Below are positions 1 to 64,000 of a DNA stretch of 64,000 nt, in pieces (within the stretch, counting starts at the first letter, position 1; each line of letters begins with the position of its first letter). The notes under the pieces were generated by a model. That model had not been told where the DNA came from. It was given only the letters and a program-made list of their open reading frames with translations, and did no database searches. A program made the position numbers and the translations under genes. Location: contig CAWBHS010000057.1 of assembly GCA_963788655.1 (NCBI GenBank), positions 256,001 to 320,000 of the forward strand. The letters are read 5' to 3'. Source of the stretch: an uncultured Verrucomicrobiae bacterium. Its GTDB lineage: Bacteria; Verrucomicrobiota; Verrucomicrobiia; Limisphaerales; JAFGQR01.

Positions 1-1139
1 TCCGCCTCGTTGTCCAGACAGCCGACGCTCAGACGGATGCCGCTCTTGTAGTTGTACCAACAGGTATTGTGGCGAATCAACGTCCGGCTGGTTTCGAAGA
101 TGCCAATCCCCGAATCCCCATTGTGCAAGCAGGCGTTCTGCTCGACCAGCGAATCGTTGCAACTGCGGTGCAGCATGATGCCGTTGCCACCGTTGTTCCA
201 CGAGGTGTTGTAGCGGATGGTCAGGTGGTCGCAGCGCTGGGAAGCGATGATGCCGTGCGTGCCGTTGTGGTGAACATTGTTGTTCTCGATCACCAGCAAA
301 TCCGAATCGTCGTGCGGGTCGAACCCGTAGGCCACATTGTGATCCACCTCATTATCCATCATGCGCATGGCATAGGCGCCAAAACTGTACATGCCGAAAT
401 AATTATGATGAATTCGGCTGCGGAGGATGTCGCCGTAAACCTCGACCAAGTCGTACAGGTCGGGTTGCAGCGTGGGATCCCCAAGGACTTTCCAAACCAT
501 CCCGTACGCCTCCGCCCCATGAAAACCCAAGTAGCCAATGTCGCTATCAATGACATCCATTCGCGATTCGTGGGGGGTGACCCCGTCCGGATCGAGACTG
601 GACCGCACCCGGATAAACGCGCGGCCGAAAGCGTAGTATTCCTGGTCGGGACCATTCGCGGCATCGTCCCACGACGTGATCGCAGTGCTCCGGATGTCGA
701 TGGTGCCATAGTCGGCGGTGACGACGACGTAACTATTTTCGGCCGCCGAGTTGTTGCTTTGCAGCCGCAACTCGTTGACGTTGCCCCCGATCTTGGTGCC
801 GTGCAGTAACAACGTGGCGCCATTCTCCAACTGGAGATTGGCCCGCAGATGCCAGACCGCCGGCGCAACCTGGACCAGCGGCGCCTTGGGCAGGGCTGCT
901 TTCACCTCACTCAACGTCGCCGCGCCGGGCCCCGTGATGTAGATGCGGTAGGAGGAACTGGACCAGCGGAACGTCGTTCCAAAGGCTGAGGGCGACCAGA
1001 ACAGCAGCAACAGCAACGGCAGCCACGCGGCCCGACCCCGCGCCGCGGGCCATCGCGGACGGTCGCGGTCGCGCTCGCCCACGCTGAAGTCTCGCCGCAC
1101 GGCTGCGGGTCTCCACCGAGTGGTTAACAACGTTTGCAT
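1..1139 (-). CDS. algG: AlgG-like mannuronan C5-epimerase / right-handed beta-helix protein (3' end runs off the window)
   Basis: Translated by hand, absent from the ORF track: ATG at 1139, hydrophobic signal stretch WLPLLLLLFWSPSAFG, AlgG-type motif YGFDPHDDS (~303-330), beta-helix repeats (HHNGTHGIIASQRC, NNGGNGIMLHRSC). Open to position 1; lies downstream of algD. Confidence 0.75.
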   Translation of the reverse strand, partial: MQTLLTTRWRPAAVRRDFSVGERDRDRPRWPAARGRAAWLPLLLLLFWSPSAFGTTFRWSSSSYRIYITGPGAATLSEVKAALPKAPLVQVAPAVWHLRANLQLENGATLLLHGTKIGGNVNELRLQSNNSAAENSYVVVTADYGTIDIRSTAITSWDDAANGPDQEYYAFGRAFIRVRSSLDPDGVTPHESRMDVIDSDIGYLGFHGAEAYGMVWKVLGDPTLQPDLYDLVEVYGDILRSRIHHNYFGMYSFGAYAMRMMDNEVDHNVAYGFDPHDDSDLLVIENNNVHHNGTHGIIASQRCDHLTIRYNTSWNNGGNGIMLHRSCNDSLVEQNACLHNGDSGIGIFETSRTLIRHNTCWYNYKSGIRLSVGCLDNEA

Positions 1140-1186
1140 AGGATTACTGCTGATCCGGCACCGTTTGTCTCGTTCCTGAAACCGTC

Positions 1187-2599
1187 TTAAGCGGCGCCCA
1201 CGGTCTCCGTCTCTTCTACGTCCACTTGGGCCTCGGGCTTTAAGCGTTTTTTCGCTTCGATGATCCGTTTCACGAGATGGTTCTTGCCCCGCAGATCGGC
1301 GATGATCGGTCGTTTGCCCATCTGGACGACCCGGTCCAGCAGTGCTTCGTCGTCCCGAGTAATCACCAAAACCTCAGAGTGTTCGATTAATTCATCCAAG
1401 CTGTTCACCGTGCGGCTCGACAGATGGGGGATGTGTTTTTCGATGTAATCCCGGTTGGTGCCCGCGATCATCGAAGTTGCAATCGCCGAATCATGGATCT
1501 TCACGTCGTACCCCTTGCCAATGAGGTTTTCGGCAATCAGCACAATCGGGCTTTCGCGCAAGTCGTCGGTGCCTGATTTGAACGCCAGGCCATTCAGGCC
1601 GATCCGCAAGTGACCGTTCTTCGGCACCGCGTCCATCGCTCGCTTCAAGTGGGCTTCATTGCTGGCCAGGACGCCCCGCATCAGCGGCAGGTCCACGCCA
1701 TTACGGTTGCCGACCTGCACGAGCATGCGCAAGTCCTTGGGCAGGCAAGAACCGCCGAAGGGAAGTCCGGGCCGTAAATACGCCGGTGAAACGTTCAGCT
1801 TGCGATCCATCACGAAGTGCTTCATCAAGGAATGGCCGTCCACGGAAAGCGCCGAACAGAGCGAGCCGACTTCGTTCGCAAAAGCCACCTTGAGGGCATG
1901 AAAGGCGTTGCAGACCGCTTTCAAGGTTTCGGCCTCGCGCAGCGGAATCCACACCAGCGGATCCTTGATGCCGCCAAACAGCGCTTCAATGGTCTCCCGG
2001 TTGTCGTCCGGTTGGCCGCTCGCACTGCCGACGACAATAAAGGGCGGATCATTGTAATCCGCGATGGCCGAGCCTTCGCGCAGGAATTCCGGCACCACCA
2101 CCAGGTCGCTCTCTTGGAACAGCGCCGACGCCGGGCTGTTCGGGTGCAGCGCCGGGAAGACGACGTTCTCCGCCGTGCCCGCCGGCACCGTGCTGCGCAG
2201 GATCACCACATGCCGATCCAGCTTCTCTGGCAGGGCGGAACCAATCAGTCTGGCCGTTTGCTTGAGCGCCACCAAATCAAGGCTGCCGTCGGGACCGGTC
2301 GGCGTCCCCACACAGATAATGGAGGCGTCGGTCGTCAAGACCGCCGCCCGGCCATTGGTGGTCGCGGTCAGCCGCCCTTGGCGGTGGGCCTCGGCAATCA
2401 ATTCATCGATGCCGGTTTCCACGACGGTAGGCCGTCCGGAAGCGAGTTTTTCCACTTTGTCAGGGAGGACATCTACTCCAATGACCTCATGCCCGTTTTT
2501 GGCCAGGCACGCCGCCGTCACGCAACCCACGTAGCCCAGACCGAATATGCTGACTTTCATAATGTTTCTTTCCATTACCTTTCGTTCGTTAGTGTTCAT
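1187..2599 (-). CDS. algD: GDP-mannose 6-dehydrogenase
   Basis: MKVSIFGLGYVG Rossmann motif, ICVGTP, PEFLREG, catalytic FGGSCLPKD, FKSGTDDLRESP and YIEKHIPHLS, all AlgD-like. Confidence 0.85.
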   Translation of the reverse strand: MNTNERKVMERNIMKVSIFGLGYVGCVTAACLAKNGHEVIGVDVLPDKVEKLASGRPTVVETGIDELIAEAHRQGRLTATTNGRAAVLTTDASIICVGTPTGPDGSLDLVALKQTARLIGSALPEKLDRHVVILRSTVPAGTAENVVFPALHPNSPASALFQESDLVVVPEFLREGSAIADYNDPPFIVVGSASGQPDDNRETIEALFGGIKDPLVWIPLREAETLKAVCNAFHALKVAFANEVGSLCSALSVDGHSLMKHFVMDRKLNVSPAYLRPGLPFGGSCLPKDLRMLVQVGNRNGVDLPLMRGVLASNEAHLKRAMDAVPKNGHLRIGLNGLAFKSGTDDLRESPIVLIAENLIGKGYDVKIHDSAIATSMIAGTNRDYIEKHIPHLSSRTVNSLDELIEHSEVLVITRDDEALLDRVVQMGKRPIIADLRGKNHLVKRIIEAKKRLKPEAQVDVEETETVGAA

Positions 2600-2712
2600 C
2601 TATTTCCCCGTCTATGTATAATTAACCGGTTGGGATTACCTACCATGTTGCGGGGACAGCCACCATGGGAACAACTACTTCGGCCCATCACTGTATTTCT
2701 ACGATCACCCCC

Positions 2713-3963
2713 CTAGGGGATTTCCCGAACCGTCGCGGTTTCGTTTCTGGCCGGCGTGGCCGAGCGGGTCCAGGAAAACAGGCCGCTCAGAAATGTGCCC
2801 ACGCTGGCTTCATCACCGTCGGCGTCCCGTCGGATGCCCACCACGGCCGAAAGCCCCAAGGGCAAGTTTGAGTTGTCACCGTCCAATGCGATATAAACCG
2901 GTACCATGGCGTTCTTGCGCACCAGGGTGTGTAAGGTGGTCGGAACGGGGGCAAGCTGCAGGTGTTTGTCGGTCATGACTCCGATGGCTTGCACTCGGCC
3001 GGACAAATTGTGTTTCGGAAATGCATCCAGCGAGATGTCCGCCAGACTGCCCACTCGGATCTCGTTCAGATCCCGTTCGTCCACCCAGGCTTCCACCCAG
3101 GGACGTCCGATCGCCATGGCGATCATCGGTTCGCCCACGCGGGCTGAACCGCCCACCTCGACGATCCGTTCCAACACCCGGCCCTCCGCCGGCGCCCGGA
3201 TGACGGTGGACGCCAAGTCGGCCTCGGCCGCCTTGACTTTAGCGCGCGCCACTTCGACTTGCGACTCGAGCACGGCCAACCGGGCTTCGCGCACGCGCAA
3301 GCCATCGAGTTCGGTCGTTGCGGTTTGATAGCTGGACTCCGCCGCATCCACTGCTCCCTTGGCGGATTTGACCAACGCCAGCGATTGGTTGCGCTGGCCC
3401 GTGATCTGGTCCATCTCGCTTTGCGCGGCAATACCGGTCTTGATCAGTTGCGCGGCGCGGCCGTAATCTTTCTCCAGCCGTTCCAAGTTGGACTTCTCTG
3501 CTTCATAAGCGCCGATTGCTGCTTTGCGCATCCCGTTCAGCCGGGCGATGTCCAACGTTAGCCGGCGGCGCTCCTGTTCGATGGCCATTTTCTCGACGGC
3601 TAATTCGGTGCTCATGCGCGCGAACTCCGCCCGCTCTTCCGCCACCGTCGCCGCCAGATGATCGTCTTCCAAACGCAACAACACGTCGCCCTTGGCTACG
3701 CGCTGGCCGATATCGACCTCCACGCTCTCGACGCGGCCTTCGAGCCGGGCGCCAATGCGAGTGACGACGCCGTTGACGACGGCTTCGCCCAGGACCAGGT
3801 GTTCATAGCGGTAACAGCCCCAAGGAATCCCAATGCCCAAAGCGGCGATGGTCAGCAAACCGACCAGGCAAATGACAGTGACGCGAATCACCGAGCGGGC
3901 CGACCGCTTGGAAGGAGTTGGAGTTTGGGTGGGGGGGGATGATTTATCGTTTGGATGACTCAT
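2713..3963 (-). CDS. HlyD/EmrA-family membrane fusion protein in the Alg44 position, no PilZ domain
   Basis: N-terminal TM helix, lipoyl half-motifs (GRVESVEVDIGQRVAKGDVLLRL, IRAPAEGRV), long coiled coil; overlaps the alg8 stop by 20 bp. Confidence 0.8.
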   Translation of the reverse strand: MSHPNDKSSPPTQTPTPSKRSARSVIRVTVICLVGLLTIAALGIGIPWGCYRYEHLVLGEAVVNGVVTRIGARLEGRVESVEVDIGQRVAKGDVLLRLEDDHLAATVAEERAEFARMSTELAVEKMAIEQERRRLTLDIARLNGMRKAAIGAYEAEKSNLERLEKDYGRAAQLIKTGIAAQSEMDQITGQRNQSLALVKSAKGAVDAAESSYQTATTELDGLRVREARLAVLESQVEVARAKVKAAEADLASTVIRAPAEGRVLERIVEVGGSARVGEPMIAMAIGRPWVEAWVDERDLNEIRVGSLADISLDAFPKHNLSGRVQAIGVMTDKHLQLAPVPTTLHTLVRKNAMVPVYIALDGDNSNLPLGLSAVVGIRRDADGDEASVGTFLSGLFSWTRSATPARNETATVREIP

Positions 3964-6055
3964 GCAGCAGGTGCCTCAAAGATTTTGCCTGATCACTATT
4001 GGCATCCTTGCGCACTGGCGGCATCGCCTTCCGTAGCTTCAACATCAAACTGTCCGTCGGCAGTTTGAAACTCTGTTGATAAAGCTCGGTGCGAGTCGAA
4101 GCGTTCTCGTACGCGAGCTGATAATTTGTCAGGGAACGGAAAATTAGTTGTTGCAAATCCGTGGGGGGCTCCGACAACGGATCCGGCCGTCTCTCCGCCG
4201 CGGCTTCCAATAGTGTCGGGACCAACGGCTCTGGAAGCCGCCTCGTGGTCACTGGTTCCCGGTCAGGAGTCGCAATGGTTTGGCCAAACTCAGCCGGATC
4301 GTTCGTCATCGAATGCGACGTGCCGACCTCAAAGGTGGTGGTCCGGGCACGGGGATTAAGAAACAGCCGCGCTTCCCGAAACACGGGCAGAAAACCGACA
4401 AAGACCCCGACGACGATTAGCAATGCCGTGGTGGTGAAAAGATACAAGTAATGGGCGAAGCCGGTACGCAAGCCATAAAAGGCGGAGCCGCGAACGGCGT
4501 TCAGCTTGCGCGCCCCGCGATTGAGCCACGATTGCTTGGCCGGATGGAACAGGACCCAAAACTTGGTCAAGGCGGTCGCCCAGTCCGACACGATTTGCAA
4601 GGGCACGTAATAGGCCGAGAACCGTCGGCCCTGCCGCCAGGCGACGGCGGCATGGGTCAACCGCGAGGTCAACACCCAAAGCAAGTAACCCGCGGCAACT
4701 TCGTAGCGGCCAGCGCAGAGCGCCAGCAGCAACAGGCAAGGTCCCACGAGCACGGTGCCCATCGCCAAGCGCTGGTCCACCAGACTCCACCAGGGGAACA
4801 GCCCCAGTTTCCGAGGCCCAAGTTTGATGGCCCGCCAACTGTGGCGCACACTGTTGCCGGACCACCGCCGGATGTTGGCCAGCGCGCGTTGCACCGCGCT
4901 ACCCTGGACCACTTCAATCGTGGTCACCATGGCGTCCGGCACATACAGCATCCGTTGTTGGTGGGCCGCCATCCAAAACCAAGTGGTCTTGTCATCGCCG
5001 CTCAACATTTCGAACGAGCCCCAGAGCCAATTGCTGATGAGATCTTGCCGAACCAGATTTCTAAAACTCGCATCCTTGATCGCGGTCGCGCGAAACACCG
5101 AAAGCCGGCCGGTCAGACACAGCAGCCGGCCCGACAGCGCCACGGAACACATCGTGCGGTGCCGCAAACCGAACCGGAGTGATATCCATTCCGCAAACCA
5201 GGTCGGACCTTTGACCCAGCCGTTCTCGTTGGTGGTCACGGCGCCGACGGCCGGCTGCAGCCGGAACAGCGGCAGGACCTTGGCCAGCATGCCGGGTTGC
5301 AGCAAGGTGTCGGCATCCATGAAGACCACCACCCCGTCGTCATGCGGATTGCCCTGGGCGATCTCTTCCATGCCTTTGCCCAAGGCTTCGCGTTTGCCAT
5401 TTTCGCCACGCCGAAGAATCAGTTCGGGCGGCCACAAGTCATTTGCCTGGTCCTCCGGTGACGTGCAGCAACGAGCAAAAACTTCTTGGATGTTTTGATC
5501 ATCTTCATCGCATCCAGTCACCACGACCACTTTGGGCCGGCATTGCAGGCCGGTCACGGCGCGCAATTCGCGAAAGACCGATTCAAACACCACGGCGGTG
5601 ATCCAAGGTTTCTCATGATAAGTTGTGGCCAGGATGATCACCTCCGGCACGGGCCCGAATTGCTGCACGGCTCGGGCTGCCGCGCGACGCAGCCGGGGAT
5701 AGGTGAAATAGCGGTATAAAATCGCCCGCACGTTTTGGATGAGGAACCAACTCCACCGCCAACAGGCAATGCCGCCAACCGTAAGCAGGACTTCAATTCG
5801 TTGGAGCATCCAGAAGTGGACGTCGCCCACGATGCTGATGAGGGTCATCATCAGCCAAGCCAGCAGCGCCACCAGCACCAGTTGACTGGTCCACGGCGCA
5901 CCATTTCGGCACCGCCCCACTTCCGCGGAAACCGCATTGCGGAATTCCCCGGGTTGTGGCCCGGTGGTGCCAAAAAACTCCCTCCGATTGGGGGCAAACG
6001 ATAAAACACCGCATGCGTGATCCACATCGGGGGGATATCCTTTTCCCTTGTTCAC
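3944..6055 (-). CDS. alg8: Alg8-like processive GT2 polysaccharide (mannuronan) synthase
   Basis: DADT (DxD), LRFGLRHRTMCSVALS, TGRLSVFRA, SGDDK, IRRW and LVDQR motifs as in Alg8; several TM helices. Start uncertain. Confidence 0.8.
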   Translation of the reverse strand: MNKGKGYPPDVDHACGVLSFAPNRREFFGTTGPQPGEFRNAVSAEVGRCRNGAPWTSQLVLVALLAWLMMTLISIVGDVHFWMLQRIEVLLTVGGIACWRWSWFLIQNVRAILYRYFTYPRLRRAAARAVQQFGPVPEVIILATTYHEKPWITAVVFESVFRELRAVTGLQCRPKVVVVTGCDEDDQNIQEVFARCCTSPEDQANDLWPPELILRRGENGKREALGKGMEEIAQGNPHDDGVVVFMDADTLLQPGMLAKVLPLFRLQPAVGAVTTNENGWVKGPTWFAEWISLRFGLRHRTMCSVALSGRLLCLTGRLSVFRATAIKDASFRNLVRQDLISNWLWGSFEMLSGDDKTTWFWMAAHQQRMLYVPDAMVTTIEVVQGSAVQRALANIRRWSGNSVRHSWRAIKLGPRKLGLFPWWSLVDQRLAMGTVLVGPCLLLLALCAGRYEVAAGYLLWVLTSRLTHAAVAWRQGRRFSAYYVPLQIVSDWATALTKFWVLFHPAKQSWLNRGARKLNAVRGSAFYGLRTGFAHYLYLFTTTALLIVVGVFVGFLPVFREARLFLNPRARTTTFEVGTSHSMTNDPAEFGQTIATPDREPVTTRRLPEPLVPTLLEAAAERRPDPLSEPPTDLQQLIFRSLTNYQLAYENASTRTELYQQSFKLPTDSLMLKLRKAMPPVRKDANSDQAKSLRHLLHESSKR

Positions 6056-6648
6056 TTGTTAAGAGCTTCCTTCTGAATCGCAATTCTTTATGGAATTGCA
6101 CCTATTAAAGCCTATTCCCCGAAAGATGTCAATCAGTTTCGCGGCCCATTGTGGCACCACTGTAACCTGCGTTTTAGCCCGAAAGAACAGTGGAATCCGG
6201 GGAGTTTTCCTACGCAATCCAATTGCGTTGCGCGCGAATGTGCGTCACTCATTACTCATTTGCAACCAGTAAATTAGCCTTCAGCTATTTTTCAGGGCGC
6301 CAGCCTTTGGGATGGTCAGCCCCAGAATTCCCTGGCATGAATGGCTGGTCCAACTTGACCGTCGATTGCTGCATGAACCGTCCATTGAATTGGCTGGTGG
6401 CTGCCTCGTGCGCCGCCCGGCAAGATTTGTCGGCGGTGTTTGTGGATCGCTGGCGTTTGCCACTGAGCGACGATGCTCGCGCCGTCATGCAACACGTTCG
6501 GTGGAATGCTGACCGACAACAGCGGTTGGCGTAATCGCGAAGCTCCCGGAAAATCCGTTCCGCGCGGACGCCGCACCGAAGCAACCTTGACGGCATCGAA
6601 AAACCTCCTTGCTTGACCATTCCAACTCAACCAGTAAAAACAACGACC

Positions 6649-7913
6649 ATGAAAAACAATTGGATTCACCGCCTCAACCGCCGACCGATTTGGCTCACCA
6701 TCGCCGCGTCTCGATTTCCGTTCTCACCCTCCAGGCTGATTGGCCGCAGTTCATGGGACCCAACGGTGACGGCACGTCGCCGGAGAAAGCCTTGCTGCGC
6801 GCCTGGCCGGCGGGCGGTCCGAAAGTCCTTTGGACCGTGCCGCTGGGCAAGGGGTACGGCGGGGCCGCCATTCGCGACGGCAAGGTCTATTTAATGGACC
6901 GTGTGGACATGAAACAGGATGTCTTGCGGGTGTTAAATCTGACCACCGGCAAGGAAGTCTGGACCTACGCTTACGATGCGCCTGGTCGGATCAGCCACGA
7001 CGGTTCCCGGAGCACACCCGCCGTAAGCGACCAACGAGTGTTCACCATCGGTCCGTTCGGCCATTTCCATTGTCTGGACCAAACGACGCACCAGGTGGTA
7101 TGGCAAAAAAACCTGGTGGACGATTACGGGACGCGCGCACCCCGGTGGGCTGTGGCACAATCCCCCTTGCTCTACAAAAACCTGGTGATCGTGGCGCCGC
7201 TGGCCGAAGAGGCCGGAGTCGTGGCATTCGACCAGGCCACCGGCAAGGAACAGTGGCATTCCGGACCACTAGGCCCCATGGCGTATGCCTCTCCCAAAAT
7301 TGTGACCATCGAGGGCCTGGACCAAGTCGTCATCGTCAACCAAAAGGGAGCCGCAGCAATCAAGGCTGCCGACGGCGCCTTGCTTTGGCAGTATGAGCAT
7401 CCCTGCAAAATTGCAATTCCCAATGTGGCCGAACTCGGCCAGGGCAAGCTGTTTCTCACCGGCGGCTACAATGCCGGCAGCGCCATCATCCAGGTGTCGC
7501 AACAAGCCGGCAAATGGACGGTCAAGGAATTGGCGCGCATCGACAAAATCGGCGGGCAGTGCCATCCGGGGCTCGTGTTCCAGAACCACATTTACGTCCT
7601 GTGCAACACCAACGAACGCGCTGATGGCATGGTGTGTTTTGATACCAACGGAAAAATGCTCTGGCAGACCAAGCGCGATCCATTCCTGGACAAGGGCGGT
7701 TCCATTCTGACGGGCGATGGGCTCATTTATGTCATGGATGGTCGCGCGGGTGAATTGCACATCGTTGAACCTTCGCCGGACGGATTCAAATCGCTCGACA
7801 AGTTCAAGCTCTTGGACGGAAGTGAAATTTGGGGCCCACTGGCGCTCACGGACGGCAAACTCATCATCCGCGACCAAAGCCAGATGAAATGCCTGGACGT
7901 GAAAGCGCGATGA
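6649..7913 (+). CDS. PQQ-like beta-propeller (BamB-like) secreted protein; N-terminal frameshift near 6710
   Basis: ADWPQFMGP, repeated TGK..W blades, STP/SPL motifs; ATG at 6649 is in another frame. Confidence 0.8.
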
Positions 7914-7932
7914 GCGGCTCGTTCGTCCGCAG

Positions 7933-8886
7933 TCAACGAACCGTTACCGCGAACCTTCCAGCAATGTCTTCGACGAAAGCTTTGTGACGCCGCGGAACGC
8001 GGGCGTACCACCCTTTCAGGTATTCGGCAAAGCTCAACGAAGTGTAACCGTCGTGGCCATTCAAGAAGCTGACGGCCGCCCAGTGTTCCGGGCGCTTCGC
8101 GAACAAGGGCAGCAAATGACAAGCGACCAGCCCGTTCAAATGTCGCAACGTGGCGTGGCCGCGCAGCTCGGCTTCATGCTGATGATACCACTGGGCGAAC
8201 ATTACACCGGCGTCGAGTTGGCGGTCACTCGCGTGTTCAAGATCGGCGGCATACTCGGCGAGTTTGGGGGCGAAATCGCGCCAATTCCCATAAGGCGGCG
8301 AATTGCTCCACGCGATGGCCATCTGTTGGAGGACAAACATTGAGGCCGTCTCGCACAGCGCTTCCTCAAACCACTGGTTGGGATTCCGATCCGTGCGCAC
8401 GCGCTCATAGTGGCAGATGATGTGACCAAGTTCATGGGCGAACTGATAGGCATATTGCGCCCAGTAAGTGCCGCGGGCATTCAAGCGCACCACAATCTCG
8501 CCCTTCAAACCGCGACGATACTCGGTGATGGGACTGTTCGTAGTGTGAAACACCCGCACCGTCCCAAAGCTTTCGGGCGCCAAACGTGGCACCAGTTGCG
8601 CCGCCGACGACGAGAGTAGTCGCTGGATGTTTTCCAACGACACGCCGTCGCCCCAACCGCCTGGCACAATCTCGATGGCCAGTTGATTCGTTGCCAGCGT
8701 GGGCGCAGCGGGAACAGCCGCACAGGCCATTAACACCAGCAGGAAAATGCCATCCGGCCACGAACCGAAGTGCGTTGTCCAAAATGAAGGGGCATGTTGC
8801 CTTCCAAAGTGGGGACCGTTCGCCGAAAGATCAAGAATGGTTGCCAGCCCTTCGAAGTTGCCCGCACGCAAGATCGCTTGTCGCAA
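7933..8886 (-). CDS. Hypothetical zinc-metallopeptidase-like protein
   Basis: FAHELGH (HExxH) followed by WFEEALCE (gluzincin-like third ligand); hydrophobic segment near the N-terminus. Start uncertain. Confidence 0.55.
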   Translation of the reverse strand: MRQAILRAGNFEGLATILDLSANGPHFGRQHAPSFWTTHFGSWPDGIFLLVLMACAAVPAAPTLATNQLAIEIVPGGWGDGVSLENIQRLLSSSAAQLVPRLAPESFGTVRVFHTTNSPITEYRRGLKGEIVVRLNARGTYWAQYAYQFAHELGHIICHYERVRTDRNPNQWFEEALCETASMFVLQQMAIAWSNSPPYGNWRDFAPKLAEYAADLEHASDRQLDAGVMFAQWYHQHEAELRGHATLRHLNGLVACHLLPLFAKRPEHWAAVSFLNGHDGYTSLSFAEYLKGWYARVPRRHKAFVEDIAGRFAVTVR

Positions 8887-8958
8887 TCCCCTTCCATACC
8901 TTCATCTTCTTCGCGAAAGAAATTGCCCAGCCCCGCCGGCTTAGCCTAATTACGTCGC

Positions 8959-9945
8959 ATGAAACCGCGACAACTTGGGAACAGCAACTTGCACCTGACC
9001 CCCATCGGCTTGGGCACCTGGGCTATGGGCGGCGACGGTTGGGCCTTTGCCTGGGGCCCGCAAGATGACCGCGCGTCCATCGCCGCCATCCAACGCGCCT
9101 TGGACTGCGGCATCAATTGGATCGACACGGCCGCGGTGTATGGTCTTGGCCACGCCGAGGAACTCGTGGGCCAGGCCCTTGCCGGCCGACGCGACAACGT
9201 GATAATCGCCACGAAATGCGAACGCGTTTGGGACGAAACCACCGGCGCCATTGGCAAGTGCCTCAAAGCGGAGAGTGTGAAACGCGAGGTTGAAGCCAGT
9301 CTGCGCCGGCTCCGCACGGATGTGATTGACCTGTATCAGATCCATTGGCCGGAACCAGACGCTGACATCGAAGAAGGTTGGGGCGCTCTTGTCGAATTGA
9401 TCCGCGACGGCAAGGTCCGCTACGGCGGCGTTTCCAATTTCAATCTGAGCCAACTCCGGCGCGCCCAAGCCATCCATCCGGTCACATCGCTACAGCCGCC
9501 GTACAGCATGTTGAACCGCGCCGTCGAAAAAGAGCTGCTACCGTATTGTGCCCGCGAGGGCATCGGCGTCGCGGCCTACAGTCCGATGCAGGCCGGGTTG
9601 TTGACCGGCAAGTTCACCCGCGAACGAGCAGCAGCGTTGCCGTCATCCGATTGGCGCCGGCGCAGTCCTTATTTCCAGGAACCGCAACTCAGTGTGAATC
9701 TCCAGGTTGCCGAGCGCCTGCAACCAATTGCCCGCCGCCACGAGATCACCGTTGCCCAACTTTCCCTGGCTTGGGTCTTGCGTCGGCCCGAAATGACCGC
9801 CGCCATCGTGGGGGCCCGACGTCCGGAGCAAGTCGAGGAAACAGTTCGGGCAGGCGAAATTCGACTGGCTCCCGAAGACCTTACCGAAATCGAAAACATC
9901 CTCCTGGAACGGGAAAAAGCCCTGGGCGGCGAATCGGCGAAGTAA
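8959..9945 (+). CDS. Aldo/keto reductase
   Basis: IGLGTW, IDTAAVYG, IDLYQIHWP, GVSNF, YSPMQAGLLTGK. Confidence 0.92.
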   Translation: MKPRQLGNSNLHLTPIGLGTWAMGGDGWAFAWGPQDDRASIAAIQRALDCGINWIDTAAVYGLGHAEELVGQALAGRRDNVIIATKCERVWDETTGAIGKCLKAESVKREVEASLRRLRTDVIDLYQIHWPEPDADIEEGWGALVELIRDGKVRYGGVSNFNLSQLRRAQAIHPVTSLQPPYSMLNRAVEKELLPYCAREGIGVAAYSPMQAGLLTGKFTRERAAALPSSDWRRRSPYFQEPQLSVNLQVAERLQPIARRHEITVAQLSLAWVLRRPEMTAAIVGARRPEQVEETVRAGEIRLAPEDLTEIENILLEREKALGGESAK

Positions 9946-10042
9946 GGCTCTCCACGTCTCGAAACGTCTTTTTGAAGGCTTGACCAACACTCGGCAATTT
10001 GATACTTCCTGATCTTCAGTAAACCAACTAACAACGAATTCT

Positions 10043-10207
10043 ATGAAAAACAAATGGTTGTTCTACTCGGTCTTCGGTTTTGTGTTTGCATTTTCCTCAT
10101 CAATGCTAGCTGTGGGAGGTGCAGTACCCGATGGCGGTTCCACGGTGCTCATGCTCTTGGCCGGCTGCGCCGCTCTATTCGGTCTGGCCAAAGGGCTTAA
10201 AAAGTAA
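10043..10207 (+). CDS. 54-aa protein consisting of a signal peptide plus a VPDSG-CTERM sorting domain
   Basis: Hand translation: MKNKWLFYSVFGFVFAFSSSMLAVGGA-VPDGGST-VLMLLAGCAALFGL-AKGLKK*. Confidence 0.7.
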   Translation: MKNKWLFYSVFGFVFAFSSSMLAVGGAVPDGGSTVLMLLAGCAALFGLAKGLKK

Positions 10208-10208
10208 G

Positions 10209-10270
10209 CCTTCGGATTTCGGTCTTCGGAGTTTTTTCGGATTTCGAGCCCTTCGGATTTCGGATTTGTC
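10209..10270. repeat. Short tandem TTCGGAT-type repeats between convergent genes
   Basis: cttcggatttcgg repeated; related runs at ~21635-21692, 46215-46242 and 46416-46450. Confidence 0.65.
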
Positions 10271-10888
10271 TTAACGATAGATGTCCACCAAAAAGATCAC
10301 CGCCTCACTCTTCCCCGCGTTTACAATGGCGTGCGGCACATCGGCCCGGTAATTGGCGGAGTCTCCTGGGTCCAATTCATCGGCGTCTCCACCCGATTCC
10401 ACGCGGATGCGTCCCTTCTGCACTGTTAAAAATTCCCGCGTTCCCTCGAAGTGTGGCGAACTTCGCAACGCACCGCCTGGTTGCAATTGCACCTCGTAAA
10501 ACTCGACATCCTTTTCCAAGTTCAACGGCGACAACGTGCGAATGCGGCAATCCTTATCGGACCGGTAGTGGTAAGCCCGGTCATTGGCACGGATCACCGC
10601 CACCTTCGAGGACGCCGCCGGCATCTGGAGCAATTCGCCCAATTCCATTCCGAACGCGCGCGCAATGCGCATCGTGACCGCCAGCGTGGGATTGGCTTCC
10701 TCCCGTTCAATCTGGCTCAACATCGACCGACTCACCCCACTGGCGCTGGCCAGTGCCTCGAGCGACCAGTCCCGCTCCGTGCGCAATTGCCGGACGCGCG
10801 TGCCCAAGTGCCGGCTGATGGCATCATCCATGGCCGGCAGCCTTGACGAAGCCGGTTTCCGTTCCGGCGAAGGTGATTTTTGGCCCAT
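10271..10888 (-). CDS. XRE-HTH + cupin transcriptional regulator, divergent from tdh
   Basis: LRTERDWSLEALASASGVSRSMLSQIER..ANPT (XRE HTH); C-terminal cupin (PHFEGTRE, ADVPHAI). Confidence 0.88.
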   Translation of the reverse strand: MGQKSPSPERKPASSRLPAMDDAISRHLGTRVRQLRTERDWSLEALASASGVSRSMLSQIEREEANPTLAVTMRIARAFGMELGELLQMPAASSKVAVIRANDRAYHYRSDKDCRIRTLSPLNLEKDVEFYEVQLQPGGALRSSPHFEGTREFLTVQKGRIRVESGGDADELDPGDSANYRADVPHAIVNAGKSEAVIFLVDIYR

Positions 10889-10896
10889 AATTGATG

Positions 10897-10974
10897 TTCG
10901 ATATACTGGATATTTGTCTTGCATACCGGAATTTAGAATCTACTATAACGGACATTGGTTCCGGCATATTGGAA
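10897..10974. promoter_or_regulatory. Three imperfect palindromic boxes, candidate operators of the XRE-cupin regulator
   Basis: ttcgatatactggat (10897), tcttgcataccggaa (10917) and ttccggcatattggaa (10959) in the divergent intergenic region. Confidence 0.4.
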
Positions 10975-11104
10975 ACACCATGCCGCCGGAAGTTGGTTTT
11001 GGCAACCCCATAATGGGCCGCCGGCACATTAAATCATTCCGCACGGATTGTGATTTCAGTTCAGGCTGTCCGGACGCACAATTTGAGTTATGGCAAATCG
11101 CACC

Positions 11105-12133
11105 ATGAAAGCACTGGTCAAAAAAGAACGAAAACCCGGCCTCTGGTTGGAGGAAGTGCCGCATCCCGAAATTGGCATCAACGACGTGCTGATTCACGTG
11201 GATCGCACCGGTATCTGCGGCACCGACCTGCACATTTACAAGTGGGACGAGTGGGCCCAAAAGACCATTCCCGTACCCATGGTGGTGGGCCACGAGTTCG
11301 TCGGCGAGGTCGTCGAGGTCGGGGCCAATGTGAAGGACTTTTTCCCTGGCGAAGTTGTCAGCGCCGAGGGCCACGTGGTTTGCGGACGCTGCCGGAATTG
11401 CCTGGCCGGGCGCCGGCACCTGTGCAACGACACCAAGGGCATCGGCGTCAATCGCCCCGGCGCCTTCGCGGAATACATTTCTGTGCCCATGACCAACGTG
11501 TGGCATCACCAACCGGCGATCGACCGCGACGTGGCGTCCATCTTCGATCCGTTCGGTAATGCGGTCCACACCGCGCTCTCCTTCCCGGTCCTGGGCGAAG
11601 ACGTGTTGATCACCGGCGCCGGCCCCATCGGGGTGATGGCGGTGGCCATTGCCCGGCATGCGGGCGCGCGGTTTGTCGTGGTGACCGATCTCAACGAATA
11701 CCGGCTGGACCTCGCCAAAAAGATGGGCGCGACCGTCGCGCACAACGTCAAAAACGGCTCGCTCCGCGACGTTCAAAAGCAACTCGGGATGAAAGAAGGT
11801 TTCGACGTTGGCCTCGAAATGTCCGGCAGCCCGGCCGCCTTCCACGACATGATCGACAACATGGCGCACGGCGGCAAAATCGCGATGCTCGGCATTCCGC
11901 CCGGTGAGATGGCCATCGACTGGAACAAGGTCGTTTTCAACATGCTGACGATCAAAGGTATTTACGGCCGCGAAATGTACGAGACCTGGTACAAAATGAC
12001 GGTGATGGTCGATGGCGGCCTGGACATCCGGCCCGTCATCACCCACCGGTTCCATTACACGGAGTTTGAGCAAGGATTTCAGGTCATGCTCTCCGGCCAA
12101 TCGGGCAAGGTGATTCTCAATTGGCGGGATTGA
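11105..12133 (+). CDS. tdh: L-threonine 3-dehydrogenase
   Basis: [50 protein letters not shown]. Confidence 0.95.
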
Positions 12134-12149
12134 GTGAAGCGGCCAATTT

Positions 12150-12235
12150 GTAGCAGCCGACGTAAGGAGGCTCATTATTATCGGGAGCATGGCGTTTGTT
12201 CGAGAGAGAATGAGCCTCCTTACGTCGGCTGTTAC
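12150..12235. repeat. REP-like inverted repeat pair
   Basis: gtagcagccgacgtaaggaggctcatt ... aatgagcctccttacgtcggctgttac; degenerate relative at ~18533-18597. Confidence 0.8.
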
Positions 12236-12306
12236 CATTCTTAAACGGCCTCTCTATAAATTGTCCGGGCACGAGAGAACAAATCCGCGGTTTCCAGATT
12301 GAACCA

Positions 12307-13800
12307 ATGAACACGTCAGCGCATCCTCTGCCAATGAACACAAACCTGTTTCGCCGGACCCCAGCCATCGTTGCGGCGGTGTTGGGCGCCATCCTGTTGA
12401 CCAGCCAAGCCACCCGTGGTGAGGAATACGCCGTGGTCGTGTCGCGGCAGACCCAAGCCAATCCCGCCTGGCGCCGGGTCGTGGACGTTCTTCGGGAAAA
12501 CCACCAGGGAACGGTCATCGTTTACGATGCCTCCGTGGAAGAGTCCCTGCCGGCCTTGCGCCGCCAGTTTCCACGCTATGCATGTTTCGTGGCGCAACCG
12601 CAGGAAGCCACGCGCGAATTCGTCGCCCAAGTCCACCAGCTTACGCGGAAGCTGGATGACGATCCATACACCGACGTGTTTTGGGGCATTCTCACCGGTT
12701 ACAACGCTGAGACCGCGCTGCGCATTGCTTCCTGCACGAAACGTTTGACCGTCCACAAAGTCGCCGGTGGCACTGAGGTGGCGCTGAACTCATGCGACGA
12801 GGGCGTCTGGTATTGCGAACTCAAGCAGGGACGCATGGTGCAAAAGCAGCCCGGCAAAGAACCACAGGAGTTGAAAGGCCCCGCGGACACCACCGCCGCG
12901 CTGGTCAACACCTTGAACGACTATGCGGCCGACCTGTTTGTCACTTCCGGGCACGCGACCGAACACGACTGGCAAATTGGTTATGCCTACCGCAACGGGC
13001 AGTTCCGCTGCGAGAATGGGGTGCTCTTCGGCCTCGACACGCAGAGCAAACGCTACCCCGTCCATTCGCCCAATCCGAAAGTGTATCTCCCGATTGGCAA
13101 TTGCCTGATGGGCCACATCGACAACACCAACGCCATGGCGCTGGCCTGGATGAACAGCGGCGGGGTCAACCAAATGATCGGCTACACCGTAACGACCTGG
13201 TATGGCTACGCGGGTTGGGGGTGCCTCGATTACTTCGTGGAACAACCGGGACGCTACACGTTCACGGAAGCCTTCTTCGCGAACCAGGCCGCCTTGATGC
13301 ACCGGTTGCTGACCTATTTCCCGGGCCTGGCGCAGGCTCCTAACCCGGTCAACGGCCGTTTGCCCGCCCCCGGGAAGCCTTCGGAAAAGGCCCAGCAAGC
13401 CGGATTGAATCCCAACGATGGCCGAGGCCTGCTGTATGACCGTGATGTCTTGGCCTTCTACGGTGACCCAGCTTGGGAAGCGCGCATGGATAAACACCCG
13501 TGCGCCTGGGACCAGACGTTGACGGAAAACAACGGAGTTTATACCTTCGACCTCAAACCCAACCGCGGCGAACAAACCTTCGAGCCAATCAACAAAAATG
13601 GCTCTCAACGCGGCGGGCGGCCCATCGTTCAATTCCTGCCCCAGCGTATCAAAAACATTCGCATCCTGGAAGGTGAGGACTTGGCGCCCGTAATCACCGA
13701 CAATTTCATCCTCGTCCCCAATCCCCGCACGTGTGATCCGCAGAAGCAATATCGCGTGCGGTTTACGGCCAAAACAATCAAGCCGGCGACCTCCAATTAA
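12307..13800 (+). CDS. Secreted hypothetical protein, possibly a clan CD (gingipain/C25-like) cysteine peptidase
   Basis: Signal peptide; FVTSGHA and YLPIGNCLMG (His and Cys after hydrophobic strands); late FYGDP motif. Confidence 0.5.
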   Translation: MNTSAHPLPMNTNLFRRTPAIVAAVLGAILLTSQATRGEEYAVVVSRQTQANPAWRRVVDVLRENHQGTVIVYDASVEESLPALRRQFPRYACFVAQPQEATREFVAQVHQLTRKLDDDPYTDVFWGILTGYNAETALRIASCTKRLTVHKVAGGTEVALNSCDEGVWYCELKQGRMVQKQPGKEPQELKGPADTTAALVNTLNDYAADLFVTSGHATEHDWQIGYAYRNGQFRCENGVLFGLDTQSKRYPVHSPNPKVYLPIGNCLMGHIDNTNAMALAWMNSGGVNQMIGYTVTTWYGYAGWGCLDYFVEQPGRYTFTEAFFANQAALMHRLLTYFPGLAQAPNPVNGRLPAPGKPSEKAQQAGLNPNDGRGLLYDRDVLAFYGDPAWEARMDKHPCAWDQTLTENNGVYTFDLKPNRGEQTFEPINKNGSQRGGRPIVQFLPQRIKNIRILEGEDLAPVITDNFILVPNPRTCDPQKQYRVRFTAKTIKPATSN

Positions 13801-13887
13801 GCGTCTGACCTGATGATTGACTTAAAACCAATCCAATCGACCAGCACCGGAGGCAAACCTCTGTTCAGGTCACGGCGGGCGGTTCCT

Positions 13888-14087
13888 TCCCCCTCACCCC
13901 GGCCCTCTCCCCCGGGGAGAGGGAAAACGTTCGGCGCTTGTGGGGTGAGGCGAGTGGCCTGCAACTCTCCGCGGCGGAATGGTGTGATCCACTCAGCGGT
14001 GCCGAGGGCTGATGACGCCTCGGAGTTTCGGTGGGCGCTCGCCGGCTGTTCCCTCTCCCCGAGGGAGAGGGTCAGGGTGAGGGGGAA
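13888..14087. repeat. REP-like doublet of the ccctcacccc-ggccctctcc family
   Basis: ccctcaccccggccctctcccccggggagaggg ... ccctctccccgagggagagggtcagggtgagggg; second copy at ~25618-25812. Confidence 0.75.
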
Positions 14088-14178
14088 CATGGTGTTCTAC
14101 GTTCCATCCGCGTTGAATACGTCCGGAACCGCAAAACATCTCAAATCTTCCAAAGGCTGCAGGTTTCCTTAAAAGCAG

Positions 14179-15252
14179 ATGCGTCACCGCAATCATTCGC
14201 GAGCCATCCTGACCTTCCAGCACCTCTACGTCTGGTTGTGCGGTTGCTGCCTGTATGCGGCAGTGCTGGGATCGGCAACGGTTCGGGCAGATTCGGTGGA
14301 TTTGCCTTCCGTTTCCACAGAGCAAATTTACCGGCACTGCCAGGCGGCCGGCGTGGAAATTCTTGTCGCGGGCCGGCACAGTGGCAGTGGCTGGTTTGCC
14401 GACGCAAATGGTTTGCTGGTCACCGCGGCCCACATCTTTTCGCGACGCGGTTCGCGCGTTGAAATTCTCTCGCCGCAATACGGTCGTCTCCCCGCCGAAT
14501 TGGTGGCGGTGAACCGGGGCAACGACGCGGCGATTCTGAAGGTCAGTCCGCGCCCCGAGGGATACGCCACCCTTCCGTTTGCCGCCGAGACTCCGCGCGT
14601 GGGCGAAGAAATCTTCCAGTTCGGTTCACCGCTCTTTCGCCCCGAGGTTCTTCAGGCCGGCAAAGTGGCGCGTTGCGACACCGCCTTCGAGTACGACGGG
14701 GAAGCGATTGGTTATGTGGAAATCATTCACGTGTCGGCCATGATGCAGAGTGGCACTTCAGGCGGTCCCTGGTTGAACCATCGCGGTGAAGTTGTCGGCC
14801 TCCAGTCCGGCGTCATGTCACTGGACAACAAACCCGTAGGGATCGCCTACCTGGCCCCCGCTGACCCCATTCGCAAGCTCCTGAACACCTTGCGCGATGC
14901 GGACACCCCAACCCTGGGCGTTGGCGTGGACGAGCTCTGGCAGCAACCCGCCGATTTGCTGAAGCAACTGCCCGCGGGCACGGAAGGCTTGCGGATCGCT
15001 CGCTTGCGCGAAAACGGTCCCGCCGCCCGTGCCGGCGTCCAGACCGGCGACATTATCCTTGAAGCGGACCATCACCAGTTGAGTCGCATTGGCGATTTGC
15101 TGCGTCTCATCCGCCGCCTGCAACCGGGAAATTCCATGACCTTGAAGATCCTCCGGTCGCCTGAAACCAATCAAATCGGACGGACCGTGGTATTAGGGCG
15201 GGCGGAAGACGCTTTGGGCAGTCCCGCCAAAGACGAAAAACCAGAATCCTAG
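14179..15252 (+). CDS. Trypsin-like serine protease with PDZ domain (HtrA-like)
   Basis: GSGW, TAAH (His), NDAAILK (Asp), GTSGGP (Ser); C-terminal PDZ ([14 protein letters not shown]). Confidence 0.88.
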
Positions 15253-15265
15253 AAAGGAGCGCATC

Positions 15266-16455
15266 ATGTATGGATCATTGCAACCTCACCTGAAGCAGCA
15301 GTTGGAGCAAATTCAACAGGCCGGCACGTTCAAAAACGAGCGCGTTATCATGACGCCGCAGGGCGCCACCATCCGGGTGGCGGACGGCCAACCGGTGCTG
15401 AATTTGTGCGCCAACAATTACCTCGGCCTGGCGCAACATCCCGACGGTGACCGCCGCCGCGCATGCCGCGCTGGACCAATGGGGCTACGGTCTGGCGTCG
15501 GTGCGTTTCATCTGCGGCACCCAAGGCGTCCACAAACAACTCGAAACGAAGCTGAGCGAGTTCCTCGGCACGGACGACACCATTCTTTACAGCTCCTGTT
15601 TCGATGCCAACGGTGGATTGTTCGAAACCCTGCTTGGCCCCGAGGACGCAATCATTTCCGACGAACTCAATCACGCGAGCATCATCGACGGCGTCCGTTT
15701 GTGCAAAGCGCAGCGGTTGCGTTACCGCAACAACGACATGGCCGACCTCGAAGCCCGACTGCGCGAAGCCAGTCAGGCCCGGTTCAAAATGATCGCCACC
15801 GACGGCGTGTTTTCCATGGACGGTTACATTGCCAACCTGCCGGCGATTTGCGACCTGGCGGAGCAAGCATGGCGCCCTGGTCATGGTGGACGACTCGCAC
15901 GCCGTCGGCTTCATGGGCCAACGCGGCCGGGGCACGCCCGAGCATCACGGGGTCATGGGCCGCGTGGACATCATCACCGGGACGCTGGGCAAGGCGTTGG
16001 GCGGTGCCAGCGGCGGTTACACCAGCGGCCGCAAGGAAATCATCGACTTCCTGCGTCAACGTTCGCGGCCGTATTTGTTTTCGAACACCCTCTGCCCCAC
16101 CATTGCCGGCGCCTCGTTGAAAGTGCTGGACCTGTTGACCGAATCCACGGCCCTGCGCGATCAACTCGAGGCCAACACCAAGTTCTTCCGCGCCGAGATG
16201 ACCAGTCGCGGCTTTCAAATCCTGCCCGGCGAACACCCCATTGTGCCGGTCATGCTGGGCGACGCGGCGCTCGCAACCCGCTTCGCCGATGCCATGCTTG
16301 CCAAAGGTGTTTACGTGATTGGCTTCAGTTACCCGGTCGTTCCCAAAGACAAAGCCCGAATTCGCACGCAAATTTCCGCCGCGCATTCCCGCGAAGACCT
16401 CGAGTTGGCGCTTCGGGCTTTCAGTGAAGTTAAAAGCGAATTGGGCTTGGCGTGA
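15266..16455 (+). CDS. kbl: Glycine C-acetyltransferase (2-amino-3-ketobutyrate CoA ligase); frameshifts near 15445 and 15865
   Basis: [40 protein letters not shown] and [11 protein letters not shown] spread over three frames. Confidence 0.92.
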
Positions 16456-16473
16456 TCCCGCATCATTGATCCC

Positions 16474-17853
16474 ATGGCCATCTCCGTCCTGGACATGTTC
16501 ACCATCGGCATTGGCCCGAGCAGTTCGCACACGGTGGGGCCAATGCGGGCGGCGCGGCGGTTCGCGCAGGAAGTTGAAGCCACCGGTTCGTTGCCGCAGG
16601 TGAGCACGTTGAAACGCACCTATACGGTTCGCTGGCGTTGACCGGCAAGGGCCATGGCTCCGACCGGGCCCTGATGCTCGGTCTCGAAGGCGAAACCCCC
16701 GAGGACGTGTCATTGGAGCGCATCCCGGCCATCATCGAGCGCATCCACACCGAACACCGTCTCCAGCTTGGCGGCACGCACGAGGTCAAATTTGATGACG
16801 CCACCGATCTTCGGTTCCATCGCACGCAACGGCTCCCGTTGCATTCGAACGGAATTCGATTTTTCGCGCGCACTTCAGACGGAGGCACTCTTCTGGGCCG
16901 CACCTACTACAGCATTGGCGGCGGCTTTGTGTTGAGCGAAGCGGAGGCCAACGATCCCAACCTGCGCCGCGTTCCGGATTCTCTGCCGTTTCCCTACCAA
17001 TGCGGCGATGATCTGCTGCGAATGGCGCGCGAGTCCGGCTTGAGCGTCAGTGAGATGACCTTGCGCAATGAATCCGCCTGGCGGCCGGAAGCCGAAACCC
17101 GCGCCGCGCTGTTGCGCGTGTGGCGGGCCATGCATGAGATGCGTCGAACGCGGCTGCCGGGCTGAAGGAACATTGCCGGGACCGATGCACGTCACCCGTC
17201 GCGCGCCGCGGCTGTTTCGCGAACTGACGGAACGTCCCGAGGTCAACCTGCGCGATCCGCTGGCGGTGATTGATTGGGTCAGCATGTGGGCCATGGCGGT
17301 CAACGAAGAGAACGCCACCGGCGGACGCGTCGTCACCGCGCCGACCAACGGCGCCGCAGGCATCCTGCCGGCCGTGTTGCATTACCTGGTGCAGATTCGC
17401 GGTGCGAACGAGGACCGCATTGTGCGGTTCCTGCTGACCGCCGGGGCGATTGGGATATCTGTTCAAGCTGAACGCCTCCATTTCCGGCGCCGAAGTCGGC
17501 TGTCAGGGCGAAGTGGGTGTGGCCTGTTCCATGGCGGCGGCAGCGTTGACGGAAGCCTTGGGCGGCACCGTGCTCCAGGTTGAAAATGCCGCCGAGATCG
17601 GCATGGAACATCACCTCGGCCTGACTTGCGATCCCATCGGCGGGCTGGTGCAAATCCCGTGCATCGAGCGGAACGCCGTGGGCGCCGATGAAAGCCATCA
17701 GCGCCGCGCGCCTGGCGCTTGGCCGGCGACGGCACGCATCGCGTATCGCTCGACAAGGTCATCGCCACCATGCGGCAGACCGGTGCGGACATGCGGACCA
17801 AATACAAGGAGACTTCCCGCGGCGGTCTCGCCGTGAACGTGGTCGAATGTTGA
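16474..17853 (+). CDS. sdaA: L-serine ammonia-lyase (Fe-S type), several frameshifts
   Basis: [74 protein letters not shown]. Confidence 0.92.
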
Positions 17854-17908
17854 CCAGCAAACGCAGAGTCACCACTGGGGAACGCTGGTTCCGGTCTGCT
17901 GAAGTGAT

Positions 17909-18370
17909 TCACTCGAATTTGATCGCCAGGACCAGATCGTCCTTGTGATCAAAGAGCGGCGCGGTTTTTTCGATTTCCTTCGCCTTCAATCCAAACGCCT
18001 TGACGAATTTTTTGTTCCTGGTCACCAACACGGCGTCGGCGTCCCGATATTGGGCTTGCCGGGCACAATCGCGCTGCCGGTCTTTTTCGGGAAACAGTCC
18101 TTCGGCCAATCCCCGCCCGACAATGCCGATGCCGCTGGTGCGCGGATCGTAAATGCGACCCACGATCTTGTATTTCTTTGCGGCAGACTGAGGTAAATCG
18201 GCACCGCGAAGTCCTTGATAACCTGGGCGCCATTGCCGGTTGGCCAGGCCTCTTGCTGAACCGCCGTAGGCAATAAAGTGCGCGTCGCCAAAAGATTTGT
18301 CGTCGGCCCGGAGGGACATTGTTGTGCCGATGCCGAGCACTGCCATCATACATATCGCTAACGTTTTCAT
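17909..18370 (-). CDS. Small secreted hypothetical protein (frameshifts at ~18180-18260)
   Basis: Signal peptide MKTLAICMMAVLGIG; the middle segment reads better in an alternate frame (WPTGNGAQVIKDFAVPIYL). Confidence 0.55.
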   Translation of the reverse strand: MKTLAICMMAVLGIGTTMSLRADDKSFGDAHFIAYGGSARGLANRQWRPGYQGLRGADLPQSAAKKYKIVGRIYDPRTSGIGIVGRGLAEGLFPEKDRQRDCARQAQYRDADAVLVTRNKKFVKAFGLKAKEIEKTAPLFDHKDDLVLAIKFE

Positions 18371-18706
18371 AAAACACACCTGATTTACCGTAGCCGAGGT
18401 CCGCTTGGAATCAAGGGGCACTTTGGCAAGCAAGGCCAGCGGACTTGATGGCCGGGCGATGGATTCTGAGTCCGAGGCTCTTGATTCGCAGTCAAGCCAG
18501 CCCGGCGATTTGGCGCCTTCCCCGCCTTCTCGCAGCAGCCGACTTCAGGAGGCTCAAATTTCCTCGAAAGACACAACTGCTGGCGAAAAATGAGCCTGCC
18601 AAGGAACGATAGGGACGCATTCCATGGCGTCCCCAGATTTATTCGAACAGACTCAGGGACGCGGTGGAAGCGCCATACCAGCCGTTCCATGGTCCGATCC
18701 AGCGAC

Positions 18707-21198
18707 TTATGGAAGGTAATGGACCGTGGCCGACCTAGTGCCGCGCGGAAGTTGCCACGTCCCGGCCGGAAACCGCAACGGCCTGCCCAGTCGGCCTCAA
18801 CGGCCTGCACTCCGCTGCCGAAGCGGCAGGGATAAATGAGTCGCACATTGGCCGGTGGCGGCTGGGTGATCTTGATCTGAACTTGATGGGCGTTCAATCG
18901 ATGAGTTAATCGGTAGCCGAAGGTTTGCCCGAACACCGTCGGCGCATTTTCCACGCCGGCGGTTTCTCCATCCTTCAGCCAATGCGGCATCACTCCCGGG
19001 GCGAGGTAGATTTGCGCGTCGCCATCTTCATCGGCCTCGAAGAAAAGGATGTCGCGCAGCAAGGTCATGAACTCCGCGCACGCCCAGCCATGGGGAATGT
19101 CGCCCATGTACCAAAACCGATTGGGCAGTTCCGCGAAGTCTTTGGCAATCGGGTAACAATGTTGTTCGTTCCAGGCGCCAAGCACCACTTGCCAGGGAGA
19201 GGGCGAGTTGATCCGACTGACGGTCGAGTAAGCGGCGTTGCCCACAAGCCATTGCAGGCATTGGTCCATCCGAGCCGGGTCGCCGATGAGCAAAAAGGCG
19301 TGGGCCAATTGCAGGGTCAAATAGGGTCCGTAGCAATTCCAGGCGCTGTCGTGACGAAAGCCGCCGTCCATGAAGTGGGCCCAAATCGTTTCGAGCGTCA
19401 TGCGCGCGGCAAGATCAATGTCCGCTCCCAACTTGGCGCCGTCGTAAAGCCGACAGGGATGAAAATAGCAGAGCACGCCAATGATTGTGGAATCGAGGCG
19501 TCCCACGTCGCCGGGACCGGTGGGAATGAACGTTTCCCAATAACCGCGCTGCCGTTGTTGATCCAGCACCCAACGAATGGAATTGGCCGTCGCGTCGCGC
19601 AGCGAATCGTAAGCGTGCCAGAGTTCGTCAGCTTCGCCTGCACCCAGTCGTTGCGCCAGTCGCGCGGCTTCCCAGAGGCCGGCAATGCTCCACAAGTCAT
19701 CCCAAAAATGGGGCTGGCCTTTGTCCCCGATATGCTCGGCGCTCCAGCCGCTGGGGAGCAGGCCGAACGGTGTGCGATTGTCGCGAATCCAGCGCGCACC
19801 GTCGAGGATGTACGGAGTGAACAAGCCGCGCCCGAAATTCGCTGCGCTCCCGAGAAGGCGGTCCATGCGGCCAAAGGCCCACAGCGCCTCGCCGTTGCTG
19901 TCCCACTCGCGATCGTTCTTCTCGTGCGTGCCGCCAAAGAAACCGTGCAGCGAAACCCCGTCGTTTTGCTCGTAGCCAAAGTTGAACACCGAGGGATGCC
20001 AGTAGCCGAGTTGGCGCTGGGCAAGATTGGCATCGCCGACCAGCGCGGCGGCGATGGCTTCGACCGACGAATCACGAATCCAGAATTCATCGTAGATGGT
20101 CGGCCCCGGATGAATCTGGCCGTCGTCGGCGAGGATGAGCAAGTTGGCGCGGCACGTGCGGAACAAATTCCACAAGGGCGTGACCAGCGGTGGGAGCGTC
20201 GCTTGCAATCCGGTCGTATCGAGCTTTTGCGTCCACCAGTTGCGGTTGGCCGTATCGAGCGCACCGGCATCGGCGGCGCGGAGTGTGACGAGGTCGTTGG
20301 CGCCGCGAAAATCGTCCACGGGCAATCGCACATCGAGTGCGAAGTTGGGCTGCGCGGGCGACAAATTCACCGGCCAGACGAACGCACCCCGGCAGATGCC
20401 GGCGATATTGTCCACCGCGACCTGGAACCCATTGAGCGCCCCATGGGTGGCCAGATGGTTGAACGGACTTTGCTCCAGGTAAAAATCCGGATCGTAAGAA
20501 TTGCCATTGCCATAGGTGCCGAAAGAAGCCGGCGCCCGGTCAAACAACGGACCGTGGCTGGAGTTGATCACGAGCCTTTGTTCCGCCGGAAGATACTGCA
20601 TGAACGTCAACCGCCGATCGGCCGTGTAGCGGCCGGCGCGGTCGTGGCGTTTAAAGCCAGTCGGGCCTTCGGGTGAAACAACCAGTCCAAACCAGAGCGA
20701 AGCCGGCGCCGCTTGCGTGAGCCTGAGTTGGTACCGGGCCAACACCGCGCTCTTTTGGTCGGGACCAACCGTCGTGGCGAACGCTTTGGCTTGCACTTCG
20801 CAGCCCCAACGCGCGGGCCAGGTGGTGACCACGGTGGGCAGATAACCATTCTCCAGGTGTTGTTGCAGCGGCGTGAATTGGGGGAAGTCAAACTGGCGTG
20901 TGGCCGGATCGAAGAGAAAGAAGCTCAGCGCGTACTCATCATAAACCGGCTCGATTTCGCCCGCCTGGCCCACCAGGCATTCCTGCGGCGCGTCCTTGAC
21001 GCCGATCATGTTCCAGTAGCGGTAATTGGCATTGGACGCGAAGGCGCCTTCTTTCGTGTCGAACAGTCCGGCGTCGAACACATCCGTCCAGCGTCGGAAG
21101 TATTGCTGCACCCACCAGGGCAACGGCGCCGGCCGACCTCGTCCCTGAATGCGCCACATCACTTCGTAGAACAACCACTCGTGCGTTTGCGGTTGCAT
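18707..21198 (-). CDS. Six-hairpin (alpha/alpha)6 glycosidase-like protein
   Basis: GPTIYDEFWIRD, EWDSNGE, HFWDDLW, GDIPHGW motifs; probable true stop at 18707 after 3' frameshifts. Confidence 0.6.
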
Positions 21199-21754
21199 AA
21201 ACAGATTCCTTTCTTTTCGGGTTCAACCCTTTTCCGACGATTTCGCAGCGGTTACTTGCGGAATCTAACCGGTGGCAAGCGGCTTGCAACCTAAATGGAG
21301 AAGAAGGAATCACGGTCTTTGCAGTGTGAAAAACGACCCATCCCTGCGTTCACGTATCACTCGACCGCATCGCAGAACGGTAAACTGCATGATGCGGCTT
21401 CCATCCCCGGCAGCCTGGACATGGCGAACGGTTTGCCGAAGGCACTTCGGCGATACAGCAGGTTGATAATCTGCGCTACGGAAAAGTGTAGCCGAACCTG
21501 CCGTCTCATCAGTACGTGTTGAGGGGGGTGAACGTTCGAACACTCCGTTCCGGCAAGCTGCCGGCAGCACGTTGCGTCTGCCACCGGGAACTGGGTTGGG
21601 GCCCCCACGTTGCCGGCCCGGCAAAACCCCAGCGGATTTCGGGAACCGGACTTCGGTCGGACGTTGGATTTCGGATTTCTCACTTCGGATTTTACTGCCA
21701 CATTTGCCCTTTTCTTTCGCCCTTGGCTCCCTGATGATCACCGCGCTTTTCGCT

Positions 21755-23171
21755 ATGACATTGAAGCTGTTTAACACATTAACCCGCTCCGTCGAAGAAT
21801 TCGTGCCGCTGGACCCGGAAGGTAAAAAAGTCGGCATGTATTGCTGCGGCCCGACGGTGTATGACTTCGCGCATATCGGTAATTTCCGGACGTTTGTTTT
21901 TGCCGACCTGGTGCGCCGTTACCTCGAGTTCCGCGGCTTCAAGGTCAATCACGTGATGAACATCACGGACGTGGAAGACAAGATCATTCGCCGCGTCAGC
22001 GAGACCGGCAAGCCGCTCCCGGAATACACTGCCCAATACGAAAAGGCCTTCCTCGAAGACCTGCAGACCCTGGGTTGTTTGCGGCCCCACCAAATGCCGC
22101 GAGCCACCGAGCACATCGGGGAGATCATTGGCCTGATCAAGAAACTGGTCGATCGCGGCATTGCTTACCAGGCGCCGGACGGATCGGTGTATTTCAGCAT
22201 CGAGAAATACCAGGGCTGCGGCTGCCGTTATGGGCAATTGGTCAAGTTGAATTTCGAGCAAATGCGTCCCGGCGAACGCGTCGCGAGCGACGAATATAGC
22301 AAGGAATCCCTGGCCGATTTCGCGCTCTGGAAAGCGCGCGTGCCCGAGGACGGCGCGGTGTTCTGGCCCAGTCCGTGGGGCGAGGGCCGTCCCGGCTGGC
22401 ACATCGAGTGCAGCGCCATGAGCATGAAAATGCTTGGGCCGAGCTTCGACCTGCACCTGGGCGGCGAGGATCTGGCGTTTCCGCATCACGAAGACGAAAT
22501 CGCCCAAAGCGAAGGCGCCGGCGTGCAACCGCCGGGCCAGGGTTTCGTCAAGTATTGGCTGCACGGCGCCCACTTGCTGGTGAACGGCAAGAAAATGAGC
22601 CAAGTCGCTCGGCAACTTCTTTACGCTGCGCGACCTGGTGGACAAAGGATTCGCGGGCCGCGAAATTCGCTTCCTCATGCTCTCGGCCCATTACCGGGAA
22701 TCCTTCAATTTCACCGAGGATGGTCTCCAGGGAGCCCGCTCGTCATTGGCACGTTTGGATGAGTGCCTGGCCAAACTCACCGAGTTGGCCGGCAAGAAAA
22801 AGGCGAACGCGGATGCGCAATTGCTCGAACGCTTCACTGAAGCTCTGGACAACGATCTCAATGTCTCGGCCGGTTGGGGTGCCGTGTTCGAATGGGTTCG
22901 TGACATGAACCGCGCCCAAGCGGAGGAGCAATTGTCACCCGAGCAAGCCGCGGCCGGACTGGCGGCTTGGGAGAAAATCGACAAGGTGTTTGGGTTGGGG
23001 GAAAAGGGGGGCGAGGAAGCACCACCGGAATTCACGGACCTGTTGGCGCAGCGTCAGGCCGCGCGCCAAGCCAAAGACTTTGCGCGCGCCGATGCCTTGC
23101 GCGACGAATTAAAAGCCAAAGGCTGGATCATCGATGACACCCCCAAAGGGCCGCGGTTGAAGAAAGCGTAG
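21755..23171 (+). CDS. cysS: Cysteinyl-tRNA synthetase; frameshift near 22600
   Basis: YCCGPTVY, HIGN, DFALWK, GRPGWHIECSAM, FPHHEDE; KMSKSLGN split by one extra C. Confidence 0.97.
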
Positions 23172-23216
23172 CCGGGTGGACGGACCATGGAACGACGTGG
23201 ACAATGGCCCTTGCAG

Positions 23217-23362
23217 AATGCCCAATGCCCAATGCCCGATGCCCGATGACCAAAGATTGCCCAATTGCCAAAAACCGCCTTGCCAGTGTAAGGCTGCCCA
23301 GTCACAGATTGGACCTGGGGATTGGGAAATTCTCTGGTCATTGGTTATTGAGCATTGGTTAT
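23217..23362. repeat. Heptamer tandem repeats (aatgccc / cattggt type) between convergent genes
   Basis: aatgcccaatgcccaatgcccgatgcccgatgacc ... ggtcattggttattgagcattggttatt. Confidence 0.65.
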
Positions 23363-23369
23363 TAGTGAG

Positions 23370-25391
23370 TCACTCCGTCCGCCGCACGAACGCATCGACT
23401 GCACCGGCGGCGGTGTAGATCGCAGCAGTTTTTTCAAGCGCGGCATTCGGCGGCGCAACGATGGTGAGCGAATCTGGCGCGAGCATGCCCAATACGTCTG
23501 GCACGTCGCACACCCGCAACACGTTCAAGAATTGCGGGGCCGCATTGTCGGCGTGCGTCAGGGGCGGATCGCGCAGGATGAGGGCGTTGATCTCCGGTTC
23601 CCACAGCGCGGCATAAGCCGCCAACACCGCCGCCTGGCCTTCGCCGACGAGCACCACCGGCAACTTCCCTTCATACCGCTTCCGCAGGTAACGCGCGGTG
23701 GCGATAATGTCCCGCACGCGGCCCGTGTCCACTGTCTGCCCCAAGAGCACTTGACTGCGCTCGACGTAATTGGGCGGATTCTTTTGTGTCCACCGGGTGG
23801 CTCCGATTCCGCGCGGTTCACAATAACAAAGGACATCTTTGGGGTCGCTTAGACTACGCATGAACTCCAGGGGTGGCTTGCCCGATTCCGCATCGGCAAT
23901 GCCGAGCAAGATGCGTCCCGTCGGTGAGGCGGCCCTCGTGACTTCAACCCATCGCACGCGGATGCCCGGCTCCGTCTCCAATTGTGGGCCATCCGAAGAC
24001 TCCGGCTGCCGCAATTGAGCCGCGGGAATGCGCTCGGGAAAACTGCGGAACGTCACTCGACGCAATTCGGCCATGAGCTTGGCCTTCCATTCCGGAAGTT
24101 GTTCGGAGGTGGGCACGGCAACCTCTGCCACGGGAACGAAGTGTTCATCGATGGTGGTGTTTAACTCATCTTTTGGGATGTCGTTGTCTTCGGGAAAGAC
24201 GCGCAGTTTGTCAATCGGGATGGGATAAGTGCGGTTATCCCGCTCGCCCGTGATCAGGTCCACTTCGCTGTCTGCAATTACTCGCGGATCATTCTTGAGA
24301 TGCGTGTTGATGAATCGATAAGCCGCCTGCCGGATGTCCTGCCGGTAAGCATGGCCGCCGATGCTCACAACGGCGTCAACAAAATCGCTTCGCCCATACA
24401 AACTGTAAATGCGCTCCAGCCGGTTGATGACGCGCTCATTGGCGTCCATCGGGAAGATTTGGTCGTGGTCGCTGTTCACGAACAACAGCGCCCGCGGCGC
24501 AATCAGGGCGGTGAGGCGTGTCCAGGGCCATTGAAAGGTGTTGTAGAGAAACATGCAATCGCAGTGGCCATTGATCACGCGGTTGTTCACGTACGATGGC
24601 AAGTCGGCCATGCCGCTGACCGGCACCGCCACCTTCACGCGTTCATCGGCGGCGGCGATCCAATGGGTGGCCGCACCGCCACCACTGATGCCGGTCACCG
24701 CGATCCGTTCCGGGTCCACGTCCGGCCGGCTGACAAGGTAGTCGATGCCCCGGATGCCGTTCCAGCATTCGACGCCGGCGGGCGTGTAACCGCGCGAGTG
24801 CCACCACCAACGATTCTCGCGATACGTGCCATGATGGATCGCGGCAATCTCCCCGAGTTGGAGGGAATCCACCACCAGGCAAACATACCCGTGCCGGGCG
24901 AACCAGATTCCGTGCGACTGGTAAGCGGTCTTGTTGCCGGCCCGTCCTTGATACGAATGCCCGCACACATAAAACACCGCCGGCAAGCGTTCGCCAGGCT
25001 TGATTGATGCGGGGCGATACAAATTGCCGGTGACGTACAACCGGGGCCGGCTTTGATAATGGATCAGGTCCACCATATAGCCGTCGCCTGGGTGCGTGCC
25101 AGTGATGGTGGCCTTTAACGGCGTCCGCTCCAGGATCGGCCACAGGCCCAGCATGTAAAGGTACTGCTCACGATACGTGGGCAGATGCGCCTGCCAATCT
25201 TCCAGGGACTTCAAATCATTGGTGAAGGAATCGTGGATTCGATTTGCCTCGGCCGCCAGATACGCCTGGATCATTTCGTCGCCCGGCTGACCGCGATCCG
25301 GCGGGCTGTATTCCTGGGCGTGGCTGGCGCCGGGTCCGATTTGAAGAATGAGAAGGAAAACAATCCCGAGGAGTAAGCGGTGCATCGTCAT
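23370..25391 (-). CDS. Secreted alpha/beta-hydrolase (acetyl-xylan-esterase-like)
   Basis: Signal peptide; VCGH, RPDVDPERIAVTGISGGG nucleophile elbow, GHCDC; degenerate second hydrolase domain. Confidence 0.8.
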   Translation of the reverse strand: MTMHRLLLGIVFLLILQIGPGASHAQEYSPPDRGQPGDEMIQAYLAAEANRIHDSFTNDLKSLEDWQAHLPTYREQYLYMLGLWPILERTPLKATITGTHPGDGYMVDLIHYQSRPRLYVTGNLYRPASIKPGERLPAVFYVCGHSYQGRAGNKTAYQSHGIWFARHGYVCLVVDSLQLGEIAAIHHGTYRENRWWWHSRGYTPAGVECWNGIRGIDYLVSRPDVDPERIAVTGISGGGAATHWIAAADERVKVAVPVSGMADLPSYVNNRVINGHCDCMFLYNTFQWPWTRLTALIAPRALLFVNSDHDQIFPMDANERVINRLERIYSLYGRSDFVDAVVSIGGHAYRQDIRQAAYRFINTHLKNDPRVIADSEVDLITGERDNRTYPIPIDKLRVFPEDNDIPKDELNTTIDEHFVPVAEVAVPTSEQLPEWKAKLMAELRRVTFRSFPERIPAAQLRQPESSDGPQLETEPGIRVRWVEVTRAASPTGRILLGIADAESGKPPLEFMRSLSDPKDVLCYCEPRGIGATRWTQKNPPNYVERSQVLLGQTVDTGRVRDIIATARYLRKRYEGKLPVVLVGEGQAAVLAAYAALWEPEINALILRDPPLTHADNAAPQFLNVLRVCDVPDVLGMLAPDSLTIVAPPNAALEKTAAIYTAAGAVDAFVRRTE

Positions 25392-25514
25392 GGCGTATTG
25401 GTGCGCCTCTGCCGAGCTGGCTGTCAAGGCGCTTGTAAGGCGTTTTCGGACGGAAAGTATCCCCCAGATCAATGCTAGCTCTTTGTATATTTTTGCACGA
25501 CGCAAGGCAAACGA

Positions 25515-25812
25515 AAGCGGGAGCAAGCTCCACGCACTCCAAACGCTGGCGCGACTTTTGGGCGCCAGACATTTCAAAGCACTTGGAGCAGCCGTAGCGT
25601 GGTTGGGGGCGACGTTTCCCCTCACCCTGACCCTCTCCCCAAGGAGAGGGAAGAGCGATCGACCCCGCCTTGATCTTTGGGCGCGTCATAACCGGCGCCG
25701 CCTGCATCGGAGTACGCGCATCGGCAATGAAGCTCCAAAGAATGCACGCACTCTCAGGTGGGCGGCGAACGTGCTCCCTCTCCTTTGTGGATAGGGCTGG
25801 GGTGAGGGGGAA
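25515..25812. repeat. Cluster of REP-like elements
   Basis: aaagcgggagcaagctccacgcactccaaacgctggcgcga (related to 34561) plus a ccctcaccc...ggggtgagggg doublet. Confidence 0.65.
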
Positions 25813-25978
25813 GTTGGCGTCCGCAATTCGATAACGCAACGATTCGCACCGGTACCGGCAAACCGGCTCTGGCTTTGAGTCGTTCGTTGATTCATGCTTT
25901 TGGCTTTGCCAGAGGGTGCTGACGCGGAACAGCCGGGACGGCTGTCCTACCGGGTTGCCGCACCAACAGTTCTCCAAA

Positions 25979-28596
25979 TCACGGCGTCGCGCCGTTCTTC
26001 GCGGCCTGCCACGGCGTGGCTGGTTCCGCCGCTTCGTCCCCGCCGACCACGCAGCACTGCAAACCGCCGCCCTGGCCGGTGTAAAAGAGCCGTCCATTCG
26101 ACGGGATAGCCCCCACGCACTCGCTCGGGTCGAGGGCCGGTCCGGTGGAAATCAATTGATTGTCCGCCGACAAATCGCGCACGTCGAGATTGCTGCCGAG
26201 CAAATAGGATCCCGAAAGCGTGAAGCGCGTGCATTTGTAGCCATTAGTGTAGGTGCAGAGGATTTTGCCCGTGTCCGGCGCGAGCAAGTAGCTCTGTTGG
26301 TATTGGACGTGGGCGTACAGGAACTTGTCGCCAATCGCCACGTCGTGAATGGCCATGGCGAGCGGATCGGACTTCCAAATCAGCGAACCGTCTCGCGCCT
26401 CCAGGCACCAGACAAACCGGTCCTCGGTGCCGGGACGCGGCCGATTGTAGCCGCCCAGGTACAACCGACCGTCGCGGCCGGAAATCGTGCAGCCGCCGTG
26501 AACAGAGTAGTTGGTGGTGAGCCAGATGGTGCGGCCGGTCTTTGGTTCCAACGCTGCGGTCAGACCCGTCGGGCCAGGTCGGTCGCCGCGTTGCGCCAGG
26601 TAGCCGAAGAAGCACGAGTAGTAGAGCGTGTTGTTCATCAGGCACAAGCCCGCTTCATCGCCGCCGTTACCGAACTCAGAGAAGTCGCGCGTCCAAACCT
26701 CCTTGCCGGTTTGCAGATCCCACGCTTTGACAAGCGGCTTTTGGTCGGAGGGAAAACGCCGCACGTCCTGATGCTCAAATAACCAAGCGGGACGACCTTG
26801 CGTTGCGCCCGCTCCGTATTTACCGGTGCTGAACATGTAGAAGACCAGCCCGTCACGGACCAGCGGCGGCAACTGGCGGTTCCAACTCGGCGAACCGCCA
26901 AACGGCACTTCCCACAGCAGCTTGCCGGTCGCGGCATCCAGGCAACGCAAATGGCACGAGTCCAACCCGGCTTGCGGCACCAGCACCTTCTCCTGGTAAT
27001 ACAGGGGGCTGGTGTAAGAGACGTGGACGCCCGGCCAGTAGCGCCGCCAGAGCAACCGGCCCGTTTCCTGTTCAACGGCGAAGATTTGGCCTTCGGCAGT
27101 GTGCGTGTAGAGCCGGCCGCTGCCGCACGTCGAGAATTGTTTGATCGTGCCTTCGAAACGGCGAATCCACTTTAGCGCGAATGGCGGCTTAAGGTCTTGC
27201 GGATGGTTGTCAGTGTTGGCCCAGTTGCCGAAGCTCGTGAACCAATCGTCCTTTGGCTCCGGCAACTTGCTGGTCAACGGACTGCGCACTTTCCACAACG
27301 CCAGCTCCTTGGTTGGCAACGGCGCGCTTGCCATTCGGTCCCAGCGCGTAAAAGTAACCGTCTTCGGCGCCGAAATAGATGCGAGCCATCGCAGACTGCC
27401 GGCGATGCGGTGATGGCTTTGCCGAATGCCGTGCGGAAGGACCAACCCTTGTCGCCGGACAGCGGGACCACATACAAGCTACCGTCCAATCCGCCATATA
27501 CTGCGGCGTCGCGCAGCAGGATCGGCGAGCAGGTTGAGGGATAGCCGTCCAGCGGCTGGGCAGGGGCGCTGCCACTGTGTTTGCACAAGCCAAAGCCCGC
27601 CTCGGGGCGGCACCGATACACGTCATTACCGCGCAGGCTGACGGACGAGAAACTCACCGCGCCGCGCGTGGTTGGTCCCGTCTGCGTGCCAGGCACGTAA
27701 CGTTTCTCGATCTTCCCGTCGTGCAAACGATAGACCTCGACGCGTCCGCCATTGTCGAGCCGGTGCCATTGCCGATACACCGCGCCATCCTCGCCCAGGC
27801 TCAGGCCAAACGTGGAATCGTATCCGGGCACTTGGCCGACCATTTCCGCTTGCGCGCCGGCGTCCCTCAGCCAAATCACCTGGCCGCCAGCCGGCACCAC
27901 AATCGTCCGTCCCTGCGCCGCCAGGTCACGCACACAGCAGAATTGCTGCGTGGTGCGGACCCGTTTGCCCAGATACTTCGCCCACTCGACGCCGCTCCAA
28001 CGGTTGCCGGGGAACTTCAGCACTTCGCGCACGAAATCCCAGGTCCAACACGTCGTGCCATTCGGCTGCAAGGCATACACCCGCGAACCAAGCGTGGCAA
28101 AATACACGCGGCCGTTGACCACCACGGGCGAACTGAAGATCGGTTCGCCGCACGCGATCTCTCGCACCACCATGCCCGACTGGGCCTCGAGCACATAATA
28201 GGAGCCGGCCATGGTGCCGAAGTGCAAATAACCGTCGGCGAGAGCCGGGGACGACACGTTGTTGCAGTTGGCCTGGCCGCTGCGGCTTTCGAACTTCCAA
28301 ACGACGGTCAACGTATCCGCGTCCAGACAGAACGCGACGCCAGAACCATCCACCACATAGACGCGGCCATCGGCCACCACCGGCGACGTGAAGATGGCGT
28401 CCGTGAGCGGCACGGCGGCAGCGAGTTTCAGCGGCGTGGTGACACTCCGTTCCGGGACATTGCCGGAGCGGCGGCTGTCGTGCTTGGCTTGCAACCAATT
28501 CTCGGCCCGTCCCTCAACGACAGTGCTCCATAATCCGACAATGCCCAACAAAACGGCGAGTTGCCACTTGGTGAATTGAAATGTCGTTTTCATCAT
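25979..28596 (-). CDS. Large PQQ-like beta-propeller protein, frameshift near 27385
   Basis: Signal peptide; SPVVADGRVY, SSPVVVNGRVYF and TGKLLW repeats continue across the two ORFs. Confidence 0.78.
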
Positions 28597-28655
28597 TGTG
28601 CCCTTCTCTAAACGGATTTGACATTTGCGTCCAGCGTGAATGAATGGAGCCCGTT

Positions 28656-30176
28656 ATGAACCGACGCAAATTCCTCGAACGGGCCGGGGCTTCGGCCGCC
28701 GCCATCACCCTTATTCCCCGCCACGTGCTCGGCGGTGCCAACCAGGTCGCTCCCAGCGAGAAAATCACAATGGCCTACATCGGCTGCGGCACGCAGGGCT
28801 TGCGCGAGCTGCTGCCCATACTCGGCATGCCCGAGGTGCAAGTGGTCGCCGTTTGCGATCCCAATCGCGACAGCACCGATTACGTTGATTGGTCCAAGAA
28901 CGGCATCCGCGACGCCATCCGCAATACCTTGGGCAACTCCAATTGGCGTGCCGGGTTGGATGGAATTCCAGGCGGACGCGAAGTGGCGAAAGAAGTGACC
29001 GAAAGCTATTACGCGAAAAAGCGGCCCAACGACCAGTTCAAAGGGTGCGCATCCTACGAGGACTTTCGCGAGTTGCTGGCAAAGGAAAAAGACGTGGACG
29101 CGGTGAAGATCATGACGCCGGACCATCTGCACGCAACGATCGCGATTGCAGCCATGAATCGGGGCAAACACACCATGGTCCACAAGCCGCTGGCCAATCG
29201 CGTTCACGAAGCCCGGTTGGTGATCGAGACGGCGCGCCGGACGAAAGTGGCCACGCACTTCCTGCCGGCCAGCGCGGGAGAAAACGTGCGCATGGTAGCC
29301 GGGTGGATTCGCGATGGCGCCATTGGCACGCTGCGCGAAATTCACAACTGGTCGAACCGTCCGGTCTGGCCGCAATACCCGACCATTCCCACCGACACGC
29401 CGCCGGTGCCGAAAGGATTCGACTGGGACTTGTGGCTCGGCCCTTCGCTCCCGCGTCCATATCACCCGCATTACACGCATGCCGTGTTTCGCGGCTGGTA
29501 CGAGTTTGGCGGCGGTTCCATTGCGGACATGGGCCATTACAGCCTGTGGCCGGTCTTTCAGGAATTCGATTTGGATGCTCCCGTCGTCGTGGAATCAAAC
29601 CCCAGTCACGTCTGCACCATCACGAATCAAGTCAGCCACCAGATTCACAACGATTATTCGTTTCCGTACGCCGGCACCATCCGGTTCAAGTTCGCGGCCA
29701 AAGGCGACCGGCCCGCGCTTGATCTGCTCTGGTACGATGGCGGCATCAAACCGGCAACGCCCGAAGAACTGGAAGAAGATCGCGGCGAACTCGAAGCCGA
29801 AGGCATGCTGTTCGTCGGCGACAAGGGCAAGATTCTGGCGCGGTTCCGATGTGAGAACCCGCGCATCATTCCCGAGCGCAAAGCGCGGGCTTTCCGGGAG
29901 TCCAAAGGCGGGGCGGCGTCCGCGCCGGCAGAGCGCAACCGCAGCCGGGGCGGGCGCAGTTCGTCGTGGGTAGAAGCGTTCAAAGGGGGCAAACCGACTT
30001 ACGGCGACTTCCTGTTGGCCGGCCCCATTTCCGAAGCCTTCAACCTCGGCGCCATTTCGTTGCGCCTGGGTGGAAAACGCCTCGTATGGGACGCCGCCAA
30101 CATGAAAGTCACCAATGTCCCCGAAGCCAACCGCTATCTGAAGCGCGAGTATCGTAAAGGATGGGAATTGGGCTAG
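28656..30176 (+). CDS. Tat-exported Gfo/Idh/MocA oxidoreductase
   Basis: MNRRKFL twin-arginine signal, IGCGTQG, TPDHLH, HKPLA, DWDLWLGP. Confidence 0.9.
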   Translation: MNRRKFLERAGASAAAITLIPRHVLGGANQVAPSEKITMAYIGCGTQGLRELLPILGMPEVQVVAVCDPNRDSTDYVDWSKNGIRDAIRNTLGNSNWRAGLDGIPGGREVAKEVTESYYAKKRPNDQFKGCASYEDFRELLAKEKDVDAVKIMTPDHLHATIAIAAMNRGKHTMVHKPLANRVHEARLVIETARRTKVATHFLPASAGENVRMVAGWIRDGAIGTLREIHNWSNRPVWPQYPTIPTDTPPVPKGFDWDLWLGPSLPRPYHPHYTHAVFRGWYEFGGGSIADMGHYSLWPVFQEFDLDAPVVVESNPSHVCTITNQVSHQIHNDYSFPYAGTIRFKFAAKGDRPALDLLWYDGGIKPATPEELEEDRGELEAEGMLFVGDKGKILARFRCENPRIIPERKARAFRESKGGAASAPAERNRSRGGRSSSWVEAFKGGKPTYGDFLLAGPISEAFNLGAISLRLGGKRLVWDAANMKVTNVPEANRYLKREYRKGWELG

Positions 30177-30308
30177 GCGCCCCTGAGGATGCGTTAGATC
30201 CGTGCTGAAATTTTTGCCCGTTCGAGCCTGACTGGCAGCGCTTGGTTATTTTGCATGGGAGAAAGCGGTCACACAACCCAGCTCGATCTCAAATCCCCTT
30301 GATTTTTA

Positions 30309-30337
30309 TGGTGCGCATAGCAGGACTTGAACCTGCA
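30309..30337 (-). repeat. Distal att site (duplicated tRNA-Leu 3' end)
   Basis: tggtgcgcatagcaggacttgaacctgca, identical to 42706-42734. Confidence 0.92.
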
Positions 30338-30463
30338 AATCGACCTTTTCATTGTTGCCGGTTAATGGTGTTTCGTTGCTTCTCATTACACATAGATACA
30401 TTATGAATACCTTTATTTTCAAGCCTTTTATTGCATTTGTGGGTAATAACGCGCAGAAGAACG

Positions 30464-30549
30464 TGTGCAAATTCTGTACAACTCCGCTTGATGTGCAAAT
30501 GTTGTGCAAAACAAAACTCGCGGATAAATCTGTGCAAACCGTGTGCAAA
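30464..30549. repeat. Paired TGTGCAA boxes with 11-bp spacing, putative integrase arm-type sites
   Basis: Pairs at 30464/30475 (degenerate), 30492/30503 and 30531/30542; another pair at 42653/42664. Confidence 0.65.
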
Positions 30550-30796
30550 CTTTGAAGTGAGAATTCGCCCCCCCAGCGGAAGCCTCACACAGGCTTCATG
30601 GCGTCGCGTGGATAGGGCGGCATGGCATCGACAACCCTCTTGGCCCGGATGCCCCACCCGCAGCATCCAAGGTCACAGCAGCCCGCCAGCAAGCAAGGCT
30701 GCGGGTGCCTTGGTGAGTGGTGCCTTGGTCGCCGGGCGAGGACGGATGAATGGGTGCCGTCATCCGAGTGGCACTCGACCATCACGACGCTGACCT

Positions 30797-31326
30797 TTCC
30801 GCCTGCCGGTCGTGGTGCCAGGTCGGGTCCGGGGCGAGCCCAGGTGCCAGGTGCCGTCTGCCCGACGCTATGCCAAACGTCCGGGGGCGGGGGGCATCAC
30901 GCACTGCGAACTCGCCGAGCACGCTCTCACCGCCGTTCTTTGCGTCGGCGTAAGGAATCTCTTTTTTCGCAGAGGGGTGCGAGTCGAAGGGGGGGGTAGG
31001 CGGGCTTTCGGGGGCCGGGTCGAACGAATAGGGGGCTGCTTTACCAAAGTTGGTTTTGGGAACTTTGGGCGGCTACTGTGCGCTACCAGGCGTTGCAACG
31101 GCACGGTCCAGATCGCACCGTCGAAGAAGAACAAGCGATTGGATTCGGTTTGCGGTTTCAACGATTTGCAATAGCATCCCGCCAAAGTTCATGATCTGGA
31201 TCGCCCCATCCGAAAAGGACGCTGACACCGCCGCGCTGGAAAAACGTCTCTGGGACAGCGCCGATCAGTTCCGCGCCAACTCCGGGCTGAAGCCCCAGGA
31301 ATATTCCGCGCCCGTCCTCGGCCTCA
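30797..31326 (+). repeat. ~520-bp direct repeat, copy 1 (non-coding leader plus hsdM 5' end)
   Basis: Highly similar to 32282-32789. Confidence 0.9.
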
Positions 31327-31424
31327 TCTGCCTCCGCTTGGAGCGGGAGATAGACGAGTTGGTGTATGCGCTCTACGGCCTGACCCCGGAAGAAAAAGCC
31401 CTTGTCCAAGCCGCCGCCAAATGA
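31191..31424 (+). pseudogene. Chimeric RM remnant: HsdM N-terminus fused to a type IIG-like C-terminus
   Basis: [27 protein letters not shown] (HsdM_N) joined directly to [18 protein letters not shown]. Confidence 0.75.
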
Positions 31425-31732
31425 AAACGCTTCAAGATTGTTTCGGCCATCAAGTCCGGCTCACGGATGAGCGGCTGGCGCACATTCTGGAACATTCCGA
31501 AATGAAGGGGATGGGCGCGGAGATTGAGCGCGTGTAGCGCCAGCCCCAGTTGGTGCGGCGCTCGCGGTCGGATGAGGCGGTGCGGTTGTTCTACGAATTT
31601 TACGCGCAGACGGTTGTGGGTGGCAAATGGCTGTGCGTTGTGGTTAAATATGTGGAGAACGATGCGTTTGTGGTCACGGCCTACCTGACCGACAAACCGA
31701 AAGCCGGAGACGATTTATGGCCGAAAAAGTAA
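31421..31732 (+). pseudogene. RelE/DUF4258-like toxin with an internal TAG at 31535
   Basis: [25 protein letters not shown]...ERV*RQPQLVRRS...LCVVVKY...VVTAY; overlaps the downstream DUF2283-like gene. Confidence 0.6.
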
Positions 31733-31926
31733 AAGTCTGGTTCGATGCCGAAGCCGATTACCTTGAAGTGAGGTTCTCGGAGGCTGCCGGCTACGAAAAG
31801 GAAACCCGCCACGATGCCGTAATGGAGCGCGTGGATGCCAAAGGTAACGTCATCGGCTTCAGCATTCTGGGTGTGAGCCGCTTCAAAAAGGACAAGCCTC
31901 TGGAGGCGGACCTCGCCCCGGTTTGA
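31717..31926 (+). CDS. DUF2283-like antitoxin
   Basis: VWFDAEADYLEVRF...DAKGNVIGFSILGVS; 69 aa, downstream of the toxin. Confidence 0.75.
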   Translation: MAEKVKVWFDAEADYLEVRFSEAAGYEKETRHDAVMERVDAKGNVIGFSILGVSRFKKDKPLEADLAPV

Positions 31927-31932
31927 CTTTCC

Positions 31933-32160
31933 TTCCCGCCGCCCCGCCGGAAAAGCAAAAGGCGGTGGAGCGGTTGGTTAACCGCATCCTCGCGGCGAAG
32001 CAGCGGGATGCCAAGGCGGACACGAGCGCGTGGGAGCGGGAGGTTGCTTCCCAGCCCCGCAGAGTGTTGCCCCGGAAAACGATGGCCGCCATCGCGACAG
32101 GCGGTGACGTGTTGGTGTATGCGCTCTACGGCCTGACCCCGGAGAAAAAGCCCTCGTCCA
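31933..32160 (+). pseudogene. Second remnant of a type IIG RM C-terminus
   Basis: PEKQKAVERLVNRILAAK..DTSAWERE...[10 protein letters not shown]. Confidence 0.6.
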
Positions 32161-32281
32161 AACCGCCGCGAAATGAATGTCCGCATCCAGAAAGACGTTG
32201 TGGAACTTGCCTCGCGGAAGCACCGGCAGGCATGGAAGAAAAGTTCCAACGTCAGCGAGCAGACCAAATCAGCCCAATGGG

Positions 32282-32789
32282 TTCCGTCTGCCGGTCGTGG
32301 CGCCAGGTCGAGGTCCGGGGCGAGCCCAGGTGCCAGGTGCCGTCTGCCCGACGCTATGCCAAACGTCCGGGTGCGGGGTGCATCACGCTCTCACCGCCGT
32401 TCTTCGCTTCGGGGTAAGGAATCTCTTTTTTCGCAGAGGGGTGCGAGTCGAAGGGGGGGTAGGGGGGCTTTCGGGGGCCGGGTTGAGCGAATGGAGGGCT
32501 GCTTTACCAAAGTTGGTTTTTGGAAATTTCGACAGGTAATGTGCACTACCAGGAGTCGCAACGGCACGGTCCAGATCGCACCGTCGAAGAAGAACAAGCG
32601 ATTGGATTCGATTTGCGGTTTCAACGACTTTCATTACCATCGCGCCAAATTACATGATCTGGATCGCCCCATCGGAAAAGGACACAGCCAACGGTACCCT
32701 GGAAAAGAATCTCTGGGCCGCGGCCGACCAGTTCCGCGCCAACTCCGGCCTCAAATTCCAGGAATACTCCGCGCCCGTCCTCGGCCTCA
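32282..32789 (+). repeat. ~510-bp direct repeat, copy 2
   Basis: Similar to 30797-31326; lacks a ~22-nt segment present in copy 1. Confidence 0.9.
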
Positions 32790-32857
32790 ACATCAACAGC
32801 TACGACGACGACCCGCACGATGCCACCGGCCGCTTCGACTTCGTCCAAACCAACTGA
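32654..32857 (+). pseudogene. hsdM: Internally deleted type I hsdM remnant
   Basis: HsdM_N start joined to [17 protein letters not shown], the segment that normally precedes NPPF, then a stop. Confidence 0.7.
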
Positions 32858-32866
32858 ATCAATTTT

Positions 32867-35800
32867 ATGCCGCGCAAGAAAACGATCAATCCTGCTGCTC
32901 CGAAGGCGGGCGATTCCATCTCGTCGATCAAATATCCCGCCAAGCGGAAGAACATCCCGCCGGCGGGGCTCGAAGCGCAGGGCGTGCTTCAGGAGGCCCC
33001 TCGCCTTCGCTACGAATACAACCCGCATCTGCCGCCGGAGCTTCGCTCGGCCACGGATGCGAGGGAGGCGGACAAGCTGCCGGAGCTTCTGGCCATTGCG
33101 CGAAAACGCGCACTGTCAGCCGACGAGGCGAAGGTACTCGCGGACGCCCTGCGCCGCCACGAGCCGTGGCTGGAGTGGAGCGGGAAGCGCGAGAAACCGT
33201 GGTTCGAGGTCGATCCGGTGGCCCTGCACATGCACGAGCGCATGTCCACCCAGGCCATCCTGCGCGTGTTGGCGCGGGAGGATGTCGAGCGCGATCTCTT
33301 TGCCGATCCGCAGCACGATTATGCCAAGGCCGTGCAGTTCTACCAGCACGACATGGACTGGGCGAACCGCATGATCCTCGGCGACTCGCTCCAGGTCATG
33401 GCCAGCCTCGCCCGGCGCGAAGACCTCGCGGGCAAGGTGCAGATGATCTACATCGACCCGCCCTACGGCATCAAGTTCGCCTCGAACTTCCAGCCGCAGC
33501 TCGGCCAGCGCGACGTAAAGGACCGCGAGCAGGACCTCACCCGCGAGCCGGAGATGGTCAAAGCCTACCGCGACACCTGGACGCTCGGCATCCACTCCTA
33601 CCTCGCCTATCTGCGCGACCGGCTGCAAATGGCCCGCGAACTCCTCGCCGACTCCGGCAGCATCTTCGTGCAGATCAGCGATGAAAATCTGCATCGCGTC
33701 CGGTGCGTGATGGATGAGGTGTTTGGGGCGGGGAATTTCGTTGCCACCGTCATCGTTGCAGAAAACGGGTGCACCAAAAAGGAGGCACGACTGGAGCCAA
33801 TCAATGACTATCTCCTGTGGTATGCGCACGTGACATCGCGAAGGTTAAGACACGAACCGTCTACACTTCACGAAGAAGCGGATGAAGGCGAAGAAGGTAC
33901 GGTTCAATTCAAATCTTTTCACCAGATGGTGAGGCACGACGACTAAGCGATGGCGACGTGGCTGACGCTGCGGAATTGCGATCAAAGGGATCGGCGTCTG
34001 CATTTGCAAGCGATCCGCTGACTTCTGGCGGCGAATTTCGCACCCAACTATTCGCGATCAGTTTCAAGGACCAGATCTTGGAATCCGCCGCGGAATAACT
34101 CATGGAAGACTCAATCGAGGAATCTATGACGGCGTGCCTTGCGTCAGATCGGGTTGATGGCGGGCAAGGGCAGATTCGCTATCGGAAGTTCGTTGACGAT
34201 TATCGCAGCGCAGTGCCGTTGACGAATTTGTGGACCGATGCAGCGCGGAAGCACTGACAAGATTTACGTCGTCCAAACGACTCCAAAGGTGGTTCAGCGC
34301 TGCATCTTGATGACCACCGACCCCGGCGACCTCGTGCTGGACCCGACGTGCGGGAGCGGGACGACGGCGTATGTGGCCGAGCAGTGGGGCCGGCGCTGGA
34401 TCACCTGCGATTCCAGCCGGGTGGCGCTGGCGCTGGCCAAGCACCGGCTGTTGACGGCGAAGTTCGATTACCACCAGCTTCGCCCGCTGAGCGCGGAGGA
34501 CGTGGCGCGCAATCCGCACGGGACGTGGCTGAGCGGGGACACCCTCGCCGCGCCGGACGAAAAGCGGCAGAGGACTGCCGCACTCCAAGACGCTTCGCGA
34601 AGTTCAGGGGCGTCAGATGGTGCGCCAGCTTTTGGACTGCGCCAGTCCTCTGGCGCTTTTTCCACGGGCAAATTCACCTTCAAGTGCAAGACGGTGCCGC
34701 ACATCACGCTCAAGAGCATCGCCCGCAACACCTCGCTTGATCCCATCTTCGCCAAACACGAGCCGATCCTCGCGGATAAGCTGACCCAACTGAACCGCGA
34801 AGTCGCCAAGGTCGGCGCGGCGCTCAAGGAGAAGCTGGTGGAGAAGCTGATCCACAAGCATCGCGAATCCGGCGCGAACGCCGTGACGGACGCCGACACC
34901 CGCCGCTGGCTGCTGCCGGACACGCAGCCGGTCTTGATCCGCTCGTTCCCCGCGAAGAAGCCATTCAAGGGCGTGACGCCGAAGCAGGCGGAGGCTTATC
35001 GCGCCGCGATTCCCAAAGGCGGCTGGCAGGAATGGGAGATCCCCTTTGACACCGATGCCAACTGGCCGAAGCCCTTGCAGGAAGCATTGACCACCTACCG
35101 CGACGCGTGGCGGGCCAAGATGGACGAGGTGAACGCCTGCATCTCCGCCAACGCCGAGATGGAAGAACTGGTGGACAAGCCTGAGCCAGTGAAGGGCGTG
35201 GTGCGGGTGAGCGGCCCGTTCTCGATGGAAGGCGTCATCTCCGTGGAAGACGGCCCCGACACGCCGATCGGCGGAGCGCCGGACGAACTGGAGACTTTCG
35301 ACGGCGACGCGGCGGTGCAGAACGCCGAGGCGCATCTCGATACGATCATCCGCCTGCTCAAAGCGAGCGGCGTAGATTTCCCCGGCAACAAGAACATGAA
35401 GTTCAGCCGGCTCGATCCGCTGACGGATGCCGCCATGATCCATGCCGAAGGTGAGTGGGACACTGCGGCGTTTGGAGTCCCGCCTTCAGGCGGCTCGGGC
35501 GAACCGGCTAAAGCCGGGACTCCGAACGAGAGTTCCCGCCGCGTGGCCGTGAGCATCGGGCCGGCGGTCGGCAACTTCAGCGCGATGCAGGTGGAGGAAA
35601 CGCTGCACACCGCGGGACGCCGGAGCTATGACGACATCGTTTTCGCGGGCTTCGGCTTCGATGCCACCGCGCAGGCGATCATCGATGCCGATCCGAATCC
35701 GCGGGTGCGCTGCCACATGGCGCTCATCCGCCCGGACGTGGCGATGGGCGACCTGCTCAAGACGCAGCCTGGGAGCCAGCTTTTCACCGTCTTCAGCGCC

Positions 35801-36187
35801 CCGCGCGTGAAAGGCCCGACGAAGCAGGCGGACGGCGAGTTCACCGTCGAGGTCGAGGGGATGGATGTCTATGACCCGGTGAGCAACACGCTTTTCCCGA
35901 CGGACAAGGAGCGGATCGCCGCGTGGTTCCTCGATGCGGATTACGACGGACGGACGTTCTGCATCTGCCAGGCGTTTTTCCCGGACAAGAGCAAGTGGTC
36001 CAAGCTGGCCAAGGCGCTCGGCGATGCCGACGTGATAGACGAAGGTGCGTTCGAGGCGTTGAGCGGCTTGACGAGCCTGCCCTTCCCGCGCCCCGAGCGG
36101 CGGGGCAAAGGCGAGACCTGGCGCGTGGCGGTGAAGGTGATAGATCCGCGCGGCAACGAAGGTTTGCGGGTGCTGACGATCAACTAA
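32867..36187 (+). CDS. mod: Type III RM DNA methyltransferase (Mod); central region frameshifted (~33760-34250)
   Basis: ILGDSL, YIDPPYG (motif IV), VQISDEN, then VLDPTCGSGTT (motif I), i.e. beta-class order; C-terminal VAVKVIDPRGNE. Confidence 0.88.
34561..34659. repeat. REP-like inverted pair lying in-frame inside mod
   Basis: aaagcggcagaggactgccgcactccaa / ttggactgcgccagtcctctggcgcttt, 25 of 28 positions complementary. Confidence 0.8.
35470..35527. repeat. Second REP-like inverted pair lying in-frame inside mod
   Basis: gtttggagtcccgccttcaggcgg is the exact reverse complement of intergenic 49186-49209. Confidence 0.85.
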
Positions 36188-36225
36188 CGGCATGTTGTCG
36201 TGCCGCCAACCAAATGGATTGATTT

Positions 36226-37407
36226 ATGAAACTGAAATTTCGCAGAAATGCTCACACGTTGAAGGCGGAGAATTTCGGCCCGATCAAGTCGGGCCGGGTG
36301 GAATTTGGCGACCTCACCATCCTGGTCGGCCCGCAGGCCACCGGCAAAAGCATCTTCCTCCAACTGCTCAAGTTGCTCGTTGACATCCGGCACGTAAAGT
36401 ATGAGTTCAAGCGTGCCGGCATTGACTGGCAAAACAAGTTCGAGCTTTTTCTGGATGTCTATTTTGGGGAAGGCATGAAGAACTTGAAGCAACCGGGAAC
36501 GCATGTGGAATTCGGTGGCGCGCCGGAAAATCTGGAATCTCTAGTCGCCGATACCAAGGCGGCGAAGGGCGAATCCATGTTCTTCATCCCCGCCCAGCGC
36601 GTGCTCACCCTGCGCGATGGCTGGCCCCAGGCCTTCACGTATTACGACCCGGGCGTTCCCTTCACCGTGCGCGAGTTCAGCGAAGAACTGCGCCTTTTGA
36701 TGACGGATCTGTCGCCCACCGAAACCTTGTTCCCCGTGCCGCGCCGGTTGAAACAGGAATTCCGCGACCTGCTCCAGGCTCATGTCTTCCCGGGTTTCAA
36801 CCTCAAGATTGACCCAGCGCGAACACAGAAGCGCCTGGTGCTGACGGCGGGTGAAAACGGAGCGGCCTTGCCGTTCATGGTCTGGTCTGCCGGTCAGCGT
36901 GAATTCGTTCCGCTGCTGTTGGGCTTGTATCATCTGCTCACCCCGGCAGGATCGCCCCGGCGGCAGGGGGTGAAATGGGTTGTGCTCGAGGAGCTGGAGA
37001 TGGGCCTGCATCCGCGGGCCATCAGCATCGTCATGCTGATGGTTTTTGAATTGGTTTCACGTGGTTACCGCGTCTGCATCTCCACCCATTCGCCGCAGGT
37101 GTTGGATGCCGTGTGGGCCTTGAAGCACTTGCACGAGTGCCGGGCCAAGCCTTCCGCCTTGCTCGAAGTCTTCGACGCCCCCGCGACTCAGGGTATGCAA
37201 AGCCTCGCGGAGAAAGTGATGAAGAAGCGCTCCAAAGTTTATTACTTCGACCGCGAAGGTGAAACCATCCGCGACATTTCCGACTTGAATCCTGATAAAG
37301 AAGAAAGCGGCGAAAGCGGTTGGGGCGGGCTTTCCGAGTTCAGCGGCCGGGCCAGCGAAGCGGTCGCAAAAGCGGTTGCAAACGCAGGGAGAAAGGCCCA
37401 GTCGTGA
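36226..37407 (+). CDS. Soluble ABC-type ATPase (AAA_15/AAA_21-like), defence-associated
   Basis: ENFGPIK, Walker A GPQATGKS, signature WSAGQ, Walker B LEELEMGLHP, H-loop STHSP; no TM partner nearby. Confidence 0.85.
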   Translation: MKLKFRRNAHTLKAENFGPIKSGRVEFGDLTILVGPQATGKSIFLQLLKLLVDIRHVKYEFKRAGIDWQNKFELFLDVYFGEGMKNLKQPGTHVEFGGAPENLESLVADTKAAKGESMFFIPAQRVLTLRDGWPQAFTYYDPGVPFTVREFSEELRLLMTDLSPTETLFPVPRRLKQEFRDLLQAHVFPGFNLKIDPARTQKRLVLTAGENGAALPFMVWSAGQREFVPLLLGLYHLLTPAGSPRRQGVKWVVLEELEMGLHPRAISIVMLMVFELVSRGYRVCISTHSPQVLDAVWALKHLHECRAKPSALLEVFDAPATQGMQSLAEKVMKKRSKVYYFDREGETIRDISDLNPDKEESGESGWGGLSEFSGRASEAVAKAVANAGRKAQS

Positions 37408-37871
37408 GTTTCAAAGATGCGGTGGAGTCCACTCCACATCTTGAATGGTGTGCTGGCCTGCAAGCGTTGCGGCGAGAGGACAAGCCACACATTGACCCAG
37501 AAGACCCGCGGCGCTTAAGCGGTAGTGTAGATGTTGATACGGCCTGGCTACAGCTTGATCCGCATGGTAATCGCTGGGATTTTGCCATCGCTTATCAGCA
37601 TGCCAACCGTGCCGAAGAATTCGTTTACTGGGTGGAGCTCCACACCGCGAGCGACTCGCAGGTGAAGAAGGTGATTGCGAAGGCCAACTGGTTGTTGAAC
37701 TGGCTGAAAACCAGCGGCCAACGCCTCAACGCGTTTGAACGCGAAATCCTTTGGGTCGCCAGCGGTGCCACCACGTTCACGCTCACCTCGTTCCAGAAGA
37801 AGCAAATGGCCTTGGCGGGACTGCAACATCGCGGCAAGGTGCTCCGCATCCCCAACCAATATCCCGACTGA
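37404..37871 (+). CDS. 155-aa putative PD-(D/E)xK-fold nuclease, partner of the ATPase
   Basis: GTGA overlap with the ATPase stop; RWDFAIAY...YWVELH resembles a D...ExH variant active site. Confidence 0.55.
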   Translation: MSFKDAVESTPHLEWCAGLQALRREDKPHIDPEDPRRLSGSVDVDTAWLQLDPHGNRWDFAIAYQHANRAEEFVYWVELHTASDSQVKKVIAKANWLLNWLKTSGQRLNAFEREILWVASGATTFTLTSFQKKQMALAGLQHRGKVLRIPNQYPD

Positions 37872-37883
37872 GCGAAACAGCGT

Positions 37884-40800
37884 ATGCCCGAAATCCAGAT
37901 TCCCATTCAGCCAGTCGAGAACCCGATTCTTTGCTCGCCCTACAAGGAGCCGGATCAACACTGGCTTTACGACACCAAGACGGGCATTCCCACGAAGACG
38001 CCCGGTCGCCGGCCCGCGAGTTACTGGTTCAAGACCGAACGCACCGGCAGCGCCCAAATGTCGTTGCTCGCCGAAGAAGAACGGGACGACCTGCCGCTGG
38101 TGAACGCGCTCCGCGAAGACGTGCGCCGTTGGCGGGGCTCGAATTGGGAGAACGCCAGCGAAACGACGAAGAAACTGCTGCGCCATTGGTGGCGCGAAGA
38201 TCGGGGACGACGGTTGTTCTTCTGCCAGGTGGAGGCCGTGGAGACGATTATTTATCTTCGGGAGATTCTGGCCCTTGGCAAAAAGCCCCGCTGGACGCCA
38301 AAGCTGACGCTCGATGATTTCAACACGCTCAGCCATGGGAAGAACCCGCGCCCGGAGGAATGGATGGCGCGAGTAGCGCAGCATCCGAAGTTGGCCGACA
38401 TTCCAAATGAGGCAGGAGCAAAGGCGATCCACCGTTACGCCTGCAAGATGGCCACGGGCAGCGGCAAGACGGTGGTGATGGCGATGCTCATCTCGTGGGC
38501 GTTTTGCAATCGGGGCACGAAGCCGGGCGATCCGCGTTTTCCGCGTCGGGCGCTGGTGCTATGCCCGAACCTCACGATCAAGGAACGGCTGAACGTGCTG
38601 CGCCCCGGCGACCCGAACAACTACTACGAGATGTTCGACATCGTGCCGTCATCGCTGCGTCCCGAACTGGCCAAGGGCAAGGTGCTCGTGACCAACTGGC
38701 ATTGGCTGGCACCCGAAGCGGAGGTTCAAAACGTGGGCGGTGCGCCCATCGTGCGGCTGGGCGCGGAGAGCGCCGAGGCTTTTGCACGTAATCGCTTGGG
38801 CGATCTGTGGGACGAGGAACCGCTGATGGTCCTGAACGATGAAGGCCATCATGCCTACCGACCCGCACCCGTGGACGAGGATGTTAAACTTTCCGCCGAG
38901 GAAAAAGCCGACCGCGAAGAAGCGACGGTGTGGGTGAGTGGGCTGGACAAGATCAATGCCGCCTGCGGCATCGGCATTTGCGTGGATATGTCGGCCACGC
39001 CGTTCTACCTGCATGGCAGCGGTTACCCGGAAGGTTCGCCGTTCCCGTGGATCGTCAGCGACTTCTCGCTGGTGGACGCCATCGAGAGCGGCATCACAAA
39101 GATTCCGCGTCTCCCGGCGATTGATAACACGGGACGGCCCGACCCGAAGTATTTCAAATTGTGGGATCACATTGTCCGCGACTTACGCGCTGGGGAGAAA
39201 CTTACCGGTGGTAAGCCCAAGCCTGCGGTGGTCTATCGCAAGGCCGAGGATGCGTTGTTGACGCTGGCAGGCGAGTGGAAACAGAAACTCGAACAGGTCA
39301 CCTCCTCCGCACCCGGACAGGATCGCACTCCGCCGGTGATGATCGTAGTCTGTGACAACACGGATATAGCCAAAGAGTTTTACCGCGCCATCTCCGGGGA
39401 AGAACTCATTGAGGCAGACGTTCCCGATGAAGAGGATGACGATGAGGATGAAACCCCAAAGCGACGGAAGAAAAAGGCCAAAGCCAAGAAACACTACGGC
39501 GCTGGGCTGCCCGGTTTCTCCGAGTTGTGGAATCGTGAGGGAGCAGAAGTAACGCTGCGCATTGACTCCAAGCTGCTCGCTGCCGCCGAGAGCGAAGACC
39601 CAAACACCACGAAGAAAGAAGCGGCGGAGGAATTGCGGAAGATTGTCTCGACCGTGGGCCGCGTCGGCGAAGCCGGCGAGCACATCCGCTGCGTTGTCAG
39701 CGTGAACATGCTCAGTGAAGGCTGGGACGCAAACAACGTGACGCATATTCTCGGCCTCCGCGCATTTCACAGCCAGTTGCTTTGCGAGCAAGTGGTGGGG
39801 CGGGGCTTGCGTCGTATAGATTACACGCCCGACCCCGTAACGGGATTGTTGACCGCTGAGTACGTGGACATTTTCGGCGTGCCGTTTTCCCTCATTCCTT
39901 TCAAGGGCCGCGAGCCAGGCGGAGGCCCGCCTCCGGAAGACCGCCCCAAGCACGAAGTCATGGCGTTACCCGAGCGGAAGCAATTCGAGATTCGATTTCC
40001 CGTGGTCGAAGGCTACGTGGTTTCACTCCAGCGCAACCTGGTGACCGCCGATTTGGGCAAAGTTGAGCGCACGAAGCTTGATCCGTGGACAACGCCAACG
40101 GATGCCTTCGTTCGTCCGCAGGTCGGTTATCAGATCGGCCATGCCAGCGCCCACGGCGGCTTCGGTTTTGAACTGGTGAATCGCCAGGAATATTACGACT
40201 CAGTTCATCCGCAGACCATCGAGTTTGAGATAACGCGGGAAATTGTCCGTGCGCTTACCGAGGCGGCGCATCCCGGCAAGGAGCGTCTGCGACGCGAGAG
40301 TCGCAGCGCGTTGTTCCCACAGGTGCTCCGAATCGTGCAGGGTTATATGCGGGAGCGCGTGGAGTTCAATGGCTTGAATCCTTGTGAGGTAGGCTTGCAG
40401 ACGTATGCCCAGCACATCATCGGCCGGTTGATTGCCGCGATCACGCCGGACGACAGCAAAGGCGAAGCGCCGTTGCTGCCACGGTTGAACCGCTACAAAC
40501 CGATTGAAAGCACTGAGAAGGTTCACTTCAAGACAGTGAAGCCGGTGCAAGTCACGGGAGCCAGCCACCTGAACTTTGTCGCGTGCGACACCAACTCATG
40601 GGAGCAAGCGGCCACATTCCAACTCGAAAAGCTGGCGAAAGAGGGTGTGGTCTATTGCTACGCCCGTAACGACCGTCTGGAGTTTAACATTCCTTACGAG
40701 CTTTACGGGAATCCCCAAGTGTATGAACCGGACTTCATTGTCCGACTTCGCAACTCTGTGAGTGTGGTGACCGAAATCAAAGGCAAGTCATACGAAGACA

Positions 40801-41078
40801 CAGATGCCAAGCATCAGGCGGCGCGACGGTGGGTCGCAGCAGTGAATCATTGGGGCAGGCTTGGCGAGTGGGACTTCATGGTCTGCCGCGAGCCGCAACG
40901 ATTGTCCGACGAGTTTGCGAAGCTCGTAACCTCACGAAACGAACGCATCCGCGCCGTGGCCGCGGAGTTGAAAACACAGGCCGAAGGTGAGGTTGGGCGG
41001 CTGCGCTCCCTCGGATGGACACAGGCAGACTTTGCGCGAGCGCTCAAGGAATTGCTGGAAACCAAGGGGGGGCTGTAA
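37884..41078 (+). CDS. res: Type III restriction endonuclease/helicase (Res)
   Basis: KMATGSGKT, NDEGHH, SAT, EGWD, QVVGRGLR helicase motifs; C-terminal YEPDFIV...EIKG nuclease. Confidence 0.9.
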   Translation: MPEIQIPIQPVENPILCSPYKEPDQHWLYDTKTGIPTKTPGRRPASYWFKTERTGSAQMSLLAEEERDDLPLVNALREDVRRWRGSNWENASETTKKLLRHWWREDRGRRLFFCQVEAVETIIYLREILALGKKPRWTPKLTLDDFNTLSHGKNPRPEEWMARVAQHPKLADIPNEAGAKAIHRYACKMATGSGKTVVMAMLISWAFCNRGTKPGDPRFPRRALVLCPNLTIKERLNVLRPGDPNNYYEMFDIVPSSLRPELAKGKVLVTNWHWLAPEAEVQNVGGAPIVRLGAESAEAFARNRLGDLWDEEPLMVLNDEGHHAYRPAPVDEDVKLSAEEKADREEATVWVSGLDKINAACGIGICVDMSATPFYLHGSGYPEGSPFPWIVSDFSLVDAIESGITKIPRLPAIDNTGRPDPKYFKLWDHIVRDLRAGEKLTGGKPKPAVVYRKAEDALLTLAGEWKQKLEQVTSSAPGQDRTPPVMIVVCDNTDIAKEFYRAISGEELIEADVPDEEDDDEDETPKRRKKKAKAKKHYGAGLPGFSELWNREGAEVTLRIDSKLLAAAESEDPNTTKKEAAEELRKIVSTVGRVGEAGEHIRCVVSVNMLSEGWDANNVTHILGLRAFHSQLLCEQVVGRGLRRIDYTPDPVTGLLTAEYVDIFGVPFSLIPFKGREPGGGPPPEDRPKHEVMALPERKQFEIRFPVVEGYVVSLQRNLVTADLGKVERTKLDPWTTPTDAFVRPQVGYQIGHASAHGGFGFELVNRQEYYDSVHPQTIEFEITREIVRALTEAAHPGKERLRRESRSALFPQVLRIVQGYMRERVEFNGLNPCEVGLQTYAQHIIGRLIAAITPDDSKGEAPLLPRLNRYKPIESTEKVHFKTVKPVQVTGASHLNFVACDTNSWEQAATFQLEKLAKEGVVYCYARNDRLEFNIPYELYGNPQVYEPDFIVRLRNSVSVVTEIKGKSYEDTDAKHQAARRWVAAVNHWGRLGEWDFMVCREPQRLSDEFAKLVTSRNERIRAVAAELKTQAEGEVGRLRSLGWTQADFARALKELLETKGGL

Positions 41079-41080
41079 TC

Positions 41081-41527
41081 ATGCCAAACCAGAACTATCG
41101 CGTGGTCCTGGACACAAATGAAGTGGTTGGCGCTGGAACAGGCTGGTTGGATCATGGTGTTCCGGTTCCAGACAAGAACTCGCACCGTCGCGTTTTGATC
41201 CGGGTTGCGGAGTCGCACACCGGACTCTACAGCGGCAAAATCGTGGGCGAATATTTGGAGAAGCTCGTGGACCTCGGGCATCCGAAGGAGCGAGCGGTGA
41301 AGATGATCACCTACCTCATGGGAGCCTTCAGCCCGGTGAAGATCGTTTCCAAGTCTGCGCCCGTTCCTCCCGCCGATCCCGATGACGAAGTTGTTCTGCT
41401 CTGCGCAATTGACGGCAATGCCGATTACCTCGTCTCCAAGGACAAACACCTGACAGACATCAAAGGTAGTTACACCAAGCCGGTGATTGGACGAAGTGGC
41501 GAGTTGTCTGGGGCTTTGGGAGCGTGA
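41081..41527 (+). CDS. PIN-domain (VapC/PIN_3-like) ribonuclease
   Basis: RVVLDTN, EY, DPDD, ADYLVSKDKHL; starts 2 bp after the res stop. Confidence 0.8.
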   Translation: MPNQNYRVVLDTNEVVGAGTGWLDHGVPVPDKNSHRRVLIRVAESHTGLYSGKIVGEYLEKLVDLGHPKERAVKMITYLMGAFSPVKIVSKSAPVPPADPDDEVVLLCAIDGNADYLVSKDKHLTDIKGSYTKPVIGRSGELSGALGA

Positions 41528-41557
41528 ATCATTGACAGATTCCCCTTCGGGTCGCGG

Positions 41558-41690
41558 TTGCGCGTGATTGATTGGGAGCAGCCGGCGAACAATGATTTCC
41601 TGCAGGTCAGCCAGTTCAGCGTCACCGGGGCGCTCTACACCTGCCGGCCGGATCTGGTCGGTTTCGTCAACGGCCTGTCGCAGGTGGTCA
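41558..41690 (+). pseudogene. hsdR: Internal fragment of type I hsdR
   Basis: RVIDWEQPANNDFL.VSQFSVTG...RPDLVGFVNGL, broken before the expected ELK. Confidence 0.75.
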
Positions 41691-42624
41691 GCCGACGTTG
41701 CCGCGTTTTACTCTTTCCTGCGGTGACTTCAATGTGGCCGGCCACGCGCCACACGTCCGCCCAATCCAGTCGAAGCAATTCCGATGTCCGCAGTCCGGCC
41801 AAACCACCGATGGCAAGCATCGCCTGCATGGAGCCATGGGCCGCTTGCAACAAGTCTTGAAATTCACTTGGCTGGTAGAACTGGACTTCGGCGGTGTTGG
41901 CGCGTTCCGGACGCATCGCTTCGGCTTCGTTCAAGCGGTGCGTCGGCGGCAGGTAGTCTTTGCGAATAGCCCATTGATGGAATTGCCGGATGGCCGCGCG
42001 GTAATGGTTGCGGCTCTTCGCGGAAAAATCACTGAGCGTGCCAATGAAGGCGTCTAAATGTTCCTTGCCCAGGTCGCAGACGGCGGTGTTAGGGAACGTG
42101 TCGGCGAATTTACGGAGCTGGATTTCCCGATTGTAGGCATATTTTGAGGAGAGTTGCGCCCGCTGACCGTTGGTAGCACGGGTTCTGGGTGCGATGGAAC
42201 CTAGAAACTCCGTCACGGCTTCGTTGATGTCTTTGCGCCCGACATTGGCAACCGTGCGCAGATAGCCGGTGACGGCCTCGCCCAGCGTACGCCCGCCCAG
42301 TTTGACCGCCGCCTCGGCAAACTCAGAAACAGCAGCCAATAGGGAGACGCGACGCCCAGTGGACTGGTAGAAGCCTTGCAGCCGTTCAAATGCGGCAAGG
42401 GCGTCGCGGGACTGAGAGGCGGTGAGGGCGACCGCTTGCGAGCCCTTAGCCAATTCGCGCACGGCCCGCTCGGCGGCTGCGCGGGCTTCCGAATAGGCAG
42501 CGAAAGTTTGCATCCGGCGTTTGCCTGCAACGCTATAAGCGACCCGGTAGTAATTGAACTTTCCGCTTCGAGCGTAGATTTTCGCCTGGCTATTGCGATG
42601 GCGGATGGTGACGGGAAACTTCAC
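41688..42624 (-). pseudogene. int: Tyrosine recombinase/integrase truncated at the C-terminus
   Basis: Core-binding region (KSRNHYRAAIRQF), GLRTSELLRLDW and KSKTRQRRL, then runs into the hsdR fragment; no HxxR or catalytic Tyr. Confidence 0.85.
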
Positions 42625-42705
42625 TCGACGGTCAGAAGTTCGGGGTGAATTCTGTGCAAATTCTGTGCAAGATTGTTGAGGATTACCGTTATCCTCAGTG
42701 TTTTT

Positions 42706-42790
42706 TGGTGCGCATAGCAGGACTTGAACCTGCACGGGTTTCCCCACTACCACCTCAAAGTAGCGCGTCTGCCAATTCCGCCATATGCGC
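42706..42790 (-). tRNA. tRNA-Leu(GAG)
   Basis: GCGCATATGGCGGAATTGGCAGACGCGCTACTTTGAGGTGGTAGTGGGGAAACCCGTGCAGGTTCAAGTCCTGCTATGCGCACCA: 85 nt, long variable arm, GAG anticodon, CCA end. Confidence 0.95.
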
Positions 42791-42976
42791 AAGCTGCGGC
42801 GCTTAATGAACCAACCCAAACCGGAATCTGCAAGCCCGAAATATCGGTCCGTCCCCGGCAATTGACCGGAGGCCCTCGAGGTCGAGGCGGCCCGGCCAAG
42901 AGGTGACTGCCGCGGCCGCCGATTTTGTCGCAGATTTGCTATGGCGTTTTGGGCGGCGCCTGCTTATTCTTTGGGC

Positions 42977-44368
42977 ATGCCAGAAAAGAAAATGAACCAG
43001 ATCCCGCGGGATTTGCGGGAGCTTTTTCAGAAGGGCATGGCAGCGTTGCAGCGGCAAAACTACGATTATGCCATTGCCATTTTTAATCAGGTGCTGACCC
43101 GCGAGCCGGGGTTTTTCGACTGCCGGCAAAGTCTGCGGGCGACCCAGTTCAAAAAAGCCGGCGGCGGCACGACCTTTTTCAAGAAAATGTTCGGCGGCGC
43201 CAATCCCAATCTCGCCAAAGCCAAGCTGGTGATGCAGAAAGATCCGGCCGAAGCCATGGCCGTCCTCGAACAGGTGCTCAACAGTGATCCGCCCAACACG
43301 GGAGCCCACAAAATGATGGCCGACGCCGCGTTGGCTGCGGGTTTTCCGCTCACCGCCTGTTTGTCGCTGGAGATCCTGTTGAAAGGCTCCAACAAAGACT
43401 TCGATTTGGCCATGCAATACGGCGCGGCGCTGCGGGCCAGCGGGCAAATTGAAAAGGCCGAAACGGTTTATACGGACCTGGCCCGGCAGTATCCCAACAA
43501 GGGCGAAGTGACCCAGGCGCTCAAAGATCTTTCCGCCAAGCGCACGTTGCAGGAAGGCGGTTATGACGCCCTGTCCGACGGTTCCGGTTCCTATCGCGAC
43601 ATCTTGAAAAACAAGGAGGAAGCCATCGCCCTGGAACAAGAAAAACGCGAAGTCAAAACCGAGGACGTGGCCAACCGGTTGATCCAGGAATATGAAACGC
43701 GATTGGCCACCGAACCCGGCAACGTCAAGCTGATGCGCAACGTGGCCGAGCTTTACGCGCAAAAACAGGACTTCAACCGGTCCCTTGAGTATTATGAAAA
43801 GATCCGGTCCACAGCCAGCGGCGCGGACGCGTCCCTCGAAAAGGCGATTGCGGAAACCACGTTGCGTAAATTCGATTACGAGGTCGAACAGCTTGATCCC
43901 AACGCGCCCGACTATGACGCCCAAGTGGCCCAACTTCAGGCGCAGCGAACCGAGTTTCAACTCCGCGAATGCCAGGCCCGGGCCGAAAAATATCCCACCG
44001 ACCTGCAAATTCGGTTCGAACTGGGTCGGTTGCTATTTGATGCCGGCAAAATCAGCGATGCGATCCAGGAATTGCAGAAAGCCCAGGCCAATCCCCAACG
44101 TCGCTTGCAAGCGATGAGTTTGCTGGCGCAGTGTTTTGCCAAACGCGGCATGAACGATATGGCCGCTCGGAAATTCCAAGAAGCCTTGAAAGAAAAACTG
44201 GTCTTCGACGAAGAGAAGAAGGAACTGATCTATAATCTGGGCTGTGTGTACCAGAAGACCGGCAAAGCCGAGGAAGCCATCGAGCAGTTCAAACAAATCT
44301 ACGAAGTGGACATCGGCTACAAGGACGTTGGCGCGAAAGTCGATGCCTATTATTCGAGCCAGGGTTGA
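42977..44368 (+). CDS. Tetratricopeptide-repeat protein
   Basis: Helical TPR-like units (YDYAIAIF, RFELGRLLF, IYNLGCVY...EEAIEQF). Confidence 0.8.
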   Translation: MPEKKMNQIPRDLRELFQKGMAALQRQNYDYAIAIFNQVLTREPGFFDCRQSLRATQFKKAGGGTTFFKKMFGGANPNLAKAKLVMQKDPAEAMAVLEQVLNSDPPNTGAHKMMADAALAAGFPLTACLSLEILLKGSNKDFDLAMQYGAALRASGQIEKAETVYTDLARQYPNKGEVTQALKDLSAKRTLQEGGYDALSDGSGSYRDILKNKEEAIALEQEKREVKTEDVANRLIQEYETRLATEPGNVKLMRNVAELYAQKQDFNRSLEYYEKIRSTASGADASLEKAIAETTLRKFDYEVEQLDPNAPDYDAQVAQLQAQRTEFQLRECQARAEKYPTDLQIRFELGRLLFDAGKISDAIQELQKAQANPQRRLQAMSLLAQCFAKRGMNDMAARKFQEALKEKLVFDEEKKELIYNLGCVYQKTGKAEEAIEQFKQIYEVDIGYKDVGAKVDAYYSSQG

Positions 44369-44373
44369 CCATC

Positions 44374-45300
44374 TTACTTGTCGCGCTGCAACAAATAGGT
44401 GGCCAGCGCTTCGAGCGCCTGCGCTTTTCCGCGAAAAACTTTCAAAGCTTGAAACGCCCGTCCAGTCAATTGATGGGCAATCTGGCGCGATTTCTCCAAT
44501 CCCAGGATTGCCGGATAGGTGGCTTTGCGGGCGGCCGTGTCTTTGCCCGCGGTCTTGCCCAATTGTTCGCTGGTTTGGGTGACATCCAGGATGTCGTCGA
44601 TGACCTGGAACGCCAATCCGACGTGATAGCCGAAATCCGCGAGCGCCTTCAGTTGGGCGGGCGGGCAATTGGCGCTCATGCCGCCCAGTTTAACGGAACA
44701 GCCGAGCAAGGCGGACGTTTTACGCTCGTGAATGTAACGCAGTTCCGGCACGGACAGCGACCGGCCTTCCCCTTCCAAATCCGCCACCTGGCCCGCCACC
44801 AGTTGCCGCGAGCCAGCCGCCCGGGCCAATTCGAGGATGATTTGCTGATGCGAATACCGGCGGTTACTCCGGCATTGGGCGGCGATCTCGAAGGCTTGGG
44901 TGAGCAATCCGTCGCCGGCCAGGATGGCGATGCCTTCGCCGAACACCTTGTGGTTGGTGGGTTTGCCCCGGCGGAAATCATCATTGTCCATCGCGGGCAA
45001 ATCGTCGTGGATGAGGGAATAGGTATGAATGCATTCCACCGCGCACGCCAGCGGCAGGGCGTCTTCTTCCCGCCCGCCGCAGGCCTGCGCGGCCGCCAGA
45101 CAAAGCGCCGGCCGCATGCGTTTGCCACCGGCAAACAGCGAATACCGCATGGCCTTATGAATGGTGGGGGGCCGCGCGCTCGCCTTGGGCAGGAAGCGGT
45201 CCAAAGCCTGGTTGACCGTCTTCATCCGCGATTCCAGATAGTCGGCCAGGTTGAATAACCGGGCGGTGGGCGCCTTAGCGCCTTTGTTAGTGGCTGCCAT
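44374..45300 (-). CDS. ispA: Polyprenyl (farnesyl/geranylgeranyl) diphosphate synthase
   Basis: GGKRMRP, HDDLPAMDNDDFRRGKPT, KTSAL, FQVIDDILD, GKTAGKD. Confidence 0.9.
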   Translation of the reverse strand: MAATNKGAKAPTARLFNLADYLESRMKTVNQALDRFLPKASARPPTIHKAMRYSLFAGGKRMRPALCLAAAQACGGREEDALPLACAVECIHTYSLIHDDLPAMDNDDFRRGKPTNHKVFGEGIAILAGDGLLTQAFEIAAQCRSNRRYSHQQIILELARAAGSRQLVAGQVADLEGEGRSLSVPELRYIHERKTSALLGCSVKLGGMSANCPPAQLKALADFGYHVGLAFQVIDDILDVTQTSEQLGKTAGKDTAARKATYPAILGLEKSRQIAHQLTGRAFQALKVFRGKAQALEALATYLLQRDK

Positions 45301-45420
45301 GGCCAGGGTTGTATGAAAAGAACCGCCGCCAGCGCAAGTGCAGATTGGTGAATTTTTCTATTGCGTTCACGGGCAGGCCCATTAGTTTAACCCGCTTTGA
45401 TTTATTGATTTGAGAAACTT

Positions 45421-45684
45421 GTGAACGCAGAACTTTGCAGACTAGCATTGGCGAAAGTGGGCAACCCCAATACGCTCATCAACTTGGTTTCCCGGCGCGT
45501 CCGCCAACTGACCGCCGGCGGTGGCGGGATCAGCCGGCCGTTGGTGGAGGACACCACCCACATGGGCGCGGCCGATATCGCCTTGCGTGAATTGATCGAG
45601 GACAAGATGAGCTGGGAAACGCTGGAAGAATTGCAATTGCTGGAGGCCGCGACGCCGAAGCGGCGGCGCAAATCCGCCTCCTAA
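45421..45684 (+). CDS. rpoZ: RNA polymerase omega subunit
   Basis: LINLVSRRVRQL...ADIALREL omega-like pattern. Confidence 0.75.
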   Translation: MNAELCRLALAKVGNPNTLINLVSRRVRQLTAGGGGISRPLVEDTTHMGAADIALRELIEDKMSWETLEELQLLEAATPKRRRKSAS

Positions 45685-45744
45685 CGTTCGCAGCCAATTT
45701 CACGAACCGCAGCCAGAAGGGCTTCCTTCTGGCTGGTTCTATTT

Positions 45745-46203
45745 ATGGCCGAAATTGCTAAAAACGCGAAGGCGCGCCGCGACTATCACATCCTTGATAC
45801 CTTTGAGGCGGGCATCGTCTTGAAAGGTACCGAAGTCAAATCGTTGCGCGGTGGGCACGGTCAGATTCGGGACGCGTACGCCACGGTGGATGGCGAAGGG
45901 GAACTGTGGCTGCACAACGCGCACATTGACGAATACAGTTTCGGCAACTGGCAAAACCACCAGCCCAAAGCCCCGCGCAAACTGCTGCTGCACAAAAGCG
46001 AGATTCGCAAACTCTTTGGTCTGGCCTCGGTGAAGGGCCACGCCATTGTGCCGCTCTCCATGTATTGGAAAAACGGCAAAGTCAAAGTCTTGCTGGGCGT
46101 TGGCAAAGGCAAGGCCGAATACGACAAACGCGAAGCCATCAAACGCCGGGACGCTGACAAGCAATTGCGCCAAGTAACGATGCACCGGCTCAAGCGGGGG
46201 TGA
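45745..46203 (+). CDS. smpB: SsrA-binding protein
   Basis: NAKARRDY, EAGIVLKGTEVKSLR, RKLLLHKSEI, GKGKAEYDKRE. Confidence 0.96.
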   Translation: MAEIAKNAKARRDYHILDTFEAGIVLKGTEVKSLRGGHGQIRDAYATVDGEGELWLHNAHIDEYSFGNWQNHQPKAPRKLLLHKSEIRKLFGLASVKGHAIVPLSMYWKNGKVKVLLGVGKGKAEYDKREAIKRRDADKQLRQVTMHRLKRG

Positions 46204-46262
46204 AGCGGCAGCAAACCCGAAATCCGAAAGCTGAGTCCGAAGTGCCCCGGCGCTGCTATTAA

Positions 46263-46408
46263 CACTACCGCGACACTTTCACCGATAGGCGCGCGGCCTT
46301 TAGGCCGCTTCAAGCACCCAAGGCCAATCAGCGGCTTGCGGGATAGGACGGTGAAGCGGCGTAAACGCCGCGCTCCTGCCGCGATTCGCCGGAACTTTCG
46401 CTGTAGTG
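46263..46408. mobile_element. MITE-like element, copy 1 (146 bp)
   Basis: Terminal inverted repeats CACTACcGCGA...TCGCTGTAGTG, TTAA on both flanks; inverted near-copy at 55618-55762. Confidence 0.7.
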
Positions 46409-46452
46409 TTAAATCTCGGATTTCGGGTTTCTTTCGGCCTTCGGATTCTGCC

Positions 46453-48821
46453 TCACTGCTTCGGCCAATTCAGATGCCGGCGGAGAAAGTCGAACGTGCC
46501 GACACCATGGATCGTGTGCGGTCCGTCGAAGAACTCGATATCGGTGCGGTCGGTAATGCCCAGTTGCGCATAGAACGCGCCGCACTTTGGCAAATTCGTA
46601 AGCCACCCATTCGTCCGGCGCCACGCCGTCATGATGACCGCGTTCGACCATGAACGGCCGCGGCGCAATCAACGCCGCCATCTCCGCGTAGTTGAACGTG
46701 TGGCCCAGGTCGAATTCCGGCATCTCGTATTCGCCAGTGAACAGGTAGCTGTAAGGCGAAGTCCACGGTGGCGTTCTTCGTCATCCATTCATTGAAATCC
46801 CCAGAACAAATCGAGAGGCAATAGCGGTCCAACACGGCCGGCACGCGCATGGCCGTTTTGCCGCCGTACGACAGACCCGTAGAAGGCAATGCGTTGCGGA
46901 TCGACAAACGGTTGTTCGGCTCAGCCAGTCCAGAATGCGTTCGTGCTGGGCGATGATGACGGAGAACAATGATTTCTTCAGCGGATTGGCTTTGCGTTGG
47001 AGTACCCGGAACGCGTCGTTGCCACGATACGGATTATGGGGCGCGAACACAATATAACCGCGCTCGGCCAGGCGCGCCGCAAAAGCCTGGTAAGCCCGAT
47101 AAGCCGCCGGCGTTCGGATCGTCCGTGATGGTGTCATACGGCAGCCCTTCCAGCCCATGCTGACACACCACCACCGGACGGCGTTCTCCCGGTTGCAGAT
47201 CCTTGGGCAACAGCAGCACCCCCCAGGCAAACACATCCGGCCAGACATCGAGCACGACATCGTAACCCCGCCACGATGGCTGGTCGTAAACCAGGCGGGT
47301 TCGCGCATTGGCCGGCAGGGAAGCGGGTGGAAAACGCCCAATGACGTCTTCCCAGAACTTGGTTTTCCAAGCCGCAACCGCGGTCTGCCAATCCGCTGCC
47401 GAAGTGGCATTGATATGCCGCCAGAACTTCTGATCGCGAGTTTGTTCGCACCAAGCCAACAAGCGTTGAGTGTGGTCCACCAGTTCCGTTACCTGCCGGT
47501 GCTGGCGTTCATCGGGATCAAATCCCTGACGCAGATCAACCGGGGCTTTGCCGTTGGGAACGAGGTCGCGAGTGGGCACTTTAAGTGCCGCCAACAAAGA
47601 CCGCAGCGCCGGCGCTGACCCCGGCCCCATGACCACACCTTCGTTGCCATAAACAAAATCAACGAACGAATCGACCAGCGGTTGCACCAAACGGTTCGCG
47701 CGTTTGACCTCGATTTCGGCACGACTAAAGTCCGGCGTTGTCCACTTGCCCGGCGCGGCCCCGCGGCGGCCGCCTTGGGGAGCAGGCGGACCTTCGATAT
47801 CCGGCGCCTGACTATATTCCACGATCAGCGAACGCGGGGCAATCAGGCTGGCAATTTCCGCATCCCCAAACTCGCGCAACAAGCCAAACACATTTCGGTA
47901 GATCGGTTCTTCCCAGACGCGCTGGCGCGAGTCGAAGTAACCGCTGACCACTGTGGCATCGATACGCGGATCGAGCGCCGCGGCGTAGAATCCGATCAGA
48001 GCCCCTTCCCCGTAGCCGGCTACGCCAATCTTGGGATGCCGCGCCGCGGACGGGCCACCTTCGGAACCGCCACGGGCAAACCAGTCCACCGCCGCCAGGA
48101 CTTTTTGCACTTCGTAGCCAATGATGTGGCGCCCCAGTTCGTACGCCTGACGATAAATCCATTCGCGGTGCGGCTGATTGGTGAAGCGGCCAATTCGGGC
48201 GGTCCCCGACCAAGTATCCCGGCGGTCCACCAGGGTGAGCACCAGGACTTCGCAGCCATTTTCGGCCAACCGGCGGGCAAACTGTTTTTCGCTGGGAACA
48301 CCCAGCGCCAGGCCGGAAATCATTTCCGGCGTTTGATCGGCATCGGGAATGGCCACCACGTCGGCAACCGCCTCGGTTTTGGGCTTGAGCCACAAGCCTT
48401 CGCCATAAACTCCCGCGAACACTGGCCACCGCACGGCATAGACCACGTATTGATCTGCCTCGGCCACCTTGGCGGACGTGATCGTGCTGTTGACATATTC
48501 CAAGGCCGGAACCGGCACGCACGAGTCCACCGCGCCAATGATGGTGCGCAGATGCTCGCGATTGGGTTCAACGGACTTTTCATAAGCTGCGCGTGAGGAA
48601 AAATCCCGATGCCACAAGTTCGTTCGCTCGTCGATGGACCGTTCGAGCTCGCGCATGAGGAAGCGGTCAATGCCGGCAACCATGCGGGCGGATAGATCGC
48701 CCTGCCAATCGAGGGGTTGCGTACCGGCGAGCGGAGCGTTGGCCGGTCCCTGGGCGCCAAGCGATAGCGGGGCCAACCCAGCCACGAGCGCAACCGTTTG
48801 GAGATAGCGTTTCAGTTGCAT
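46453..48821 (-). CDS. Secreted tandem alpha/beta-hydrolase (dienelactone-hydrolase-like), several frameshifts
   Basis: Signal peptide; GYGEGAL, VVCQHGLEG, GLSYGGKTAMR, LIAPRPFMVERGH and FFDGPH across frames. Confidence 0.78.
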
Positions 48822-49004
48822 GCAGTGTTCATGCAGGCTAGGCAGGAAGCGCCGGCACGTCGAGCGTGGATTATGGTGCGGTGGCATTTGTGTCGGTGCG
48901 AATCAAAGACCAACGATTGAGCCGGATCCGAAGCCCAGACATGAATGGGGCTTGTGTTTCCAGAAAAGTGTTTGTTCCGAGCGCCGAGTTTTGGATGGCT
49001 CCCT

Positions 49005-49077
49005 TTCACCGCCAAGGCACGAAGGGCGCAAAGGATATTGGCAAGCACCTTTGCGCCCTTCGTGCCTTGGCGGTGAA
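49005..49077. repeat. Perfect 30-bp inverted repeat (REP-like hairpin)
   Basis: ttcaccgccaaggcacgaagggcgcaaagg, 13-nt loop, then the exact reverse complement. Confidence 0.85.
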
Positions 49078-49236
49078 TCAGACCATCCGCCCGCAGTCGT
49101 AACGGTCCAAGCCGATCTTCGCGTCACCGGGAGGTGCGGCTTGCTTTCCCGTGGATCATCACGGTTGGAGAACTTGAGCACGCTGCCGCCTGAAGGCGGG
49201 ACTCCAAACCGAGCAGGGCTCAAACTGCGCGACCAA

Positions 49237-49995
49237 TCACTCGCGCGCCCGCAGCGTGCGGAGGCGGTCGCGGAGGGTGGCGGCCCGTTCGAATTCCTGG
49301 GTGGAGATCGCCTGTTCAAGCTCCTTTTCCAAACGCTCGAGCTCGGTCAGTGGGCGGGTTTGTTCGAGCTGGGTGGCCAATTCTTTGAGCGCCGTCAGGG
49401 ATCGTTGGTTTTCAAAGCAAAACGTCTCGTCATCCAACTCGGGTAAATGTTCGATGTCGCAAACAGCTTCCCGGATGATGGATTGGGCGGCGGCGTAACG
49501 TTGCTCGTTCAGCTCGATCATGGCCCGCGCAATGGCGTTCATCCGCAGCAGATAGGGCCGCCACCGTTCGAGATACTCCTGATCGTCTTCCTGGGAGGCA
49601 TACCGATGGACGAAATCAAACACGCGGAGATTGCGCGCCGTGTCGCGCTCGGTCAGCGCCCATTCCTTGAGCTGAAACAACTGCAGATAGCGATAGTAGT
49701 AAAGTGTTCCCTCTTGAAACAACTCCTCGCAGTCCGTCGGATTGAGTTCGAACAGTTCCTCCTTGCCCGCAGCCCGGACTTGCTTCAATCGCTCGAGGTG
49801 ATGATCCAGCAGCGATTCGCAACCGTGGGGCTTGAGGCCATCGGGCCGACCGTCCAATTCATATTGTTCAAGTCCCATCGGCAGCCGCACTTGCACTACC
49901 CAGCGCCCGCCGGCCAATTGCACGAGACGCGCATCGTCGTCCGGGTCATAAGGCCAGGAATCCAGCAACTCGCGGAGGTCGGTCGATTGGCTCAC
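49237..49995 (-). CDS. UVR (UvrB/UvrC motif) domain protein
   Basis: C-terminal LEQAISTQEFERAATLRDRL; N-terminal GRPDG motif. Confidence 0.75.
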   Translation of the reverse strand: MSQSTDLRELLDSWPYDPDDDARLVQLAGGRWVVQVRLPMGLEQYELDGRPDGLKPHGCESLLDHHLERLKQVRAAGKEELFELNPTDCEELFQEGTLYYYRYLQLFQLKEWALTERDTARNLRVFDFVHRYASQEDDQEYLERWRPYLLRMNAIARAMIELNEQRYAAAQSIIREAVCDIEHLPELDDETFCFENQRSLTALKELATQLEQTRPLTELERLEKELEQAISTQEFERAATLRDRLRTLRARE

Positions 49996-50064
49996 GGGAT
50001 CAACTCAACGGATCACAAATCACGGCGAACATGGTTCACGCAACCAGCCAGCAGGCTCCCGCTT

Positions 50065-51057
50065 TCACCGGCGGCCGACGGCATCGATGACTCCTTTGCA
50101 TTTGATGCAGGCGTCGTAGGGATCGGGGACTTCCCATTCGTCCACCATGATCCAGCCGCGGAAGCCGCCGTCGCGCAGCAACCGCAACGCTTTCGTGCAA
50201 TCCGTGTGTCCGGCCCCGCATGGCAAATGCGTGGAAGTGCCGCCGTCGCGGAGCGTGCCGTCAGTGTCGCAAAACTGCACGTAACCGATGTTCTTCACGC
50301 CGACCCGTTGCAGCATTTCTTCGGGTCGGCCCGTCGAACCGGTCATCAGGTCAAAATGGCTGGGATCGTAAATGCCTTTCAACGCCGGGTGATTCGCCCC
50401 GTGCAGAATGCGCAGGTAATGATCCTCGGTGTTGAACACAAACACGGGCTCGAGTTCGAAGCACGCCAACAGTCCCTGGTCCGCGGCCATCTTGCCGGCC
50501 TCGTGAAACGTGTGCGCCAAGCGCTCGATGGCCTGGTCAAGCGTCTGGCTGCGCAAGCCACCACCCGGCCACATCCCGACGCACGCGCAGCCCAATTGCT
50601 TGGCCAGTCGCAGGCGATCGCCCAAATCGTTCAGCCAGTTCTGTCGCACCGTGCGATCGGGATCGAAGGCGCCGCCCGCGCCCAATTGAATCGAGAAGAT
50701 GGTCAAACCGTAGAGATCGTAGAGCCGGCGCAACGCGCGAACGCGTTCCGTTTCACCGGCGGCGGGATAGCCGCCCGAGGGCCAGTCTGACACCAGTTCC
50801 ACGCCGTTGAAACCGTGGCGGGAAGCAAAGTCCAGGAGCTCCCAGATCGGATAGTTTTTCCTGTATTTGTGCGAACCCGACTGGAAGCCATTCAGCCCGA
50901 CGGCGGTTTTCCAGACGGAAGCCGGCTCGGCGGCGGAACTATGAGCGGTAAAGGCCGGCAGTGCGAGGGCGCCGCCCAGCAGTTGGAGAGCGGTTCGTCG
51001 CGGCATGCCCGGGCGGATTTCCGTCGTAGCTTGGTGGATAGGATGTTCTGGCGTCAT
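50065..51057 (-). CDS. Tat-exported sugar phosphate isomerase/epimerase (TIM barrel)
   Basis: PRRTALQLL signal; GFNGVEL, FELEP, YDPSHF, VDEW metal-ligand pattern. Confidence 0.8.
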   Translation of the reverse strand: MTPEHPIHQATTEIRPGMPRRTALQLLGGALALPAFTAHSSAAEPASVWKTAVGLNGFQSGSHKYRKNYPIWELLDFASRHGFNGVELVSDWPSGGYPAAGETERVRALRRLYDLYGLTIFSIQLGAGGAFDPDRTVRQNWLNDLGDRLRLAKQLGCACVGMWPGGGLRSQTLDQAIERLAHTFHEAGKMAADQGLLACFELEPVFVFNTEDHYLRILHGANHPALKGIYDPSHFDLMTGSTGRPEEMLQRVGVKNIGYVQFCDTDGTLRDGGTSTHLPCGAGHTDCTKALRLLRDGGFRGWIMVDEWEVPDPYDACIKCKGVIDAVGRR

Positions 51058-51256
51058 ATCCAAAGCTTTGCAAACCACGCGTGCGGCTGTCAAAAGCTTA
51101 AATTCGCCAACCAATGGGCATTTGCCCACGAGTCCTTAACCAAATATTTCACACACGTCGTCGGCTATAGGTTGTTCGTGTTTTAAGTTCAGTGGGAAAC
51201 ATCCGGGTTAAGGAGTAAGCTTGCCTACCACACCCCCGACTGATAAACCCTGGCCC

Positions 51257-51890
51257 ATGAAACGCATTTCTTTATTCGCATTGGCCCTGGTGACCGCGTG
51301 CAGTTTTCAACTGGCGGCCGCCGAGTCGGAAGCAGGCTTTGTCAGCTTGTTTGACGGGAAGACCTTCAATGGTTGGAAGAAGGCCGTGGAACATCCGGAC
51401 ACGTGGAAAATCGAGGATGGCGCACTCGTCGCCCACGGTGATCGCAATCATCTTTTCTACGTGGGCGATCTTGCGCCGTTCAAAAACTTTGAACTGCGCG
51501 TGGAGGTGATGACCAAGCCAGGCTCCAATGGCGGCATCTATTTCCACACCAAATACCAACCGGACGGCTGGCCGAAATACGGTTTTGAAACGCAGGTCAA
51601 CAACACCCACGGCGATTGGAAAAAGACCGGCAGCATTTACGACGTGGTCAACGTCCGCGAATCCGCCGCCAAGGACAACCAATGGTGGACCCAGGACATC
51701 ATCGTGAATGGCAACCGGGTGCATCGTGAAGATCGACGGCAAGACGGTTGTGGACTACACCGAGCCACCGGGAACCAAGCCGGGCAAAGATTTTACCCAC
51801 AAATTGGACGAAGGCACTTTCGCTCTGCAGGGCCACGATCCGAACAGCACAATTTATTACAAAAACATTCGGGTGAAGCGGCTGCCGTAG
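51257..51890 (+). CDS. DUF1080 (3-keto-disaccharide hydrolase-like) protein, frameshift near 51720
   Basis: [39 protein letters not shown]. Confidence 0.88.
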
Positions 51891-51937
51891 TGCAAAGTCC
51901 AGATTGGATTTTTTTATTTGAACGATCACCGCTTGCT

Positions 51938-53854
51938 TCACAGCAAGCGGTGTTTCTTTGCCCGATCGCAGGCCCGAGGGATATTCCACTTTTCCTTTTC
52001 CAAGAGTAATTGAGCTTGCTCGTAATCCAATCCCGTCAGGTCTCGCAGGATGCGCGTGGCGCGGTCGCGTAGCTTGATGTTGGAGGCTTTGACATCGACC
52101 ATCAAGTTGCTGCGCACTTTGCCCAATTGGACCATGGCCAGGGTGGTGAAGAGATTTAACACCAGCTTGGTGGCGGTGCCAGCCTTCAAACGCGTCGAGC
52201 CGGTCAGCACTTCGGGACCAACCTTGGGTGCAATCACAAGGTTCGGCCGGTCGGCGTGCGGGATCGTTCAGACTGGGATTGAAACAGAGCAACACGGTGC
52301 CCGCGCCACGCCGCTTGGCCTGCCGCAACGCGCCCCAAACAAACGGGGTGCGTCCGCTGGCCGCAATGCCGACCACCACGTCCCGGCGGTTTACGCCGCG
52401 AAACTCGACCGCGTGCGCGCCGGCCACCGGATCATCCTCGGCCCCTTCGAGGGATTGCCAAAGCGCCGGCGCCCCGCCGGCCAAGATGCCCTGAACCATG
52501 TCTGGAGGCACGCTGAACGTGGGCGGACACTCGCTGGCATCCAACACCCCGAGGCGGCCGCTGGTGCCGGCGCCGACGTAAAACAAGCGTCCGCCACTCC
52601 GGAAAGCGCGGACAATGAGCTTGACGGCGCGTTCAATGGCATGGCCTTCCGCCAGCAGAGCCGCGGGGATTTTGGCGTCTTCACTCAACATCAACGCAAT
52701 GGCCTCGCGCAACGGCGAGCTGGTCGAGATTCAGCGAACGCGGATTCCGTTGCTCGGTGGGCGACTGGAGCAGCACTTGGGTAAGCTCGGTCGGTTCACG
52801 TTCGCTGCCGGCTGCTTTCGGGACCGGGAGTATTGCGGGTGGGGCATTGAGTTCCGGGCCTTGATTGCCAAGGCTTGCACACAACTGTTTCGCCAGCTCA
52901 ACGGCGCCCCAGGCACCCTCGCGGTTCAACGGAGTGATAGGGGCCTGCGGCCAGTGCATGCGCAGTTCGCGCCGGACGCGCGCAACGAACTTTGGCTGTT
53001 TGAGCAGAACGCTGCCGGCAAATACGAACTGCACCGGGTCGCCTTTGCCGGCCAATCGGCGGGCACAAGCCACCGCGGCTTGCGACAATTGGGAAGCGGC
53101 CATTGCGAGAATGGCGGAAGCCAGCCGGTCGCGCTGAGCCCAAGCCGCAAACACTTCCACCGCCAGGGACGCGACGTCCGGCTTGGCCGCGTTCTGTGCC
53201 CAGCCCACGAGTTCTTCCGGTTCGTTGAGTTGCAGTCCGCGCAGCAGGCGCTGTCCCAGCGCGGGCCAGGCACCCGTAATGTCGAATTCGTTCACCACCG
53301 CCTTCAGCGCGTGCAGGCCAATCTCATAACCACTGCCCTGGTCCCCGAGGATGTGCCCCCAGCCGCCAACTTTTATCGTTCGCCCGTCGGTCGCACGGCC
53401 AAAACAGCAGGAGCCCGTACCGCTGATCACCAAGACGCGACAAGGAGTCCTTGGGCGCCTTGGAGATTTGATGCTTGTTTTTCGCCTTCCGACTGCCGCC
53501 CGCCGTTCGCTGGCCAGTCGCAGCCATCAAGCCGGTCTCCAAATCATTGGTGGCGTAGCACGGCACTCCCGGCCAGACTTTCGCCGCCGCCCGGCGAATG
53601 CGTTGGCGATCGGACTCCGTCCGCGCGCCGGCCATGCCGATGGCGATGACGGATGGGATGGGCATCTGCGAATGGATAAGCCGAAAATGTCCGGCAAGCT
53701 GCGCGTCGGTCAGCAGCCATAGATTCGCCGGGCCGGCTTCGATCCGCTGAAGCAGCTCGCCGGTCAACTTCGTCGTCAGGGCGACGGTGTGCGTGGCGCC
53801 GCACTCGATTCCGAGCAACGCCGGTGGGCCTGATGCTTGGGTTTTGGTTCGCAT
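51938..53854 (-). CDS. murQ: Fusion of a BadF-type GlcNAc/MurNAc kinase and MurNAc-6-phosphate etherase, frameshifted
   Basis: Kinase motifs [36 protein letters not shown]; MurQ motifs [43 protein letters not shown]. Confidence 0.85.
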
Positions 53855-53959
53855 TGCCGCGTATCTTTTGGCAGGCGCAAAGTTTTGCCAAGGCAAAGTG
53901 CAAGGCCGTCACGGAAACCTTCTTTCTAAACCGGCCCATTTGGGTTATTGATTTTGAAC

Positions 53960-54214
53960 ATGACCGATTGGCAACCAGAGATTTTGCAGGCCCTCGTGGA
54001 ATTGGAGAAGGCGGTGAAGGCGACGCCGGGGGCCGGTGCCCGCCCTGATCTGCCGGCGTTGTTCACCCGGATCGATGAATTGACCCGCCAATTGCCGGCC
54101 AATACGGATCCGACGCTGCTCCACTACCTGCACAAGAAGAGCTATGAGAAAGCCCGCTTATTTCTGCAAGGCCGGGACGCGGAAAACCAAGTCGGCAATT
54201 GCCGGCATGTTTAG
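53960..54214 (+). CDS. Small hypothetical protein
   Basis: 84-aa helical ORF (LLHYLHKKSYEKARLFL) directly upstream of mnmE. Confidence 0.6.
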   Translation: MTDWQPEILQALVELEKAVKATPGAGARPDLPALFTRIDELTRQLPANTDPTLLHYLHKKSYEKARLFLQGRDAENQVGNCRHV

Positions 54215-54239
54215 GGCGGCCAGTTTTTGAAGATTCACT

Positions 54240-55617
54240 GTGATTGATGACACCATCGCCGCGATTGCGACCCCCCTGGGAGAGGGCGGTTTGGCGGTTG
54301 TGCGCCTGTCCGGACCGCAGGCATTGACGGTAGCCGAGCAGTGTTTTCAGCCGGTGGGCAAATCATCCCAGATGCCCGCCGCGGCACCGTCGCACACCAT
54401 TCATTACGGACGAATCGTCCGGGCGGGACGAACGGTGGATGAAGTGCTGCTGTCGATCATGCGCGCGCCACGCACGTTCACGCGGGAAGATGTTGTGGAA
54501 ATCTCGTGTCACGGCGGCCTGTTGCCCGCGAAGCTGTTACTCGACACCTTGCTGGAGAACGGCGCGCGGTCTGGCGGAACCTGGCGAATTCACCAAACGG
54601 GCGTTTCTCAATGGCCGGATTGACCTGGCGCAAGCGGAAGCGGTGGCGGATTTGATTCATTCGCGCACGGAACTGGCTCTGACCGCTGCCAACGAGCAAT
54701 TGGCCGGCAAGCTCTCCCGGCGCATCAATCAATTGCGCGATGATTTAATGCGCGTGTTGGCGCACGTCGAGGCGCACATTGATTTCCCGGACGAAGATAT
54801 TGCGCCGGACACGCGGGACCAATTGCTGGGACGGTTGGAGCGCGGGATTGGCTTCATGGACGAACTGCTCCGCACGGCGGATGAAGGCCAATTGTTGCGG
54901 CGCGGCATTCGCGCCGCGATTGTGGGCCGGCCGAACGTGGGCAAGTCCAGTCTGCTCAACCAGTTGCTGGGGCATGATCGCGCGATTGTGTCGGCCATTC
55001 CCGGCACCACGCGCGACACGATTGAGGAAACGGCAAACATTCGGGGCGTGCCGGTGGTGTTCGTCGATACCGCGGGCTTGCGTGAGTCCGGCGACGAGAT
55101 TGAAGCCGAAGGCATCCGCCGCAGCCAGCAGGCGCTGACGACCGCGGAATTGATTTTGCACGTGCTCGATGCCGCCGAAGCCCTCACGCCCGCCGATGAA
55201 AGATACCTGACTGAGTTCGCGGCCAAGAAACGTATCCTCGTGGGCAACAAAATCGACCTGGGCCGCAAACTACGCTTGCCGGTCGGGGCTGGAGAGCAGG
55301 CGGCGGTCGTCGAAGTGAGTTGCTTGACCGGCAAAGGACTGGAGGAGTTGAAACAGGCCATTAAGCAGATGGTCTGGTCCGGTGAAATCCAGGCGGACAT
55401 GCTGCAAGTGATGATCAACTCCCGGCACCAGGAAGCATTGAAACGGGCGCGCCAAGCCACCGTGCAAACCGTCGAGGCCTTGCAGGCCGATCATTCGCTG
55501 GAACTGGTGGCCCTGGACTTGCGGATCGCGGTCAATGCCGTCGGCGAAATCGTGGGCCAAACCACCACCGAGGATTTGCTCGACTCGATTTTTAGCCAAT
55601 TCTGCATTGGTAAGTAG
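54240..55617 (+). CDS. mnmE: tRNA modification GTPase, frameshift near 54570
   Basis: DTIAAIAT, GEFTKRAFLNG, GRPNVGKSS, GTTRD, DTAG, NKID, C-terminal FCIGK. Confidence 0.96.
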
Positions 55618-55762
55618 CACTACAGCGACAGTTCGGTGAATCGCGGCAGGAGCGCGGCGTTTACGCCGCTTCACCGTCCTATCCCGCAAGCCGCTGGTTG
55701 GCCTTTGGTGCTTGAAGCGCCCTAAAGGCCGCGCGCCTATCGGTGAAAGTGTCGCTGTAGTG
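55618..55762. mobile_element. MITE-like element, copy 2 (145 bp, inverted)
   Basis: CACTACAGCGACA...TGTCGCTGTAGTG; reverse-complement match to 46263-46408; abuts the mnmE TAG. Confidence 0.7.
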
Positions 55763-55881
55763 GCAGTTCTGCGGCAGTGCAATTCCTTGTGCTTCATTGC
55801 CGGTACCCCACAAAGCTGGGGAGGCGCAATTCGTGGGAATCTTCGCCCGTGATTATCGATTGGTGTCCTCGTGGCGGAGGC

Positions 55882-58800
55882 TCACGGTTGGCGCGGTGTC
55901 ACTACCCGATAGAAACGGCTGGACAGACCCGTGGGATCCGTGACGGTTTCAACGTGGTTGGTACTTCGTGCCGCTACATCCGCAAGACGGGTCCAGGCAC
56001 CGCTGCCCAGCATGCTTTGGTACTGCATGGAGTAAGTGAGGTTCGCGGTGGCTTCGAATTGCAGGGTCGTCAAGCCCAGGATCGTGCTGATCTCCATCTG
56101 CAGCAAACTCAGCGCGTTGGTCGGATTGGTGCCAGCTTGATATTCCTGCCCGTCCCTCATCCCATCACCGTCGCTGTCGGCATTCGGGTCATCGACTCCG
56201 TAGGCCGACTCCCACTCGTCGGGCAGGCCGTCGGCATCGGTGTCGGCCAACACGGTAATAGTGGCGACCGCGCTCAGAGTGCCTCCGCTGGGCGTGGCGA
56301 GATTTCGAATCCAGGAACGGTATTGCAGGGTCGTGGCCTGGGTCGGTGCGGTGAAGGTGTAGAAATCCTCCGAGCCATCGAGAAAATGCGTAGCCATCAG
56401 CGTGGAGCCCCGCCGCCACTCGTTCGAGAAGAGCGGAGGACTGGCGGTAAACTCCACGCTCAATGTCACGGTGCCGCCGGCAACCACTGTTTGACTGAGC
56501 GGTTGCTGGAGAATGATCGGCGTGATGAGCGGGTAAAGATGGGCGGTGGCGCTCATAACGGTTCCCTCCGCGCCGGAAACGGCCACATCATAGGCGCCGC
56601 CATCCGCGGCCTGCACATCGGCGATCGTGAAGCTGGTATTGGTGGCATCCGGCAGATCGAGCCCGTTGAAGCGCCACTGGTAGCGGAGTGGGCTCGTGCT
56701 GCTTGCCAGGACGGTGAACGTGACGTTCGTGGTGGGGGCGGCCAAGGGATCTGGACGGACGCGCACGAAAACATCTCCAGGCTGAGTTAGGATATGGGCC
56801 GGCACGAATACGCGCAGCACCGCAGACTGGCTTTGGGCTGATCCCGCTTCGTTAAACACGATTACCGAGTAATCGCCGGCGTGGGCCGGCTGAAGCCCGG
56901 TCAAGGTGAGCGTGGCCCCGTTTGCCCCGGCAAGGGGAGCGCCGTGGAAAAGCCATTGGTAAAAGAGCGGAGCGGCTCCGGCAGCCACAACCTGAAAGGT
57001 TGCCTCCCCGGCCTGCGGGACCGTCACATTGCTCGGCTGCCCGGTGATCAGTGGCGCCGAGCCTCCAGAAAACGGATGGCCCGGCGTGGCGACAGCGGCC
57101 GTCCAACTCGCCGGATCATTGCCGTAAGCATCGCCGGCCAGGCGCTGCAAAGACGGCCCACTACCGTCCGCGGCCGTGGGCCAGGGCGTTTTGTCATTGT
57201 AGCGCACCACGTCCACGGCGATGTAAGGAACGAGGCCATTCGTGTGGGGTAGGCCGGGCCGCTGCAACTCCAGGTGTTCCCCACTGTCCTGGAGAACGCC
57301 CGTCCAGGGGCCCAGGATGGGAACTTCGTTTGGCACGGAATACCTGGTGCGGAAGTCTTCTGGATTCGTGGCCACGACCAAGAGCAATTGATCGGGCACG
57401 AGCAGGAGGTTTGTCGGGAACGCAAATCCCAGCCCGTCCAATCTCCAGGTGTTCGTCCAACGCTCCGGATCGAACAGCGCCACGTTCGTGATGGCGACGT
57501 TCTTTAGTTCGACAAACTCATCATCACCGGCAGCCGGGTGGTAATGGATTTCGTTGATCACCACCGGCCCGGTCCGGGGGCCTAGATTGGCCGCTCGCAA
57601 ACTCGGGGCACCCTGCGCGGGAAAGTCCTCTTCACCGGTACTCAGCACGTAACGGCCAAACGTCTCGCCCGGCGGCGCCGCCCCAAAGCTGAAGCCGTGG
57701 CTGTAACCCGTCAGGTTCGTCGTCGCGTCGCCCGAGAACAGGTACACCGCCTCGCCCGTCGAACTGAACGCGAAGCTGTTATTCGTACCAGGCGTCGGAT
57801 TGAAATCGCTTTCTTCGAGAACGAGATAATCACTCGCGGCAATGATCGAGCCGGTTGGCAGTCGATACTTCATCGGCTGGCCAGGATCGTCCGTGAGGAA
57901 CCAGCCGCCGAGATCGACGGCGCCGGCAGTTGGATTGAACAGTTCCACCGCGTCGGTCTCTGGTGGCACGCTGGCGGAGAGAACTTCGTTGACGAGGACC
58001 GGGGCGATACCCGGTTCCGGATCGTCGGCGCCCGGCGATCCGCCGACCACCGCGCTGGAACGCCAGTTGGCCGGATTGTCCGGATCGGCGTTCCCGTCCG
58101 AGCTTCGCGGCACCAGCGAGAAGCCATAGCCGTCCGGAGGCACCGGCCACGGCGCCTGATCGTCGTAGGCCACGGACACCGCCGGCGTGCCCAGCACGTG
58201 CGCAATCCGGAGCGTTTCGCCGCCGTTGGCAAGCTTGCTCGTATAGCCGCCGTTCACGGCGACCCCCGGATAGCGAGTGGCGAACCGGGCGGGATTGCGG
58301 GCCAGCACGAAAAACTGCCCCGGTGGCAACCGCGTGCCGTTGGGAAACGTAAACGTGATGCCGGACGTGAACGTCATTCCCCCGAGGTTCAAGGTGTTGG
58401 TGCCCGTATTCTTCAGTTCGAGGAATTCATACTCATCGCCATCCACCGCGGTTCCATTCGGGTCCAAGCCCGGGAGCGGGTGATACATAATTTCCGTGAT
58501 GCGTAGCGCGTCAAAGGCCTGCGCCACCTCGAACGTGGCTTCCATGAGCGCGCTCCACGTCGCACCATCGAATGAGCGTGCGCGGACCACGGTGCTCTCT
58601 TCGAGCGTGACCGGCCCAGCGTAAAGGTTGGCCGCCGATGACACCGTTCCGGCCCACGTCCGGGGATCGCTCCCGTCGAGCGTGTAGTAAATCGAGCCGG
58701 CAGGTGCGCTGAGAGTCACCACGGTTCCGGTCACCACCGTGCCGCCGAACTGGCTAAGCAATGGCGCGGCAAGCGTCGGATAAATTCCCGCGGACGTCAG

Positions 58801-61800
58801 TTGCCCCAGCACGATGGACGAGCGCAGGTCGAGGTAGCAATTAGGATTCACCGCAAGTTGGTTGACGAGGTTGAGCCAGTCCCCGTCCCGGGTGTAGGGC
58901 GTGGTCCGTCGCGCGTCCCCCCAGCGCGCGGACTCGGCAATGATGGCGAGATCGATTTCCGCCTTGCGCGCCAGAAAGCGGGCTTTGGCCGACGAGGGTG
59001 TGAAGACGCCGTCGTTGAAGAAATGCTTGTGAATGCGGTCGGCCGCCCGCAGGCGGAAGGTCGGATTGGCCAGCAACCGGTGCCACATCCATTCGGGGCT
59101 GCTGTCGAGCACCGAGGCGTCACCGGCACTGGAGGGCGCCGCCGTGCGATCCGCGTTCACGTTCAACATCGCGATCTCCGCATCGTGGACGAAGAACCGG
59201 AACCCGGCGCGCCCATCGCGAGGTCGGATGGCATACCAGTTGTTGGGCCGGCCGGAGAAGGTGGAAATCGCCGAATCCAGGTTGGCCGTGTAAAGGGTGA
59301 TCAGCATGAAATCAATCAGGTTGTCGGCGTCGAGATAGATGGGGAAAGCGGAATTGCGCGTGCCATCGGGATTGTTGCCAAGCAGCCGTTGGTAAGCCGC
59401 CTCGGTGCTGACGCCGGCCCGGATGAGATTGTAGAGTTCCGTCCAGCCCGTCATGTCGCCGTCAGTCGCGTAAAGCGTGAACGTTCCCCAGTTCACTTTG
59501 ACCACGTCATAGTCTGCCGGCGCGCCGCCAAAGTAGGCGGCGGCGAAGCTCGCTTCGGGGCGTTCTTGCGTATTGGCGAGCCCCCAATACTGGCCGTTGA
59601 GATAGAGGTGATAGTAGTCGCTGCGCGTGGAGGGTTCGCCCATGGCCCGTTGGGTGTCCCGGGAAAAAACATCGCGGAGATAGACCGCGTTGTTGGGATT
59701 GCCACAGCAGTCACCAATGAAACTCCAGGAATCATTCTGGTCCATCCGCAAGTCGAATAATTGGAAAGTGTCCAGCGGCGAACTGGGGAACATCCGGTAA
59801 TTGAGCGCGCTGGCGCCGTACTCGCCCCGGAAAAAGAGGCGAAACGCATGCTTGGGGTTGATGACCATTCGGCTCTGGCCACCGCGGATGCGAACCCCGG
59901 CATCGATCTGAAAACCAGCCTTACCATCGGGACGGAGAAGTTCGACGGAGCCGGGCCGTTCCCAATTCCGTCCGTCACCGCTCGGATTGGCGTAAATTCC
60001 CTGCGCACCGAACAGGTCGTCCTGATCCATCACAATCGAGAATGAAGGAATTGACTTCAGCGCGTCGCGAATCTGACCGCTGTAGGCCGCGTTGGTCACC
60101 ACTCGCGGGTCCATGCCGTAATCCAACACCTGGCCGGTAGGCAAGGGCGACGCCGGCCAACCCGGTGGTGACTGGCCATCGGGCGACTGGCCGACCACGT
60201 CGTTTACAAAAACGTACGTGTGCGTGTCCACGTCGGTCGGAAGCCAGCCGGGCTTGAACGCCGCGGCGCGCAGCGTTGTGGTATCGCTGATCGTCAGCGT
60301 GTTGGTGTAGATCGTTCCGTGGCTTGCCGTCGGCGGGCTGCCGTCGAGCGTGTAACGGATCTCCACCTCGGGCGTCGCCGAGGTGATCGCCAGGGAAATC
60401 GGCACGTCGTAGAACCCGCGGTCCACACTGAATTTAGTGTCCGCCACCTTGCCGAGATAGGCGTCAGTGTTGTTGCGCGCACCGGGTGTGGGCGTTTGGA
60501 GATAGCCCGTGGTGAGTGCCGGCGCCAATTCCGATTCGCCAATCAGCTCCGCCCGGATCAGGAAGTCCGGGCTGCTCGCGGCATCGTTCAATCCTTGAAG
60601 GGCCAGGAGGTGAGCTCGCGCAGCCAGGGAGGCGGCCTCGGGTGTCACATCGATGGACTCCGCCACGCGCGCCGCGGCCAAGGGGCGGTCCGTGAGCGCA
60701 GTCGCGTCGAACGGCAGCGGAACGCCGGCCGTGCCCGGCGCATTACGGCGCGCGATTTCCTGGCCGTCAAGATACGCCACGAAACCATCGTCGTATTGGA
60801 GGCCCAAGGTGACCTTGTCGAACACGGTGGCGTTGTCCAGCGTGAACGGCATTCGCAAAAAGGCCGAAGCGTTGACGCCCGCCATCACCGCACCGACGTC
60901 GGTGCTCACCAGCGAACTCGACACCGCCGATTGCGGGGCGAAGTCACTTGTTCATGAGATAGGCCTCCACCGCCTCACGCTGCGCAGTCGAGACGGAATC
61001 ATAGACGAGGATTTCGGCGATGTCGCCGTCGAGGAACTGGCGGCCAAAGTCAAGGTTGCCCACGGTCAGTTGCGTATCGGCAGCGTAGCTGGCCTGCGCA
61101 TGGAAGGTGCCGCCCGCGCGGTAATCGTTGGTGCCACTCTCATTAAGAATGCGCAGGATCTTCGTGCTGGAAGCCGCGTCGAAGGTAGCAGTGAGGAGGT
61201 AATTTTTTTCCGCCGTCAGATTCGCGGCCGGAAACGCCGCCAGACCGTCGTCGAATGCATCACCCGGCGGCGCAGTGAACCATTTCACCCGCTGGCTCGT
61301 GGAGTCGCTGATGCCCAGCGCATAGCCGCTGATATCGCGGTAATTCCCGATGAAGATGGCGCCGCGTTCTCCGCTGTCAATGCTGGCGACGACATAGACG
61401 CTGAGGGGATTGAGGCGCAGGTCGGCATCATCGACCAGTGTCAGTCCGTCGATATTCCCGTTGAAACGGATCACCGTCCGTTCCCCCTGGGGGAAGGTCG
61501 CCGTTGTGCGCCGAGGGGTTCCACGAACGCTATCAACCCAGTTGCCGTGCAGGCCGCCCGCATCGTCCCACGCGGTCAGGTTGCCGCTGGCATCGGTGGT
61601 GACGCCCGCGTCGGCGGCGAGCCACAGTCGGCGTCCGGTGGCAGGAGGCTGTGGCGGGTCGCTGAGGCCGTAACCAACGCCATTCGTGCCGTCCAACCAA
61701 TCGGTGGGGATAAAATCGGGCAGGGTCCAGTTCGTGCCCAACGTAGCATTGGTGGGAATCCACACGCGGGTGGCCGCATCCGCCGCCACGAGTTTCGTGA

Positions 61801-62248
61801 CGGCAAACGGAGCCGCCTCGCCGTAAGATATATCCACCCGCTGGGCCGGATAATGGAACTGGCTGGCGAGGGTCACGCCATCCGGCTGGACCAATCCCAG
61901 GTACCCTCCGCCGGCGTTCAGACGAAAGTTGGTGTGCAATTCCTCGCCCGCGACTGCGCGATCCTTGCCGGAAGCGAAAATGATGAGGAATTCGTCCGGC
62001 AGCAGTGTGACCTGGGGAAGCCGCCATTTCCGCAGTAGCCCGGAATCATCCGTCAAGAACCATCCGTCCAGGCTCACCGTCGCGGTGCCGGGATTGTGCA
62101 GCTCAATCCAATCGGAATGGTCGCCATCGGTGTCCGTGAGCGTCCGGGCATTGGACGCCATGAACTCACTGATGACCGCCTGACCGGGCGCATTGCTCGC
62201 GCCCAGACCGAGCGCGAGCATCCACACGCTGGTCCATCGCCATCTCAT
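55882..62248 (-). CDS. ~2100-aa surface protein: LTD, LamG-like, Fn3-associated, CotH kinase, LTDs, Ig domains; one extra base near 60945
   Basis: ISEFMASN/DWIELHN and ITEIMYHP/EFLELKN (LTD); IRGGQSR, LNGQYWG, NNWYA, HDAE (CotH); YQW.FNG (Ig); RFYRV end. Removing one G turns NK*L into NKYF, as in the paralogous repeats. Confidence 0.82.
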
Positions 62249-64000
62249 GGTTTGTGCAAGCGATAGAACTTAACGCTGCCGGCGCCTACCGGAAAGAGGT
62301 CTTCGACCACCAACTGGTCGCCTTCCGCGGCACCCGGGCCCAAATCCGTCCAGGTGGTAGCCGGGAGCGTGGGTGAGGATTCCAGGTTGAATCCGGTGCC
62401 GGTGGCTTGCGACCACGAGATGCGCACTCCCGGTCCCTGGGCCAAGGCGGCCGCTTCGATTACCAGAGTTGGTTGGGGGAGACTGAAGTATTTCTCGTTC
62501 AAGTAGGCCTCGACTTCGGCCCGCTGGGTCTCGGAGACGGAGGAGTAAATAAGGATTTCGGAAATGTCTCCCCGCATATACTGGCGATTCCCCTGCAGAT
62601 AACCGAGGGTCAATTGCTCGCCGCCATACGGAATGGGATCGAGCCCACCCACGTTCCCCGCTTCGGTTGCATTCACGAAGAGGGTTTTGAGGCCGGCGCT
62701 GGTGCGGGTTGCAGTCAGCAAAGTGGGCACCTGGTCGCCCAAAGCGCCTCCCGCCGGTTCCAGACTCTGGGGCGGAGCCGTGAACCACTTGACCAGCCCG
62801 GGAGTGCCGTCGCTGATGCCCAAGGCCCAGCCCGCCACGTCCACGTAGTTGCCGACGAAGACCTGCCCGGCCACCGTGTTGTCCACGCTGAGCACGGTGT
62901 AAATGCTGAAGTCCTGCAACTCGAGCAGACCGGCCCCGGCGAGGTTGAACCCGGAGGAACCACTGAAGCGAACTACCGAATGGGATCCGTTGGGAAACAT
63001 AACCTGCTCTAGTGTGGGAGCGCCAATCGCGATGCCGCTGTGGAGTTCGCCGGGCGCTTGATCCGTCCAGCCAAACACCGGGACTGGCTGCTGCGTGTTC
63101 ACGCCGGCATCGGCTCGCAGCCACAACACCATGCCGTTGGTCGGTGGAGCGTTGTTGGCCAGGGGATCGGGTTGAAAATACTTGGCGTTGAGATACGCCT
63201 CGACCTCGGCCCGCTGGAACGCGTCCGCCGAATCGAAAACCAGGAGCTCCGCGATGTCGCCTTGCAAATACTGGCCGATCGGTCCCAGATACCCGACCGT
63301 CAACGCCCCGCCCCCGCCCCCGTAATCCAGGGTCGCCCCGCCCAGCGAATCGGCCAGCGTGCCGTTGACAAAAAACTCTTTGGTCCCGTCGCCGAATGTT
63401 CCCGTGAGCAGGGTCGGCACATGGTTGTCCAAACTGCCCGCTGCTGGTTCCATGCTTTGCGGCGGTGCGGTAAACCATTTCACCCGGCCGGGTGTCGAAT
63501 CGCTGATGCCCAGCGCCCAGCCAAAGGTGGGCTTGAAGTGGCCGATGAAGATCTCCGCGGCCACGCTGTTGTTGACGCTGGCCACGGCGAAAACGCTGAG
63601 ATTGGGCAGCTCCAGGTCCACGTCATTGTCGAGGTCGAAACCGGCCGCGCCGTTGAAGCGAATGACCGGGTGGGATCCGTTGGGAAAGGAGGCTTGTGCC
63701 AGGGCGGGACTCCCGACCGAAGTGCCGTTGTGCTGGCCGCCCGGCGCCTGATCCGCCCAATCAAACACCAGAACCGGCTGGGTTGTGTTCACGCCGGCAT
63801 CCGCCCGCAGCCACAACACCATGCCGTTGGTTGGCGGGGCGTTGTTGGCCGGAGGATCGGGTTGAAAATACTTGGCGTTGAGATACGCCTCGACTTCCGC
63901 GCGCTGGAACGCGTCCGCCGAATCGAAAACCAGGAGCTCCGCGATGTCGCCCTGCAGATACTGACGGTCGATCCCAGATACCCGACCGTCAGCGCTCCAC
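62245..64000 (-). CDS. LamG/ConA-like tandem-repeat surface protein (5' end off the window)
   Basis: ~230-aa repeats LWLRADAGV...WALGISD...GDIAELL...VEAYLNAKYF; C-terminal KFYRL; ATGA overlap with the CotH gene. Confidence 0.75.
   Translation of the reverse strand, partial: WSADGRVSGIDRQYLQGDIAELLVFDSADAFQRAEVEAYLNAKYFQPDPPANNAPPTNGMVLWLRADAGVNTTQPVLVFDWADQAPGGQHNGTSVGSPALAQASFPNGSHPVIRFNGAAGFDLDNDVDLELPNLSVFAVASVNNSVAAEIFIGHFKPTFGWALGISDSTPGRVKWFTAPPQSMEPAAGSLDNHVPTLLTGTFGDGTKEFFVNGTLADSLGGATLDYGGGGGALTVGYLGPIGQYLQGDIAELLVFDSADAFQRAEVEAYLNAKYFQPDPLANNAPPTNGMVLWLRADAGVNTQQPVPVFGWTDQAPGELHSGIAIGAPTLEQVMFPNGSHSVVRFSGSSGFNLAGAGLLELQDFSIYTVLSVDNTVAGQVFVGNYVDVAGWALGISDGTPGLVKWFTAPPQSLEPAGGALGDQVPTLLTATRTSAGLKTLFVNATEAGNVGGLDPIPYGGEQLTLGYLQGNRQYMRGDISEILIYSSVSETQRAEVEAYLNEKYFSLPQPTLVIEAAALAQGPGVRISWSQATGTGFNLESSPTLPATTWTDLGPGAAEGDQLVVEDLFPVGAGSVKFYRLHKP

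Follow-up and report, generated by a model that had tools for sequence, protein, structure and literature searches.

A putative synthase-dependent alginate operon with an EmrA-type adaptor in an uncultured verrucomicrobial genome

Could a bacterium outside Pseudomonas and Azotobacter make alginate with a gene set of another kind? The question is raised by the left end of a 64,000-nucleotide window (the whole stretch of DNA analysed here) from a metagenomic bin, G000. A sequence-only reading had proposed four co-oriented genes with Alg8, AlgD and DPHD motifs in a verrucomicrobial lineage. The genes are real: all are minus-strand ORFs, their Pfam families are Glyco_tranf_2_3, HlyD_D23/HlyD_3, UDPG_MGDP_dh (N-terminal, central and C-terminal) and Beta_helix/NosD, and their synteny is kept in relatives. 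The lineage also stands, since Verrucomicrobiota appears in the titles of 15 of the 25 closest named loci. We read the locus as probably a synthase-dependent alginate operon distinct from the Pseudomonas/Azotobacter type, whose product would be unacetylated, independent of PilZ and exported through a glycosyltransferase (GT2), a membrane fusion protein (MFP) and TolC.

The first gene (3944..6055, minus strand; 703 aa) encodes an Alg8-family GT2, a putative mannuronan synthase. Its proposed Alg8 identity is borne out by Pfam, by placement in an Alg8-family tree, by ~32-35% identity (186-264 bits) to Alg8 proteins from Pseudomonas-type operons, and by shared motifs (D247-x-D249, TTNE, LTGR, GDDK353-356, E381 and RW397-398). 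E381 aligns with Alg8 E322, which is reported to be essential (PMC4436075). Its C-terminal ~130 residues vary and contain no PilZ motif. In a tree of Alg8-type sequences with no non-Alg8 outgroup, the GT2s of Verrucomicrobiota, Planctomycetota and Myxococcota form a subclade (100/100). The best non-Alg8 GT2 model, NodC, reached merely 32 bits, and a PDB search with the protein matched no GT2 structure. Alg8-like genes are not rare outside Pseudomonas: a pattern search gave 600 matches, of which 572 were relatives, and many of the best 79 were cyanobacterial, mostly with neither algD nor an epimerase in the DNA fetched around them; those on plasmids were solely alphaproteobacterial (14 records). 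The distinctive feature is the particular gene set, rather than an Alg8-like gene outside Pseudomonas.

The dehydrogenase (1187..2599, minus strand; 470 aa, with an ATG at 2560 as the likelier start) scores 374 bits against the P. aeruginosa GDP-mannose dehydrogenase (GMD, 1mfz) versus 230 for the next best solved protein, a UDP-glucose dehydrogenase, and its catalytic Cys285 corresponds to GMD Cys268. It matches 26 of 51 AlgD-diagnostic columns versus 11 of 56 UGD-like ones. A tree places it in the AlgD clade (100/99), with 12 rows of other NDP-sugar dehydrogenases falling outside; 8 of the tree's 65 rows had been removed as partial or nearly duplicate, and one outgroup gene was entered twice (L257/L264). 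These comparisons favor AlgD over Ugd, the alternative that the sequence-only reading had left to be checked, and point to a GDP-mannose 6-dehydrogenase. A second AlgD-like gene of G000, on contig C64, scores 368 bits to canonical AlgD versus 338 for the window's enzyme and lies in an exosortase/sugar-transferase cluster, so membership in the AlgD clade is no proof of alginate. One related cluster (G015) has no algD.

The gene order, alg8-MFP-algD-epimerase-lyase, is unlike that of Pseudomonas and Azotobacter (algD-8-44-K-E-G-X-L-I-J-F-A), as had been noticed at the outset. Relatives from Verrucomicrobiota, Planctomycetota and Myxococcota keep the four-gene synteny, and 5 of 60 related genomes show an identical order. 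In the set of the 25 closest named loci, which includes many short contigs and some duplicates of loci already in the analysis, the MFP gene adjoins the GT2 gene in 22 and the other three end at the GT2; AlgD is present in 18, the epimerase in 14 and PilZ in none. The genes algK/E/X/L/I/J/F, suggested as possible neighbors, were sought in the DNA adjoining the window and not found; a giant PL6 lyase gene lies there instead. Searches by tblastn with alg44, K, E, X, I, J, F and A gave no match in 54 related loci (790 kb). In G000, which is 86% complete, PF16822 was not found, AlgK gave unlinked tblastn matches only (probably generic repeats), and two MBOATs are both unlinked; an AlgF HMM search gave no match in any control and so carries little weight by itself. 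The operon therefore resembles the Pseudomonas/Azotobacter one in its Alg8-family synthase, AlgD-clade dehydrogenase, DPHD beta-helix epimerase and alginate lyase, but differs in having no Alg44/PilZ, AlgK, AlgE, AlgX/I/J/F or AlgA in any of the 54 loci, in its EmrA-type adaptor, often with TolC, and in its PL6, PL7 or PL5-like lyases, often huge and multi-domain.

How would the polymer leave the cell? The MFP (2713..3963, minus strand; 416 aa), whose ORF overlaps the GT2 stop by 20 nt, is of the EmrA/HlyD type by Pfam and NCBIfam. It has one N-terminal transmembrane helix and an alpha-hairpin of 75+71 residues, at the tip of which R169-x3-L173-x6-A180 forms a TolC-docking motif of the R-L-S/A type; across 18 MFPs the Arg is kept in 18, the Leu in 17, and the third position is S, A or T in 9, 8 and 1. 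The RLS tip motif, and its tolerance of the S-to-A change, have been described (PMC3391258). A structure model (pLDDT 82) matches EmrA best (4tko, E 2e-24). Identity as Alg44 was ruled out by this EmrA-like fold, the hairpin and its tip, the absence of PilZ by Pfam, and the lack of significant BLAST similarity to three Alg44 proteins. A GT2-MFP co-fold scored 0.40 against 0.01 for the best control, with contacts agreeing to at least 86% between runs and partner pLDDT of at least 79; passes at or below 0.60 comprised 18 of 157 solved complexes and also both of the 2 mismatches, out of 215, that passed, and the model lends weak support to a predicted GT2-MFP interaction.

A TolC-family gene lies within the cluster in four verrucomicrobial (G015, G016, G028, G103) and two myxobacterial loci (L037, L040). 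Reading the G000 cluster out to C57:208,000 and the retrieved flank of G076:C18 revealed none; the G000 copy is unlinked, at C91, and ranks directly behind three in-operon copies among 29 matches. A drug-pump-like tunnel appears to stand in place of the textbook Pseudomonas export proteins, and on balance we favor a GT2-MFP-TolC route. An unlikely alternative is that alginate or mannuronan is made but exits through an unlinked AlgE-like porin or some other path, the MFP being a mere co-polymerase or scaffold and the neighboring TolC serving efflux or protein export. PF13372 (AlgE-family) porins do occur, unlinked, in all five genomes tested, TolC in G000 is itself unlinked, its subfamily is present in 27 of 61 genomes, most of them operon-less, and the authors of the mixed-linkage glucan study state that they cannot exclude an indirect role for TolC (PMC13438883). 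Against this, the MFP keeps a full-length hairpin and RLS-type tip, both missing from Alg44, the clusters have no recurring ABC, MFS or RND pump that it could serve, and canonical AlgE has no tblastn match in G000. The giant proteins of the clusters, moreover, have signal-peptide-like N-termini, unlike type I secretion substrates.

The beta-helix gene (1..1139, minus strand) runs off the window's left edge, and the window holds the N-terminal two-thirds of a putative brown-algal-type mannuronan C5-epimerase. Its ORF comes to a stop 27 bases beyond that edge, and the last 250 residues are encoded in a different frame (G000:C57:255237-256001, outside the window and counted as part of the operon). 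This C-terminal piece shares 48-57% identity with the ends of intact orthologues; the break is probably an assembly error. The protein has a signal-peptide-like N-terminus and the motifs AYGFDPHDDSD...HGIIASQRC. AlgG is its best solved relative (E 8e-18), and by alignment to AlgG the DPHD motif (codons at 309..320, minus strand) is preceded by the equivalent of Tyr314; the protein has the right-handed beta-helix and Tyr-x-x-DPHD site of AlgG-type and brown-algal enzymes (ManC5-E). A review assigns His and Tyr314 roles in the AlgG catalytic site (PMC4444821). The sequence-only label of AlgG did not survive, however: the AlgG equivalog NF038177 gives 105 bits against a cut-off of 700 (a canonical-operon AlgG scores 993), the PVC epimerase clade is separate from the Pseudomonas/Azotobacter epimerase (100/100), and motif and identity point to a brown-algal-type ManC5 epimerase instead. 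Where Pseudomonas AlgG has an Arg (position 345, which we take to be the carboxylate-neutralizing residue) this protein has Gln; relatives mostly have Lys, Arg or Gln at this position and brown algae have Lys, and a near-invariant Arg comes next. Five named brown-algal representatives carry the variant HGIIASKRC, as does the bacterial family, and the variant also appears in the supplement of PMC11468063; the missing Pseudomonas Arg is therefore probably no disqualification. A search of viral contigs for the AlgG motif found none.

We consider it quite likely that the mannuronan is epimerized. That the product is instead unepimerized polymannuronate, with the beta-helix protein a lyase, bifunctional, a binding scaffold or truly inactivated, is improbable. 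The failed equivalog, the Gln and the frame break would suit it, as would several tandem epimerase paralogues that have lost DPHD, and AlgE7, where one site is capable of both reactions (PMC4444821). Yet Tyr, DPH and the His-Gly after them hardly vary over 20 family members (picked for the DPH motif), the motif is common to brown-algal epimerases, dedicated lyases are already encoded next door, and frame breaks also hit unrelated G000 genes (5 of 38 tested, 2 of these on other contigs; in the window, kbl is spread over three frames), and orthologues are intact.

The giant downstream gene (C57:238711-255211, outside the window and counted as part of the operon), also frame-broken in the G000 assembly, encodes ~5,500 residues, is PL6 by Pfam, scores 333 bits to alginate lyase 7o84 versus 120 to chondroitinase B, and is collinear with a ~5,300-aa orthologue. 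It keeps the catalytic Lys and Arg. Related clusters carry alginate lyases of three unrelated families, PL6, PL7 (300 bits to AlgAT5) and PF05426/PL5-like. The PL7-like lyase was also considered as a source of algal PL41 and rejected, since none of the best 120 of 2,319 matches bears an algal name, and the top match among solved structures is the ordinary PL7 AlgAT5. A PMI-PMM fusion, whole or in part, occurs in 7 of the 38 clustered loci; that its third domain is a GDP-mannose pyrophosphorylase is a guess, as it has just a G-x-G-T-R-like motif and no Pfam, NCBIfam or PDB match.

These genes make it very likely that the operon produces mannuronan, and the comparisons uphold the original proposal of an epimerized polymannuronate as the most likely product, given the AlgD-clade dehydrogenase, Alg8-family GT2 and DPHD epimerase. 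It is quite improbable that the GT2 makes another mannuronate-containing polymer or heteropolymer, with the lyases as general-purpose degraders gathered nearby. Its modest identity to Alg8 leaves room for such a product, as do a xanthan-lyase-like PL8 in four clusters (693 bits; its best match is not an alginate enzyme), AlgD-clade genes in other EPS clusters, and the widespread cyanobacterial Alg8-like genes mostly lacking nearby algD or epimerase. But the clusters hold a single synthase, with no recurring Wzx/Wzy or second glycosyltransferase, and precursor enzyme, epimerase and three lyase families all indicate beta-1,4-mannuronan.

An assembly chimera or chance juxtaposition, which the bin's quality (86% complete, 5.6% contamination, indel errors) might invite, is scarcely credible and effectively refuted by independent synteny, as the order recurs in those 5 of 60 related genomes, the gene set recurs in other phyla, and composition is typical of G000 (GC 58-61% versus 59.6% genome-wide; tetranucleotide fit ranking 234 among 300 random genome windows). 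One sediment metatranscriptome, with no DNA control, holds 19 contigs with 85-99% similarity to the epimerase, algD and GT2 genes, covering neither the MFP nor the frame break, a hint only that close relatives are present in that sediment. A promoter and terminator scan of the locus gave no signal above shuffles.

The activities, product, TolC route and site of epimerization that we infer for the alginate operon would fit together as follows. The AlgD-clade enzyme, fed in some relatives by the fused PMI-PMM protein, would convert GDP-mannose to GDP-mannuronate, and the GT2 would polymerize beta-1,4-mannuronan and move the chain through the inner membrane. The long-hairpin adaptor beside it would replace Alg44-AlgK-AlgE and dock on TolC, forming a closed conduit to the outside. 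Lacking PilZ, the system would have no c-di-GMP switch of the Alg44 kind and is probably controlled at transcription, as LuxR-type response regulators are frequent neighbors. Because the conduit would bypass the periplasm, the DPHD enzyme most likely epimerizes M to G after export, as in brown-algal ManC5-E and Azotobacter AlgE, and acetylation genes would be unneeded. A surface-scale PL6 (or PL7/PL5-like) lyase may trim or release the polymer.

Parts of this arrangement have precedents. Deep-sea 'atypical' alginate operons are likewise reported to have lost algKE or modification genes and to be rearranged, and the portions of that source consulted name no PVC or myxobacterial operons, TolC-type replacement or algal-type epimerase, although its table S3 or figure S5 could list further taxa (PMC7112194). 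An HlyD/EmrA adaptor with long hairpin and RLS-type tip encoded beside a GT2 recalls rhizobial BgsA-BgsB(HlyD)-TolC for mixed-linkage glucan (PMC13438883) and cyanobacterial XcsA-XcsB-TolC for cellulose (PMC12430437), each pairing a GT2 with an HlyD-type adaptor and a proposed TolC exit. Those systems are described as making neutral glucans under c-di-GMP/PilZ control with tolC outside the operon (PMC13438883, PMC12430437), whereas here the product would be an acidic uronan, PilZ is absent and tolC is within the cluster in six loci.

The epimerase raises a further question of ancestry. Over ~300-350 residues it shares 37-44% identity with brown-algal mannuronan C5-epimerases, compared with 32-36% for Streptomyces/Pseudofrankia homologues and 27-34%, in partial matches, for Pseudomonas AlgG. 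It shares with the algal enzymes the YGFDPHDDSD...HGIIAS[KQ]RC motif, modular extra domains and multi-copy expansion (12 of 16 carrier genomes have 2-4 family matches, some being gene halves), but is bacterial and sits in an operon with an Alg8 synthase. A 2024 paper states that the bacteria whose enzymes come nearest to the algal epimerases are Actinobacteria, at ~30% identity, and reports that algal GT2s are not homologous to Alg8 and that the algal GMD is merely a distant relative of bacterial GMDs (PMC11468063); any brown-algal link would therefore concern the epimerase only. In two of three trees the algal enzymes fall within the PVC ones, a 42-row tree leaves their position unresolved, and AU tests do not reject brown algae plus actinobacteria as one clade (p 0.204 and p 0.136). 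We advance only tentatively, as less probable than its opposite, the combined proposal that PVC bacteria and myxobacteria have a third alginate route (PilZ-free Alg8, EmrA-type adaptor, TolC and secreted epimerases) and that the PVC epimerase lineage, not the Streptomyces/Frankia type, was the source of a horizontally acquired brown-algal ManC5-E.

In the same paper, alginate synthesis by bacteria is presented as belonging to Azotobacter and Pseudomonas (PMC11468063); the clusters add candidate producers among uncultured environmental bacteria and a candidate three-protein route free of acetylation and PilZ. According to a review, the TolC-type model of polysaccharide export is weakened by missing operon-level linkage (PMC12430437), and these clusters supply such linkage of GT2, adaptor and TolC. 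The bacterial family, in which 150 of 663 cluster representatives at E <= 1e-30 were listed for a query from the bacterial side, provides relatives of brown-algal epimerases at ~37-47%, many in complete-looking biosynthetic clusters. The donor question is therefore reopened with testable sequences, and the family offers intron-free bacterial counterparts of algal-type epimerases for alginate engineering.

Four co-oriented genes, which the sequence-only reading had named alg8, MFP, algD and algG, were all found on the minus strand as described by ORF and domain searches: a GT2 of the Alg8 family (6055-3944), a membrane fusion protein (MFP; 3963-2713), an NDP-sugar dehydrogenase (2599-1187) and a DPHD-bearing beta-helix protein running from 1139 to beyond the left window edge. 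The window corresponds to C57:256001-320000 of the genome bin (G000; 86% complete, 5.6% contamination), and the composition of the region is typical of that bin. The beta-helix ORF stops 27 bases left of the window, with its C-terminal 250 residues in a different frame (C57:255237-256001, on the source contig C57); its orthologues are single ORFs, many of ~620-650 residues. Because frame breaks were flagged in five of 38 genes checked against relatives (two of the five lie on other contigs) and kbl (named by eye) is split across three frames, an indel introduced during assembly is the more probable origin; no reads spanning the break were found. Three housekeeping-type genes (15266-16455, 16638-17580 and 21572-23168), identified by eye as kbl, serine dehydratase and Cys-tRNA ligase, appear frame-split, which fits indel errors in the assembly. 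At 32867-41075, genes judged by eye to encode a DNA methylase, an ATPase and a restriction-helicase-like protein stand in a row, probably a restriction-modification island.

Downstream, spanning C57:255211 to 238711 on the minus strand, lies a giant gene that combines a PL6 domain at its N-terminus with PKD/BACON/Ig repeats. For some 16.5 kb, and through several frame changes, it runs collinear with an orthologue of ~5,300 residues. To its left are a PA14/LTD/CotH gene and further Ig/BACON giants. Rows of huge secreted-looking proteins of up to 4,600+ residues, with Ig, BACON, PA14, lamin-tail and CotH-kinase domains, occupy C57:208,000-255,000 and window positions 55885-63999 (the latter judged by eye), and a CotH/LTD/PA14 gene also lies 3' of the cluster in several relatives.

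The claimed Alg8 identity of the GT2 is borne out. It is ~32-35% identical to Alg8 of metagenome-derived canonical algD-8-44-K-E-G-X-L-I-J-F-A operons (one of these operons has an AlgG above the curated threshold, 993 versus 700), retains D-x-D, TTNE, LTGR, GDDK, a Glu matching the essential E322, and RW, and falls within a Verrucomicrobiota, Planctomycetota and Myxococcota clade (100/100) of a 44-row Alg8-family tree without outgroup. Automatic JGI/NCBI names call many of the 120 GT2 homologues listed Alg8 or mannuronan synthase. Alg8 His323, tied to c-di-GMP dependence in PMC4436075, is replaced by Val, which carries no weight because other non-Pseudomonas rows are altered there as well. The dehydrogenase likewise sides with AlgD rather than Ugd: 374 bits to GDP-mannose dehydrogenase versus 230 to the best UDP-glucose dehydrogenase; placement in the AlgD clade (100/99) and a subclade of the same three phyla (100/99) in a 57-row tree; and 26 of 51 AlgD-diagnostic columns versus 11 of 56 UGD-like ones, including H217 and the L-N-x-S stretch preceding the catalytic Cys. 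A second AlgD-clade dehydrogenase of this genome (L282:7468-8853, contig C64) sits inside an exosortase/sugar-transferase EPS cluster.

The MFP has a single TM helix; a domain search found no PilZ in it, and BLAST gave no significant match to Alg44. Its predicted model contains a 75+71-residue hairpin (pLDDT 82) and best matches the EmrA fold (E 2e-24). An R-x3-L-x6-S/A/T tip is present in 17 of 18 family members, a motif type that binds TolC in MacA, AcrA and HlyD according to PMC3391258. Co-folding of GT2 and MFP scored 0.40 (best control 0.01), a range that also takes in 18 of 157 solved complexes and the only two mismatches, out of 215, that passed, and tentatively suggests that the two pair. 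Past the giant lyase, four relatives from three families (G015, G016, G028 and G103; G016 and G103 share a genus) continue with TolC and then a xanthan-lyase-like PL8 with CBM96; TolC also lies within two of three myxobacterial loci. None was found in the G000 cluster; its nearest copy (contig C91) scores next behind the in-operon copies, but 27 of 61 genomes carry this subfamily.

Five of 60 relatives have a close GT2 orthologue (56-65%), besides one weak match and one distant PilZ-linked copy. The latter (L016:7358-12245, G044, same order) belongs to a different arrangement, in which a PilZ+long MFP accompanies a divergent Alg8-like gene and a gene of PAS-GGDEF-EAL type; neither algD nor an epimerase lies nearby. 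GT2 profile matches occur in at least three of 401 genomes across the phylum, and the epimerase in 16 of 301 genomes of the order (G000 counted), often as 2-4 matches and tandem arrays. By title, the 25 best of 79 named GT2 loci comprise 15 from Verrucomicrobiota, three from Myxococcota, two from Planctomycetota and five with other labels (two of which entered trees, both grouping with verrucomicrobial rows); the remaining 54 are mostly cyanobacterial and alphaproteobacterial (33-41%). Counted over short contigs and non-independent kin, these 25 hold MFP (22), AlgD (18), epimerase (14), PL6 (6), PL7 (5), PMI/PMM fusion parts (4) and no PilZ; PF05426 lyases, F5/8-domain-PL7 and LuxR regulators also occur. 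Of the algK/E/X/L/I/J/F genes that the earlier reading proposed to look for beside the operon, tblastn of 54 related loci with the canonical proteins matched only algL, once and weakly; alg44 and algA gave no match either. GDP-mannose supply in G000 is plausible because it carries an unlinked PMM and an AlgA-like gene; there are also two more PL6 genes. Elsewhere, ~1,580-residue proteins (L041:4114-8862, L015:11676-16442, L030:8720-12727) join phosphomannose isomerase and phosphomannomutase to a third domain of ~540 residues, which has a nucleotidyltransferase-like motif but no Pfam, NCBIfam or PDB match; such a single chain may cover the complete GDP-mannose pathway. Cyanobacterial Alg8-like proteins (L043-L096, mostly cyanobacteria) have ~700 residues with a C-terminal extension, matching a pectate-lyase-like beta-helix in L072; several have an HlyD-type MFP neighbour and sometimes algD, and may represent another uronan system of the GT2-MFP kind.

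The AlgG assignment held in part. The DPHD motif is present and AlgG is the closest solved relative, but the protein scores 105 bits against the AlgG cut-off of 700, and Pseudomonas-type AlgG stands apart (100/100) in both trees that included it. Among 20 family members, selected for having DPH, Tyr-x-x-DPH and His-Gly are near-invariant, and Pseudomonas HGIIISREV becomes HGIIAS[QK]RC. A W...L..W...F[YF]R C-terminal domain, which may be a verrucomicrobial surface-sorting tail, is shared by several paralogues, the giant lyases and PL8; the window's own epimerase lacks it. Four paralogues (L112:8227-12171, L114:2-2257, L116:4334-6736, L121:3-2468) have lost DPHD (e.g. DLQD, DLHD) and are possibly non-catalytic binding or scaffold modules; three stand in tandem with DPHD-bearing copies, and one has two degenerate beta-helices.

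A profile built only from the 20 bacterial members matched 663 of 1.84 billion representatives at E <= 1e-30, the best 150 including brown-algal epimerases of Hapterophycus, Laminaria digitata, Ectocarpus (MEP19) and Discosporangium, plus a Scytosiphon cluster member. Compared with nine domains that are algal or alga-like (six of them named), the window epimerase shows 37-44% identity (177-222 bits), planctomycete L035 39-44% (204-271) and a protein of an Egibacteraceae cluster 39-47% (211-266). Identity is 32-36% for both Pseudofrankia inefficax (145-193) and Streptomyces (158-188), while Pseudomonas AlgG gives 27-34% in shorter alignments (65-99). The window's family and the algal epimerases belong to the same broad family, at an identity above the ~30% of the published comparison. 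In trees of 75 rows (97/79) and 34 rows (LG+C20; 93/94) the algal clade nests with verrucomicrobial and planctomycete (PVC) rows, and it has no resolved position in one of 42; its immediate sister is the long-branched protein P0190, whose C-terminus looks verrucomicrobial. A PVC donor is only suggested, at roughly even chances, because an actinobacterial sister survives the AU tests and bacterial rows picked by likeness to the window's family favour PVC nesting. DPHD epimerase-like proteins also form a large clade in Streptomyces and other actinomycetes (P0289-P0403). Among ESM Atlas feature look-alikes of the epimerase domain (window 3-1139; scores 0.96-0.97) are a cluster whose automatic name is mannuronan C-5-epimerase and others dominated by Nitrososphaerota, which hint at possible archaeal relatives. 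A hybrid cluster in G353 (L132:7434-15540), with a PilZ-like+MFP gene, a PF05426 lyase, an other-clade Alg8-like GT2 and a brown-algal-type epimerase, suggests that the epimerase moves between alginate systems.

As far as the consulted parts of these sources go, 64 alginate operons, mostly Pseudomonas, were reported among 1,733 genomes, with atypical ones lacking algKE (PMC7112194); PVC lyases are regarded as degradative (PMC11890756); and PVC epimerases go unnamed in PMC11468063 (section 10 included; supplement: 0 matches for Verrucomicrob-) and in preprint 10.1101/2024.02.19.579948. The main text of the epsSMASH preprint (10.64898/2025.12.21.693542) mentions alginate once, for Rhodobacter, and contains no Verrucomicrobi- or Myxococc-; its rules, built across GTDB, may already have captured these clusters. 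Our search of literature outside subscription returned no account of this operon: the parts are known, single genes being labelled Alg8 by automatic annotation, and the combination is absent from the literature searched.

The operon is real and conserved, and most likely an alginate-type system. It is not a member of the canonical Pseudomonas system because the Alg44, AlgK/E, acetylation and AlgG equivalog tests fail, but its putative chemistry is alike. The AlgD-clade dehydrogenase would supply GDP-ManA, the GT2 would polymerize the chain, and the polymer would leave through an adaptor-TolC conduit, to be epimerized after export and then trimmed by lyases, with neither acetylation nor a PilZ switch. 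This proposed mode of export would resemble that of the rhizobial BgsA-BgsB-TolC and cyanobacterial XcsA-XcsB-TolC glucan synthase-exporters.

Follow-up and report, generated by a model that had tools for sequence, protein, structure and literature searches.

Organization of the locus

The window (the whole stretch of 64,000 nucleotides analysed here, from an uncultured Verrucomicrobiae bacterium) carries on its forward strand an ATPase gene that runs directly into a small second gene, whose product we call the partner. The pair comprises the following features:

36226..37407, + strand, ABC ATPase of the OLD/AAA_21 type, PDC-M56A (393 aa; PADLOC, Pfam, model)
37404..37871, + strand, small protein of predicted PD-(D/E)xK fold, PDC-M56B (155 aa, GTG start; PADLOC, model)
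37404..37407, + strand, GTGA start/stop overlap of the two genes (sequence)
37536..37682, + strand, putative active-site codons of the partner (conservation and model)

The GTGA overlap described in an earlier sequence-only reading of this DNA was confirmed at 37404–37407, and an overlap of the same 4-base length occurred at 48 of 70 distinct homologous ATPase/partner junctions. Since the remaining 22 junctions had gaps of 1–14 bases (21 junctions) or an 11-base overlap (1 junction), the overlap is usual but not obligatory. A purine-rich stretch, GGGAG/GAAAGG, lies just 5′ of the partner GTG and could be a candidate independent ribosome site. A promoter scan of the coding strand gave no signal above shuffles.

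The partner is a real gene. It was matched by 768 cluster representatives at E ≤ 0.001, which, together with the near-invariant residues described below, rules out a chance open reading frame; its structural model had a mean pLDDT of 96.6. The RWDFAI and WVELH motifs reported earlier are present at partner residues 57–62 and 76–80. Three database proteins (P0124, P0201 and P0252) have ATPase sequence continuous with a partner domain; they could be fused in nature, or a frameshift artefact at the 4-base overlap could have joined them. Apparent fusions in long open frames (449, 326 and 555 aa) around distant matches were set aside, as they turned out to be overlapping alternative frames.

The ATPase gene was directly upstream of the partner gene at 80 of the 84 loci examined (own genome excluded), and at the other four only 8–233 upstream bases were present. 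Among 301 Myxococcota genomes, all 10 with an ATPase match at E < 1e-80 also had the partner (two of the 10 partner matches being partial, one of these two on a different contig end); this count leaves out an ATPase fragment of 41 residues and a partner match judged spurious. Within the window's own order (201 genomes), the partner accompanied each of the four full-length ATPases (4/4) and none of the three broken or fragmentary ones (0/3). These numbers, along with the many copies that stand alone, bear out the earlier proposal of a conserved stand-alone two-gene module. The partner is rare and patchy; it occurred in 2 of 401 genomes sampled from the window's own phylum. The pair was present in 1 of 72,556 plasmid records, and searches of 50,697 phage records and of viral contigs gave no partner homologue. 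On plasmid CP007054.1 of Opitutaceae TAV5 (L098:7156–7653), the annotation lists the ATPase and omits the partner gene; counts that rely on annotation may therefore overlook the partner.

Motifs of the ATPase

Pfam families AAA_21 and AAA_15 matched the ATPase, as did the PADLOC profile PDC-M56A (E = 5.5e-140, residues 11–385). In established ABC-ATPase nomenclature, its motifs are Walker A (GPQATGKS), Q-loop (PAQR), signature (WSAGQRE), Walker B (E255/E256), D-loop (EMGLHP) and H288. A C-terminal WGGL is among the invariant columns, which were taken from 93 sequences. Judged by these motifs, the ATPase looks catalytically intact. The ATPase profile matched OLD, PtuA and GajA chains, and the ATPase model was closest to PtuA. 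Two long ATPase homologues (P0326 and P0340) have in common an N-terminal extension of ~160 aa; as a candidate fused partner it was rejected, being unrelated to the partner.

Predicted fold of the partner

No NCBIfam family matched the partner, and the sole Pfam match, DUF6937, had E = 0.046, below the family cut-off. Foldseek with the partner model returned no match at E ≤ 0.001; its top rows were Cdn1, Avs3, EndoMS, BsaWI, FokI and BamHI. In a wide structural search (VIA), the best match was Upx (Z = 6.3, rmsd 3.8, 118 aligned), followed by the FdxN excision factor (XisH-type, 2okf, Z = 6.1), Can2 (Z = 6.1) and Card1 (Z = 6.0). Such Z-scores (5–6.3) are middling, and most of the top rows are PD-(D/E)xK proteins. 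Upx is a PD-(D/E)xK protein according to the consulted part of PMC13099982. The nearest named cluster in the ESM Atlas was PDDEXK_11 at 0.78, which serves as a lead only. The partner model has a mixed β-sheet core with flanking helices, the restriction-endonuclease fold. Taken together, the model and its structural matches, weak but consistent in class, support a PD-(D/E)xK nuclease-like fold, as the sequence-only reading had suggested; almost all of the fold matches, weak as they are, belong to this class.

That reading had also seen no HNH, TOPRIM or HEPN motif in the partner, and none was represented among its listed fold matches. Likewise, neither the partner nor its 150 aligned homologues had an HNH or TOPRIM match in Pfam, NCBIfam or PADLOC. 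An HNH, TOPRIM or HEPN effector was therefore rejected, given these results and the restriction-endonuclease topology of the model. The 150 aligned homologues had no meaningful match among characterised effector profiles, and their Pfam matches were scattered over one or two members each. When the partner profile was compared with the sequences of solved structures, two C-reactive protein chains were returned at E = 0.33, which we took as chance.

A D..ExH..K signature in the partner

The residues kept among 329 distinct partner homologues include D59 (328/329; codon 37578), E78 (327/329; codon 37635), H80 (327/329; codon 37641) and K93 (325/329; codon 37680), all four near-invariant down to ~24–30% identity. 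Position 45 was Asp in 313 and Glu in 13 of the 329 (codon of D45, 37536). The exceptions were four fragments (81–110 aa) and a single sequence whose tail is aberrant. Lysine at position 80, its canonical place two residues after the Glu, was found in 0/329. In the model, D59 opens strand 2, E78 and H80 are on strand 3 and K93 is on the following helix; the four near-invariant polar residues lie at or beside canonical active-site positions.

The D, E and H residues picked out in the earlier reading are conserved, as the counts for D59, E78 and H80 show. Its description of a PD-(D/E)xK core with His in place of Lys holds for H80 and is incomplete, for it overlooked the near-invariant K93. A lysine moved from strand 3 to the second core helix is described for PA4535 (PDB 1y0k; PD-EXX-K) in the part of PMC3424549 consulted; its position resembles that of K93 and is a precedent for the geometry only, and the fold matches listed for the partner did not include 1y0k. 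Because K93 is near-invariant on the next helix and PA4535 offers this precedent, the partner motif looks like D..ExH..K, with the lysine relocated rather than lost. K93 probably supplies the lysine of the predicted site.

The pair lies in a Type III R-M operon on a tRNA-Leu island

The surroundings of the pair contain the following features:

30304..30337, no strand, boundary of the island, direct repeat D10 (34 bp, copying the 3′ end of tRNA-Leu)
32867..36187, + strand, Type III Mod (methyltransferase) gene (two ORFs match PADLOC MTase_III PDLC03632)
37884..41078, + strand, Type III Res gene of the BPTD_3080 family (NCBIfam NF046055, Pfam ResIII)
41015..41527, + strand, PIN-domain gene after Res (Pfam PIN_3, E = 4.4e-10)
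41635..42861, − strand, tyrosine-integrase-like ORF beside the tRNA (Pfam, weak)
42706..42790, − strand, tRNA-Leu(GAG), integration site (ARAGORN)

The pair starts 38 bases 3′ of the Type III mod gene and ends 12 bases 5′ of res, an embedding that, like K93, the sequence-only reading overlooked. Res scored 910 bits against NF046055 (cut-off 800), and the true start of the PIN gene is probably near 41078. Pfam matches of the integrase-like ORF were weak (Phage_int_SAM_1, E = 1.3e-4; Phage_integrase, E = 4.2e-4), and its true start must be further downstream because the listed ORF runs over the tRNA. The repeat at 30304–30337 is 97% identical to 42701–42734, which covers the tRNA-Leu 3′ end. The pair is thus within a 12.4-kb tRNA-Leu island bounded by 34-bp repeats.

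Mod is broken as assembled. Three-frame translation revealed frame changes and in-frame stops at ~33760–34250, in the variable middle region, which reflect either a pseudogene or an assembly error; sequencing runs with this strain were sought, and none was found (largest share 0.11). Contigs of the RNA-labelled run gave no evidence of transcription. Mod also contains an in-frame palindromic repeat at 34561–34660 with a long hairpin (z = −6.6) and 67 genome matches, and a second one at ~35470–35535 with 45 genome matches. Both add peptide inserts, and we take them to resemble REP or RPE-type elements in coding DNA. Elsewhere on the island, 30797–31425 and 32106–32771 are duplicates of each other, matching over 300 bp at 86% and in shorter blocks with a spacing of ~1.46 kb. 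Remnants of an HsdM N terminus occur in them together with the end of a different R-M gene; pieces of Type I or IIG systems are thus present on the island in decayed form.

In a genome of the same genus (93% complete), the flanking genes were present and nothing matched inside the island. In a relative's metagenome contig, 15 bases separate the counterparts of 36185 and 37884, which corresponds to an empty mod-res junction on the evidence of one contig at 80% likeness. The neighbours of the pair at 75 distinct homologous loci included Type III mod or res in 21 cases (one of them only a 30-residue res remnant) and Type I hsdM in 2. When the count was confined to the 34 loci flanked by 600 bases or more on each side, 9 had Type III neighbours, 2 had Type I and 23 neither; the neighbour queries were Type III mod/res and hsdM only, and other defence neighbours are possible among the 23. 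Three Res groups host the pair, and they match one another at ~23–25% identity or over short stretches only. R-M-linked and unlinked copies interleaved on a quick tree, the long branches of which are unsure. Some copies lie among housekeeping genes (groEL, ferrochelatase, cytidylate kinase, GH31), as judged from a scan of nearest neighbours only (106/108 ORFs).

Because 23 of the 34 loci lack R-M neighbours, the two kinds of copies interleave and some neighbours are housekeeping genes, we conclude that the cassette is autonomous; it favours R-M operons but does not need them. A dedicated Type III subunit was rejected; many copies stand alone, and a related operon is without the pair.

Proposed mechanism and alternatives

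Both genes match one PADLOC candidate system drawn from defence-embedded genes, and we consider it highly probable that the pair is a defence ATPase-nuclease module of some kind. The closest guide to its action is WonAB, which, in the parts of PMC12137116 available, combines an ABC ATPase with a 16-kDa PD-(D/E)xK variant, WonB, of which K71 is essential. The same source reports that WonB toxicity requires WonA activity, that WonB blocks translation and leaves genomic DNA intact, that simple sequestration is ruled out by the need of toxicity for the ATPase, and that the predicted binding site of WonB is on WonA, at its dimerised C-terminal extensions. By analogy, the window pair most plausibly works like WonAB. 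To the complete version of this reading, a self-contained mobile anti-phage cassette with an RNA target, we would give an even chance.

In such a cassette, the ATPase would dimerise on ATP, bind the partner through its conserved C-terminal extension and act as both sensor and required activator. Upon a phage cue, the partner would hydrolyse nucleic acid at a metal site formed by D59 and E78 (and D45), where K93 on the second core helix would replace the canonical lysine and H80 might be an extra metal ligand or the general base. The outcome, again by analogy to WonB, would be host tRNA or rRNA cleavage, translation arrest and abortive infection, and it is this analogy that makes an RNA target and abortive infection appear likeliest. 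Complex formation is described as general for 16 nuclease-NTPase systems in the consulted part of 10.1101/2025.07.10.664194, and 7 of 9 tested embedded candidates were active in the screen of 10.1101/2024.01.29.577857, as far as its available sections report. The embedded ABC-ATPase pair HEC-01 belonged to that screen too and showed no defence in E. coli (10.1101/2024.01.29.577857). This inactivity, the weak fold scores of the partner, its weak link to WonB (see below) and its DNase-like matches count against the WonAB-like reading.

The DNase-like matches raise a rather unlikely alternative, in which the architecture is the same and the effector is a DNase that, once the ATPase has sensed infection, would degrade the DNA of phage, plasmid or host, in the style of Septu, Gabija or Hachiman. 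Most of the best structural matches (restriction enzymes, EndoMS, Cap4, Hachiman HamA) are DNA endonucleases, the ATPase model is closest to PtuA, and the partner family is usually basic (median net charge of +6 in 301 proteins), although the window's own partner has a net charge of zero. Several PD-(D/E)xK effectors degrade DNA promiscuously, as stated in the part of 10.1101/2025.07.10.664194 consulted, whereas WonB, the closest architectural relative, spares genomic DNA and stops translation (PMC12137116, same parts).

The position between mod and res invites another explanation, which we regard as improbable. PrrC and PARIS act by guard mechanisms, and here too the ATPase could sense R-M inhibition or an anti-restriction protein and fire the effector as a second line. 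This would suit the adjacency to Type III mod or res at 21 of 75 loci and to Type I hsdM at 2 of 75, and the hosting of the pair by three Res groups with mutual matches of ~23–25% identity or short length. Against it, 23 of 34 well-flanked loci have no adjacent Type III or hsdM match, several copies are among housekeeping genes, linked and unlinked copies interleave on the tree, and the window's Mod is broken as assembled. PrrC is almost exclusively embedded, according to the available sections of 10.1101/2024.01.29.577857, while 11 of 34 informative loci are R-M adjacent in the present case.

We consider it very unlikely that the pair is a selfish toxin-antitoxin (addiction) cassette serving island stability, in which the small protein would be neutralised by the ATPase and any phage effect would be incidental. 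The tight gene coupling (4-base overlap), the island and plasmid locations, the patchy distribution (2/401 own-phylum genomes) and the Pfam description of AAA_21 as a putative AbiEii/type IV TA domain would all be in keeping with it, but WonAB toxicity needs the ATPase and sequestration is excluded there (PMC12137116, in the parts consulted), R-M embedding predicts defence (7/9 tested candidates active in the available sections of 10.1101/2024.01.29.577857) and just 1 of 72,556 plasmid records has the pair. Least probable of all is that the partner is no hydrolytic nuclease and instead a degenerate REase-fold adaptor or an enzyme of other chemistry, with the ATPase as the effector (for example by nucleotide depletion), which would fit the absence of the canonical lysine from 329/329 homologues and the middling structural scores but not the near-invariance of D59, E78, H80 and K93 to ~24–30% identity, the pattern of a catalytic site and not of decay.

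Comparison with known systems

The window pair is, by profile matching, a member of an already catalogued candidate system, PDC-M56 (PDLC04710/PDLC04711). The PADLOC profile PDC-M56B matched the partner at E = 1.8e-35 (residues 2–143) and also matched 150 of 150 aligned partner homologues; with the ATPase match, both proteins are covered near full length, in the same order and with R-M embedding in common, and we found no difference between PDC-M56 and the window pair. The 145 candidates of the PDC set were predicted from genes that lie inside operons of BREX, DISARM and Type I R-M systems, according to the consulted part of 10.1101/2024.01.29.577857. The present locus extends this "guilt by embedding" to Type III R-M junctions. 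The name PDC-M56 was not mentioned anywhere in a full-text literature search, the scope of which excluded most subscription papers. The catalogued candidate now gains a predicted fold, a five-residue active-site hypothesis (D45, D59, E78, H80, K93) and a comparison with WonB.

The sequence-only reading had proposed a distinct effector class for this ATPase family. In that form the proposal lacks support, as small PD-(D/E)xK partners of the ATPase clade have been published, namely WonB, the "novel REase" and PD-T4-4B (PMC12137116, in the parts consulted) and HEC-02B (10.1101/2024.01.29.577857, available sections), and the pair itself is already PDC-M56. It is thus a variant and not a new class, since PD-(D/E)xK partners of such ATPases are known, and it is not a new kind of system. 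Its distinct feature, at the level of sequence, is the active-site signature. PD-T4-4 and HEC-02 (ABC ATPase with PD-(D/E)xK or NERD) follow the same two-gene logic; the window ATPase matched their ATPase profiles weakly (E = 2e-8 and 1.7e-9, respectively), and the partner, also when searched with its 150 aligned homologues, matched neither B profile. The PD-T4-4_B profile had no match in the own genome or in 14 controls and is therefore uninformative on absence. HEC-02B, unlike the partner, keeps (D/E/Q)xK, as given in the available sections of 10.1101/2024.01.29.577857. Septu (PtuAB), PARIS (AriAB), Gabija GajA and OLD have the ABC ATPase clade in common with the window ATPase, but their effectors are HNH or TOPRIM proteins whereas the partner has the predicted restriction-endonuclease fold.

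The nearest comparison is with WonAB and the class "OLD-ABC ATPase + novel REase" (PMC12137116, citing Krishnan et al. 2020, in the parts consulted), in which an ABC ATPase gene is likewise followed by a gene for a PD-(D/E)xK-fold protein of 145–170 aa. E. coli WonA matched the PDC-M56A profile at E = 4.8e-18, third best among 62 PADLOC families, and by sequence WonA and the window-type ATPases are clearly related. The small proteins have the order and spacing D..D..E-x-[K/H]..[Q/K] in common. They differ in that the WonB family has CD..ELKG..Q, whereas the partner family has WD..ExH[PTS]A..K..WL..W together with a GLQAL motif in the N-terminal part and, following strand 1, a helix. The ELKG with its catalytic lysine, K71, is not found in the partner, which has His at that position; since this defining lysine is absent, the window pair is not a WonAB member. 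The hit tables in the consulted part of PMC12137116 contained none of EVHPA, EIHPA, EVHSA and GLQAL, and the WonB-family profile did not find the partner in the window's own genome, for which reasons we treat the two families as separate. WonB-like ELKG proteins downstream of distant ABC ATPases were seen in the window's phylum and on Bacteroidales plasmids (L130–L134, L139–L141, L128); three that were scanned (L128, L132, L140) had no PADLOC profile match at E = 1e-5.

Against one WonB sequence, the partner scored E = 0.66, which is not significant. We then compared profiles, using an alignment of 15 WonB sequences built from the E. coli WonAB locus, the invariants of which include D41, D52, E69, K71 and Q81. 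The partner profile matched it at E = 0.36, a score reached by 40 of 100 shuffles in each control; four key residues were nevertheless aligned, against a maximum of three in the shuffles. With a broadened WonB set of 23 rows, two of them probable false positives, the match was still weak (pairwise E = 0.033, probability 1.5%), its score being reached by 0/100 column shuffles and 4/100 block shuffles. This alignment paired D45 with D41, D59 with D52, E78 with E69, H80 with K71 and K93 with Q81, and 0 of 200 shuffles matched at least four key positions. This suggests that the partner and WonB differ by a reciprocal exchange of Lys for His and Gln for Lys, which does not of itself prove homology. 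A further reading, possible but speculative, is that PDC-M56B is a sister family of WonB in which the double swap (Lys to His and Gln to Lys) gave His-assisted chemistry or another substrate (for example, site-specific tRNA or rRNA cleavage), and which was repeatedly taken up into unrelated Type III mod-res junctions as a backup. The new element in all this is the D..ExH..K reading of the active site and the apparent reciprocal swap with WonB. Because the two families seem reciprocally exchanged, a few point mutants could probe how well a PD-(D/E)xK site tolerates loss of its lysine and whether the His alters the choice of substrate.
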